A stretch of 30,410 nt of DNA, taken from the IMG/VR virus record IMGVR_UViG_3300006467_000276; one strand, 5' to 3'. This document shows positions 1 through 30,410 of the stretch, piece by piece. The DNA is from an uncultured virus (IMG/VR IMGVR_UViG_3300006467_000276). Taxonomy: Duplodnaviria > Heunggongvirae > Uroviricota > Caudoviricetes. How positions within the stretch are numbered: position 1 is the stretch's first letter; every line of letters starts with the position of its first letter. A program made the translations under genes and the position numbers. The notes beneath the pieces are model-generated. The model saw only the letters and a list, made by a program, of their open reading frames with translations, was not told where the DNA came from and ran no database searches.

Positions 1-2
1 AC

Positions 3-143
3 ACCGGCAGTATCGATTTTCTATCAGGTGTACTATCCACCGACTGCGAAGTGTTTCGATTCGTCAAGACGGCTGATGGTGTCGAAAAAATCAGAATCAA
101 AACCAATCCCTACACACAGGCAGTGCAGCAGAAAAAACGATAA
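3..143 (+). CDS. 3' end of a hypothetical protein truncated by the window start
   Basis: Frame 3 is open from the edge (TGSIDFLSGVLSTDCEVFRFVKTADGVEKIRIKTNPYTQAVQQKKR*), protein-like, and stops at TAA 141-143 just before the promoter. Confidence 0.5.
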   Translation, partial: TGSIDFLSGVLSTDCEVFRFVKTADGVEKIRIKTNPYTQAVQQKKR

Positions 144-156
144 AGTAGCAGCACAA

Positions 157-190
157 AAACGCTTGCAAGCGTTTGCAACGCTGCTACACT
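157..190 (+). promoter_or_regulatory. sigma70-like promoter with extended -10, overlapped by an 18-bp perfect palindrome
   Basis: -35 TTGCAA 163-168, 16-nt spacer, TG-n-TACACT 182-190; AAACGCTTGCAAGCGTTT (157-174) is its own reverse complement. Confidence 0.55.
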
Positions 191-266
191 GCACGCCGCA
201 CAGCAGCAAACACGCTGCACACAGCAACAACCTCAGCCCGGTGGCCCGGGTGCAACGGAGGCAGAA

Positions 267-494
267 ATGAGAAACATTGTGAATAGCGTATACCTCGTCT
301 ACCTGCGTGCGGTTCGACGCCGCGAGTTTAGCGCCATCCAGAGTCACTTTGCCCAGTTCAACTGGGCAACAAGTATTCATCTCATCCGCTACGACTGCCC
401 GTCGTGGAGAGTCTGCATTCACACGACGACTGGCCACCACCAGTGGTCAGTCGACTGCAGACACGGGGTGATTTCAGGATCGCCAGTCCGCTGA
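267..494 (+). CDS. hypothetical protein, 75 aa
   Basis: ATG preceded by a GGAGG Shine-Dalgarno; first ORF downstream of the promoter. Confidence 0.6.
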   Translation: MRNIVNSVYLVYLRAVRRREFSAIQSHFAQFNWATSIHLIRYDCPSWRVCIHTTTGHHQWSVDCRHGVISGSPVR

Positions 495-500
495 CACAGC

Positions 501-607
501 ACCCGTCGCCGCCCGCGTGGCTGCCGGTCTGCCCCGAGCCGGATCACAGCCACGCGGCACGTCGCGGCGTAATCGTTCCGCCCTGGCGTTGGCCAGCGGC
601 GGCGGGT
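501..607 (+). other. GC-rich structured intergenic element
   Basis: Inverted repeats CCGCGTGGCTG 513-523 / CAGCCACGCGG 547-557; hairpin 578-602; possible outer stem 501-512 / 596-607 with one G-U pair. Confidence 0.45.
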
Positions 608-644
608 CGGGCACTTTCTTCCACTCCTCAAGGAGACCTGGTCG

Positions 645-1295
645 ATGAAAACACTCGCATGGCACAATGACCCACAGCTCAAAGCCGACACAATGACTCA
701 ACTGCGAGCGCATCGCGATGCCGATGAGATCATCCAAGGCACGTATTTCGATGGTCACAAAGGCTGCCATCTCGGCTGCCTGACACACCTGGATTTAGCT
801 CCACACCAGGCTATTGCAGACAAATTCGGCTTCCCTTTACGAATCGCCTACTGGCTCGAAGCGATTTTCGAGGGGTTGCCAGCAGATCAGTGCGCGTCGT
901 GGGTGATCGATTCAACAGATGCCATCCCCATCGGTGCTGATCTGTCGCTCGCACATCACGAGTTCGCTGCCTGGCTGCTGGATCCTGCGACCGGCATCTT
1001 GGCGTCCCACAAACTGACAGATCGAGCCGTCGCTGGTGTGCGTGATTTGCATCTTCGAGCGTTGCGAAGCGAACCTGCCACTGACGACGAATGGTCGGCG
1101 GCGGATTCGGCGGCGGCATCGGCGGGGCGGCATCGGCGGGGTGGGCGGCGGCGGCATCGGCGGCGGCATCGGCGGCGGCATCGGCGGCGAGGTCGGCGGC
1201 GAGGTCGGCGGAATCGGCGGCGGAATCGGCGGCGAGGTCGGCGGAATCGGCGGCGGATTCGGCGGCGGCAACGCAGCAGCAACGCAGCAACCTAA
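645..1295 (+). CDS. phage hypothetical protein with Ala-rich (SAAxSA) repeat C-terminus, apparently frameshifted near 1125
   Basis: SD AAGGAG; protein-like N-terminus (GCHLGC). After EWSAADSAAASA the frame becomes poly-Arg while the SAARSAESAA repeat continues in the 1091-1555 frame. Confidence 0.65.
   Translation: MKTLAWHNDPQLKADTMTQLRAHRDADEIIQGTYFDGHKGCHLGCLTHLDLAPHQAIADKFGFPLRIAYWLEAIFEGLPADQCASWVIDSTDAIPIGADLSLAHHEFAAWLLDPATGILASHKLTDRAVAGVRDLHLRALRSEPATDDEWSAADSAAASAGRHRRGGRRRHRRRHRRRHRRRGRRRGRRNRRRNRRRGRRNRRRIRRRQRSSNAAT
1095..1270 (+). repeat. degenerate 9/12-bp tandem repeat (TCGGCGGCGGCA-type) encoding SAA(A/R/E/D)
   Basis: Directly visible repeated TCGGCG(GCG)NNN units. Confidence 0.9.
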
Positions 1296-1315
1296 ACAGG
1301 AGCACACACAACACA

Positions 1316-1555
1316 ATGAAACTTTCCACTGCCTACGAACTAGGTCGCAAAAACGGCGCGCTCGCAGCACAGCAAGCAGATACCAACGACGTAATAACCA
1401 ACAGCGAATGGATTACTGCTAGTCTCGGTATCATTCCACCAACCCCAGAGCACGAAGCCGCCTGGATAGCAGGCTGCCGAGCAGGCTACCGCTGGGCAAC
1501 CCAAATGCAAAAAGACCAAAGGCAGTACGAAAAGACAATCCGCATCCCAAGATAA
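1316..1555 (+). CDS. hypothetical protein, 79 aa (MKLSTAYELGRKNG...)
   Basis: ATG 1316 with upstream AGGAG; this is the protein-like C-terminal part of track ORF 1091..1555. Confidence 0.65.
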   Translation: MKLSTAYELGRKNGALAAQQADTNDVITNSEWITASLGIIPPTPEHEAAWIAGCRAGYRWATQMQKDQRQYEKTIRIPR

Positions 1556-1609
1556 ACTGAACTCGTACAGCAACTCCGCCCTACCTCAGTTTCACAAGGA
1601 ACCGTCTCA

Positions 1610-1882
1610 ATGCGTAAAACTCGCAAGTCTCCGCCCAAGAAATTCACAGCAACCAACAACCGATACGTGCCTCAATTTACCACAGTCGGAGATCCTACTC
1701 TACCTCCGGACACAATGATGAGAGCAGCTATTGAGTGTCTCAACATCTCGCCTCAACTGAGTAATCGAGAACTGCAAGAAGTGCTCAATGATGACGGTTA
1801 CGATGTCAGCGATAACTACCTAGGCACTTTAGCCTGGAAAGCTCGAGTGCGACTGGGTATCCGCCGAGAACGCTGTGCGTAA
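1610..1882 (+). CDS. small putative HTH DNA-binding protein
   Basis: SD AAGGA; PQLSNRELQEVLNDDGYDVS...RLGI pattern resembles an ArgR/RpoN-type HTH; basic termini. Confidence 0.55.
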   Translation: MRKTRKSPPKKFTATNNRYVPQFTTVGDPTLPPDTMMRAAIECLNISPQLSNRELQEVLNDDGYDVSDNYLGTLAWKARVRLGIRRERCA

Positions 1883-1922
1883 GATTCGGCAGTCTCCACT
1901 CTACCAAAGAAAAGGCTACCAC

Positions 1923-2015
1923 ATGACTCCTTGGATTTTGTGGCTCACTCCTGCTCTTGTTGTCCTTGGACTTATCGCTATTCTGTCAACTCCAAGCGAA
2001 CCCAGAAAGGACTAG
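1923..2015 (+). CDS. 30-aa single-TM peptide (MTPWILWLTPALVVLGLIAILSTPSEPRKD)
   Basis: Hand-translated; fills the gap, and its TAG directly abuts ATG 2016; one hydrophobic helix. Confidence 0.55.
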   Translation: MTPWILWLTPALVVLGLIAILSTPSEPRKD

Positions 2016-2642
2016 ATGAAACAGCACCAATTCAAAACACACAGCGAGTACCTCAGAGCACAACGGCGCCTGACAAAGAAAAAGATCACCAACGACCCGA
2101 ATCAACACTTTGTCAGCTCTGAAGTGATTGATTTCATTCTCGAAAAGACACCTCCAGGAGATGAATACTTCGAGCGAAAGGGATTGTGCCACGGAGTACG
2201 GAATGGAGTCGAGCTTGCTTTATTCAGCAACAAAGCTCCACCGAATTGGGTCTGGATCGGATCAGAAATCTACCAACCGCTCTGCGACGGCAACCTGGTC
2301 GTCTGCCACGACTTCAACAAACCCAAAGATGAGTGGTTCGGGAAATTCCATCTGATCTACTCTAACTCACTCGACCATGCCCGAGACCCTCAGTCCACTG
2401 CTAAAATCTGGATGGATCAGTTGAGGCCGTCTGGGCAGTGCTGGATCGAGTGGACTCAGTGGCACAACAAACTCGGTGCCCGAGGCAACCGAGCTGACTG
2501 CTTCGCCGGTACCGTCGAAGAATACTGTGCTCTTTTTGAGCCAGTCTCCGCCTCAATCCAGACGTATGAACTGCAAACACAACATCCAAGAAAACCAAAA
2601 GAAAAGGTACAGCGAGTCTTGATCTGCTGCACCCCTCTGTGA
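2016..2642 (+). CDS. putative class I SAM-dependent methyltransferase
   Basis: GLCHGVRNG-x-E motif-I-like segment, IGSEI, FHLIYSNSLDHARDP, LRPSG. Confidence 0.6.
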   Translation: MKQHQFKTHSEYLRAQRRLTKKKITNDPNQHFVSSEVIDFILEKTPPGDEYFERKGLCHGVRNGVELALFSNKAPPNWVWIGSEIYQPLCDGNLVVCHDFNKPKDEWFGKFHLIYSNSLDHARDPQSTAKIWMDQLRPSGQCWIEWTQWHNKLGARGNRADCFAGTVEEYCALFEPVSASIQTYELQTQHPRKPKEKVQRVLICCTPL

Positions 2643-2648
2643 GGAGCC

Positions 2649-2849
2649 TTGATGTCTAGATACGGACCCTTCAAGCAGCCGGACCTGACAATCACTGTCT
2701 GGTACAACTGCCGAGGTGCTCGCAAATCAAAAGCATTCACCGAGCACGGCAAGGCCCGAAGATTCTTCAGCGCAAAGCTGAAAGGCGGCCACGATCCGAA
2801 ACTGGAAGTCGAACCTTCTGGAAACCGCCCTGCTGCCGCATCCACTTAA
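2649..2849 (+). CDS. small basic hypothetical protein
   Basis: SD GAGGAG upstream (ATG at 2652 also possible); last gene of the + block. Confidence 0.55.
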   Translation: MMSRYGPFKQPDLTITVWYNCRGARKSKAFTEHGKARRFFSAKLKGGHDPKLEVEPSGNRPAAAST

Positions 2850-3012
2850 ACAGATTGTGGATAGGCTGACCGGCAAACTTACGAACCACCGGAGCCGTCT
2901 TTACGATGACTCCGGTGGTTCTGTTTGATTCTACCTGAACTGTCATCCGTCGGGACGATACCCACCAAACCACAGTCTCAGGCCGTCGGTTCAGCTGGCT
3001 CCCTGCTTCCAT
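2767..3012 (-). CDS. hypothetical protein (TAPVVRKFAGQPIHNL)
   Basis: ATG 3012 overlapping the upstream gene end; protein-like; last gene of the - block. Confidence 0.55.
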   Translation of the reverse strand: MEAGSQLNRRPETVVWWVSSRRMTVQVESNRTTGVIVKTAPVVRKFAGQPIHNLFKWMRQQGGFQKVRLPVSDRGRLSALR

Positions 3013-3241
3013 TGCCGCCTTCTTTGTTCTGCCGCAAAGCAGCTCGTCCACCAAACCAAAATGCGGTAAACGTCGTCACCAGCGGCTCAAGAGCGTTGAC
3101 TGCATCTGTGTTATGCACCAGCGCTGCTGCACAGTACGAGCCTACCACCATCCACAACACAATCGGTCGAGTGAGCTGCTTGATCGGATCCGTCATTTTG
3201 TCTGCCAGTTCTCTTAAAATCGCAAAACCAATGTCAATCAC
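2978..3241 (-). CDS. small membrane protein, holin-like (GTA 3TM-type C-terminal motif)
   Basis: Two hydrophobic segments, TRPIV and FWFGGR motifs, charged tail. Confidence 0.45.
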   Translation of the reverse strand: MIDIGFAILRELADKMTDPIKQLTRPIVLWMVVGSYCAAALVHNTDAVNALEPLVTTFTAFWFGGRAALRQNKEGGNGSREPAEPTA

Positions 3242-3566
3242 GTGCGTCAGGGATCCATGCTGAATGCCAAGATCCCGTCAGAAACCGACTTGTCAGTGGT
3301 TGGAACGTCTGGGATTGAATGCCTTCCATCTCTCCTGGTGAGACAATCCTTTCTGGATTGTCTTTTGGATTCCACAAATCCAAACCAGCTCGATACCGAG
3401 CATGATACCACAGCACTCTCCCGAACGTTCCGCGCTTATAGGGACACGGTGCACACGGGTCGATCTCTGCGCGCTGAACTACCTGCTGCCATTCAGGTCG
3501 CCGCAGGCACTCATTCTGAGAAACATGATGCCCAGGGCCGAGTAGCTCAAACAACACCTGAGCCAT
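3234..3566 (-). CDS. hypothetical protein (start uncertain)
   Basis: Protein-like 3' part of track ORF 3234..3764 from ATG 3566; RYRAGLDLWNPKD motif. Confidence 0.5.
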   Translation of the reverse strand: MAQVLFELLGPGHHVSQNECLRRPEWQQVVQRAEIDPCAPCPYKRGTFGRVLWYHARYRAGLDLWNPKDNPERIVSPGEMEGIQSQTFQPLTSRFLTGSWHSAWIPDARD

Positions 3567-3687
3567 AGATCTACCTAAGAGATCCTGGACTTTGGACTCC
3601 GAAAAAAGCCTAGATGTAGTAACTTCCTCTACGCACACGAGCCAGCAGTCTCCGTCAAAGAAATCAGTGCATCTTCGCAGCAAATCA

Positions 3688-3843
3688 CTACCAGGTAGTC
3701 CACCACTGCGGCGTCTCCCACGCCCCTGCAACCAAGACATACCGGTAGAAAAAAGAAATCGCAACAGCCTGCATCCACACCGAAAGAGCGCAGATCGCCA
3801 AAATCTCGGAACAGATCAATCCAATCATCTCAAACGATTTCAT
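3688..3843 (-). CDS. 51-aa hydrophobic membrane protein
   Basis: Hand-translated MKSFEMIGLICSEILAICALSVWMQAVAISFFYRYVLVAGAWETPQWWTTW; ATGA overlap with the upstream stop at 3840-3843. Confidence 0.5.
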   Translation of the reverse strand: MKSFEMIGLICSEILAICALSVWMQAVAISFFYRYVLVAGAWETPQWWTTW

Positions 3844-4112
3844 GGGTCTTGTCTTTCTCTCTGGGTCTGCAGTTCAATTGCTCGAGTTACTGCATCTCGA
3901 GCTTCTACCAAGTCGTCGCAAGCGGAACCTTTCCCTCTCAATCCTGCACACAGCAGCTTCTTGACAGCGTGCTGAATCGCAGGGCAAGCAACTTGGTAGG
4001 CTTCAAGCACATTGTACACATCGACTACCACAGACCCAAGAGAATCTGGATGGACAGATTGGATTTCTCTGTGGTACTTGTTTCCTGTGTGCTCTTTCTT
4101 CGTATCCGTCAT
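3840..4112 (-). CDS. conserved phage protein, DUF3310/T7 gp1.7-like (possible nucleotide kinase)
   Basis: DVYNVLEAY...CPAIQHAVKKLLCAGLRG...DLVEA pattern; ATGA-coupled to thyX. Confidence 0.55.
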   Translation of the reverse strand: MTDTKKEHTGNKYHREIQSVHPDSLGSVVVDVYNVLEAYQVACPAIQHAVKKLLCAGLRGKGSACDDLVEARDAVTRAIELQTQRERQDP

Positions 4113-5092
4113 TCCGTCACCAATTCTAGACTGACCAGTTTACTGAGACACTCATCTCGTTCACGCGAACGATCACCGCCCCAGCCCTTGATGTTCGCCT
4201 TGAGAATCCTCTCTGCGTCCTGATGGGTGCAAGGAAGCTCAACACAGCTCGCCATCGCTGCTACTGCTTTCTTGTCTAATCTCGACAAAAACGTCCCGTG
4301 GAGCCGGTAGTCTTCGAAAGCCTCCCAGACAATCGGAAACAGCGGCTTAACAATCTGCTCACCGATCGTTGTTGCATAGTCCCGGATCTCTTTCTGGGCG
4401 TGCGAGTCCATTCGCAGCCCGAGAAAATGGAGCAGATTGTGCAGATCAATCTTCCAGTAGGCTTCGGTGTACGTTGACAGCGGCAAGTCTTTTCTAGCTT
4501 GCTCTTTGGCGACCCCAAGCTCAAGACGTGATCGATACACCTTCGCCGCCGCCTCATGCAATAGAGTCTCTTCAGAACTCAAAAACTCTCCTGGACTGAG
4601 TGCCTGGTCATCATCTCCATATCCAATAGAAAAGGCAGCCAGATCATCTGGGAGTGCGTCGGCGTCCTGCCACCCATCTCCTAGAACACCGGAACTCCCT
4701 TGTTTGTTGCCGGTTGACTGCTTTCTCCATTGATCAAGAGGCGTTTTCTGCTGACTGTCAATCGCCTCAGTGTATCGAGTCGAGTATTCGTTGACGTTCG
4801 CGGTGCGATGCCGAATCCACTGCCGCCAGCAATCCATCGGCACACGAACCAGCAACTTAACTTCAGCCATCTCAAACGGAGTGGTGTGCCGATGCCGCAT
4901 CAGATACCGAATGAGATGCCTATCTCCACGAACAGTCTCTTCTGCCGAAGTTTCTTCCCGTTGATCATTGCCATAACTCACCCGCGCTGCCTGGACAACC
5001 GATGCATCATCGCCCATCACGTCAACCAGGCACACAAATCCATCGTCCAAGACAGGAAACTTTTTCCACTGAAGTTCTTTCAATCCACTCAC
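4109..5092 (-). CDS. thyX: FAD-dependent thymidylate synthase
   Basis: AARVSY, HTTPFE, RQWIRHRTANVNEYSTRY (ThyX motif), AKEQARKDLP, LR...HAQKEIR. Confidence 0.97.
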   Translation of the reverse strand: MSGLKELQWKKFPVLDDGFVCLVDVMGDDASVVQAARVSYGNDQREETSAEETVRGDRHLIRYLMRHRHTTPFEMAEVKLLVRVPMDCWRQWIRHRTANVNEYSTRYTEAIDSQQKTPLDQWRKQSTGNKQGSSGVLGDGWQDADALPDDLAAFSIGYGDDDQALSPGEFLSSEETLLHEAAAKVYRSRLELGVAKEQARKDLPLSTYTEAYWKIDLHNLLHFLGLRMDSHAQKEIRDYATTIGEQIVKPLFPIVWEAFEDYRLHGTFLSRLDKKAVAAMASCVELPCTHQDAERILKANIKGWGGDRSRERDECLSKLVSLELVTE

Positions 5093-5661
5093 GACTCATC
5101 TCCGATCGTAACCACGGAACCGCATTTCAGTTCCTGAATATGAGTGACCATGATGAACTGAACTCCCAATTCATCAGCCAACTGCAGAATCAAAGCCCGC
5201 AACCGAGGTCGATACTCAGCAGAAACGAACCGAAACGGTTCGTCAAGAATCAAGATACGACGCAGCGGCGGCCGCACCAGCATCAAACACGACAACCTGA
5301 GGGCAAACGCAGCAACATCGACAACCCCGCCGCCAGCTGAACCCAGCGGATCAAGTTCCATTCCATCACGAACGAATACAAGTCTTGCCTCAGTCTTACC
5401 CCGCTTCTGTTCAAACACAATCCGAAACTCATACGGGTCGTCAAAAATGGTTTCTAAGCACCTAGAAACCAAATCTGCGATACGGTGGTGGGCTTCCTGC
5501 TGAACTGCTTGGGCGGCTGACTGCAGCACCATCTGCGCCATTTCTGCGGCTGCTACTGAATCAGCCGCGTCAATGAGCTCCTGCCTGGAAGCTCGTAAAC
5601 GATCGTCAGCCGACCTCTTCTTTGCGAGAAGTTCATTGAGTTTTGAACGGTACTCAGTCAT
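5089..5661 (-). CDS. SbcC/Rad50-like ABC ATPase, C-terminal half
   Basis: Signature-like SAGGG, Walker B ILDEPF, H-loop MVTH, N-terminal coiled coil, no Walker A; start placed at ATG 5661. Confidence 0.85.
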   Translation of the reverse strand: MTEYRSKLNELLAKKRSADDRLRASRQELIDAADSVAAAEMAQMVLQSAAQAVQQEAHHRIADLVSRCLETIFDDPYEFRIVFEQKRGKTEARLVFVRDGMELDPLGSAGGGVVDVAAFALRLSCLMLVRPPLRRILILDEPFRFVSAEYRPRLRALILQLADELGVQFIMVTHIQELKCGSVVTIGDES

Positions 5662-5908
5662 CCAGAAGATCTCCATATTTCTCCCGAAACTCATCCATGA
5701 GTTCAGTGTACTGCTGTTCCGATGACTCTGCTTTGCCTTTCAGTTCCTCGAGCAAAGCTTCAGCCTCTTCGACAGAATCGCACTCAAACTCTTCTTTGAG
5801 CTTTGCCAAGTGCGTCTGCAAAACCCCTTTGGCTTCAGAGACCTCTTGCTGCAGGCTCTCAACCTTCTTCTTGATTCTCTGAAACTCTTCAACCGTCACT
5901 GCCATCAT
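5654..5908 (-). CDS. 84-aa coiled-coil protein (possible third SbcC piece)
   Basis: Heptad-rich E/K/L composition; overlaps the start of the SbcC-C gene. Confidence 0.7.
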   Translation of the reverse strand: MMAVTVEEFQRIKKKVESLQQEVSEAKGVLQTHLAKLKEEFECDSVEEAEALLEELKGKAESSEQQYTELMDEFREKYGDLLDD

Positions 5909-6110
5909 TCATCTCCTTGATGATTTTGTATGTCCTTCTCCACCCCAACCTGCGAGCCATACTCAGAACAACTCTCGGTTCTGGGTTATCGTTGAACATC
6001 ACATCATCGATAATCTTGTCGTCCCAGCCTTCGATTCGCATAAACCCAACCACTTTGGTACGGGTTTGCCAGATTTCATCCATGTCAGGGATATACGTGT
6101 CGAAGCTCAT
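5889..6110 (-). CDS. hypothetical protein, 73 aa
   Basis: ATGA overlap with the nuclease stop; tiles the operon. Confidence 0.65.
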   Translation of the reverse strand: MSFDTYIPDMDEIWQTRTKVVGFMRIEGWDDKIIDDVMFNDNPEPRVVLSMARRLGWRRTYKIIKEMNDGSDG

Positions 6111-7084
6111 CCAAGAATGTCCTGCCCTAAGTCCTCAAGCACCAACTCACGAACTCTGCTTGGATACTTACCTACGTCCAAGACACGATCAACCGCACCC
6201 CTAAAATCAAGAGAGTCTTGTCCAGTCGACTGCAAAGCCTTGAGAAACTCTTCTGAGTCGATGTCTACCGAATCCAGATATTCGATATCTGCTAAATCGG
6301 ACTCCGCCAAGAATTTGTCCTGTGACGTGTCGAGATAATGAACACGAATCGATCCATCAGCCATCAGCAAACCTACGTGAGGCTGATAATCTACCTCATC
6401 GATCTTTCTTCGCATTAAACCGCCGCAATTCATAATCTGGCAACGATCCGTGCTCTTAACCACAAACCCCTTGTGATTATCTCCGTAGAATGCAGCATCA
6501 TAGTTCTGAAGAGACTTCAGATAAGAACTGGCTACCTTGTTCTCATCCGCTCCAGGGTAACTCTTCCCTTCTATCCAGATATACGAATGCACAATGGCTA
6601 CACTGATCTGACCTCTGGTGACCAGTTCCGGTTCATCGATTGAGCATTCCCAAGGGACGCCGAACACACGCACAGAAGGTCCAATCCCAATCGGTTCGGA
6701 ATGACAAACATTCTGAACCACTTTCGCCGCTACCAACGACCAATACGCCGATCGATGGATTTGCTCGAGGTCATGGTTCGGTAGATCGTGCTGCCCAGGA
6801 ATTGCGTACACCGCAGGGAATTCTCCGAAAACCTCGATAGCAAAATTGATCAGTTCCGGTGGACTGTTCCAACGATCAAAGACATCTCCGGCGATGAGCA
6901 GAGGGCACCAGTGCTTCTTGCAGATTTCCTGCAACTTTTTGAGCGGACGGTGCATTGCCGCGTACCAATCCGGCTCCGCTGATCGTGCCACCGGCGGTTT
7001 ATGCGACAAATGCACATCTGAGCACACCACAGCTACCACGTCACCGTCTGGGTTCCTGGCTCTATCTGCCACAACCATCTCCAA
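6107..7084 (-). CDS. sbcD: SbcD/Mre11-like metallophosphoesterase nuclease
   Basis: SDVH, AGDVFD, PGQHD, IVH, GDNH motifs; located between the SbcC halves. Confidence 0.88.
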   Translation of the reverse strand: MEMVVADRARNPDGDVVAVVCSDVHLSHKPPVARSAEPDWYAAMHRPLKKLQEICKKHWCPLLIAGDVFDRWNSPPELINFAIEVFGEFPAVYAIPGQHDLPNHDLEQIHRSAYWSLVAAKVVQNVCHSEPIGIGPSVRVFGVPWECSIDEPELVTRGQISVAIVHSYIWIEGKSYPGADENKVASSYLKSLQNYDAAFYGDNHKGFVVKSTDRCQIMNCGGLMRRKIDEVDYQPHVGLLMADGSIRVHYLDTSQDKFLAESDLADIEYLDSVDIDSEEFLKALQSTGQDSLDFRGAVDRVLDVGKYPSRVRELVLEDLGQDILG

Positions 7085-7087
7085 TTC

Positions 7088-7732
7088 TTACAAGGGCCAA
7101 GATTGACCATAGCCGACTTCTGTAGCGGTGCACACCTCACCGTCTTCATTCAGCAATTTCTGGAAGTCCGAAATGCTGATCCGGAAATCACCGACATCGC
7201 CCCACTTTGCACCCCAAGAATTTCTTGCAAAGAAAAACCCATCTTTGAGATTCACCCCAAAAACCGTGACCGCGTGCCCTCCCATCAAACTCCCGTGGGC
7301 ATGTACAAATCCAGACGAATCTGTCTGCATCATACCAAAGTACCAATTCGCTCCCAAGATGACCGGACCCTTTTCGAGAATCCAGTGAGCTGCTGTCTGA
7401 GCATTTGTCGTGAATCGATACTCTTTGGCATGTCCTGTCAACTTGAGGACTTTCATCGCTCCACGAATCGACGTCCCGTCGTACTGAGTACCTTCCCACT
7501 CATCGTAGTTCTTAGCCAATTCATAGATACCATTGGGATGCATCGGCCTCTGACGAATTGGTTCTGCATCCAGCCAATGGTACGCAGCGTACCCTACACA
7601 CGCAGGCGAAGTCTCTTGGTTCATCGGCCTGCCGACTCGCCATCTTCTGGCCCATCGATGAGTGCTCAAGACAGGAAGACTGTAGTCTCTATCATCTCTC
7701 GCATAGTACCGCTCAAATCGAATCGTGCTCAT
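7088..7732 (-). CDS. papain-family (C1A) cysteine peptidase
   Basis: NQETSPAC (oxyanion Q, catalytic C), GGHAV (H), RNSWG (N). Confidence 0.88.
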   Translation of the reverse strand: MSTIRFERYYARDDRDYSLPVLSTHRWARRWRVGRPMNQETSPACVGYAAYHWLDAEPIRQRPMHPNGIYELAKNYDEWEGTQYDGTSIRGAMKVLKLTGHAKEYRFTTNAQTAAHWILEKGPVILGANWYFGMMQTDSSGFVHAHGSLMGGHAVTVFGVNLKDGFFFARNSWGAKWGDVGDFRISISDFQKLLNEDGEVCTATEVGYGQSWPL

Positions 7733-8000
7733 CGCAAACTCTACTTTCTTCTGGTCTTCCTAATCTCAAGTAATCCTCGAGATAGTGGTATCGATTCGTT
7801 GGCTCAAGTACCATCTCAATGATTCTATCAATGCCTATCTGAAATGACGGCGCTTTCAATTCATAGGCAACGTACGTCCGGCAATTAGGCAGAACTCGAG
7901 ACTGCTGCCATTCAGGAGACGACCAAATTTCGGCACGAAGAATCGCATGAGTTTTTGTGTCACAAATCACAATCAAGTACGCACTAACCACCACCGCCAA
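7713..8000 (-). CDS. hypothetical protein, 95 aa
   Basis: Tiles between SbcC-N and the peptidase with short overlaps. Confidence 0.6.
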   Translation of the reverse strand: MAVVVSAYLIVICDTKTHAILRAEIWSSPEWQQSRVLPNCRTYVAYELKAPSFQIGIDRIIEMVLEPTNRYHYLEDYLRLGRPEESRVCDEHDSI

Positions 8001-9258
8001 ACTCCTTTCCGCACAATGGACAGAACCCTTTCAGAGCAGCCGCCTCTTTTCTTGCCTGTGCAAACTTCTTGCTTACCAATTCAAGGCTACTCTGAGCCTC
8101 CTGTATTCGCTGAACTTGCCGTTCCAGAGAAGTACACTCAAACCGTATATCTTCGACTGATTTCTTTAGATCGTGCAAACCTTTCAGGTCAGGCACTTGC
8201 CTACTCGCAGCTTTCTGAGCCCCACCGACCTGACCGCACAGCAGCATCAACTGATTACATCGTTTCCTAGACTTCCCGGCCTGCCTGGCAGCATCTAGTA
8301 CCCTGTCAGCTGCTGCTGCTACCAATGCCGCCTGGTTGCTGCTACGTCCCGCAGACAGGTAGCTGGCAACCACCTGCAACTGATCTTTCCTGCGCAGACA
8401 TAAACGACCAGCGACCACTACTCGATCCACCAATTCGACCTGCCCACTAAGTCGAGATATCAGTGCACCCGAATCTTTTGATCGACGAATAGAGATCTTC
8501 AGTGAATCAATTCTTTGCTGATACTGGAAATGCTGCTTCGCACAATTGATCAGCCCCAGCAAACCTTCGACAGCGCCCTGGCCCTGCTTAACTTTTCTCC
8601 GAGCCTTTCGAATCGATTCAACCAAAATTCCAAGATCAGCTGAACGACTGGCTACGTCTGCGGCTTCTTTTTGCTTTGATTCTACTGCAACCAAAAGGCT
8701 ATCAGCATCCTCCACCCACTTGAGCTCTTCGGCTTCTTTTCGAACTGCGACAAGTCGCTCTTCAGCCAATTCTTCGGCAGTCCTCTCTCGTTTCACTCGA
8801 GATTTCGATGACTGCAGACTGCTATCAATTATCTGGAGATCGACAACCTCATTCAATCTTCGAGAAACTGCGCCTGAAGTCTCTGAAAACCAAAACGGTG
8901 AATCGTGCTGCGCTTGTGTGTTGATCTGATTCAAATTCAACAGATCAGCAACCTTATCCGGTACCGATGCACCGAACGACTTGAGCTTGGACTCTCCGAG
9001 TCGATACTCATTCACTGAAGCCGTTCTTCGTCGAATGATAACTTGCCCATCGACTTCTAACCGAACAACAGCCTCTTTCTCTCCTTCACGAATGAAAGCC
9101 GAACCTTGCGGCTGGTTGCAGCATACCCACTGCAAAGCACGAATGATTGCAGATTTACCAGAGTCCGAAGAACCGACAATCGTAGTCACTTTTTCATCGA
9201 ACTCGACAGTTCGTTTGCTGTGGGCTTGGAAATTCTTCAGTTTGAGTTTCTCAAACAT
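7984..9258 (-). CDS. SbcC/Rad50-like ATPase, N-terminal half ending at the zinc hook
   Basis: LKNFQAH, Walker A GSSDSGKS, Q-loop QAQ, long coiled coil, terminal CPLCG. Confidence 0.88.
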   Translation of the reverse strand: MFEKLKLKNFQAHSKRTVEFDEKVTTIVGSSDSGKSAIIRALQWVCCNQPQGSAFIREGEKEAVVRLEVDGQVIIRRRTASVNEYRLGESKLKSFGASVPDKVADLLNLNQINTQAQHDSPFWFSETSGAVSRRLNEVVDLQIIDSSLQSSKSRVKRERTAEELAEERLVAVRKEAEELKWVEDADSLLVAVESKQKEAADVASRSADLGILVESIRKARRKVKQGQGAVEGLLGLINCAKQHFQYQQRIDSLKISIRRSKDSGALISRLSGQVELVDRVVVAGRLCLRRKDQLQVVASYLSAGRSSNQAALVAAAADRVLDAARQAGKSRKRCNQLMLLCGQVGGAQKAASRQVPDLKGLHDLKKSVEDIRFECTSLERQVQRIQEAQSSLELVSKKFAQARKEAAALKGFCPLCGKEFGGGG

Positions 9259-9261
9259 GTA

Positions 9262-10248
9262 TCAGATTATCCGTTCAAGGAGCTGCAAAAGATAGGCGCG
9301 ATCCAGAGGTTTGCCTTCGGCATTCTCGATTTCCGCTCGATACAAATTCAGCACCTCCTGGAAGTGCGCAGCATCGACTCCAGTCATCTGGTCTTCGAGG
9401 ACGTTGAAATCGGTCAAATCCAAGTCACTAACCTGGAAACACATCTTCAGGTACTGAGCTGCTGTGATTCTCCATCCACGCTGAATGAACTTTCTGGTCC
9501 TGATCAATGAACAGACTGGATATTTACTGCCCTGGTATATCAACTCTCGAGACAACAGGCACTCCAGAGCAGCTGGCTTCAGAACCAACTCCCCATTCCA
9601 TGAAGTCCAGTAGTTGGTGCAATGGGCGAAGTCGTAGTTTTCATGAATCTGATCTGGTTCACCCCAAAATCGGATAACCATCTGGATATCATCACTCAAT
9701 GTGATAGCATTCGAAGACAACCAGATTGGCCGATAGGTCCGCTTCGGTTCTTTGATCTGATCTTCGGATGCACCATCAACCATACCCATCGCTGCATCGA
9801 GGTATTCTTCGGCTGCCTCATCATCAGGAACCGTTTCGAAGTACTCATAATCAGGTGTCTCATTTTCCGTAGCAATCCCAGAACTCCTAACAACCACCTT
9901 CAGTCTTGTCACTCTGGGATCTGTGAGTTCCGTTGGCAGCAATGTCCGGCGAGCCGGTTGTCCGTAATCATCTGCCAGATAACACTCAATCCCTTCCTGA
10001 GAACTCGGACGATTAGCCAGGTACTGCTTCACGTAGTAATCAGCCACCGCAAAAGCTGAGTCTCGGTCCTTGAAATAGACATCATAGTCATTGACCTTCT
10101 CTCCGAGAAGCATCGAAGCAATGCTGCCGCCTGTGACTATCGCAGACTGCAGAACCACATCCCGAACAGACGGATCCTCAATCGTCTCAGCCCATGATCG
10201 AATTTTTCGGCGGAGCACAGACTTAATCGTCTTGGCTTTCATCGACAC
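9262..10248 (-). CDS. Pol-beta-superfamily nucleotidyltransferase-like phage protein
   Basis: VTGGSIAS...NDYDVYF (GG...DxD), YDF, and YPVCSLIRTRKFIQRGW, reminiscent of CCA/poly(A) polymerase head and neck. Confidence 0.7.
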   Translation of the reverse strand: MSMKAKTIKSVLRRKIRSWAETIEDPSVRDVVLQSAIVTGGSIASMLLGEKVNDYDVYFKDRDSAFAVADYYVKQYLANRPSSQEGIECYLADDYGQPARRTLLPTELTDPRVTRLKVVVRSSGIATENETPDYEYFETVPDDEAAEEYLDAAMGMVDGASEDQIKEPKRTYRPIWLSSNAITLSDDIQMVIRFWGEPDQIHENYDFAHCTNYWTSWNGELVLKPAALECLLSRELIYQGSKYPVCSLIRTRKFIQRGWRITAAQYLKMCFQVSDLDLTDFNVLEDQMTGVDAAHFQEVLNLYRAEIENAEGKPLDRAYLLQLLERII

Positions 10249-10888
10249 TCATCTCCACAGGTAATTTGTAGATCGCATCAATTGACGCTGGACACGGCTG
10301 CCAACTATACGGTTCGAGATTGATCTTCGACGGCCAAACATACGGCGTCGAACCTCGATCAGTAGGTACTGCGGGCTTTTCTAGCCACCCAAATTGCCCG
10401 TAATGTGTTTCGTGGAGCTTCGGCTTCCCGAATCTCGTCCAGAATTTTTCGTAATCAGAAGGAAGCCACTGAGACTTCTTACTCGGAAAGTCTAGTTTGT
10501 CCTCAAGAGAGAGATTTCGAAAACGACAAAACGTCTCATCCTCGAGACCTTTCCTCAAGAGAACAGAACGATGAGAAGCATGGTACGGTTCGTATCCCAA
10601 CCAAGCAGGAACCTTAGACGTGCCCCAGCGAAATTGGGCAATCTGAGGCAGACAACCGTCCCGGTAGTCTTTGCTTATCCAGCACTGGCAGATAGCAATT
10701 CCGTATCGAACAAGAGTTCGACTGCACCCGATCCACTGCTGAGCTGCTGGATGGCTGTACCACGAGCCCGTCCCAGCCCGAATCGTTTGGAGCAACTGAA
10801 GCACTTCTACTCTCTGCTTACCAAGTCTCCTATTATCGAGACACGCGGCAGACTCATGGAAATCAGCGTAGGGTAGAAAAGTTTGCAT
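10223..10888 (-). CDS. pyrimidine-dimer DNA glycosylase/EndoV-like (MSMEG_6728-type) protein
   Basis: MQTFLPY...LDNRRLGKQRVE...HPAAQQW...HASHRSVLLRK...PYVWP; start placed at the family-typical MQTFLP (10888). Confidence 0.85.
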   Translation of the reverse strand: MQTFLPYADFHESAACLDNRRLGKQRVEVLQLLQTIRAGTGSWYSHPAAQQWIGCSRTLVRYGIAICQCWISKDYRDGCLPQIAQFRWGTSKVPAWLGYEPYHASHRSVLLRKGLEDETFCRFRNLSLEDKLDFPSKKSQWLPSDYEKFWTRFGKPKLHETHYGQFGWLEKPAVPTDRGSTPYVWPSKINLEPYSWQPCPASIDAIYKLPVEMSVDESQDD

Positions 10889-10928
10889 AGTTCTGATTAC
10901 GTCAACGATGGAACTATCCGTACCAAAA

Positions 10929-11144
10929 TCAAAAATCTTTGGCGCACTTATCTTCGTAATCTCGGCACTCATTGTAGGCTCTCTGCGCTTTCTTATCGAG
11001 AACCCCAGCAATGAACTCAATCTCCTCATCGCTTGACCCGTGCTCGACTAGACCAGGATCGTGTGTTTTCGCATCCAAGGTTTGCCAAATAATCGACAAA
11101 GCCTCGCGTCTCAACTCTTTCCGTCGCTGCCTAGAAATTGCCAC
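10929..11144 (-). CDS. hypothetical protein, about 71 aa
   Basis: Protein-like part of track ORF 10929..11261 from GTG 11144; the upstream part runs through hairpins. Confidence 0.5.
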   Translation of the reverse strand: MAISRQRRKELRREALSIIWQTLDAKTHDPGLVEHGSSDEEIEFIAGVLDKKAQRAYNECRDYEDKCAKDF

Positions 11145-11166
11145 TGTTGAATCTCTGAAATACGCC

Positions 11167-11209
11167 AAAAATAACGGCAGTCGATCTCTTTCCCTGAAAT
11201 CGACTGCCG
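11167..11209 (-). terminator. rho-independent terminator
   Basis: Minus strand CGGCAGTCGATTTC-AGGGAAA-GAGATCGACTGCCG (14-bp stem, one G-U) followed by TTATTTTT. Confidence 0.75.
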
Positions 11210-11222
11210 CGCAGATTGTGGA

Positions 11223-11298
11223 GGTGCTGCAACAGAGTAACTGACTTAACTGCTGCAGCACCAGTCGGAACCGAGAAGACGTGTCGGTTCCGACTGGT
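11223..11298 (-). other. two overlapping strong hairpins
   Basis: Perfect 15-bp inverted repeat 11260-11274 / 11284-11298; 13-bp stem 11223-11235 / 11250-11262 (G-U on the minus strand); the two share 11260-11262. Confidence 0.75.
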
Positions 11299-11695
11299 AT
11301 TTGGGCGGGCCTCGTGCTCGACTTTCAATCCTATCAGTGAAAAAGAAAAACCGAACACAACTGCGCATCATTCGGGAGGCAGGCACTATGCACAATCTCC
11401 GGAACTCTTGAAGACTTAGCAAATACGCCGCCCACTTTCTGGCTTTTCGATCTTCCTCTTGCTGCCAAACCGCCATCGCTTCTGCAAATTCGGCAGCTCT
11501 ACTCTCCGCATCAGCCGCCGCCGCCGCCAACTGATGCCACTGCAGACTGAACTCCATCTTCGAACAATCCGAACAATCCGCAACTACCACAGCACTCGTA
11601 TGCAGAGATTCGGTCGATTCATCTAAACCGCAGACAGCAAATGAGCCTGGCATTTCTCGACGACCGCCTTTGCCTGAAAACGAAGATTGCATCAA
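11246..11695 (-). CDS. hypothetical protein with CxxC and a near-C-terminal RARGPP motif
   Basis: Longest ORF filling the gap after ruvC; helical Ala/Glu-rich core; start uncertain. Confidence 0.45.
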   Translation of the reverse strand: MMQSSFSGKGGRREMPGSFAVCGLDESTESLHTSAVVVADCSDCSKMEFSLQWHQLAAAAADAESRAAEFAEAMAVWQQEEDRKARKWAAYLLSLQEFRRLCIVPASRMMRSCVRFFFFTDRIESRARGPPKYQSEPTRLLGSDWCCSS

Positions 11696-11745
11696 CCCGC
11701 CTCTGCTGATTCCAACAAAATCAAATCTCCCAGCTCGTTGTACGT

Positions 11746-12204
11746 CTACTCAGCAGTCTCCAAAGCCCATCTCAGCAGACAAAGTGCATCTGCTTGGTCA
11801 TCTGTTTTGATTTCTTGGTGCGGCCAGAACTTCTTAGCAGCTAGCACCATCTCGTCTTTAGATGCTCGCCCATTACCAACAGCAAACTTTTTCAGAGAAG
11901 TAGGTGCTGTCTCTACAATAGGGATGCTGCCATTTTGAGCAGCTACCAAATGCACGATCCCGCGTAACGCTGGCAGCACCTCATTCGCCGCACCACGCTT
12001 ACCGCCTGCGGCTCGCTCAACCGCAATTACGTCAACACCATGGGCGCCGTGAATCGTCAGCGTCAGCCACCGATACAGAGCAAGCAACCGCAAGCCATCT
12101 GTCTTAGCTTTTAGATTCTTCATACCGGAATGAAGAGACCGACCGGTCCAAAAGGCCCAGCCGGTCTTGGTGGCTAAATCTAAGGCAAGGACCCGTCGAT
12201 TCAT
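11746..12204 (-). CDS. ruvC: RuvC-like Holliday junction resolvase
   Basis: VLALDLATKTGWA, VE, PTSLKKFAVGNGRASKDEM, DDQADAL. Confidence 0.9.
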   Translation of the reverse strand: MNRRVLALDLATKTGWAFWTGRSLHSGMKNLKAKTDGLRLLALYRWLTLTIHGAHGVDVIAVERAAGGKRGAANEVLPALRGIVHLVAAQNGSIPIVETAPTSLKKFAVGNGRASKDEMVLAAKKFWPHQEIKTDDQADALCLLRWALETAE

Positions 12205-12452
12205 AGAGTCGAGGTCCTTTGAACTGATGCCAGTTCAGGAACTCGATGAGTCGGGAATTCTGATCTGATTTCAGTGAACAGTTTTCGCAGCGAATCAGAA
12301 GCTGCCTTGACACGTTCCACTGAAGCACCGGTCTCGCATCCTGCCAAGTCTAGTCCAGTGATCAATTGATCAAAATCACTGGCTGCCCCGACAAGATGGT
12401 CAAGTCCTGATCGAAGAAGAGCTTTGTTTTGCGTTGCAACAGTCACCGGCAT
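12201..12452 (-). CDS. hypothetical protein, 83 aa
   Basis: ATG 12452 with AAGGAG SD; ATGA overlap with ruvC. Confidence 0.65.
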   Translation of the reverse strand: MPVTVATQNKALLRSGLDHLVGAASDFDQLITGLDLAGCETGASVERVKAASDSLRKLFTEIRSEFPTHRVPELASVQRTSTL

Positions 12453-12459
12453 TCTCCTT

Positions 12460-13320
12460 TCAGATATCGAATCCTCGAACTCGATCCCCTTTCTGGCTAG
12501 ACCTGAAACTCCGAGTGGTAATCCCCAATTCCCCAAGAACACGATTCACTTTCTGGGGAGTTACTTCATCGTCCTTAAAGTCTGCTGGGCAGTTTAATCC
12601 AGGAAACGGAAGAGTCACAAGTGGTAAATTCCGATTGAATACCGATAAATTGGAGGATATCGCCTTGTATGCCTTCGTCGTCTCTTTGAGTTCGTTCTTC
12701 AGCCACTTAATGGCTGTTTTCTCTCCGATGCCTTCAACACCTTCGACATTGTCTGATTTGCACCCAGCCCACGCCTTAACGTGAGCCCACTGCTGAGGCG
12801 AAATCCTCCACTCTCTTTTGAAAGATTCTGCAGTCACCGCCTTCTTCGATCTTGGGCTGTACCAGCTGACATTCTCTCTCAAGCACTGCCAAAGATCATT
12901 ATCACCCGTCACAATTACTGCAGAATCCTTAAGAGGAATCTCTTCAGCAACAGCAGCAAGAATGTCATCAGCCTCAAAACCCCGCCGCCGAAAAATATTT
13001 CGGTATCCCATTTCAGGTAAGACATTCCGTCCTAGATCTCGAACTTCTCCGTAGAAGCTTTTCAGTTCCTCCTCCTCTTCTTCTGTCAAATCTTTATTTC
13101 GATGCGCCTTGTAATCCGGAACCAGCTCTCTTCGGTGTCCACCTCCTCCTGCATCAAAAGCGAATACCGCCCGATCGCAGCCCCAGAGATCCGTGACCAT
13201 ATCGATCGCACGAATCACACCAAAAACGACACCGGTGGGACGGTCATTGTAGACCATTCCACCGGTGGTATGTCGTGCAACATGGCACAAATAGGTTGCA
13301 TCAAGCAGCAGCCACTTCAC
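12460..13320 (-). CDS. 5'-3' exonuclease/flap endonuclease (PolI N-terminal domain/T4 RNase H-like)
   Basis: LLLDA, FAFD, YKAHR, GFEADD, TGDNDLWQ, GCKSDNVEGVEGIGEKTA (HhH); GTG start 13320. Confidence 0.92.
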   Translation of the reverse strand: MKWLLLDATYLCHVARHTTGGMVYNDRPTGVVFGVIRAIDMVTDLWGCDRAVFAFDAGGGGHRRELVPDYKAHRNKDLTEEEEEELKSFYGEVRDLGRNVLPEMGYRNIFRRRGFEADDILAAVAEEIPLKDSAVIVTGDNDLWQCLRENVSWYSPRSKKAVTAESFKREWRISPQQWAHVKAWAGCKSDNVEGVEGIGEKTAIKWLKNELKETTKAYKAISSNLSVFNRNLPLVTLPFPGLNCPADFKDDEVTPQKVNRVLGELGITTRSFRSSQKGDRVRGFDI

Positions 13321-13501
13321 TGAGGTGTTCCTTTTCCTTTTCCTTTTGAATCGCCTCATGCACCTCCAATCGATGCACTGAAATCTCTTTCGGTGCATCA
13401 ATTCCTAAACGAACTTTGTCGCCGCGAATATCAACCACCGTGATGACGATGTTACCGCCAATAACGATCTTTTCATCTCGCAGTCTTGATAGAACCAACA
13501 T
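13301..13501 (-). CDS. csrA: carbon storage regulator CsrA homologue
   Basis: MLVLSR...IVIG...ITVVDIRGDKVRLGIDAPKEISVHRLEV; SD AGGAGG. Confidence 0.95.
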   Translation of the reverse strand: MLVLSRLRDEKIVIGGNIVITVVDIRGDKVRLGIDAPKEISVHRLEVHEAIQKEKEKEHLSEVAAA

Positions 13502-13629
13502 TGTGTGTCCTCCTGTCCTTTCCGTGAATTTGACACAACTATCAATACCAGCTGCTCTCAGCAACTGATCAATCCCTTATTGAGTCTAGCAAAAGAACCA
13601 AAAACCTCCAACCTAAATCTAAGAGCTCC

Positions 13630-13749
13630 GTTTCCGGCAAGGATTCGAACCTTGCAACACGATTCACAGGAGGCCTGGACCCCCTTGCACAAACAACGTG
13701 CATCGCGACGTCGTGATTCGCCTGTGTCTACCCATTCCACCACAGAAAC
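13630..13749 (-). ncRNA. non-canonical tRNA-like RNA (D-arm, T-arm and acceptor stem, enlarged central domain)
   Basis: Minus strand GTTTCTG TG GTGGAATGGGTAGACAC ... GCAAGG TTCGAAT CCTTGC CGGAAAC; about 68 nt between D- and T-arm; no CCA. Confidence 0.65.
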
Positions 13750-13770
13750 GGAACCCCCTCTCGGTTCAAT

Positions 13771-14895
13771 TTACTGGTACCTGGATTTTCTTTCGACTTT
13801 GCAGCCTTCTTCGATCTCGTCAAAAACTTCCTTGACAAGCTGACGCACATCAAATTCCAAATCATTGTCTTCGATGTACTTGATCAATTGATCCGGAGTA
13901 CGTGCCTTGCCGTCGTCCACCAAATCGACCGCCTTGATACGTCCATTCGCAGACGGCCAGCGGTGCTCATCTGCCAAATACTGCACACACGCACCGATAT
14001 CATCGAATCCATGTGAGTAGTAGAATATCAAGTCGAATTCTCTCAACCGACCCGAAGCTCGATTTTTCTTCAACTTGACCTTGACATTTGACCCAATCTG
14101 GCGAGTCTGCTTCTGGACTGTTTTGGTGATCTTCTTACCGACCTGCATCCAGATTTCCAGCGTAGCGTAGAACGTCAACGCATGCCCACCGGATCGAGTC
14201 TTCGGATTGAACATTGCATTCGATCCGATGTTGTCTCGAGTTTGGTTGATAATCACCAGAATACTGCCAGTCGCTCTCAGTTTTCTGAGTATTTGGCGAA
14301 TCCCAGACGCGTTCTTCTTGGCTTTGCCATCGCCATAATCGCCTTTAGCTGCCTTACCGCCTTCGATTGCTTTGACTCGCTCTTCAAACTTCTGGCCTTC
14401 GTACTCAGAAGTCAGAGCATCCATCGAGTCCAGAACGTAGATAATCGGCTTACCAGAATCCAAGAGCCGATGCACATGGTAGTAGAACTCTTCGATGGTC
14501 TCGCTGTAGACTGGATCCCCGTCCTCATCTTCCCGAGGAGGTTTCAATCGATCTACAAGATTTTGACCGAAGTACCTACCGGTATCCATCAAAGCCCCGT
14601 ACTCGACATCATCGTACACGAGATCGTAATCATCGAATACCGGATTGACTGCTGCTTCTGCCAACCAACTGCGTGCCAAAAACGTCTTCCCGGCGCCTGA
14701 ATCTCCAACCAAAAATACATAAGTCCCCGGTGGAATTGCTCCTTCGAGATGTCCTGTGCAGTTCAGATTGAGTAGAGTCGATGCGCCGTTGAGCAGCGTT
14801 TTTCTGTTGATCGGGATCAAATCAGATTCCACAGATCTTTTCCTGGTCAAGAGTTCAAGTGTCTGCGCAGTTGCTGCATCAATTTCATCATCCAT
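13771..14895 (-). CDS. recA: RecA/UvsX-like recombinase
   Basis: Walker A GDSGAGKT, catalytic DVE, Walker B VLDSMDAL, IINQTRDNIG, GGHALTFYA, KKNR; start placed at ATG 14895. Confidence 0.9.
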   Translation of the reverse strand: MDDEIDAATAQTLELLTRKRSVESDLIPINRKTLLNGASTLLNLNCTGHLEGAIPPGTYVFLVGDSGAGKTFLARSWLAEAAVNPVFDDYDLVYDDVEYGALMDTGRYFGQNLVDRLKPPREDEDGDPVYSETIEEFYYHVHRLLDSGKPIIYVLDSMDALTSEYEGQKFEERVKAIEGGKAAKGDYGDGKAKKNASGIRQILRKLRATGSILVIINQTRDNIGSNAMFNPKTRSGGHALTFYATLEIWMQVGKKITKTVQKQTRQIGSNVKVKLKKNRASGRLREFDLIFYYSHGFDDIGACVQYLADEHRWPSANGRIKAVDLVDDGKARTPDQLIKYIEDNDLEFDVRQLVKEVFDEIEEGCKVERKSRYQ

Positions 14896-14908
14896 TTCTA
14901 CCAATCCC

Positions 14909-14946
14909 AAAGAGGCCGGCAGGGCCAGCAACGAACCCCGCCGGCC
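14909..14946 (-). terminator. weak terminator-like hairpin after SSB
   Basis: GGCCGGCGGGG...CCCTGCCGGCC followed by TCTTT. Confidence 0.4.
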
Positions 14947-15010
14947 GGACGGCTGAGCACCGGAGCGCCTGTCCATAGCGACATCCATCTACCAGTGCAT
15001 CAGCCTTGCC

Positions 15011-16186
15011 TTAGTCGAAATCCTTGTCCCAGTCGTCGTCATCAAAATCATCATCAGATGACGGTGCAGCCGGTTCATCATCGGATGGCGATGCATCGTC
15101 TTCATCGTCAAAAGGAAGGTCATCGAGATCTTCCTTCTTTTCCTTTTTCTTTCCGAGCATTTTGACATCACTTGGAGAGATCGCTTTTTCGATGTTGTCG
15201 TCTTCATCAGTGAGAATCAACGATGTGCCGTCTCCACTGATCTTCATGATAGACCAAATCGATCCATCGTACTTGACATCATCACCAACAGCCAAGTCAA
15301 AATCATCAGCCGTCGGAAGCTTCCTTCTCTCCTTCTTTGGTTCTGGTTTCTCTTCAGCTTCGACCTTCTTCGGTCGATCCTTCTTCGGTCGATCCTTCTT
15401 CGGTCGATCCTTCTTCGGTTGCGGAGCATCCGCTTCGTCATTTTCGACTGAATCGTCATCTTCAGCCGGAAGACCAAGAAAGATGCGACGAAGTTCGTCG
15501 TATGACTTCTTCACCAGCAGCTTGTCCAAGCAAATCCCGTGATTGGAGAATTTTGCAGGCAGCGGCTCATCTCTCGGCTCAAAATCGATCGCAGTGACTT
15601 CAGTGAAGCTGGATCCACCGGCGTCTTTTTCGGTGATGGTCAGACGAAGACTGAACCCACTCTCATCTGGATCGTAGAAGAATTCCCAACCCGACTTCTC
15701 GCTGGCATTCTTGACTCGACTATCCAGCAACTCACCGAACAAACGATAACTCACCTCCCACAAGAGAATCTTGTCGGGTTCGGCGTGATCCCGAACCAAG
15801 AACAACTGTCTCTCCTTCGGATTCAGCGCCTTCAGCTCATCGGCTGTGTACTTCGGATCAGACGACTTCTCCTGCTTCCACTCCTGGATGTAATCTCTTT
15901 CGCCGAATGTCTTGGACGGACACACATACGACTTTTCGTCCGGCCCAATTCTTCGGTAAATGAAGAATGTCCTCTCAAAATACTCCATCCCTTCGTCCGC
16001 AAAGGGATTTCCCTTTCCTACCGTATACGGTAGGATGTCGATCGTCTTGACTCCTTCTTTCATTGCAAAGAAGCCATCGATCTCTGAAGGGACTCTCAAC
16101 ACCGTCCCTTCGTGTCCTGATGTCCTTCGCTCTGCTCGGGATCTCGCTGCTGAACGACGACGTTCTCGATCTCGACGATTAGCCAT
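15011..16186 (-). CDS. gp32-like single-stranded DNA-binding protein
   Basis: IDILPY...YVCP..T.GE...GFSL core; very acidic tail ending DDDWDKDFD; position between UvsY-like and RecA; ATG 16186. Confidence 0.75.
   Translation of the reverse strand: MANRRDRERRRSAARSRAERRTSGHEGTVLRVPSEIDGFFAMKEGVKTIDILPYTVGKGNPFADEGMEYFERTFFIYRRIGPDEKSYVCPSKTFGERDYIQEWKQEKSSDPKYTADELKALNPKERQLFLVRDHAEPDKILLWEVSYRLFGELLDSRVKNASEKSGWEFFYDPDESGFSLRLTITEKDAGGSSFTEVTAIDFEPRDEPLPAKFSNHGICLDKLLVKKSYDELRRIFLGLPAEDDDSVENDEADAPQPKKDRPKKDRPKKDRPKKVEAEEKPEPKKERRKLPTADDFDLAVGDDVKYDGSIWSIMKISGDGTSLILTDEDDNIEKAISPSDVKMLGKKKEKKEDLDDLPFDDEDDASPSDDEPAAPSSDDDFDDDDWDKDFD
15364..15419 (-). repeat. 15-bp coding tandem repeat, about 3.7 copies (PKKDR)
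   Basis: CCTTCTTCGGTCGAT repeated on the + strand. Confidence 0.9.
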
Positions 16187-16346
16187 TGATTGAACCTTCT
16201 TTCTTTCGTTTTTCGTAGTAGTCAGCAGCCGCAAGCCACCCAAACCGACCCATCTTCACACACTGGAAGACTAGTACCGGTACAAACAAAAAGATGGCCA
16301 CGGCTGCAGCAGCCACCTGACACGTAATCCAAAAGGAGTCTGACAC
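16179..16346 (-). CDS. 55-aa single-TM membrane protein
   Basis: Hand-translated MSDSFWITCQVAAAAVAIFLFVPVLVFQCVKMGRFGWLAAADYYEKRKKEGSING; AGGAG SD before GTG; overlaps the SSB start. Confidence 0.6.
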   Translation of the reverse strand: MSDSFWITCQVAAAAVAIFLFVPVLVFQCVKMGRFGWLAAADYYEKRKKEGSING

Positions 16347-16355
16347 CCCGAACTC

Positions 16356-17018
16356 CTAATCAAATTCTCGATCTTCGTCAACAACCTCTTGCCGACGATC
16401 CCTCTGTCCTCGCTTTCGTACGTCTTCTTTTTCAGCATCCGTCACCGGTCGTCGCAATTCCCCTGATGATTGCGTACTCCCTTGCGGCATCCCCGAGTAA
16501 TAATCCCGCACAAACAACTCAACCAGCTGCGTCAGCGCCCGTTTCCGGTGCTCTAACGCCGCAACAGCCGCCTTCGCGACGTCAACTGCGTGCCGTGCTT
16601 TGCGCACCGCAGAGTTGGCTTTCATGCACCGTGGATCTTCTTCGATCGCAGCAGAAATCGATCCCTCTGTAACTTTGACAAGCCCGTAGTCTCCGGGATT
16701 AGAGCGAACCTCCCGATCGAGTTCAGCTCGAGTCACATCAAGATGGCTGCGAGCCTCATCCAAACTCATCTGCGCATCAGCGACTCGCTTAGACCACTCG
16801 TACATCTGCCTCGGCTGATCCAGCCATTCTTCGTCCAATTTGAGCCGATCAATGTCAAGTCTCAGATCAGGAATCAACTCACCCACCTTAGTTCTCCTCT
16901 TGTCTACTTTTTCGAAGACCTTGCCTTTGCAATTGCAGCAGCCGCCCATCGGTTGGTATCCACGATGCACTGCTCCGCACAAAAGGCAGACATAGTGGAA
17001 TTCGTAATTGATCGACAT
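16356..17018 (-). CDS. UvsY-like recombination mediator with in-frame N-terminal Zn-ribbon
   Basis: LDIDRLKLDEEWLDQP...long helices...LEHRKRALTQLVELF; CLLC...CCNC N-terminus; next to SSB and RecA. Confidence 0.6.
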   Translation of the reverse strand: MSINYEFHYVCLLCGAVHRGYQPMGGCCNCKGKVFEKVDKRRTKVGELIPDLRLDIDRLKLDEEWLDQPRQMYEWSKRVADAQMSLDEARSHLDVTRAELDREVRSNPGDYGLVKVTEGSISAAIEEDPRCMKANSAVRKARHAVDVAKAAVAALEHRKRALTQLVELFVRDYYSGMPQGSTQSSGELRRPVTDAEKEDVRKRGQRDRRQEVVDEDREFD

Positions 17019-17030
17019 GGTCTCATTCTG

Positions 17031-17969
17031 TCAACGATTCACCGCATTCCAGCAATTCAGCACCAACCCAGCTTTTCCTGTGTCAAAATAATTGTCTCGA
17101 AACTCGTCCAAGATGTCAGCTGCACGCTGCTGAGCATCCTGGCCTCCAGGTTTCAGGATTACACTGGTGGCGTACGACAGGATCATCCGCCGAAGCCCTT
17201 CGAAGTTCTCGTCTTTCGAAAGGTTACTGATGACATCAGCAACTTCTTTCCACCGAGTCCCTTTTCGAAACAATAGCCTGGCGATCTGAATTGCATCAGC
17301 TTCCCAGTCAGAAGCTTCAATAGCCTCAATCTGAGATTCCTCGTCAGGCAGCTCTGCAATCTGATTCAAAATGACCAATGCCTGCCGAGCTGATCCTTGA
17401 CTGACCTGCACCAACTTTTTGGCAGCAGCTCCAGTGACATTGGTGAGCCCTTCTGCCTTGATGACCGCCTTCACTAAACTCGCGACTTCGGCATTCTTCA
17501 GAGAAACACACTTGATCTGTGTCGCTCGGGTGCGAATTGTCTGTTTCAGCTTCTGAGGGTCTGTCGTAGCCAGCATGAAATAGACATGCTTTGGTGTGTC
17601 TTCTAGCACCTTCAGCAGAGCACTCTGAGCATCCGAAGAGAGGGCGTGGCACTCGTCGAGCAAGAACACTCTCGACTTCCCTGCAACCGGCATTGCTCGG
17701 CACTGACTCGACAACTCACGCACCATATCAATACCACGCTCACGCGCTGCATTGATCTCGACAAAATCCATATCACTGCAGTCAAGAGTACTCTTCACAA
17801 TGCGAGCAAGAGTGGTTTTGCCTGTGCCACTGGGTCCAGTGAACAAAAGAACATGCGGTATCTTACCAGCTGCGTGCATCTTCTCAAGCTGATTGACTGC
17901 AGCATGCTGCCCCACCACTTCTTCGAAACTCGAAGGACGATGCCGAATGTACAAATCAGTGTCTGCCAT
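17031..17969 (-). CDS. dnaX: clamp loader, DnaX (gamma/tau)-like AAA+ ATPase
   Basis: LYIRHRPSSFEEVVGQ, GPSGTGKTT, EINAA, LLDECHALS..AQSALLKVLED, TIRTR, GSAR; ATG 17969. Confidence 0.92.
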   Translation of the reverse strand: MADTDLYIRHRPSSFEEVVGQHAAVNQLEKMHAAGKIPHVLLFTGPSGTGKTTLARIVKSTLDCSDMDFVEINAARERGIDMVRELSSQCRAMPVAGKSRVFLLDECHALSSDAQSALLKVLEDTPKHVYFMLATTDPQKLKQTIRTRATQIKCVSLKNAEVASLVKAVIKAEGLTNVTGAAAKKLVQVSQGSARQALVILNQIAELPDEESQIEAIEASDWEADAIQIARLLFRKGTRWKEVADVISNLSKDENFEGLRRMILSYATSVILKPGGQDAQQRAADILDEFRDNYFDTGKAGLVLNCWNAVNR

Positions 17970-17994
17970 CGATCGAATTCTTTCTTGCTGAATT

Positions 17995-18090
17995 AAAAAG
18001 TCGAGTAGAGGCTCTGCCCTTCGAGGTTCCACGTCGTCATGTCAAATGGCTGTAATAGAATCATTCTAAAAACAGCAACTCCACTCGACT
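17995..18090 (-). other. structured intergenic element between polA and dnaX
   Basis: 12-bp outer stem AGTCGAGTGGAG / CTCTACTCGACT followed by a U-run; inner hairpin GCTGT..TAGAA-TGA-TTCTA..ACAGC. Confidence 0.5.
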
Positions 18091-18094
18091 ATCT

Positions 18095-19483
18095 TTAGAC
18101 CACCTGCGTTACGTCCACCGCTTTCTTCTCAAACCAATTCGTCGGAGAAGCCTCGGCTTCGATTTCCAAAGGCACGACAATCCAATCCCAATGCTGACGA
18201 ACCTTCTGTGTCATCACTTGATTGACTTCGTAAATTACGTCGTCAAACTCATCCTGATGCACGTCTAGCACCATTGAATCATGAATCTGACCGATTACTT
18301 TAGAACGCATCTTATTCTGCTTCAACCACTCATTCACTTGAATGAGAGACCAGAGAAGAAGATGAAATGATGGTCCTTGAATTGGATAGTTGTAGATGTT
18401 GTTCTTGGTGTAGACCCCTTTGCACACAAACCCGGTCATCATCTTGAACCAACCGCGTTTGAGGTACTCGTTCCACCAAACCTCTTTCTTGTCACGCCAG
18501 ACCGGAAACCGATCTCCAAATCTCTGCTCGACTTTTTTGACATGTCGATAGAACGAATCCATCTCTGGATGCTTCTTGTTTCCAAGAGCATTGATACCAA
18601 CACTACTCAAGTGCTCGTGCAGACCGACACCATCAACAGTCTTAAGGTCCATTCGATCAATGACAGCCCACAAAGCCTCTGCGCAGCTCCCCCAATAACT
18701 GCCATAGAGAATCGGAAAAACGAATTTGTTCTTCCCCATCCCTCGAGCAGCCTTCGTGACCTGATCAGCAGAAATAGAATAGCACTCTGCTGTCATGTCT
18801 CGATGGATGTCCAGACTAGGGTCGCTCGCATACGCCACCATCGATGGATCATTCCACTGGCAAGCTGCCCCACGAAACTCAAGAGCCGAATAATCGATCT
18901 CGACCAACAAGTGCTCCGGCGTTCTTGGGATAAATGCTCGTCGTATCAACTTCGCTTGCCGGGGATCCCGAATAGGCATGTTTTGGAAATTCGGGGTAGA
19001 GCTTGAGCTCCGAAACGTACGAGCAAAGCACAAATCAAAATTCGGATGCAGAAAGCCATCAACGGTTTCTCGACGAATTCCTTGCAGATAGGTGCCACGA
19101 GCTTTCTTCAGCTTCTCGAGCGACAGGAATTTCTTGACGAAAGGTAAGTCGATCTCTTCAAGCGCCTCGATATCTGCTGCAGCCCTGCCTGTGTCTGTTG
19201 TTCGGGTCGACGGTATTTCCATCACCCCAAAGAGAATCTTACCAAGCTGTTCCTTACTGCCTAATTCAGCTCTTCCTGGAAATGTCTTTCGCCAAAGAGC
19301 CCAAATCTCATCGTCTTTGAGCTCTACTTCCATTCGTCTGATTTTCTGACCTGCCTGCTTGATCACTCGGTCAAGATAATCAACATCAATCCGCATGCCG
19401 TTCGCTTCGACATCTGTCAAAGCCTGAGCCCCTTGCATCAGTAATTGGTAAGCTTCTGGTGTTGATGCGACGATTTGATTCAC
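18095..19483 (-). CDS. polA: family A DNA polymerase, polymerase domain only
   Basis: RSSSSTPNFQNMP, motif A DYSALEFR, motif B RGMGKNKFVFPILYG, NYPIQG, motif C QIHDS; GTG 19483 by GTGA coupling. Confidence 0.93.
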   Translation of the reverse strand: MNQIVASTPEAYQLLMQGAQALTDVEANGMRIDVDYLDRVIKQAGQKIRRMEVELKDDEIWALWRKTFPGRAELGSKEQLGKILFGVMEIPSTRTTDTGRAAADIEALEEIDLPFVKKFLSLEKLKKARGTYLQGIRRETVDGFLHPNFDLCFARTFRSSSSTPNFQNMPIRDPRQAKLIRRAFIPRTPEHLLVEIDYSALEFRGAACQWNDPSMVAYASDPSLDIHRDMTAECYSISADQVTKAARGMGKNKFVFPILYGSYWGSCAEALWAVIDRMDLKTVDGVGLHEHLSSVGINALGNKKHPEMDSFYRHVKKVEQRFGDRFPVWRDKKEVWWNEYLKRGWFKMMTGFVCKGVYTKNNIYNYPIQGPSFHLLLWSLIQVNEWLKQNKMRSKVIGQIHDSMVLDVHQDEFDDVIYEVNQVMTQKVRQHWDWIVVPLEIEAEASPTNWFEKKAVDVTQVV

Positions 19484-19590
19484 AGAGTTGTCACCCAAGC
19501 AACAGCAAACAGAACAACAAAGAGCCCAAAACAGATCACAGTAGTGATCAGCACGAACTTATCCAAATTCGGACCACCACCACTACTCAC
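19480..19590 (-). CDS. 36-aa single-TM peptide
   Basis: Hand-translated MSSGGGPNLDKFVLITTVICFGLFVVLFAVAWVTTL; GTGA overlaps at both ends. Confidence 0.6.
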   Translation of the reverse strand: MSSGGGPNLDKFVLITTVICFGLFVVLFAVAWVTTL

Positions 19591-20207
19591 TGGGACTGTA
19601 CTCCTGGGTGATGGATATTCTCTTCTTTACACCGTCTAGATCTCTCAAACCGAAGGATGTTTCCTGTTTTAGCATCAAACATCGCCTGAATGGGACCATA
19701 CCCACTATTTCTATCAACCCCTAGGATCCCGTTGATGATACCCAACATCCCGACGAACCAAGATCCTTCATCCTCGGCGCACTGAATCGTCGGATCATCT
19801 GCCAACGATTCAGTACAAACCGTCCGGTTTTCCACAAGAAATCGGATCGAATTCGGCGATGCAGCCAATGCGCGATTAAGCACCTGGATTGCTCTATCAA
19901 TCTCATTCGGTTCTCGTTGGTGCGTATAAAGCAGACTCAGTCGAGTGACCACTTCTCCTTCTCGTATCTCTGAAAATGATTCATCTTCAACCAAAAGATG
20001 AATATTTCCGTTGTGATCGAGCCCCGCCCTCAAAGCCGTCGCCGAGTCAGGAATGCCGTCATCAGCAAACTGAACCCGGATACCGTCAACTACTTCCCCG
20101 CCTGGCCGCACCTTCAGCAAATCAAGAAGAGCTTCAGGAGTAACCACAACCGACTTGACTCGGCGAGACTTCATCGACGCAGGATTGCACATTTCTAACC
20201 TAGACAC
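19587..20207 (-). CDS. hypothetical protein, probably two domains
   Basis: 206-aa ORF tiling the operon; second half carries LADDPTIQC...VGMLGIINGILG. Confidence 0.75.
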   Translation of the reverse strand: MSRLEMCNPASMKSRRVKSVVVTPEALLDLLKVRPGGEVVDGIRVQFADDGIPDSATALRAGLDHNGNIHLLVEDESFSEIREGEVVTRLSLLYTHQREPNEIDRAIQVLNRALAASPNSIRFLVENRTVCTESLADDPTIQCAEDEGSWFVGMLGIINGILGVDRNSGYGPIQAMFDAKTGNILRFERSRRCKEENIHHPGVQSQ

Positions 20208-20587
20208 TGTCCTGTCTCCGGATTATCGACCCAATTTCTCTTCTTGACAATTTTTTGCCAAGTCTTATTCAAAGCATCTTGCAGAGAAATTCCTTCACGG
20301 GACGCATAATCGCACAAGTAGATCAGAATGTCACCAACAGCATCGTCCCGTTCCTCTTGATATTTCTGCTCATCGTCGTAACCACGAATTCCCTGATGAT
20401 GCTTCAGAGTGACATGCGACAGCTCGCCCACTTCTTCGACTAGCCCGAGCAACGGGCTCAAAGACCCTAGCACCTGGTCTGTCGCCTTGCTGACCTGATC
20501 CCCGAAATTCACCCGAGACCACTTGGCTACCTCACTCTGAATCAGTGCCAATGATTTCTCAGACGGAGATTCATACTGCGTTTCCAT
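20195..20587 (-). CDS. MazG-like nucleotide pyrophosphohydrolase
   Basis: LVEEVGEL...DAVGDILIYL (EExxE...D metal-binding motif). Confidence 0.85.
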   Translation of the reverse strand: METQYESPSEKSLALIQSEVAKWSRVNFGDQVSKATDQVLGSLSPLLGLVEEVGELSHVTLKHHQGIRGYDDEQKYQEERDDAVGDILIYLCDYASREGISLQDALNKTWQKIVKKRNWVDNPETGQCLG

Positions 20588-21806
20588 CGACCATTTCTTT
20601 CTTTTGGTGCTTTGCTACGAGATACTCAACCAAAGCATCTAGCCCATTGTACGTCAGCGATGTCCTTCTATCCGTATGTACCAGCTGATTCTGATCGTAC
20701 GAACTAGACCCGCTACCAGTTTTCAGGTCCCGGCCCATTGATCCGCTCCACGGCTCAAATCCTAACCGTACAAAAGCCTGAAACTCAACTGATTTTGTAT
20801 CAGGGCGATTATCCAAGTGATGAGCGGACAGCATTGTATCCCATACCCAGTTATTCACTGAATGCCCAAACTCCGCTCGAGTCCACCGATCTTCGAATTT
20901 GTTGTTGGCCCCTATCTTAGGGCACGGCGACTGAAGCCACTCGCTCATCGCTTCCTTCACTGCTCCCGCCCAAGGAAAAGCAATGGTGCGTCTGCCTGCG
21001 TAAGAAACCGCACAGGATACAATCTGGCTGGTATCAGCATCAGGCTTAAGGCATGTCGTTTCGTAATCAAATGACCCCGGACGCGGTGTTTTGCACCATT
21101 CTCTGATAATGGCAGCAGCTTCGTCAGGGTCATGCACCAACTCCACTTGCCCACGATAGTCAGGCACTTCAGTCCACGGCCTACTACCGCTGAGATCAAA
21201 AGCCTGTTTCAAGCACCGCTCGAACCACAACCGAGTTACCGGACCATTCGGTTTGCGATCATTCGTCAGAATGAATGATGGATGGAAATCCGGCACCACC
21301 CAAGAATTTATTCGCTGGAGTGGTATTTGATACCCTACCCAACGATTCACGCCGCCTGGATCAGTCTTCCAGAAAGGACTCAAAACAGAACGAATCGCTG
21401 AGCCGCCTAAAGGTATGATGACCTTCGGTTTGTACTCCTTGAGGAAATTCGTCAAGTTTGGGCGGCATGCATCGACTTCATCTGGCTTTGGAGCTCTGCC
21501 GCCTGCCGGATGACAAATGATAGCATTCGTCGCCCAGCAGTCTCGATCAAAATCAATACCAATGGACTCTAAGTACCGCCGAAGATACTGACCAGCTTTC
21601 CCGACGAACGAATTGCCTTGGATATCCTCGTCCCTGTCAGGAGCCTCACCGACAATCAAAACACCAAGCCGCCCCTTCCCTGAGACCTCAAACTTCGGAC
21701 TACTGCACGATTCCCAGAGCCCGCACTGTCCGCATCTAGGTACAGTACCCTGAACCGCCGGCTTGCTGCGTACAATTGATTCCGGAAAAAAGCCTCCAAC
21801 TGCCAC
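20571..21806 (-). CDS. family-4 uracil-DNA glycosylase fused to a DnaQ-like 3'-5' exonuclease (N-terminal part of split PolA)
   Basis: CGQC, VGEAPD, FVGKAG, ICHP, DAC, FHPSF (UDG); FDYET, NNKFED, DTML, YNGLDA (Exo I-III). Confidence 0.9.
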   Translation of the reverse strand: MAVGGFFPESIVRSKPAVQGTVPRCGQCGLWESCSSPKFEVSGKGRLGVLIVGEAPDRDEDIQGNSFVGKAGQYLRRYLESIGIDFDRDCWATNAIICHPAGGRAPKPDEVDACRPNLTNFLKEYKPKVIIPLGGSAIRSVLSPFWKTDPGGVNRWVGYQIPLQRINSWVVPDFHPSFILTNDRKPNGPVTRLWFERCLKQAFDLSGSRPWTEVPDYRGQVELVHDPDEAAAIIREWCKTPRPGSFDYETTCLKPDADTSQIVSCAVSYAGRRTIAFPWAGAVKEAMSEWLQSPCPKIGANNKFEDRWTRAEFGHSVNNWVWDTMLSAHHLDNRPDTKSVEFQAFVRLGFEPWSGSMGRDLKTGSGSSSYDQNQLVHTDRRTSLTYNGLDALVEYLVAKHQKKEMVDGNAV

Positions 21807-21809
21807 CGC

Positions 21810-22868
21810 CTACTCCTCGACGCAACAGGTACTGGCTGCGTATTTCAGATTCCCAGCATCAACGAACAATCGGTTACCACCGACACCGCACTGTGTTGAT
21901 CGTTTGCTGATTTCCACTAACAGACTTGGAGCAATCAAAAATCGAATCGGCTTGTCTTTGTAAGATACCTTCCGCTTCTCCGCGTACTCACCAGAAGCGC
22001 CTTCGCCTTTGATGACAATCGTATCTTCCCTCAGAATCACCATCAGATTGTTGGCATCCGCTTTTTCTTGAGAGAAAATCCGGGCCCGCTCGACAATTTC
22101 ATCGAGCCCACCAGGCATCGCAACCGGCGAAGTATCTTCTCCGTGCAGATACTTCGAAATGTCGCTGTAGCTGTCCAAATGCCGTCGGACTGAAACCTTC
22201 AGTCCTTGGTTGTTTTTGAAGTGCATCCATCCTTCTGATACACTGGCTTTGGTCATCCCGAGCCCGATTACTCGTTTCAAAGAATCAGCTCGAATCATTG
22301 TATCGACCTGATCTTCTTGGCCAGGAATCTTAGACATGGCCTCAGGCAGCCATTCCAAATCCAATGAGTATCGAGCCATCTGAAATCTGTCGCAAGCCTC
22401 GATAAACTCCGGTGCCAAATGGACGCACGTCAAGACGAAAAGACTTTCTTCTGAACTGGCGCAAGCATGGACAAGTCCTACCGCCTCGTCAAAAGATTCA
22501 GGTAGATCGTACCAATCAGTCGCATCTTCAACAGAATCAAGAGGAAGCAGAACATCAGATTCCATCCGAAACTTTGCGCGTTTTCCTGCTCCTGACAGAA
22601 TCAATTCAGATCCGTTAGTTTCTGCCAGCAAAGAATCGTCAGTCATCTTATTCAAGAGTTCCAGGAGCGGAGCCGCTCGTACTGCTCCTGTCAACGTACC
22701 AGGAAATGGATTCTTGCGAATGCAGGAAATTTCATCATTGAACGTAACGACATTTCCTGAGTCGAAAACGAAAGATGTAGACTGCTGCAGCAGTTCTTTA
22801 GCAGCAAGTCCCGGAGAGACAGACTCCAGAGCGAGCAAAACTTCAGCACGATCAACCTGAGACTTCAT
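21810..22868 (-). CDS. dnaN: sliding clamp, DnaN (beta)-like
   Basis: 352 aa, three-domain beta-clamp spacing, LTCVH...EACDRFQMA matching the LxGV...ATDGxRLA region; adjacent to polymerase and clamp loader. Confidence 0.75.
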   Translation of the reverse strand: MKSQVDRAEVLLALESVSPGLAAKELLQQSTSFVFDSGNVVTFNDEISCIRKNPFPGTLTGAVRAAPLLELLNKMTDDSLLAETNGSELILSGAGKRAKFRMESDVLLPLDSVEDATDWYDLPESFDEAVGLVHACASSEESLFVLTCVHLAPEFIEACDRFQMARYSLDLEWLPEAMSKIPGQEDQVDTMIRADSLKRVIGLGMTKASVSEGWMHFKNNQGLKVSVRRHLDSYSDISKYLHGEDTSPVAMPGGLDEIVERARIFSQEKADANNLMVILREDTIVIKGEGASGEYAEKRKVSYKDKPIRFLIAPSLLVEISKRSTQCGVGGNRLFVDAGNLKYAASTCCVEE

Positions 22869-23302
22869 AATTCGAATCCTCGAATCCCTGACTTGGTGTT
22901 CAAAAGTGTATCAATTCTGCTGACAACCTCATCAACAGTCCGGCACAGCATGTTGGCCAAATATTCAGGGGAGTTCTCCCGAACTCTCTCTGAATCAGTA
23001 CTCAGCCCCCAGCGAATGACTCGATCCTCAGTCCATGTGAATCGCTCTCCAGTACGAACAGTTCTTCCCTCTTTCGCAGGGTCTAGTTCATAGTCAGTTC
23101 TTCGGACTGCTCGACGCCGCAGCAAATGGTCCCCCTGGATCAAGCTACTATAGGCATCCCGATCGTATCGCTTTCCGAAGGCAACCAGTGCTCTCTCGTA
23201 CTCCTGCTTCGAATCTGCAGGCAGCACCATCTCTAAGAAGAGGTCGATGTCAGCATTGACCCACTCGGTTCGATTTTTTGCTTCGGTGCAATCTCTGTCC
23301 AT
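22865..23302 (-). CDS. putative Myb/HTH-like DNA-binding protein
   Basis: Two W/F-x3-D/E helix starts (EWVNADIDL, FTWTEDRVI) and LANMLCRTVDEV; C-terminus IRGFEL. Confidence 0.5.
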   Translation of the reverse strand: MDRDCTEAKNRTEWVNADIDLFLEMVLPADSKQEYERALVAFGKRYDRDAYSSLIQGDHLLRRRAVRRTDYELDPAKEGRTVRTGERFTWTEDRVIRWGLSTDSERVRENSPEYLANMLCRTVDEVVSRIDTLLNTKSGIRGFEL

Positions 23303-24306
23303 TTCCGAAATGCCTTGTGCCCCTTAGTTGTCGTCGTCATCCCAATCTTATGATAGGACATCAACCGTCTTCTCAGACGAAATTCAACGGAATCGTCGAT
23401 AGATCCTTCGCCGCCAGCGAAATAGATGTGATCGACGGGCAAATCCTGATTCGCTCGAATGATGAATCCAGCATTCGCTCGAAACCGCCATTGGTGAGAT
23501 GTAACTACTCCAGGAGTGACCGTCCGCACCACCTTATTCTTTTTGCCGTCGAACCAAAGCTCATCAGGCGATTTCTTATACCCCGAAGAAACGTCTACTA
23601 TCTCAATCTCACCGACAGGCAGCTTCTTTTCCTGAAGGTACTCGTCTACCCATGCACGAAGCGTAGGCGACAGAGTCGTGTAATGCGTATTCCGTTCATC
23701 CCGAGTTGGAGACTTCGGGGACGTATTCAGCAAGAATGGTGGTTCGTCATAAACAAACTCACCATTCCTCTTCTTCGGAATGTAAATCACTCCATAGGCT
23801 GCCTGCTTCAGCCAGCTCGCCGAATCAACTGAATACCACCACTGGTACTTCATCAACTGAAACGACGTGACGGCAAACCCATGAGTCTTGACTGTCGGCC
23901 TACCAGCTCCATCAAACAGCAATTTCTGGAGCCCAGTCAAATACCTCTTCTGAGAATCTTTGGACCCAAAGCCGCAAGTCTGACCAAGCCCGACATAAGG
24001 ACTGCCGAACTCGATGTACCTTTCCAGCCACTTCAAGTCCTCTCCTCGGTGGAAGACCGGAATGACTTTTTCGATGGGCAGCTCTTTGATCATCAGCTGA
24101 TAATTGTTCCAGCTCGTCTCACAGGCAGCCGCCACCAATTCAGGCAATCGAGAATTCGGCAGTCCAGGTTTACCAGGAATGGCATCCAGGCACACATAGT
24201 ACGACACACCAGGATGCTGATGACAGAAATCGATGTACGTTCTGATATCGATTTCAGCGCCAGAGTTCCAAACAGAAAACGCACCACTGTCAAGCATCAA
24301 GGGCAC
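23233..24306 (-). CDS. dpdA: TGT-fold DNA transglycosylase DpdA (7-deazaguanine insertion into DNA)
   Basis: LDSGAFS, LDAIPG, IPVFH.GE, YVGLG, THGFAVT, SVDSASW; clustered with folE/queE/queD. Confidence 0.85.
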   Translation of the reverse strand: MPLMLDSGAFSVWNSGAEIDIRTYIDFCHQHPGVSYYVCLDAIPGKPGLPNSRLPELVAAACETSWNNYQLMIKELPIEKVIPVFHRGEDLKWLERYIEFGSPYVGLGQTCGFGSKDSQKRYLTGLQKLLFDGAGRPTVKTHGFAVTSFQLMKYQWWYSVDSASWLKQAAYGVIYIPKKRNGEFVYDEPPFLLNTSPKSPTRDERNTHYTTLSPTLRAWVDEYLQEKKLPVGEIEIVDVSSGYKKSPDELWFDGKKNKVVRTVTPGVVTSHQWRFRANAGFIIRANQDLPVDHIYFAGGEGSIDDSVEFRLRRRLMSYHKIGMTTTTKGHKAFRKWTEIAPKQKIEPSGSMLTSTSS

Positions 24307-24319
24307 TGATACTCACTCC

Positions 24320-24799
24320 TTAATCAAAAATTCGAGCCGCCGCGACGTCTTCTTGAGTCCGGCAACCAGCCAACTTCTCATATCGCCGCTGTTTTTCGGC
24401 ACGAAGCTGCAGCACCTTCCTGCCAGTTGCGTCTTTGGCACGCTCGGCCTCTCTTACCTCATCGACAACCGCCGCAATCGCAGAGCACAGATCCATTCTT
24501 GACGGACACGATCGCGAGTGATGACGTTTCTCGTACGGCAGTTTCTTGTTTAGCTTCTCCCTGGCCACTTCCAGCTTCTCGCCGATACTTGCGTACTCCG
24601 CTTCCAGTCGTTCAACCTCTGCCAGCTCCTTCGCAATCTTGAGACGGCCGACAGCAACCTTTCGACATCGTTCCTCAAGTCGCCGCTCATGCGACTCATC
24701 AGTTACTGCCAACTCCCTCATTCCCGCCAGATATCGGTCATCGATCAACTTCTTGATGTCTGCGCGTTCACTTGTCGTCATCTGAGCCATCGCGCTCAC
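24320..24799 (-). CDS. hypothetical coiled-coil protein
   Basis: GTGA coupling to the folE stop; helical charged composition. Confidence 0.7.
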   Translation of the reverse strand: MSAMAQMTTSERADIKKLIDDRYLAGMRELAVTDESHERRLEERCRKVAVGRLKIAKELAEVERLEAEYASIGEKLEVAREKLNKKLPYEKRHHSRSCPSRMDLCSAIAAVVDEVREAERAKDATGRKVLQLRAEKQRRYEKLAGCRTQEDVAAARIFD

Positions 24800-25431
24800 T
24801 CCTTAATCAAATCAAAGAACTCAGAACGGACTGCCGGTTCAAGGAATGATCCGTACAGACTCGAAGTAACCATGACCGAGTCTCTTTTCCCTACTCCTCG
24901 GCAGCTCATGCACGAATGATGGGCCTCAATCACACACGCAGCTCCCTTTGGCTGCAAATGCTTGTTCAGTGCATCAGACACCTGCTGGCACAGTCGCTCT
25001 TGTACCTGCAACCGCCGTGAATAGTAATCCAAAATCCGAGCCAACTTCGAGATACCGATGATCTTTCCGTCTGGTAGATACGCAATATGAGCTCGACCAG
25101 AAAACGGCAGCATGTGGTGCTCGCACAATGAGATGAACTCAATGCTTCTCAAGAGCACCATTTCATTGCAAGCACCATCCTCGAACACAGTCATAATTCT
25201 TTCCATGGCTGCATCTTCGGACTCTTGGTACCCTGAGTTCATCTCAAGCAAACTAGCCGCCACCCGCCTCGGAGTATCGAGAAGACCCTCCCGAGTGGGA
25301 TCTTCGCCGATAAACCGAAGCAAAGTGGTAACCGCATCTTTAGCTTGGTCGATCGTGATTTCTGCTGCTCGACGAAGAGCATCTGATGTGACATTTGCCA
25401 GAATGCGATAGTCCTCGTTCAAATCCATCAA
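24796..25431 (-). CDS. folE: GTP cyclohydrolase I
   Basis: REGLLDTPRRVA, SLCEHHMLPF, GISKLAR, RRLQVQERL, HSCMSCRG. Confidence 0.97.
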   Translation of the reverse strand: MMDLNEDYRILANVTSDALRRAAEITIDQAKDAVTTLLRFIGEDPTREGLLDTPRRVAASLLEMNSGYQESEDAAMERIMTVFEDGACNEMVLLRSIEFISLCEHHMLPFSGRAHIAYLPDGKIIGISKLARILDYYSRRLQVQERLCQQVSDALNKHLQPKGAACVIEAHHSCMSCRGVGKRDSVMVTSSLYGSFLEPAVRSEFFDLIKE

Positions 25432-26129
25432 TCCAGTCCTGCCAATTTGTGGGTCTGTACAGACAAGCGATAACCGAATCTACGGCAGGATTCCACCGCA
25501 GCATCCAGGTTCTTCTTGTTCTTGATCTCATCTTTTTCGTCCAGCGGCTGCACAAAAATTTTGTCAGCCACTTGATTGAGCATCGGTGGGCGGTACGGAC
25601 GACCATATTGAGGTCCGACCGACACTAAAGGCAGTCCATCACTCGAATCAATCAATCCAGCTTTCACCACATACTTGAATGCATCCGCTCTCATAGCGGT
25701 TTGATGTGGGATTGACCGTGTCTTCGGCGAACATACCACTGACATCTTTGCCAGGATGAACGGCACACCTAGTGTACCGTTTGTCTCTATCTGCACAATC
25801 CCGCCCGGACCCATCTCGTCAATGAGACGAAGAACCAAAGATTGCAGATTTTGACGGAAAGGCTCACCTCCAGTGATGACTATCAGCTTTCTGCTCGGCA
25901 AAGCCGACAACTCTTCGACTACATCCAAAGGTGTCATTCTTTTTCGAACAGAAGTGTAGTCAGTGTCGCACCAATGGCACTGTAGATTACAGCCTGCCAA
26001 CCGGATAAAGACAGCCGGCGTCCCAAAAAAGGGGCCTTCGCCTTGCACTGTATCCCAGATCGAATGGACTTCCACCGAACCGTCCGGATGAGCATCCTTA
26101 GGCTCTATCTTCTGTGTGTTCTTCTCCAT
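25428..26129 (-). CDS. queE: 7-carboxy-7-deazaguanine synthase (radical SAM)
   Basis: TVQGEG..GTPAVFIRLAGCNLQCHWCDT, ITGGEP, IETNG, VCSPK, RLSVQTHK; ATG 26129. Confidence 0.95.
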   Translation of the reverse strand: MEKNTQKIEPKDAHPDGSVEVHSIWDTVQGEGPFFGTPAVFIRLAGCNLQCHWCDTDYTSVRKRMTPLDVVEELSALPSRKLIVITGGEPFRQNLQSLVLRLIDEMGPGGIVQIETNGTLGVPFILAKMSVVCSPKTRSIPHQTAMRADAFKYVVKAGLIDSSDGLPLVSVGPQYGRPYRPPMLNQVADKIFVQPLDEKDEIKNKKNLDAAVESCRRFGYRLSVQTHKLAGLD

Positions 26130-26577
26130 AATCTGCCCAGCAATTCGGTGTTTCATAGAGCCGCACATGAGTGACCGTGACCAGCTCATCTTCAAGCAAA
26201 TCAACAGCCACTTCAAACAAAACTTCCGCCATGGTCTCTGCCGTTGGATTGAGTCCATCAGGCATCAAATACGGCGTCTTTGGTCCGACCAACTCTCTGG
26301 CTTCCTCGTCAGTCATGCTGTCCAGTACGTCGCACAAGGGATCGTTTCGATTCAGAAGAAAATTGTGATCCCAATATTCATCAATCCAACCACCAACAAT
26401 TTTCTTTACGACACTGAAATCAACCACCCTGCTCAGACTATCCAGAGCATCAGCTGTGACAGATATCTCAGCAACGTACCGATGCCCGTGCAGATTTGCA
26501 CATTTCGACTCATGCCCGAGAACCCGATGCCCAGCATCAAATTCAATTTTTCGAGTAATGACTGTAGATCGACTCAC
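26098..26577 (-). CDS. queD: 6-carboxytetrahydropterin synthase
   Basis: FDAGHR, CANLHGHRY, VDF, DH, NPTAE, ETP. Confidence 0.95.
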   Translation of the reverse strand: MSRSTVITRKIEFDAGHRVLGHESKCANLHGHRYVAEISVTADALDSLSRVVDFSVVKKIVGGWIDEYWDHNFLLNRNDPLCDVLDSMTDEEARELVGPKTPYLMPDGLNPTAETMAEVLFEVAVDLLEDELVTVTHVRLYETPNCWADYGEEHTEDRA

Positions 26578-26592
26578 AGCAAAGCCTCTCTC

Positions 26593-26961
26593 TTACACAA
26601 TATCGCACACGGAAGAACACGTAGAAGTGCCTCCACTGTCGTGCGTTTCTATCCGAAAAGTGTGACGAAAACTCGAAAAAAATCCCGGACGAATCATACA
26701 CCGAAAAAGAGTGCCGGCAGAGACCTTTCCGTCCAAAAACGGATCAACAACTCCATGCCATTCAGGTTCACAAGTCCCACCACCATCCCAAATCACACAT
26801 CGTAATGGAGACCCGAACCCGTGATTAAGTGTCCTCGAGGTCGCAGGATCTCTCAACGAAACTTTCTGTCCAGGTTCCAAATCATCACTGCACTCCACCA
26901 CCACAAACGGAACATGAACAGCATCGCGTGAACCTAATACCAAATCCACAGTTTCCATCAC
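26593..26961 (-). CDS. conserved phage hypothetical protein (RDAVH...PGQ...GVVDPFL...RH)
   Basis: GTGA coupling to the glycosyltransferase stop; motif pattern recalled from phage hypotheticals. Confidence 0.65.
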   Translation of the reverse strand: MMETVDLVLGSRDAVHVPFVVVECSDDLEPGQKVSLRDPATSRTLNHGFGSPLRCVIWDGGGTCEPEWHGVVDPFLDGKVSAGTLFRCMIRPGFFSSFRHTFRIETHDSGGTSTCSSVCDIV

Positions 26962-28037
26962 AGAGTCCCTTCTACGAGGACATCGCAGATACCCTGCAAG
27001 CTGTCATCGTACCGAGAAGCCATCTGCCGTACCGGAAACGGTACCGCCATTGCCTGCTCGATAAGTTCAAGCTGATGGGGTCTCGTGGTGAACAGGCACC
27101 GTTCTTCACCGCACAGCAATTCGGAATGACTGTAAGCATCTTCGACGATTGGAATGGTGTCGAAGATCAAAGCTTCAAGGATGCAATATCCAAAATTCTC
27201 TTCGATAGAATTTCCGGTCATCACCTGAGCTTCTGAGAGTATCTTGAGATACTCCTTCTTTGACAAGCCTTCGTAGACAGTCAGCCAGCCTTCTTGTTCG
27301 TACCTCTTAGCTCGATTTCTCAGAGGACCGCCTGCCCACATCTTGCGGCTAGTGGTTACCGCAAATTCCCAATCAGGATGCTGCCGGTGCAACCAAGCGA
27401 ACGCATCAAGCGTGTGCTCAGGTCTCTTCTCAGGATCCGGGCGATTGGTATGGACTACCAATTTCTTCTTTTCGGCTCCGGGAAACCATCTGGCACCTTC
27501 GCATACTTCAGAGGATTTGTACGGATTTCCAGTAACCAGAATTTTGTTCTCAGAAATCCCTCGATTATCGATGAGCTGCTTCTTGTGGTACTCAGAGCCC
27601 ACCATAATCAAATCGCAGATTGCTCCCCAGCCTACCTCGTACCACCGGGCAAACGGAGCACACGGTTCCATGAAGTCTTCTCTCGTATAACTCCCGGCAT
27701 GCGCAAATCCGTAGATCTTGACATCAATTCCATTCAAAACTGATAGATACCGAATCGACTCAATGCCCCAGAACTCAATGTCAGCTACGAAAAACACATC
27801 ATCTGGCTGGATTTTGTTCTCGTAGAAAAGCTTCGCCACTCTCTGAAGCTGAGTCGCCTTGTAATGCAGCGTTGAGTTGACGTCGAGAAACGTCCCAGTC
27901 TCAACTGTATCCGTCAGCGGCTCACCGTCAATCACAGTAAACCGAGCTCCTCGTTCTTCCAGCACCTCCGGAAACCAACGATACCACTGCTCTGAGTAAC
28001 GTTCTTCGAGAGGCTCGATAGGCAGCAAGTAAATCAT
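26958..28037 (-). CDS. GT-B (GT4-like) glycosyltransferase
   Basis: HAGSY, VTGNP, RPDPEKRPE, and EENFGYCILEA (E-x7-E motif). Confidence 0.85.
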   Translation of the reverse strand: MIYLLPIEPLEERYSEQWYRWFPEVLEERGARFTVIDGEPLTDTVETGTFLDVNSTLHYKATQLQRVAKLFYENKIQPDDVFFVADIEFWGIESIRYLSVLNGIDVKIYGFAHAGSYTREDFMEPCAPFARWYEVGWGAICDLIMVGSEYHKKQLIDNRGISENKILVTGNPYKSSEVCEGARWFPGAEKKKLVVHTNRPDPEKRPEHTLDAFAWLHRQHPDWEFAVTTSRKMWAGGPLRNRAKRYEQEGWLTVYEGLSKKEYLKILSEAQVMTGNSIEENFGYCILEALIFDTIPIVEDAYSHSELLCGEERCLFTTRPHQLELIEQAMAVPFPVRQMASRYDDSLQGICDVLVEGTL

Positions 28038-28039
28038 CC

Positions 28040-29095
28040 TCAGTCAATCTCCAGAAGCTCGTGGACAGGTGGCATCAGACGGACGTTCGCGTGCAGCCTG
28101 TCAATGAACTTGACCGATAGCTGTCCCAATTCAGCAGCACTGAGGACGTTCTCTCGATACCTCGGCATAAGCAGAACTCGGTGCCCGTAAATCGCATGAA
28201 GATTCGCCTGATTGATGTAGGTCTCAAGCGGCCTTGATCTCAAATCAGCTGTAATTTTGACGAACCCATGAAACGGACACGTAGCTGAGGTTCCTCCGAA
28301 ATTTGCATCCTCCAGAAAATACTGAACCTGGTGATGCTGCCGGTACTCACTTGAGATAAAGTAGATCTGCGACATCGGGCAGTCCACTGTGACAGGTAAG
28401 TTGAATTTCAAGCATTCTGAAATCAACTTATCCGAAGGATGCTGAGTGTTTACGTACAAAGCGTGGCAGCCAGTTGCATCGACATCCCGAAGAAGGACTC
28501 CCGGAGTATCATCCATCATCGGCTTCACATCATCCGCCACTCGACAGAACAGAGTCGGCGTACCCAGCAACGGCCCTTCTCCTTCCAGAGATCGCTTACT
28601 CGACACAATTCGCACAGGCTCAATAGCATCGAGATACTCCCACACGTCACCATCAGTCCACTCATAGACAGGGAACGCCGCAGTCAAGCCGAACACTCCA
28701 TCCTCTGTAATCCAATCAGGCATCTGAGAGCGATGGATCTCCTCCCCATCGAACTGGACTGTCTTGTCTTCGTCTTTTCGTGTGCCGTCAAACTGGCAAA
28801 CCAGATCCACCAAACTGAGAAACTTCGGCACGTTTTCCAGCTTCGGCTCCTTGACGCAGAGAAGGCCTTCTGTTCCGTCAACTCTCTCGCCGGCATGTCC
28901 ATTGTGGATGACAGTAATTCCCGGCAGCACCTTCCGGCAGAGATGCAAGACTACTCGCGAGTCCTTTCCGCCGCTATAGGCTGCGTACACCCGATTTTCA
29001 CCAAATGTCTCAACCATTTGGCGGATTCGGGAAACTGCCAAGTCTTCCAGGTTCTTCAACCGATCACTCATCACCGTTCGGGTCATCTGTTTCAT
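28040..29095 (-). CDS. PAPS-reductase-like PP-loop domain fused to a degenerate QueE-like domain
   Basis: AYSGGKDS, DGTRKDE, PVYEWTDGDVWEY; then SLEGEGPLLGTPTLFCRV and C-terminal VRLMPPVHELL matching QueE, but no CxxxCxxC. Confidence 0.75.
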   Translation of the reverse strand: MKQMTRTVMSDRLKNLEDLAVSRIRQMVETFGENRVYAAYSGGKDSRVVLHLCRKVLPGITVIHNGHAGERVDGTEGLLCVKEPKLENVPKFLSLVDLVCQFDGTRKDEDKTVQFDGEEIHRSQMPDWITEDGVFGLTAAFPVYEWTDGDVWEYLDAIEPVRIVSSKRSLEGEGPLLGTPTLFCRVADDVKPMMDDTPGVLLRDVDATGCHALYVNTQHPSDKLISECLKFNLPVTVDCPMSQIYFISSEYRQHHQVQYFLEDANFGGTSATCPFHGFVKITADLRSRPLETYINQANLHAIYGHRVLLMPRYRENVLSAAELGQLSVKFIDRLHANVRLMPPVHELLEID

Positions 29096-29116
29096 TTCCT
29101 CATCTGAACTGTTTAC

Positions 29117-29902
29117 TCAAAGAACACAACCGTTTTCGCCGTCCTCAAACACAGACACTTTCACAAGACGGCCGACGTATTCCGCTTCAATACGTCGCTT
29201 GATCATCAAAGCCATCATTTCGCAGCTCAGATGCGGCCCTTTTTCCTGAGAATCGAACCACTTCTGAATCCAGTCACTGAAAATGAGATACTCTACATCT
29301 CGATCATCGTGGAATTGCTGTACGGAAACCTCGAAATGGAATTTGTGGCGATGTGGGTGTGACAAAAATTTGACAGCATCCGGCGCCGCAGGGTAACTAT
29401 GAGTGAGTACTCTTTCGAATCTCACCGTAGCCCAAATCACTTCATCAAACGATTTGATAGACCTGAACAAGAAGTACTTGTCTGATTTGGTAATGGTGTC
29501 GACTTGGGATGGATACAACTCTCTGAACAGAGCTTCTTTGCCTTTGGAATCGTCTTCCTCTTCGAGCCAAGGCACATTCATTTCTACCGAATAGAATCGA
29601 AGCTGGGTCTTTGTTCGTCCTGCCCAATCAATTCCACAAGACCGCACAATTCTATGAAGTGGATGATAGTCGAACTGGCTCGGTACGTAAAGAATGTCCG
29701 CACTTGTCTGATTTGCCAACGACACCTTCGCTGCTGCACTGCTATCGTGGTACCAAAGATACCTTCTCGGAATATCGGCCGCATCGAGATGGTCGAGTCT
29801 CTTTTCATCCCTGTCAAAGTAGATTACCAATCCAACTCGTGACAATACCGAGTAACAGCCGATGAGCTCATCATCCAAGTGGGGTGCAAGTATGATGTCC
29901 AT
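29117..29902 (-). CDS. PIG-L/LmbE-like deacetylase fused to a QueD/PTPS-like T-fold domain
   Basis: APHLDDE, DYHPLH, K...YPSQ (PIG-L); H.YPAAP..FL.HPHRH.FH, DRDVE, SCEMMA, VSVFEDGENG (T-fold). Confidence 0.75.
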   Translation of the reverse strand: MDIILAPHLDDELIGCYSVLSRVGLVIYFDRDEKRLDHLDAADIPRRYLWYHDSSAAAKVSLANQTSADILYVPSQFDYHPLHRIVRSCGIDWAGRTKTQLRFYSVEMNVPWLEEEDDSKGKEALFRELYPSQVDTITKSDKYFLFRSIKSFDEVIWATVRFERVLTHSYPAAPDAVKFLSHPHRHKFHFEVSVQQFHDDRDVEYLIFSDWIQKWFDSQEKGPHLSCEMMALMIKRRIEAEYVGRLVKVSVFEDGENGCVL

Positions 29903-29965
29903 CGACTGTCCTCGGTATCAGTGGGTTTTGCTGGTAGTGAAGTGAAGACGTGACGTCCCTTACGT

Positions 29966-30409
29966 CTACTCCTTTTTGCCGCCTTCAGATTCCACTGAAG
30001 TCCCCGCAAATCCCATCAGAGCGTCAACCGCCCACGTCAGCGCACCTTTGCTCACCTTGGGATTCGCTTTCCCGTATTCCTTATCAACCGCATCGATCAG
30101 CTCAGCAGTGATCCCATTTTTGCGATTGATGTCACCTGGGCTGTCGAAGTGCTCTGCCAGCACCTTACCAGCACAGTACCCACGACTCTTGGCACTCCGA
30201 ATGCGGCCTCGCTTCGGCTTCGACGGCTTCGACGGCTTCGACGGCTTCTCTTCCTGGGAACCGTCGTCGGCATCACCGTCGTCGGCATCACCGTCGTCGG
30301 CATCACCGTCGTCGGCATCACCGTCGTCGGCATCACCGTCGTCGGCATCGCCGTCGTCGGCATCACCGTCGTCGGCATCACCGTCGTCGGCATCACCGTC
30401 GTCGGCATC
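29966..30409 (-). CDS. hypothetical protein with acidic DADDG repeats, 5'-truncated
   Basis: Open from the window edge: (DADDG)10-SQEEKPSKPSKPSKPKRGRIRSAK...GGKKE*, in frame with track ORF 29966..30163. Confidence 0.7.
   Translation of the reverse strand, partial: DADDGDADDGDADDGDADDGDADDGDADDGDADDGDADDGDADDGDADDGSQEEKPSKPSKPSKPKRGRIRSAKSRGYCAGKVLAEHFDSPGDINRKNGITAELIDAVDKEYGKANPKVSKGALTWAVDALMGFAGTSVESEGGKKE
30215..30248 (-). repeat. 9-bp coding repeat, about 3.8 copies (SKP)
   Basis: CGGCTTCGA repeated on the + strand. Confidence 0.85.
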
Positions 30410-30410
30410 A
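30261..30410 (-). repeat. 15-bp tandem repeat, 10 copies, running off the window end
   Basis: CCGTCGTCGGCATCA x10 with one variant at 30350. Confidence 0.95.

Follow-up and report, generated by a model that had tools for sequence, protein, structure and literature searches.

A tRNA-shaped RNA element with an oversized, non-canonical centre between a UvsX-like recombinase gene and csrA of an uncultured phage

tRNA-like stable RNAs stand in the genome records of phages T5 and T4 without an assigned function. In the T5 record (AY543070), the annotation of the genes rna1 and rna2 reads 'tRNA-like stable RNA with unknown functions', and T4 species 1 and 2 (rnaC and rnaD) are small stable phage RNAs located beside tRNA genes, their function being likewise unassigned in the record. 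All statements made here on these T4 and T5 RNAs are taken from the GenBank annotations. tRNA-shaped folds are also found within longer transcripts, where they recruit RNase P or RNase Z, as in the MALAT1 mascRNA and the tRNA-miRNA units of gammaherpesvirus 68, and the E. coli tufB operon provides an example of a tRNA-mRNA co-transcript. The bacterial Y RNA YrlA carries a tRNA-like domain on a closed stem and works with Ro/Rsr.

The DNA analysed here, hereafter the window, is a stretch of 30,410 nucleotides from an uncultured virus (IMG/VR IMGVR_UViG_3300006467_000276), and constitutes the replication module of a phage of about 92 kb. Its minus strand carries a tRNA-shaped RNA element of 121 bases (13629-13749) between the gene of a UvsX-like recombinase and csrA. 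The features of the locus are given below with the evidence for each, R1 being a covariance model of phage elements presented further on.

13771 to 14988, minus strand: UvsX/RecA-like recombinase gene (Pfam RecA, 1.9e-14; PHROG 97, UvsX-like recombinase, 5e-36)
13750 to 13758, minus strand: 5' leader strand, pairing with the 3' trailer (9 contiguous pairs counted)
13743 to 13749, minus strand: 5' strand of the acceptor stem, GTTTCTG (sequence; aligned with the acceptor of R1)
13724 to 13742, minus strand: U8 (13742), G9 and leucine-type D arm GTGGAATGGGTAGACAC (13740-13724) (sequence; R1 alignment)
13656 to 13723, minus strand: 68-nt centre replacing the anticodon arm and variable region (constrained folding, pair probabilities)
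13637 to 13655, minus strand: T arm, GCAAGG/CCTTGC with loop TTCGAAT (sequence; R1 alignment)
13630 to 13636, minus strand: 3' strand of the acceptor stem, CGGAAAC (sequence; R1 alignment)
13621 to 13629, minus strand: position 73 (G) and 3' trailer strand, pairing with the leader (sequence; pair count)
13502 to 13620, minus strand: spacer and csrA leader (promoter scan, GGA count)
13301 to 13501, minus strand: csrA, 66 aa (Pfam CsrA, 3.5e-23)

Anatomy and genomic context of the element

The acceptor stem is formed by seven pairs, including one G-U. The D arm has a 3-bp stem and presents G18 and G19, and the same arm occurs in the tRNA-Leu of T4 and T5, both of which are also matched by R1; A14 and the A15/U48 pair are intact as well. 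The T stem counts 6 bp (13655-13650 with 13642-13637) below its loop (13649-13643), one A-U pair more than the consensus of the class, and the R1 alignment treats this pair as an insertion on both strands. The acceptor/T arrangement is consequently 7/6, a helix of 13 bp as compared with 12 bp in elongator tRNAs. No CCA is encoded, since the bases following the acceptor stem are GGAG. The 7-bp acceptor, U8, the D arm, the T loop, the 6-bp T stem and the lack of CCA had been read on the minus strand in the preliminary description and are confirmed here, as is its preference for this strand, with a folding energy of -41.4 kcal/mol for the minus-strand RNA versus -29.0 for the plus strand. The extension of the acceptor helix that it reported also exists, its length being 9 contiguous base pairs (13758-13750 with 13629-13621, several of them G-U) and not about 8. 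A strict descriptor of the tRNA scaffold, which demanded full acceptor pairing (7/7), both U8 and A14, a D stem whose loop contains GG, and a T arm made of 5 bp with G53-C61 under a loop TTCRANY, has one match in the window, which is the element, and none in 100 dinucleotide-preserving shuffles searched on both strands.

A canonical anticodon arm, with a 5-bp stem immediately following position 26 and a 7-nt loop that has U33 and a purine at 37, is absent from the element. In the centre, pairing is robust only in two hairpins, at 13702-13686 (probabilities of 0.72-0.92) and 13684-13669 (0.89-0.99); the helix that closes them (13722-13703 with 13668-13657) is ambiguous. Both folds previously put forward for the centre exist, but the minimum-free-energy register is a third one, pairing GCGA-A-UCAC with GUGA-A-UCGU, and the pair probability is 0.01 for the GCGA/UCGC arm, the one whose loop has 9 nt. 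The centre alone is not unusually stable relative to mononucleotide shuffles (z = -1.25), as would also be expected of a drifting remnant. No orthologue near enough for a covariation test of the centre was found, the near-identical records being the same phage, of which three copies differ by just 2-3 mismatches per 3-4 kb. Complements of the centre in the window include three 11-mers (0.87 expected) and eight 10-mers (3.5 expected), within a few-fold of chance. The sole 12-mer of this search lies on the plus strand (12538-12549); on the minus strand, the transcribed one, it thus repeats the element directly, and it was rejected as an antisense target.

The tRNA detectors that were run overlook the element. 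With default settings, ARAGORN found no tRNA gene and no tmRNA in the window; with introns allowed, the element stayed uncalled at the normal threshold and was forced into a 'His, 48-nt intron' solution at a relaxed one. Rfam reported no family for the window at gathering score and, at E <= 10 in 301 nt, called no tRNA, tRNA-Sec, tmRNA or other family for the element. Among the features of a canonical tRNA, the element retains the 7-bp acceptor, U8, the D arm with G18 and G19 and the T loop TTCRANY, and it lacks a qualifying score with the Rfam tRNA model (RF00005, curated threshold of 29 bits), the anticodon arm, and the 5-bp T stem with its 12-bp acceptor/T helix. This association of a tRNA upper half with an oversized non-canonical centre is the one that characterizes the phage tRNA-like stable RNAs. 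Candidate identities were rejected on specific grounds: tRNA-Sec, which has an 8/5 or 9/4 arrangement and a 6-bp D stem, by the 7/6 arrangement and 3-bp D stem of the element, by the fact that no 7-nt loop presents UCA, and by the absence of any match to RF01852; tmRNA by ARAGORN and Rfam; an intron-containing tRNA by the ARAGORN results, the poor quality of the 'His' solution and the lack of any Rfam intron or ribozyme family. The element thus scores neither as a standard nor, at the normal threshold, as an intron-containing tRNA, and the earlier inference of a tRNA-shaped, non-decoding RNA fits with the silence of both programs. The Y-RNA-like identity that had been suggested finds no support, as YrlA and other bacterial Y RNAs gave no Rfam match and no Ro/TROVE protein is found among the 43 ORFs of the window (PHROGs). 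No other tRNA gene was detected in the 30-kb window by ARAGORN, Rfam or R1, so the element is solitary there.

The neighbouring genes are all on the minus strand, in an operon that is otherwise tightly packed. The gap between the recombinase gene and csrA measures 269 nt, about half of it occupied by the element, and the stop codon of the recombinase gene lies 21 nt ahead of G1. Of the two neighbours named initially, csrA is upheld by its Pfam match, and the supposed recA is better assigned to the UvsX-like recombinases of PHROG 97. No sigma-70-like promoter was predicted in 13200-14200, the stretch from the element to csrA included. In the csrA leader, a cluster of four GGA motifs lies no more than 22 nt from the ATG, and the 127 nt from 13502 to 13628 contain six (2.8 expected, P = 0.03).

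Relatives of the element and of its csrA locus

Searching viral contigs with the pattern GGTAGACAC-N55-85-GGTTCGAATCC retrieved 56 loci, corresponding to 37 distinct centres. Three of these are ordinary tRNA-Leu genes with an adjacent T-arm-like stretch (L079, L089, L103), four belong to a single family with a canonical anticodon arm and a 39-nt variable arm, and the other 30 lack a canonical anticodon arm at the canonical place. For comparison, viral contigs hold at least 118 Leu-type genes of normal spacing. ARAGORN in default mode called 4 of the 57 elements (the 56 loci plus the window), all of them ordinary tRNA-Leu genes. The covariance model R1 considers only the pairs of the acceptor, D and T stems, and its 24 training sequences are phage elements other than that of the window: 28 of 35 distinct loci passed a filter of at least 6/7 acceptor pairs, and 23 of them were used together with locus L009. 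R1 matches the element with 52.2 bits (E = 4.7e-13), its sole match in the 30,410 bases, a result that is partly circular, as two motifs of the window itself (20 bases) had served to collect the training sequences, which were then filtered for acceptor pairing. In the 24-sequence alignment, 98.9% of the cells pair, against 37-46% in slid controls; compensatory changes affect 7/7 acceptor pairs and 3/5 T-stem pairs, and the observed covariation score was reached by none of 500 shuffles. On this comparative evidence, the scaffold of the class is under selection.

The class is also heterogeneous, a tRNA-Leu upper half being kept around an oversized and highly variable centre. A73 is found in 19 of the 24 members and the window element has G73. 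Among 27 elements, leader/trailer pairing comparable to that of the window was seen only in L092 (7 bp) and L088 (4 bp). With the tRNA model of Rfam, eleven of the oversized relatives attain the threshold, namely L056 (52.4 bits), L069 (49.5), L063 (48.2), L090 (43.3), L015 (42.7), L071 (39.9), L072 (39.7), L067 (39.0), L106 (38.0), L081 (32.2) and L009 (30.0), while the window element has no match at E <= 10. Some members combine a canonical anticodon arm with a very long variable arm and an encoded CCA; the arm of L069, L078, L094 and L095 has the loop CUGUUUA and compensatory changes in its stem, and L112 has the loop CTTAAAA. Internal duplications or tRNA-tRNA chimeras occur in L077, L085, L119 and L116. 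In one subfamily, L067, L074, L106 and L120 carry unrelated centres on the same scaffold AGTCAGG...CCTGACT-A. Pfam annotation of 65 flanking ORFs from 33 distinct loci revealed no recurrent partner gene across the class. The family of L069, L078 and L094 adjoins a class II aaRS-like ORF. A literature search found no paper describing this class or its link to phage csrA.

The closest cellular relatives of the phage csrA are mostly from Planctomycetota, with 64-84% identity. Inheritance from a host tRNA-csrA locus was rejected, 80 bacterial csrA loci, again mostly from Planctomycetota, giving neither ARAGORN tRNAs nor R1 matches within 1 kb. By comparison, in 10 of 58 viral csrA loci the Rfam tRNA model, applied with its threshold, places a tRNA or tRNA-like element ahead of csrA and co-oriented with it, a weak contrast since phage genomes are generally richer in tRNA genes than random bacterial loci. 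One of the viral loci, L009, is the nearest csrA relative with an element in this position; it encodes a csrA 79% identical to that of the window and carries a 147-nt Leu-type element 171 nt upstream of it. This element is non-canonical, with a 5-nt anticodon loop and a variable region of about 75 nt, and its acceptor (GGTCTCG/CAGGACC) differs from that of the window by changes on both sides of pairs 2 and 4 and on one side of pair 5. The other neighbouring genes differ, so that the tRNA-like element and csrA are all that the two loci share. Two other csrA relatives, L031 and L041, have an ordinary tRNA-Met upstream in the equivalent place, which suggests that the position upstream of csrA may be one where tRNA genes land and decay. 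An ordinary tRNA in relatives had been proposed as evidence against a dedicated RNA of this kind; the non-canonical L009 element sides with such an RNA, and the tRNA-Met genes point the other way.

Starting from the recombinase gene, the search of viral contigs yielded seven loci, the best with 49% identity. Neither a tRNA-like element nor csrA follows the recombinase gene in L002-L004 (48-49% identity), of which the sequence was read, and the pair formed by the element and csrA therefore appears to be a recent insertion. Twelve loci were obtained from metagenome contigs, two of them the same phage and the rest the same distant set. A 32-nt exact pattern from the element and a blastn comparison with GenBank phages gave no match.

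Possible origin and role of the element

We propose that a leucine-type tRNA gave rise to the element, that it encodes a tRNA-like RNA which does not decode, of the kind of T5 RNA1 and RNA2, and that this RNA is excised from the uvsX-csrA transcript, a reading that we consider to have an about even chance of being correct. The element would be transcribed within the long minus-strand operon running from the UvsX-like gene into csrA. In the RNA, the acceptor stem, the T arm and the elbow of the D and T loops would build the upper half of the tRNA L-shape, which could be recognised by host tRNA-processing enzymes. RNase P would cut on the 5' side, and the closed leader/trailer stem would be the target of RNase III or of a 3' endonuclease. 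Such cleavage would set free a stable RNA species of about 120 nt with defined ends and, in the same step, part the recombinase mRNA from the csrA mRNA. The data are compatible with the processing-signal role suggested initially. As it lacks a 7-nt anticodon loop on a 5-bp stem, the element cannot read codons. The anatomy, the failure of the tRNA detectors that were run, the existence of relatives and the gene context are observed; that the element is transcribed, processed, stable and uncharged we infer. Our guess is that the upper half serves as a chassis, and that what counts is the variable lower half or the processing event alone. The window element is atypical of its class by G73, the 6-bp T stem and the closed leader/trailer helix, which sits uneasily with this proposal, and the closed helix may hinder RNase P. 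Its solitary position is a further point to be set against it, as T5 RNA1 and RNA2 sit in a tRNA cluster.

The element could instead be a decaying phage tRNA-Leu pseudogene, or a chimera from recombination between tRNA genes, without function and persisting only through its recent arrival with csrA. Such an origin is rather unlikely in our opinion, even if it finds an echo in several of the results above: the window element is the weakest tRNA match of its set, the stability of its centre is no better than that of shuffles, some members of the class are evident duplications or chimeras, the element and csrA were recently inserted, being both missing from L002-L004, and an ordinary tRNA-Met occupies the equivalent place in L031 and L041. 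However, decay should strike the scaffold too, and the acceptor, D arm, T arm, U8, A14, G18, G19 and A15/U48 are all intact, while the centre is more than a few mutations away from any anticodon arm with a variable arm. The additional pair of the T stem, with one base inserted on each strand, is not a random indel, the acceptor changes in L009 are compensatory instead of disruptive, and the element takes up about half of the intergenic gap in a tightly packed operon.

Another candidate role is that of a decoy or sponge for tRNA-binding factors. The released RNA would titrate a host factor that binds this body, such as a tRNA-targeting defence nuclease, a 3'-end-modifying toxin, RNase P or LeuRS, and so protect phage translation. 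The conservation of the tRNA upper half around a centre that varies among phages agrees with it, as do the unrelated centres on the AGTCAGG...CCTGACT-A scaffold, a pattern expected of an arms race or of exchangeable cargo, and the retention by most members of A73, the leucine discriminator. Anticodon nucleases, however, require the anticodon loop that is absent from the element, which is moreover a poor mimic of a chargeable tRNA-Leu because of its G73 and closed 3' end, and genes of defence or counter-defence are not consistent neighbours of the 33 distinct loci. Altogether, a decoy function seems quite unlikely.

That the element is a true decoding tRNA, either freed of its insert after transcription as an unconventional intron or decoding despite a hyper-extended arm, is very unlikely. 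The relaxed ARAGORN solution, in which 48 nt are removed, does produce a loop CUGUGAA (anticodon GUG) on a stem GGCGA/UCGUG, and canonical anticodon arms exist in L069/L078/L094/L095 and L112. This solution nevertheless leaves a G-G mismatch and a variable region of 2-3 nt on a class II D arm, without the G-1 of a His-tRNA, and the intron anticodons given by ARAGORN are inconsistent across the 57 elements, so much so that L069 and L078, which are nearly identical, are assigned to His or Tyr. Group I introns are far larger than 48-68 nt, neither a group I intron nor another ribozyme family was found with Rfam, and no RNA ligase or splicing endonuclease is encoded among the 43 window ORFs. From what is established for tRNA-Sec, an EF-Tu-dependent use would also be disfavoured by an acceptor/T helix of 13 bp together with a 3' end that is not free.

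Finally, a partnership with the phage CsrA, as a CsrB-like sponge or a cis element bound by the protein, is highly improbable, for although upstream tRNAs or tRNA-like elements are seen in 10 of 58 viral and in none of the 80 bacterial csrA loci and such an element with csrA is the sole feature common to the window and L009, GGA motifs are not enriched in the element (2 observed, 2.7 expected), which speaks against a CsrB/RsmZ-type sponge, nor when eight tRNA-like elements that accompany csrA in viruses are pooled (29 observed, 25.5 expected), and the GGA cluster lies in the downstream csrA leader, outside the element.

Returning to the non-decoding tRNA-like RNA, its broadest version can be put forward only as a speculation that is, on the whole, unlikely. 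Phages would widely use the upper half of tRNA-Leu as a natural 'tRNA scaffold' that recruits processing enzymes, resists degradation and displays, in place of the anticodon arm, a hypervariable cargo for host takeover or counter-defence; here it would travel together with csrA as a cassette of two parts and, in addition, fix where the csrA mRNA starts, and T5 RNA1, RNA2 and the window element would belong to one large functional class. The element and its dozens of relatives suggest that RNAs of this kind are not confined to two laboratory phages. The relatives recur in environmental phages, mostly solitary and inside replication or recombination operons, and standard tRNA finders overlook part of them, leaving genes that are now annotated as intergenic gaps. 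If an RNase P-type excision is true, phages would have in it a way to punctuate operons and to produce stable small RNAs, and if the variable centres are cargo, the class would be a natural counterpart of the engineered tRNA scaffold.

Comparison with described tRNA-like RNAs

Allo-tRNAs and tRNA-Sec share with the window element a non-standard acceptor/T helix, with the arrangements 8/5, 9/4, 8/4 and 9/3 in the parts of Mukai et al. (PMC5389517) drawn on here, from which the 7/6 of the window is absent. Its 13 bp equal the length in tRNA-Sec; allo-tRNAs decode, whereas the window element, without a UCA anticodon, is predicted to be unable to do so. The mascRNA, the gammaherpesvirus 68 units and tufB exemplify the mechanism proposed above for the element. 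They are eukaryotic or viral-eukaryotic systems, or true tRNAs, unlike the element, in which the mascRNA model matches the T arm alone (12.4 bits for a threshold of 42.5). YrlA resembles it by a D/T elbow on a closed helix made of the 5' and 3' ends, but a closed stem of at least 7 bp is present in just 2 of 27 elements and is thus not conserved in the class.

With the canonical class II tRNA-Leu, the element agrees in its acceptor stem and D arm as well as in U8 and the T loop, and R1 also matches the tRNA-Leu of T4, with 39.2 bits. The window element differs from the canonical form by the lack of a 5-bp/7-nt anticodon arm, the 68-nt centre, the 6-bp T stem, G73 instead of A73 and the lack of a free 3' end, and it is missed by ARAGORN and Rfam. 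T4 rnaC has a T-arm-like CCGGGTTCGAATCCCGG as the element does, but only 15 bits with R1 (E = 0.12) and no leucine-type D arm, and rnaD is devoid of a T loop; neither is an evident homologue.

The T5 RNAs are nearer. As matched, RNA1 and RNA2 measure 131 and 117 nt and score 40.3 and 25.0 bits with R1, compared with 36.1 for the tRNA-Leu of T5 itself; RNA1 reaches 24 bits with the Rfam tRNA model, for a threshold of 29, and RNA2 has no match, the window element being likewise below. They differ from it by their location inside a large tRNA gene cluster, their 5-bp T stem and centres of unrelated sequence, and RNA1 by the absence of the leader/trailer pairing that extends over 9 bp in the window. 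Their stable accumulation is a record annotation, whereas the window element is known from sequence alone. Like the element, both T5 RNAs are co-oriented with the neighbouring genes and combine a T arm and paired ends with an oversized centre devoid of a canonical anticodon arm, and RNA1 has the leucine-type D arm as well.

Structure of the element and folding of its centre

Between a UvsX-like recombinase gene and csrA, the window carries a real, non-canonical tRNA-like gene, the parts of which were read from the sequence or, for the 68-nt centre, from a fold constrained by the scaffold (acceptor, D and T parts).

Features of the element and its flanking genes (all minus strand)
13771-14988: UvsX-like recombinase gene
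13758-13750 and 13629-13621: leader and trailer, forming 9 further contiguous pairs
13749-13629: tRNA-shaped element
Acceptor stem of the element: GTTTCTG/CGGAAAC, 7 pairs, one of them G-U
After the acceptor 5' strand: U8 and G9
D arm: class II, leucine-type, GTGGAATGGGTAGACAC
13702-13686: centre hairpin 1, 5-bp stem and 7-nt loop GUUGUUU, pair probabilities 0.72-0.92
13684-13669: centre hairpin 2, 6-bp stem, pair probabilities 0.89-0.99
T stem: GCAAGG/CCTTGC, 6 bp, with the textbook loop TTCGAAT
Position 73: G, followed by GAG instead of CCA
13301-13501: csrA

Re-reading of the minus strand bore out the tRNA-like parts named in the preliminary description (acceptor, U8, leucine-type D arm, 6-bp T stem, no CCA) as well as its choice of strand, for which the folding energy is lower (-41.4 kcal/mol; plus strand, -29.0). 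The acceptor extension, which it put at about 8 bp, is present with 9 pairs, so that the acceptor helix is closed, over 16 bp, in the primary transcript, and the 7/6 arrangement of acceptor and T stem forms a 13-bp helix. The two hairpins proposed for the centre are its only robust structure, but for the helix that closes them three or more registers compete, the energetically best being one that had not been described, and the alternative GCGA/UCGC arm with a 9-nt loop received a probability of 0.01. Taken by itself, the centre shows no exceptional stability (z = -1.25). Its GTGAATCGTGTT recurs as a 12-nt direct repeat at 12538-12549, where the exonuclease gene meets the following ORF, probably by chance.

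The usual detectors do not recognise this structure. ARAGORN with default settings reported no tRNA and no tmRNA in the whole window, and with introns allowed it left the element uncalled at the normal threshold, a forced "His, 48-nt intron" solution emerging at a relaxed one. Zero Rfam families reached the gathering score across the window; a 301-nt search at E <= 10 returned three scraps of 12-13 bits, two of them the T arm alone, and no match to tRNA, tRNA-Sec, tmRNA or Y-RNA. A strict descriptor (7/7 acceptor pairs, U8, A14, D stem with GG in the loop, 5-bp T stem with G53-C61, loop TTCRANY) has the element as its single match in the window and none in 100 dinucleotide-preserving shuffles, both strands included.

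Phage setting and relatives through recombinase and csrA

The window is phage DNA with nearly all genes on the minus strand. It further encodes a 5'-3' exonuclease, a RuvC-like resolvase, a clamp loader, a sliding clamp, an SbcCD-like nuclease, a thymidylate synthase and a DNA polymerase split over two ORFs (18095-19498 and 20571-21806), which correspond to consecutive parts of PHROG 17 (positions 477-828 and 834-1237) and enclose two small ORFs, one MazG-like. The 7-deazaguanine gene set at 23233-26258, composed of a queuine tRNA-ribosyltransferase homologue that we read as DpdA-like, a QueE or QueE-like gene and a GTP cyclohydrolase gene, suggests that the phage DNA is modified with 7-deazaguanine. 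Other copies of this phage were found in a metagenome contig of 92,396 bases and two records of about 29 kb. Its CsrA is nearest to that of Planctomycetota (64-84% identity), a similarity hinting that these may be the host. No sigma-70-like promoter was predicted at 13200-14200, and co-transcription with its neighbours is therefore the simplest assumption for the element. The csrA leader (13502-13628) contains six GGA motifs for 2.8 expected (P = 0.03), four of them at most 22 nt from the ATG and overlapping the Shine-Dalgarno sequence, as would be expected for CsrA autoregulation. Roles of the element as a CsrA sponge, or as an antisense RNA with a target within the window, were tested and are unsupported.

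Loci for comparison (L-numbers) were collected from viral, metagenome and bacterial sequences. Searches with the recombinase gene reached distant phages only (at best 48-49% identical), and the sequence 3' of this gene in L002-L004 holds neither a tRNA-like element nor csrA; the pair they form is therefore an insertion in the window lineage. In L005, tandem oversized tRNA-like elements (2627-2756 and 2765-2917) lie directly upstream of a RecA/UvsX-like gene 30% identical to that of the window; they score 31.9 and 18.1 bits with R1, a covariance model of phage tRNA-like elements.

The csrA search gave 58 viral loci (L009-L066). The most informative is L009 (csrA 79% identical), where a leucine-type element of 147 nt, with D arm and T loop nearly identical to those of the window, lies 171 nt upstream of csrA among otherwise unrelated neighbours (DNA polymerase A, Dam methylase). 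Compared with the window, its acceptor, GGTCTCG/CAGGACC, has both bases changed in pairs 2 and 4 and a single base changed in pair 5; its "anticodon" loop has 5 nt and its variable region about 75 nt. L011 (csrA 75%) carries a D-armless tRNA-like element in the same position. In both loci (L009 1330-1500, L011 1300-1500) a hairpin with compensatory changes comes after the element, and a conserved GC-rich hairpin of about 50 nt, common to the two loci, directly precedes csrA. tRNA scaffolds with large insertions occur in L015, L056, L057 and L063/L064, the insertion lying in the anticodon loop in L056 (31 nt) and L063/L064 (18 nt). Overall, a tRNA or tRNA-like gene (Rfam tRNA at or above threshold) stands upstream of csrA, on its strand, in 10 of these 58 loci, and 4 have one downstream, versus 0 of 80 bacterial csrA loci (L136-L215; ARAGORN or R1), a contrast that is suggestive only, because tRNA genes generally abound in phage DNA and the two sets were unequal in flank length and in detector. 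Descent from a host tRNA-csrA arrangement is unsupported by the bacterial count.

A heterogeneous class of oversized leucine-type elements

The pattern GGTAGACAC-N55-85-GGTTCGAATCC, made of the D and T arms of the window at a spacing larger than in normal tRNA-Leu, retrieved 56 viral loci with 37 distinct centres. The canonical arm is absent from its canonical place in 30 of these; three are ordinary tRNA-Leu genes beside a T-arm-like stretch (L079, L089, L103), and four, of one family, combine a canonical anticodon arm with a 39-nt variable arm. By default ARAGORN calls only 4 of the 57 elements (window included), all ordinary tRNA-Leu; for roughly two thirds of the loci, no ordinary tRNA lies within 1.2 kb. 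Some of the 30 are recombination debris: L077 (1190-1300) repeats about 30 nt in tandem, and L085, L119 and L116 show internal duplications or tRNA-tRNA chimeras, with D-arm-like or T-arm-like pieces of a second tRNA in the centre. The set is therefore heterogeneous.

All seven acceptor pairs form in 25 of 35 distinct loci, and six or more in 28. An alignment of 24 sequences was composed of 23 of these 28 and L009, leaving out three near-duplicates and two loci with odd D arms. Scaffold cells are paired in 98.9% of cases, against 37-46% in slid controls, and compensatory changes affect 7/7 acceptor pairs and 3/5 T-stem pairs; the filter on pairing raises the percentage but not the compensatory pattern. 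None of 500 shuffles reached the covariation score, and A73 is present in 19 of the 24 elements. Pfam searches of 65 flanking ORFs revealed no recurrent partner gene.

Several subgroups were observed. Near-identical ends (AGTCAGG...CCTGACT-A, preceded by T) are shared by L067, L074, L106, L113, L120, L081 and L100, with unrelated centres in L067, L074, L106 and L120, a pattern that would suit an exchangeable centre; within the trio L081/L100/L120, centre and scaffold are conserved to about the same degree. L092 (1190-1312), adjoining a tail tube gene, is the sole other member with a long leader/trailer extension (7 bp) and also has G73. A tRNA family (L069 1184-1290, L078 1190-1296, L094 1185-1290, and L083, L118, L122, L080, L082, L115, L095) displays a leucine-type D arm, a canonical anticodon arm whose loop is CUGUUUA and whose stem varies by compensatory changes, a variable arm of 39 nt, G73 and encoded CCA. 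Its members lie directly 3' of a class II aaRS-like ORF of 274-284 aa (Pfam tRNA-synt_2, D/K/N type), with a class 3 lipase downstream; the ORF and tRNA may form a dedicated synthetase-like/tRNA pair.

R1 was built from the 24 aligned sequences, the window not among them, and the acceptor, D and T stems supply all of its pairs. The element is its sole match in the window (52.2 bits, E = 4.7e-13), a partly circular score because 20 scaffold bases were fixed by the window-derived pattern; R1 accommodates the additional A-U pair in the T stem as an insertion on both strands.

Alternative readings, proposed working and known phage RNAs

A decaying pseudogene is a serious alternative, though an improbable one. 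Of its set, the window element matches tRNA least well, the centre is no stabler than chance, no orthologues permitting a covariation test were found, and some csrA relatives have ordinary tRNAs in this place (tRNA-Met in L031 and L041), which the preliminary description would have taken, together with a centre lacking covariation, as a sign of decay. The element of L009 is non-canonical. Against decay, the scaffold is flawless, the T-stem insertion is paired, the acceptor changes of L009 are compensatory and the operon is tightly packed. That the element decodes as a tRNA, after splicing or in some other way, is very unlikely, since no coherent excision restores a cloverleaf and neither an intron family nor a splicing enzyme was seen in the window.

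The class and the window conserve the acceptor/T coaxial helix and the D/T elbow, presumably what host enzymes acting on the tRNA "top half" recognise, and the lost parts would be those needed by the ribosome; a non-decoding, excised RNA is therefore favoured. RNase P, together with a 3' endonuclease, would cut such an RNA out of the uvsX-csrA transcript; for the window element, RNase III acting on the 16-bp closed stem is an alternative. Cleavage would uncouple the two mRNAs and leave the excised RNA, some 120 nt long, as a stable species. The released RNA may be a decoy, a cargo carrier or inactive, and its leucylation appears unlikely because of G73 and the closed end.

In tRNA-Sec, a 13-bp acceptor/T helix goes with exclusion from EF-Tu; the window element reaches this length as 7/6. 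R1 generalises to T4 and T5 tRNA-Leu (39.2 and 36.1 bits) and scores T5 RNA1 at 40.3 and RNA2 at 25.0 bits, whereas T4 rnaC (species 1 stable RNA in its annotation) reaches only 15 bits despite a T-arm-like segment. A full-text search covering few older T5/T4 papers found no literature on the class or its tie to phage csrA. In the T5 record, rna1 (144 nt) and rna2 (125 nt) bear the annotation "tRNA-like stable RNA with unknown functions", a kind that had never been explained; RNA1 falls under the Rfam tRNA threshold (24 vs 29 bits) and RNA2 is unmatched, and the window element is likewise not found. From the R1 scores and this annotation, the T5 tRNA-like stable RNA is the closest known kind, of which the element is a structural variant, distinguished by its 7/6 helix, closed acceptor stem, solitary occurrence and link to csrA.

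Follow-up and report, generated by a model that had tools for sequence, protein, structure and literature searches.

Phages gain protection from restriction enzymes and CRISPR through 7-deazaguanine modifications of their DNA. QueC is a PP-loop enzyme, and the C-terminal catalytic cysteine tail of the PAPS reductase CysH is recognized as an ECGLH motif. In a preprint account, QueC and the RoyL-type QueC homologues adenylate CDG, to which ammonia or amino acids are then added (bioRxiv 10.64898/2026.04.15.718813), while the phage enzyme CmoY, an asparagine-synthetase homologue, is described as adenylating the carboxyl group of a DNA base and adding glycine to it (PMC12783734). Substrate-binding roles have been assigned to Q13, E15 and R27 of E. 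coli QueE (PMC11142719), and Arg27 of QueE was reported to form a salt bridge to the CPH4 carboxylate (PMC5347944). In QueC-less phages, DpdL was proposed to be a CDG decarboxylase, distinguished by the signature LxxxHRHxF in place of the QueD CxxxHGH; reconstitution of this branch failed, and further enzymes were suggested to be needed (Cui et al. 2023).

We analyzed an open reading frame within a 30,410-nt stretch of viral DNA (the window), located at 28040..29095 on the minus strand, which encodes a protein of 351 aa composed of a PP-loop domain followed by a cluster-less domain of the QueE fold. No published description of such a PP-loop/dQueE protein was found among PMC open-access papers and bioRxiv.

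Domain architecture of the 351-aa protein

The true start of the open reading frame may be at 29071, because relatives of the 351-aa protein begin at the position of M9. Pfam analysis identified PF01507 in the N-terminal domain (residues 1-160; 28616..29095, minus strand) with an E-value of 6.5e-10 and a score of 39.7 bits against a gathering cut-off of 22.5, and precomputed annotation placed PF01507 on 8 of 10 other proteins (P0002-P0011). The PP-loop motif SGGKDS (S41-S46; 28958..28975, minus strand) is invariant in all nine full-length relatives, and the motifs HNxHxGE, DGTRxxEDK and IHR, as well as W146 (in PLxxW), are also invariant among relatives. In the full-length AF2 model, this domain matched the PAPS domain of human FAD synthase (8rom) with Z 15.1 and CysD (1zun_A) with Z 13.8, and the core fold over residues ~8-160 gave Z 11-15 to structures of the PF01507 family, the nearest being FAD synthase, CysD and APS/PAPS reductases. 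Both the profile and the structural comparison bore out the original prediction that the N-terminal domain is PAPS-reductase-like; it is a PP-loop ATP-pyrophosphatase of the PAPS-reductase/CysD/FAD-synthase type.

The minimal PP-loop core stops directly after the conserved PLxxWTxxDVWxYL element. An ECGLH-type cysteine tail is absent from the 351-aa sequence, in which the residues after 160 belong to the QueE-like domain, and identification as a PAPS reductase proper (CysH) was rejected because this catalytic tail is missing. The NCBIfam cysH models scored 17-21 bits against cut-offs of 154-165, and the NCBIfam CysD model matched only residues 9-57 (E 2.9e-9; 36.6 bits, the cut-off being 195). 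The Pfam scan of the protein gave no match to PF06508 (QueC), and the profile scans detected no DNA-binding domain or motif in it.

The remainder of the protein (residues 161-351; 28043..28615, minus strand) is a QueE-fold domain without the Fe-S site, here termed dQueE. When this domain was modeled alone (AF2 pLDDT 89, pTM 0.86), QueE from B. subtilis, B. multivorans and E. coli occupied ranks 1-3 of 48,161 PDB chains, with Z 13.5, an rmsd of 3.0 A and 171 aligned residues for B. subtilis QueE (5tgs_A), Z 11.1 for 4njg_A and Z 11.0 for 6nhl_B, and with SuiB (Z 9.7) and PFL-AE (Z 9.6) behind QueE. In the full-length model (pLDDT 82.3), residues 158-347 aligned with 5tgs_A with Z 12.3 and an rmsd of 3.2 A over 178 residues. 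Foldseek against the PDB returned three matches at E<=1e-3, all of them B. subtilis QueE; viral QueE was the best match in the BFVD structure search, and QueE clusters were on top in the ESM Atlas structure search (TM 0.70-0.71). The AF2 and Foldseek check that accompanied the original prediction of a QueE-derived domain lacking CxxxCxxC confirmed, at the level of predicted structure, that the entire chain of this domain folds as the partial (beta/alpha)6 barrel of QueE.

Support from the sequence was mixed. In a single BLASTP comparison, the 351-aa protein shared 10 of 19 residues with the neighboring QueE (E 6e-5). When alignments were compared by hhalign, the family alignment A1 matched a QueE sequence over 29 columns (probability 27%), a five-sequence alignment of the C-terminal domain matched six phage QueEs over 79 columns (probability 60%, E 8.6e-5), and the 44-sequence family alignment matched five QueEs over 28 columns, the N-terminal motif only (probability 14%). 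No QueE was found by PDB-sequence searches with the full-length (A1) and C-terminal domain (A2) HMM profiles. The resemblance between the dQueE and QueE sequences exceeds chance, but it is short and weak, and it is the structure comparison that settles the relationship with QueE.

Residues 162-189 (RIVSSKRSLEGEGPLLGTPTLFCRVADD) include the EGEG motif (E171-G174; 28574..28585, minus strand), which is the best-conserved stretch across the dQueE family and corresponds to the QGEG of QueE, with its substrate-binding Q13 and E15. E171, E173 and R185 occupy the positions of Q13, E15 and R27 of E. coli QueE. Across the family, the E15 position is invariant and E occupies the Q13 position in at least 90% of members; the equivalent of Arg27 is R in seven of nine fused but only six of 44 stand-alone relatives. 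The basic residue of G-x-[KR]-T is kept in 50 of 53 sequences, and in the other three an R or H sits where QueE has Arg27. E173, G174, G178, T181, K280 and P343 are invariant and 11 more residues are near-invariant, and the conserved block coincides with the QueE strand bearing the substrate residues Q13 and E15. The C-terminal motif NVRLMPPVHELLEID (28043..28087, minus strand; family consensus VRxMPPV[HQ]xLLxI) is found at the position of YRLSxQxHKxxGL in QueE; this positional likeness is real, but the likeness in sequence is weak. The neighboring QueE (25428-26258) contains VHSIWDTVQGEGPFFGTPAVFIRLAGC and ends in GYRLSVQTHKLAGLD; all of the strings that had been quoted for the two proteins, including SGGKDS at residues 41-46, were present. 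The accompanying claim that both substrate-binding segments remain stood for the N-terminal segment of this protein (E171, E173 and R185), although the R27 equivalent is poorly conserved among stand-alone relatives, and stood for the C-terminal one in position but only weakly in sequence.

The CxxxCxxC motif is absent from all 60 proteins examined, 58 of which are dQueE relatives, indicating that radical-SAM chemistry has been lost, and there is no cysteine among the invariant or near-invariant columns of the family. The positions of C31, C35 and C38 of E. coli QueE are taken by D189, M193 and D196 within a variable stretch (residues 186-196, VADDVKPMMDD; 28508..28540, minus strand) that overlaps the residues with pLDDT below 50 in the AF2 model (190-197). 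PF04055 (Radical_SAM) had no match at E<=0.1 in the Pfam analysis of the 351-aa protein, and the SAM-binding GGE is replaced, with ALYVN aligned opposite ITGGEP of QueE by hhalign. These comparisons show that the C-terminal module derives from QueE, having kept the whole barrel and the N-terminal substrate-binding strand (E-G-E-G...G-x-[K/R]-T) and lost the cluster cysteines and GGE. The domain would illustrate clearly how a radical-SAM enzyme can be reused as a ligand-binding pseudoenzyme.

The dQueE family and its gene neighborhood

A search of 1.84 billion proteins yielded 54 cluster representatives at a threshold of E<=1e-3, and 47 of these also passed E<=1e-10. They define a previously unnamed family with the QueE fold and without the cluster. 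Near-complete matches among those listed were 161-352 aa long, all without CX3CX2C. Most members are stand-alone proteins of about 175 aa, of which ~42 were found by exhaustive profile search; the word-indexed protein search returned none of these shorter, stand-alone forms. Pairwise identity of the representatives to the copy in the 351-aa protein is 19-37%, and the invariant and near-invariant residues among the 54 representatives indicate that the family is under selection. No relatives were present in a scan of 185,579 species genomes, and a metagenome scan added just two further loci. A 92-kb contig carries a gene identical to that at 28040-29095.

The PP-loop and dQueE modules are fused in two of seven loci (the window and L002) and are encoded by separate genes, overlapping or adjacent, in the other five (L003, L004, L005, L091 and L092). 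The two genes overlap by GTGA/ATGA in L004 and L005, and in L092 they are separated by a 101-aa open reading frame. The two proteins divide 5-11 residues before EGEG, the point at which a QueE begins. A frameshift artefact is an unlikely source of the split forms, because the same split recurs in five contigs that are independent of each other and the start codons are positioned as for translational coupling; the PP-loop and dQueE reading frames are intact in all seven loci. Fusion in two loci and overlap or adjacency in five indicate that the modules work as a pair, the partner of the dQueE family being a PP-loop ATPase that is either fused or encoded by a neighboring gene. We hold the anatomy, a PP-loop and a cluster-less QueE fold acting together, to be highly probable.

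A gene for a GT-B glycosyltransferase (359 aa; 26958..28037, minus strand; PF00534, E 1.5e-10) begins immediately downstream of the stop codon that ends the 28040-29095 open reading frame, and its orthologues adjoin DpdL in 18 cultured-phage records. On the other side, a fusion gene (29117..29902, minus strand) encodes a PIG-L/LmbE-like domain (residues 1-156, with APHLDDE at 29867-29887, minus strand) and a DpdL domain (residues 157-261), in which the LxxxHRHxF signature (29339-29365, minus strand) reads LSHPHRHKF. Profile comparison of this protein with PDB sequences gave no match. By tblastn, its DpdL domain was 36% identical to the ACP17 gene (E 1e-12) and 33% identical to the PA5oct gene (E 3e-11) that are named DpdL in Supplementary DS1 of Cui et al. 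2023. Signature and homology to known DpdL proteins together identify the C-terminal domain of the neighbor as a predicted DpdL.

The minus strand also encodes QueD (CPH4 synthase; 26098..26577; PF01242, E 3.2e-31), the radical-SAM QueE with CNLQCHWC (25428..26129, the longest open reading frame reaching 26258), FolE (GTP cyclohydrolase I; 24796..25431; PF01227, E 3.7e-67) and a DpdA-like DNA transglycosylase (23233..24306; phrog_887, E 4e-42), which is syntenic in related loci. This deazaguanine gene cluster sits inside the replication module. The gene order PIG-L-like/DpdL fusion, PP-loop, dead QueE, GT-B, QueD, QueE is found in all seven loci, and FolE and DpdA come next in every locus whose contig extends there, the DpdA match in L005 being weak and 46 residues long. 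Six-frame searches for QueC (PF06508) gave no match at E<=1 in any of six viral records (G001-G006) that contain the PP-loop/dQueE gene or its relatives, one of which is a complete 95-kb genome, and control genomes matched in 14 of 14 cases; the set left out the records of the two metagenome-scan loci and the 92-kb contig with the identical gene.

Xanthomonas phage X1 and Burkholderia phage BCSR5 have the same module with a truncated dead-QueE homologue (143 aa and 155 aa, respectively) that matches only the N-terminal half of the domain, indicating that a full QueE-type pocket is not universal. By hhalign, the pair of proteins matched the 44-sequence profile with a probability of 90.6%, and the X1 protein alone matched a five-sequence profile with 1.7%. 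Partial matches point to the same module in BUDD. Neither the X1 nor the ACP17 record, each searched in full, matched the A2 profile at E<=1, and a 215-aa protein of X1 was rejected as a homologue of the C-terminal domain (hhalign probability 0.2%) and is the PIG-L-like protein. PP-loop, PIG-L-like and dQueE-like genes co-occur in all seven loci and in phages X1 and BCSR5, and ACP17, Phosso and BUCT-ZZ01, which have only the glycosyltransferase and DpdL, gave no match to PF01507. A five-gene module (PP-loop, dead QueE, PIG-L-like, glycosyltransferase and DpdL) is thus common to uncultured phages and cultured Xanthomonas and Burkholderia phages; the counts of gene context cover the seven loci and the cultured phages and leave out ~40 stand-alone relatives.

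Proposed function and rival explanations

On the best explanation, the product of the gene is an ATP-dependent activating enzyme of two modules that serves a QueC-less phage pathway of 7-deazaguanine DNA modification, and for which we infer CDG binding and ATP-PPi chemistry. The QueE-derived module would be a ligand-binding subunit for the pathway's own CDG (CPH4 being less likely) and would take the place of the substrate-specific C-terminal part of other PAPS-reductase-family enzymes. The PP-loop domain would adenylate the carboxylate of the ligand with release of PPi, leading to amide formation with an amine. The probability of CDG-carboxylate adenylation is estimated at about 45%. The action of QueC and the RoyL-type homologues on CDG, and that of CmoY on a DNA base, set precedents for such chemistry. 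CDG binding is favored by the identity of the conserved dQueE block with the QueE substrate strand and disfavored by the small number of stand-alone relatives with R at the Arg27 position (6/44). Against CDG activation, DpdL in the same cluster would remove the very carboxylate being activated, and against a carboxylate substrate, the nearest structural relatives of the N-terminal domain act on phosphate or sulfate oxygens.

More speculatively, the amine would be an amino sugar supplied by the adjacent GT-B glycosyltransferase and PIG-L-like de-N-acetylase rather than ammonia, and the product, a sugar-bearing 7-deazaguanine carboxamide, would be inserted by DpdA or finished on DNA. Hypermodification beyond preQ0 is suggested by the presence of GT-B and the PIG-L-like/DpdL fusion in all seven loci. 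It is possible, though doubtful, that the whole scheme applies, with the cluster-less QueE and minimal PP-loop forming a new CDG-activating ligase that acts with GT-B, PIG-L-like and DpdL proteins to give DNA bearing a sugar-linked 7-deazaguanine carboxamide. If so, this would be a purine hypermodification not yet described, and, for at least some of these phages, the failed DpdL reconstitutions would have lacked this ligase as their 'other unknown enzyme'. The module provides a concrete, experimentally accessible route to what is probably a new purine hypermodification.

An unlikely alternative places the adenylation on DNA, with DpdA inserting CDG, the barrel binding flipped-out dCDG and the PP-loop activating its carboxyl group for amidation on the polymer, as in CmoY. 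The location of the cluster inside the replication module fits this scheme, as do the occurrence of dCDG in phage DNA (Cui et al. 2023) and the action of CmoY on DNA with 5-carboxymethylcytosine as the handle (PMC12783734). However, QueE binds a free pterin or base, the protein has no detected DNA-binding domain or motif, and the DpdL pocket is described as fitting only the free base (Cui et al. 2023, supplement), which suggests base-level chemistry in these clusters.

Similarly improbable is adenylyl transfer to a non-carboxylate acceptor such as a phosphate, sulfate or sugar-phosphate, the QueE-like domain then binding another ligand or serving as a scaffold for QueE, DpdL or the glycosyltransferase. 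The best matches of the N-terminal domain are to FAD synthase, CysD and APS/PAPS reductases, the Arg27 equivalent is poorly conserved, and the next gene encodes a glycosyltransferase that needs an activated donor, all of which speak in favor of it. Sugar nucleotidyltransferases, however, are normally of a different fold, conservation in the QueE-like domain falls precisely on the QueE substrate strand, and CPH4 and CDG are the only carboxylated small molecules made by the cluster.

The suggestion in the original prediction of a non-orthologous QueC replacement proved too simple, in spite of the absence of QueC. It would have CDG and ammonia converted to ADG/preQ0 for insertion by DpdA, with the glycosyltransferase, PIG-L-like and DpdL proteins acting later or independently; the absence of QueC in six of six viral records, the intact PP-loop motif and a QueE-like domain suited to CDG binding agree with it. 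Nevertheless, we consider it very unlikely, as the gene was never seen in a minimal FolE/QueD/QueE/DpdA cluster but is accompanied by the glycosyltransferase, PIG-L-like and DpdL genes in all seven loci, X1 and BCSR5; DpdL marks a QueC-independent route; neither a QueC-type zinc-binding C-terminal element nor a PF06508 signal is present in the protein; and other phages with DpdL and the glycosyltransferase manage without the PP-loop protein. Finally, a decaying queE duplicate accidentally fused to its neighbor and without a function of its own, which the loss of all radical-SAM motifs and the 10/19 match to the neighboring QueE might suggest, is effectively refuted by the conservation of invariant residues among 54 representatives at 19-37% identity, by intact reading frames in seven of seven loci with both fused and split forms kept, and by the confident AF2 model (pLDDT 89).

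Comparison with known systems

The closest clusters are those of the DpdL-type dDG phages (Cellulophaga phage phiST, Acidovorax phage ACP17 and Pseudomonas phage PA5oct), which likewise have FolE, QueD, QueE, DpdA and DpdL and no QueC (Cui et al. 2023), whereas the present cluster carries DpdL as a fusion with a PIG-L-like domain and additionally contains a PP-loop and a dead QueE. The glycosyltransferase that accompanies DpdL in 18 records is absent from the gene table of Cui et al. 2023. CmoY offers a functional analogy, as a phage enzyme described as carrying out ATP-dependent adenylation of a carboxyl 'handle' on a modified base (PMC12783734), but it belongs to another family and acts on another base, and its activity was shown experimentally whereas that of the PP-loop/dQueE protein is predicted.

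The QueC/RoyL-type CDG amide synthetases share with the fusion the PP-loop SGGxDS and the predicted substrate CDG, and the fusion sits in a FolE/QueD/QueE cluster where QueC is missing. In contrast to them, it belongs to the PF01507 rather than the PF06508 branch and has no zinc-binding C-terminal part, substrate recognition apparently having moved to the QueE-derived domain. PAPS reductase, CysD and eukaryotic FAD synthase have the core fold and motifs of residues ~8-160 in common with it, but here the core is truncated, and the QueE-like domain stands where these enzymes have their family-specific C-terminal substrate part. QueE has in common with dQueE the whole fold, the x-G-E-G...G-x-x-T/A-x-F strand, which in stand-alone dQueE proteins lies at the same distance from the N-terminus, and a similarly positioned C-terminal R...[HQ] motif. 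Unlike QueE, dQueE has neither CxxxCxxC nor any conserved cysteine, carries ALYVN in place of GGE, has no PF04055 match, cannot form the 5'-deoxyadenosyl radical and is shorter, at about 175-190 aa.

In the MshA/MshB/MshC (mycothiol), BshA/B/C and PIG-A/PIG-L systems, a GT-B GlcNAc transferase is followed by a PIG-L-family de-N-acetylase and then by an ATP-dependent ligase, which acylates the amine exposed by deacetylation. Although the putative ligase here is of a different fold, all three enzyme types appear, by analogy, to be encoded side by side at this locus.

Gene content of the 7-deazaguanine cluster

The window covers a portion of a phage genome in which a replication and recombination module on the minus strand, encoding a split family-B-like DNA polymerase, a clamp, a clamp loader, a UvsX-like recombinase, RuvC, an SbcCD-like nuclease and a thymidylate-synthase-like protein, leads into a 7-deazaguanine cluster. 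The two polymerase ORFs (18095-19498 and 20571-21806, minus strand) match consecutive parts of phrog_17 (profile positions 477-828 and 834-1237) and have two small genes between them, one MazG-like (20195-20587); the thymidylate-synthase-like protein (4109-5092, minus strand, 327 aa; phrog_85, E 6.5e-54) is longer than usual. In transcription order, the cluster genes, all on the minus strand and contiguous or overlapping by a few bases, encode a PIG-L-like/DpdL fusion (29902-29117), the PP-loop/dead-QueE protein studied here (29095-28040), a GT-B glycosyltransferase (GT; 28037-26958), a 122-aa protein of unknown function (26961-26593; phrog_17232 and phrog_11912), QueD (26577-26098), QueE (26129-25428), FolE (25431-24796), a 159-aa protein of unknown function (24799-24320) and a DpdA-like transglycosylase (24306-23233). 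The 122-aa ORF has no counterpart between GT and QueD in six related loci. At 30215-30410, a 9-bp repeat (30215-30248, 3.8 copies) and a 15-bp tandem repeat (30260-30410, 10.1 copies, 98% matches) encode, on the minus strand, (DADDG)n and then (SKP)3 in an ORF that continues past the window end.

The C-terminal 105 residues of the PIG-L-like/DpdL fusion contain LSHPHRHKF, and LxxxHRHxF is the signature separating DpdL, the proposed decarboxylase of 7-carboxy-7-deazaguanine (CDG), from QueD (Cui et al., NAR 2023). Its tblastn matches included the genes of phages ACP17 and PA5oct given as DpdL in Supplementary DS1 of that study. The N-terminal 155 residues are PIG-L/LmbE-like, with APHLDDE and HPLH motifs; the PIG-L Pfam score (E 9e-4) was under the cut-off, the ESM Atlas comparison gave TM 0.78-0.80 to PIG-L clusters, and 26 of 30 feature hits fell in the PIG-L set. 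The same fusion is present in all six related loci; phages X1 and BCSR5 encode the two parts as individual genes.

A PP-loop domain paired with a QueE-like domain lacking the cluster cysteines

All sequence strings quoted in the original prediction are present in the 351-aa ORF, and its assignment of a PAPS-reductase-like N-terminal domain was borne out by a match of the first ~160 residues to PF01507 (E 6.5e-10, 39.7 bits, cut-off 22.5), with SGGKDS at residues 41-46. The PP-loop core ends directly after a PLxxWTxxDVWxYL element that aligns with FAD synthase and CysD. Sequence comparisons of the remainder with QueE were modest and uneven between runs: BLASTP against the neighbouring QueE aligned 19 residues, 10 of them identical (E 6e-5, as a single comparison), and profile comparisons gave 27% probability over 29 columns, 60% over 79 columns in a second run (E 8.6e-5; ALYVN against ITGGEP, VTVE against IETNG) and 14% over only 28 columns when the deepest alignment of the family was used. 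An HMM search of PDB sequences recovered PP-loop enzymes with the N-terminal domain and no match with the C-terminal domain. Sequence alone therefore does not prove QueE homology past the N-terminal motif.

Structure prediction was utilized for both domains. In a full-length AF2 model built from nine full-length relatives (pLDDT 82.3, pTM 0.73), re-comparison of Foldseek matches aligned residues 8-192 with the PAPS domain of human FAD synthase (Z 15.1, rmsd 2.5, 143 residues), CysD (Z 13.8) and APS/PAPS reductases, and residues 158-347 aligned with QueE of B. subtilis (5tgs_A; Z 12.3, rmsd 3.2, 178 residues) and E. coli (Z 10.4). When a model of the C-terminal domain only, from 44 relatives (pLDDT 89, pTM 0.86), was compared exhaustively with 48,161 PDB representatives, QueE of three species ranked first to third (Z 13.5, 11.1 and 11.0), followed by the radical-SAM enzymes SuiB (9.7), PFL-AE (9.6) and lysine 2,3-aminomutase (8.8). 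The three Foldseek matches in the PDB at E<=1e-3 were all B. subtilis QueE, with B. multivorans and E. coli QueE next; the best viral model in BFVD was a QueE (E 6.5e-5), and the structures nearest to the ESM Atlas's own model were QueE clusters (TM 0.70-0.71). Because QueE structures ranked first, the C-terminal domain is predicted to adopt a QueE-like barrel, as had been proposed.

The loss of the CxxxCxxC motif, also proposed originally, extends to the family: CX3CX2C was absent from all 60 collected proteins (58 of them relatives), which have no conserved cysteine. In E. coli QueE, Q13, E15 and R27 contact the substrate, C31, C35 and C38 the cluster, and T40 Mg (PMC11142719). By fixed motif spacing, the counterparts of Q13, E15 and R27 are E171, E173 and R185, and the cysteine positions are occupied by D189, M193 and D196, in a variable stretch with pLDDT <50 at residues 190-197. 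The equivalent of Arg27, which in QueE binds the carboxylate of the QueD product CPH4 (PMC5347944), has been lost from most stand-alone relatives. A basic residue near the substrate strand is found throughout: 50 of 53 proteins have K/R, and the remaining three carry R or H where QueE has Arg27. The window copy has GTPTLFCR at residues 178-185, with Pro where those 50 have K/R (the neighbouring QueE reads GTPAVFIR), and retains the Arg27-equivalent, so its local likeness to QueE is inflated compared with that of other members.

A C-domain profile search of 1.84 billion representatives identified 54 dead-QueE proteins at E<=1e-3 (47 at E<=1e-10, 14 at E<=1e-30), including five fusions of 332-352 aa and ~42 stand-alone proteins of 161-199 aa, in which EGEG starts at residue 6-21 as in normal QueE; the remainder were fragments or alternative gene calls, and four more fusions came from the initial search. 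E173, G174, G178, T181, K280 and P343 are invariant in 44 members, and E171, G172, Y214, A297, N298, V307, L309, M310, P311, R339 and P342 nearly so. DNA context was available for seven loci, and in all of them the modules occur as an obligate pair: a single ORF encodes both in the window and in L002, and two ORFs do so in L003, L004, L005, L091 and L092. Among the split pairs, the ORFs overlap at GTGA/ATGA-type junctions in L004 and L005 and by 17 nt in L003 and L091; those of L092 have a 101-aa ORF between them.

Related loci and cultured phages

The order PIG-L-like/DpdL, PP-loop, dead QueE, GT, QueD, QueE is common to the window and the six related loci, except that L005 differs; further along, on contigs long enough to include them, come FolE and DpdA (the L005 DpdA match is weak, over 46 residues). 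In L005, a complete 95-kb relative, FolE, QueD and QueE lie upstream rather than downstream, and an extra radical-SAM protein (9185-9934, plus strand, 249 aa; CNGKCEYC and a Cys-rich C-terminus) lies between the PIG-L/DpdL and PP-loop genes. A six-frame search for QueC (PF06508, E<=1) found no match in six of six viral records and matches in 14 of 14 control genomes. The viral records were G001 (32% complete), a 55.8-kb contig with the identical gene (60%) and others of 38%, 87%, 20% and 100%; the complete genome is 95 kb long and has terminal repeats. For the phage that the window comes from, the negative result covers an incomplete record only.

Homologues of the window GT were found in 18 phage records, all within the 21 matched by the DpdL domain. 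They lie directly beside DpdL in PA5oct (L095 5995-7518), ACP17 (L081 5957-7369), L096 (5615-7086) and BUCT-ZZ01 (L097 5629-7158); in PA5oct and ACP17 the gene is between DpdA and DpdL and has no assignment in the table of Cui et al. The final base of DpdL phages may carry a sugar. PA5oct is reported only to have a modified G, without an assigned identity (PMC12191111). In BUCT-ZZ01, a Synechococcus phage, a xanthine-guanine phosphoribosyltransferase gene (L097 1084-1545) adjoins QueE in the GT and DpdL cluster, which hints at nucleotide-level working in some such phages, as in tubercidin biosynthesis.

Xanthomonas phage X1 has the order FolE, PP-loop (177 aa), PIG-L-like, 143-aa protein, GT (44% identity), DpdA, DpdL and QueE, and Burkholderia phage BCSR5 has DpdL, P-loop protein, PP-loop, PIG-L-like, 155-aa protein, GT, 446-aa protein and, further on, QueE. 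The BCSR5 P-loop protein (L094 4233-5159, 308 aa, GTNSSGKTT) is absent in the window's group. The 143- and 155-aa proteins start KIG[IL]EVEG..G..T.F, and, taken as a pair, they match the dead-QueE family across its N-terminal half (hhalign 90.6%, E 1.3e-6, 89 columns) and not QueE itself (0.5%). The search for PF01507 was negative in ACP17, Phosso and BUCT-ZZ01 and gave weak matches in BCSR5, where the gene belongs to the cluster, and in PA5oct, where it lies 50 kb from it. PP-loop, PIG-L-like and dead-QueE-like genes are thus present or absent jointly, over a GT and DpdL core.

Possible function and comparison with known systems

The protein joins a PP-loop core, minimal in extent but intact in its motifs, to a QueE-fold partner without cofactor sites, in a cluster without QueC. 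PP-loop enzymes adenylate a substrate oxygen, releasing PPi. The QueE-like module appears to occupy the place, after the PP-loop core, of its relatives' own substrate-specific parts, and its strongest conservation falls on the QueE substrate strand, with a basic residue near; the simplest synthesis, we infer, is that it would hold CDG, with which the encoded FolE-QueD-QueE route ends, and that the PP-loop domain makes CDG-AMP, which would be attacked by an amine. Free glucosamine amines are classically produced by a GT-B transferase acting with a PIG-L-type deacetylase, and since this pair co-varies with the PP-loop gene, an amino sugar is favored, speculatively, as the nucleophile. With the DpdL/PIG-L fusion also in the cluster, two pathway enzymes, QueD (as DpdL) and QueE (as dead QueE), thus appear to serve a hydrolase and an ATPase as partners that bind purines or pterins.

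Several observations count against this model. DpdL, if truly a CDG decarboxylase, competes for the same carboxylate, and the Arg27-equivalent is missing in most stand-alone members. The enzymes most similar to the N-terminal domain use phosphate or sulfate groups, and the X1 and BCSR5 homologues are half-length. Rival readings, each less likely, are the plain QueC replacement of the original prediction, action on dCDG within DNA, adenylyl transfer to a non-carboxylate group, and a scaffold or remnant, the remnant being least likely.

For the proposed adenylation of CDG, QueC and the RoyL-type CDG-amino-acid ligases (bioRxiv 10.64898/2026.04.15.718813) are precedents, and phage CmoY, acting on carboxymethylcytosine DNA (PMC12783734), is a precedent for the chemistry. 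Searches of PMC open-access papers and bioRxiv found nothing describing a QueE paralogue without the cluster, a deazaguanine cluster with a PAPS-reductase-like gene, or what GT and DpdL clusters make. The system is of a known type, phage 7-deazaguanine DNA modification, and what is new within it is a protein family, the dead QueE.
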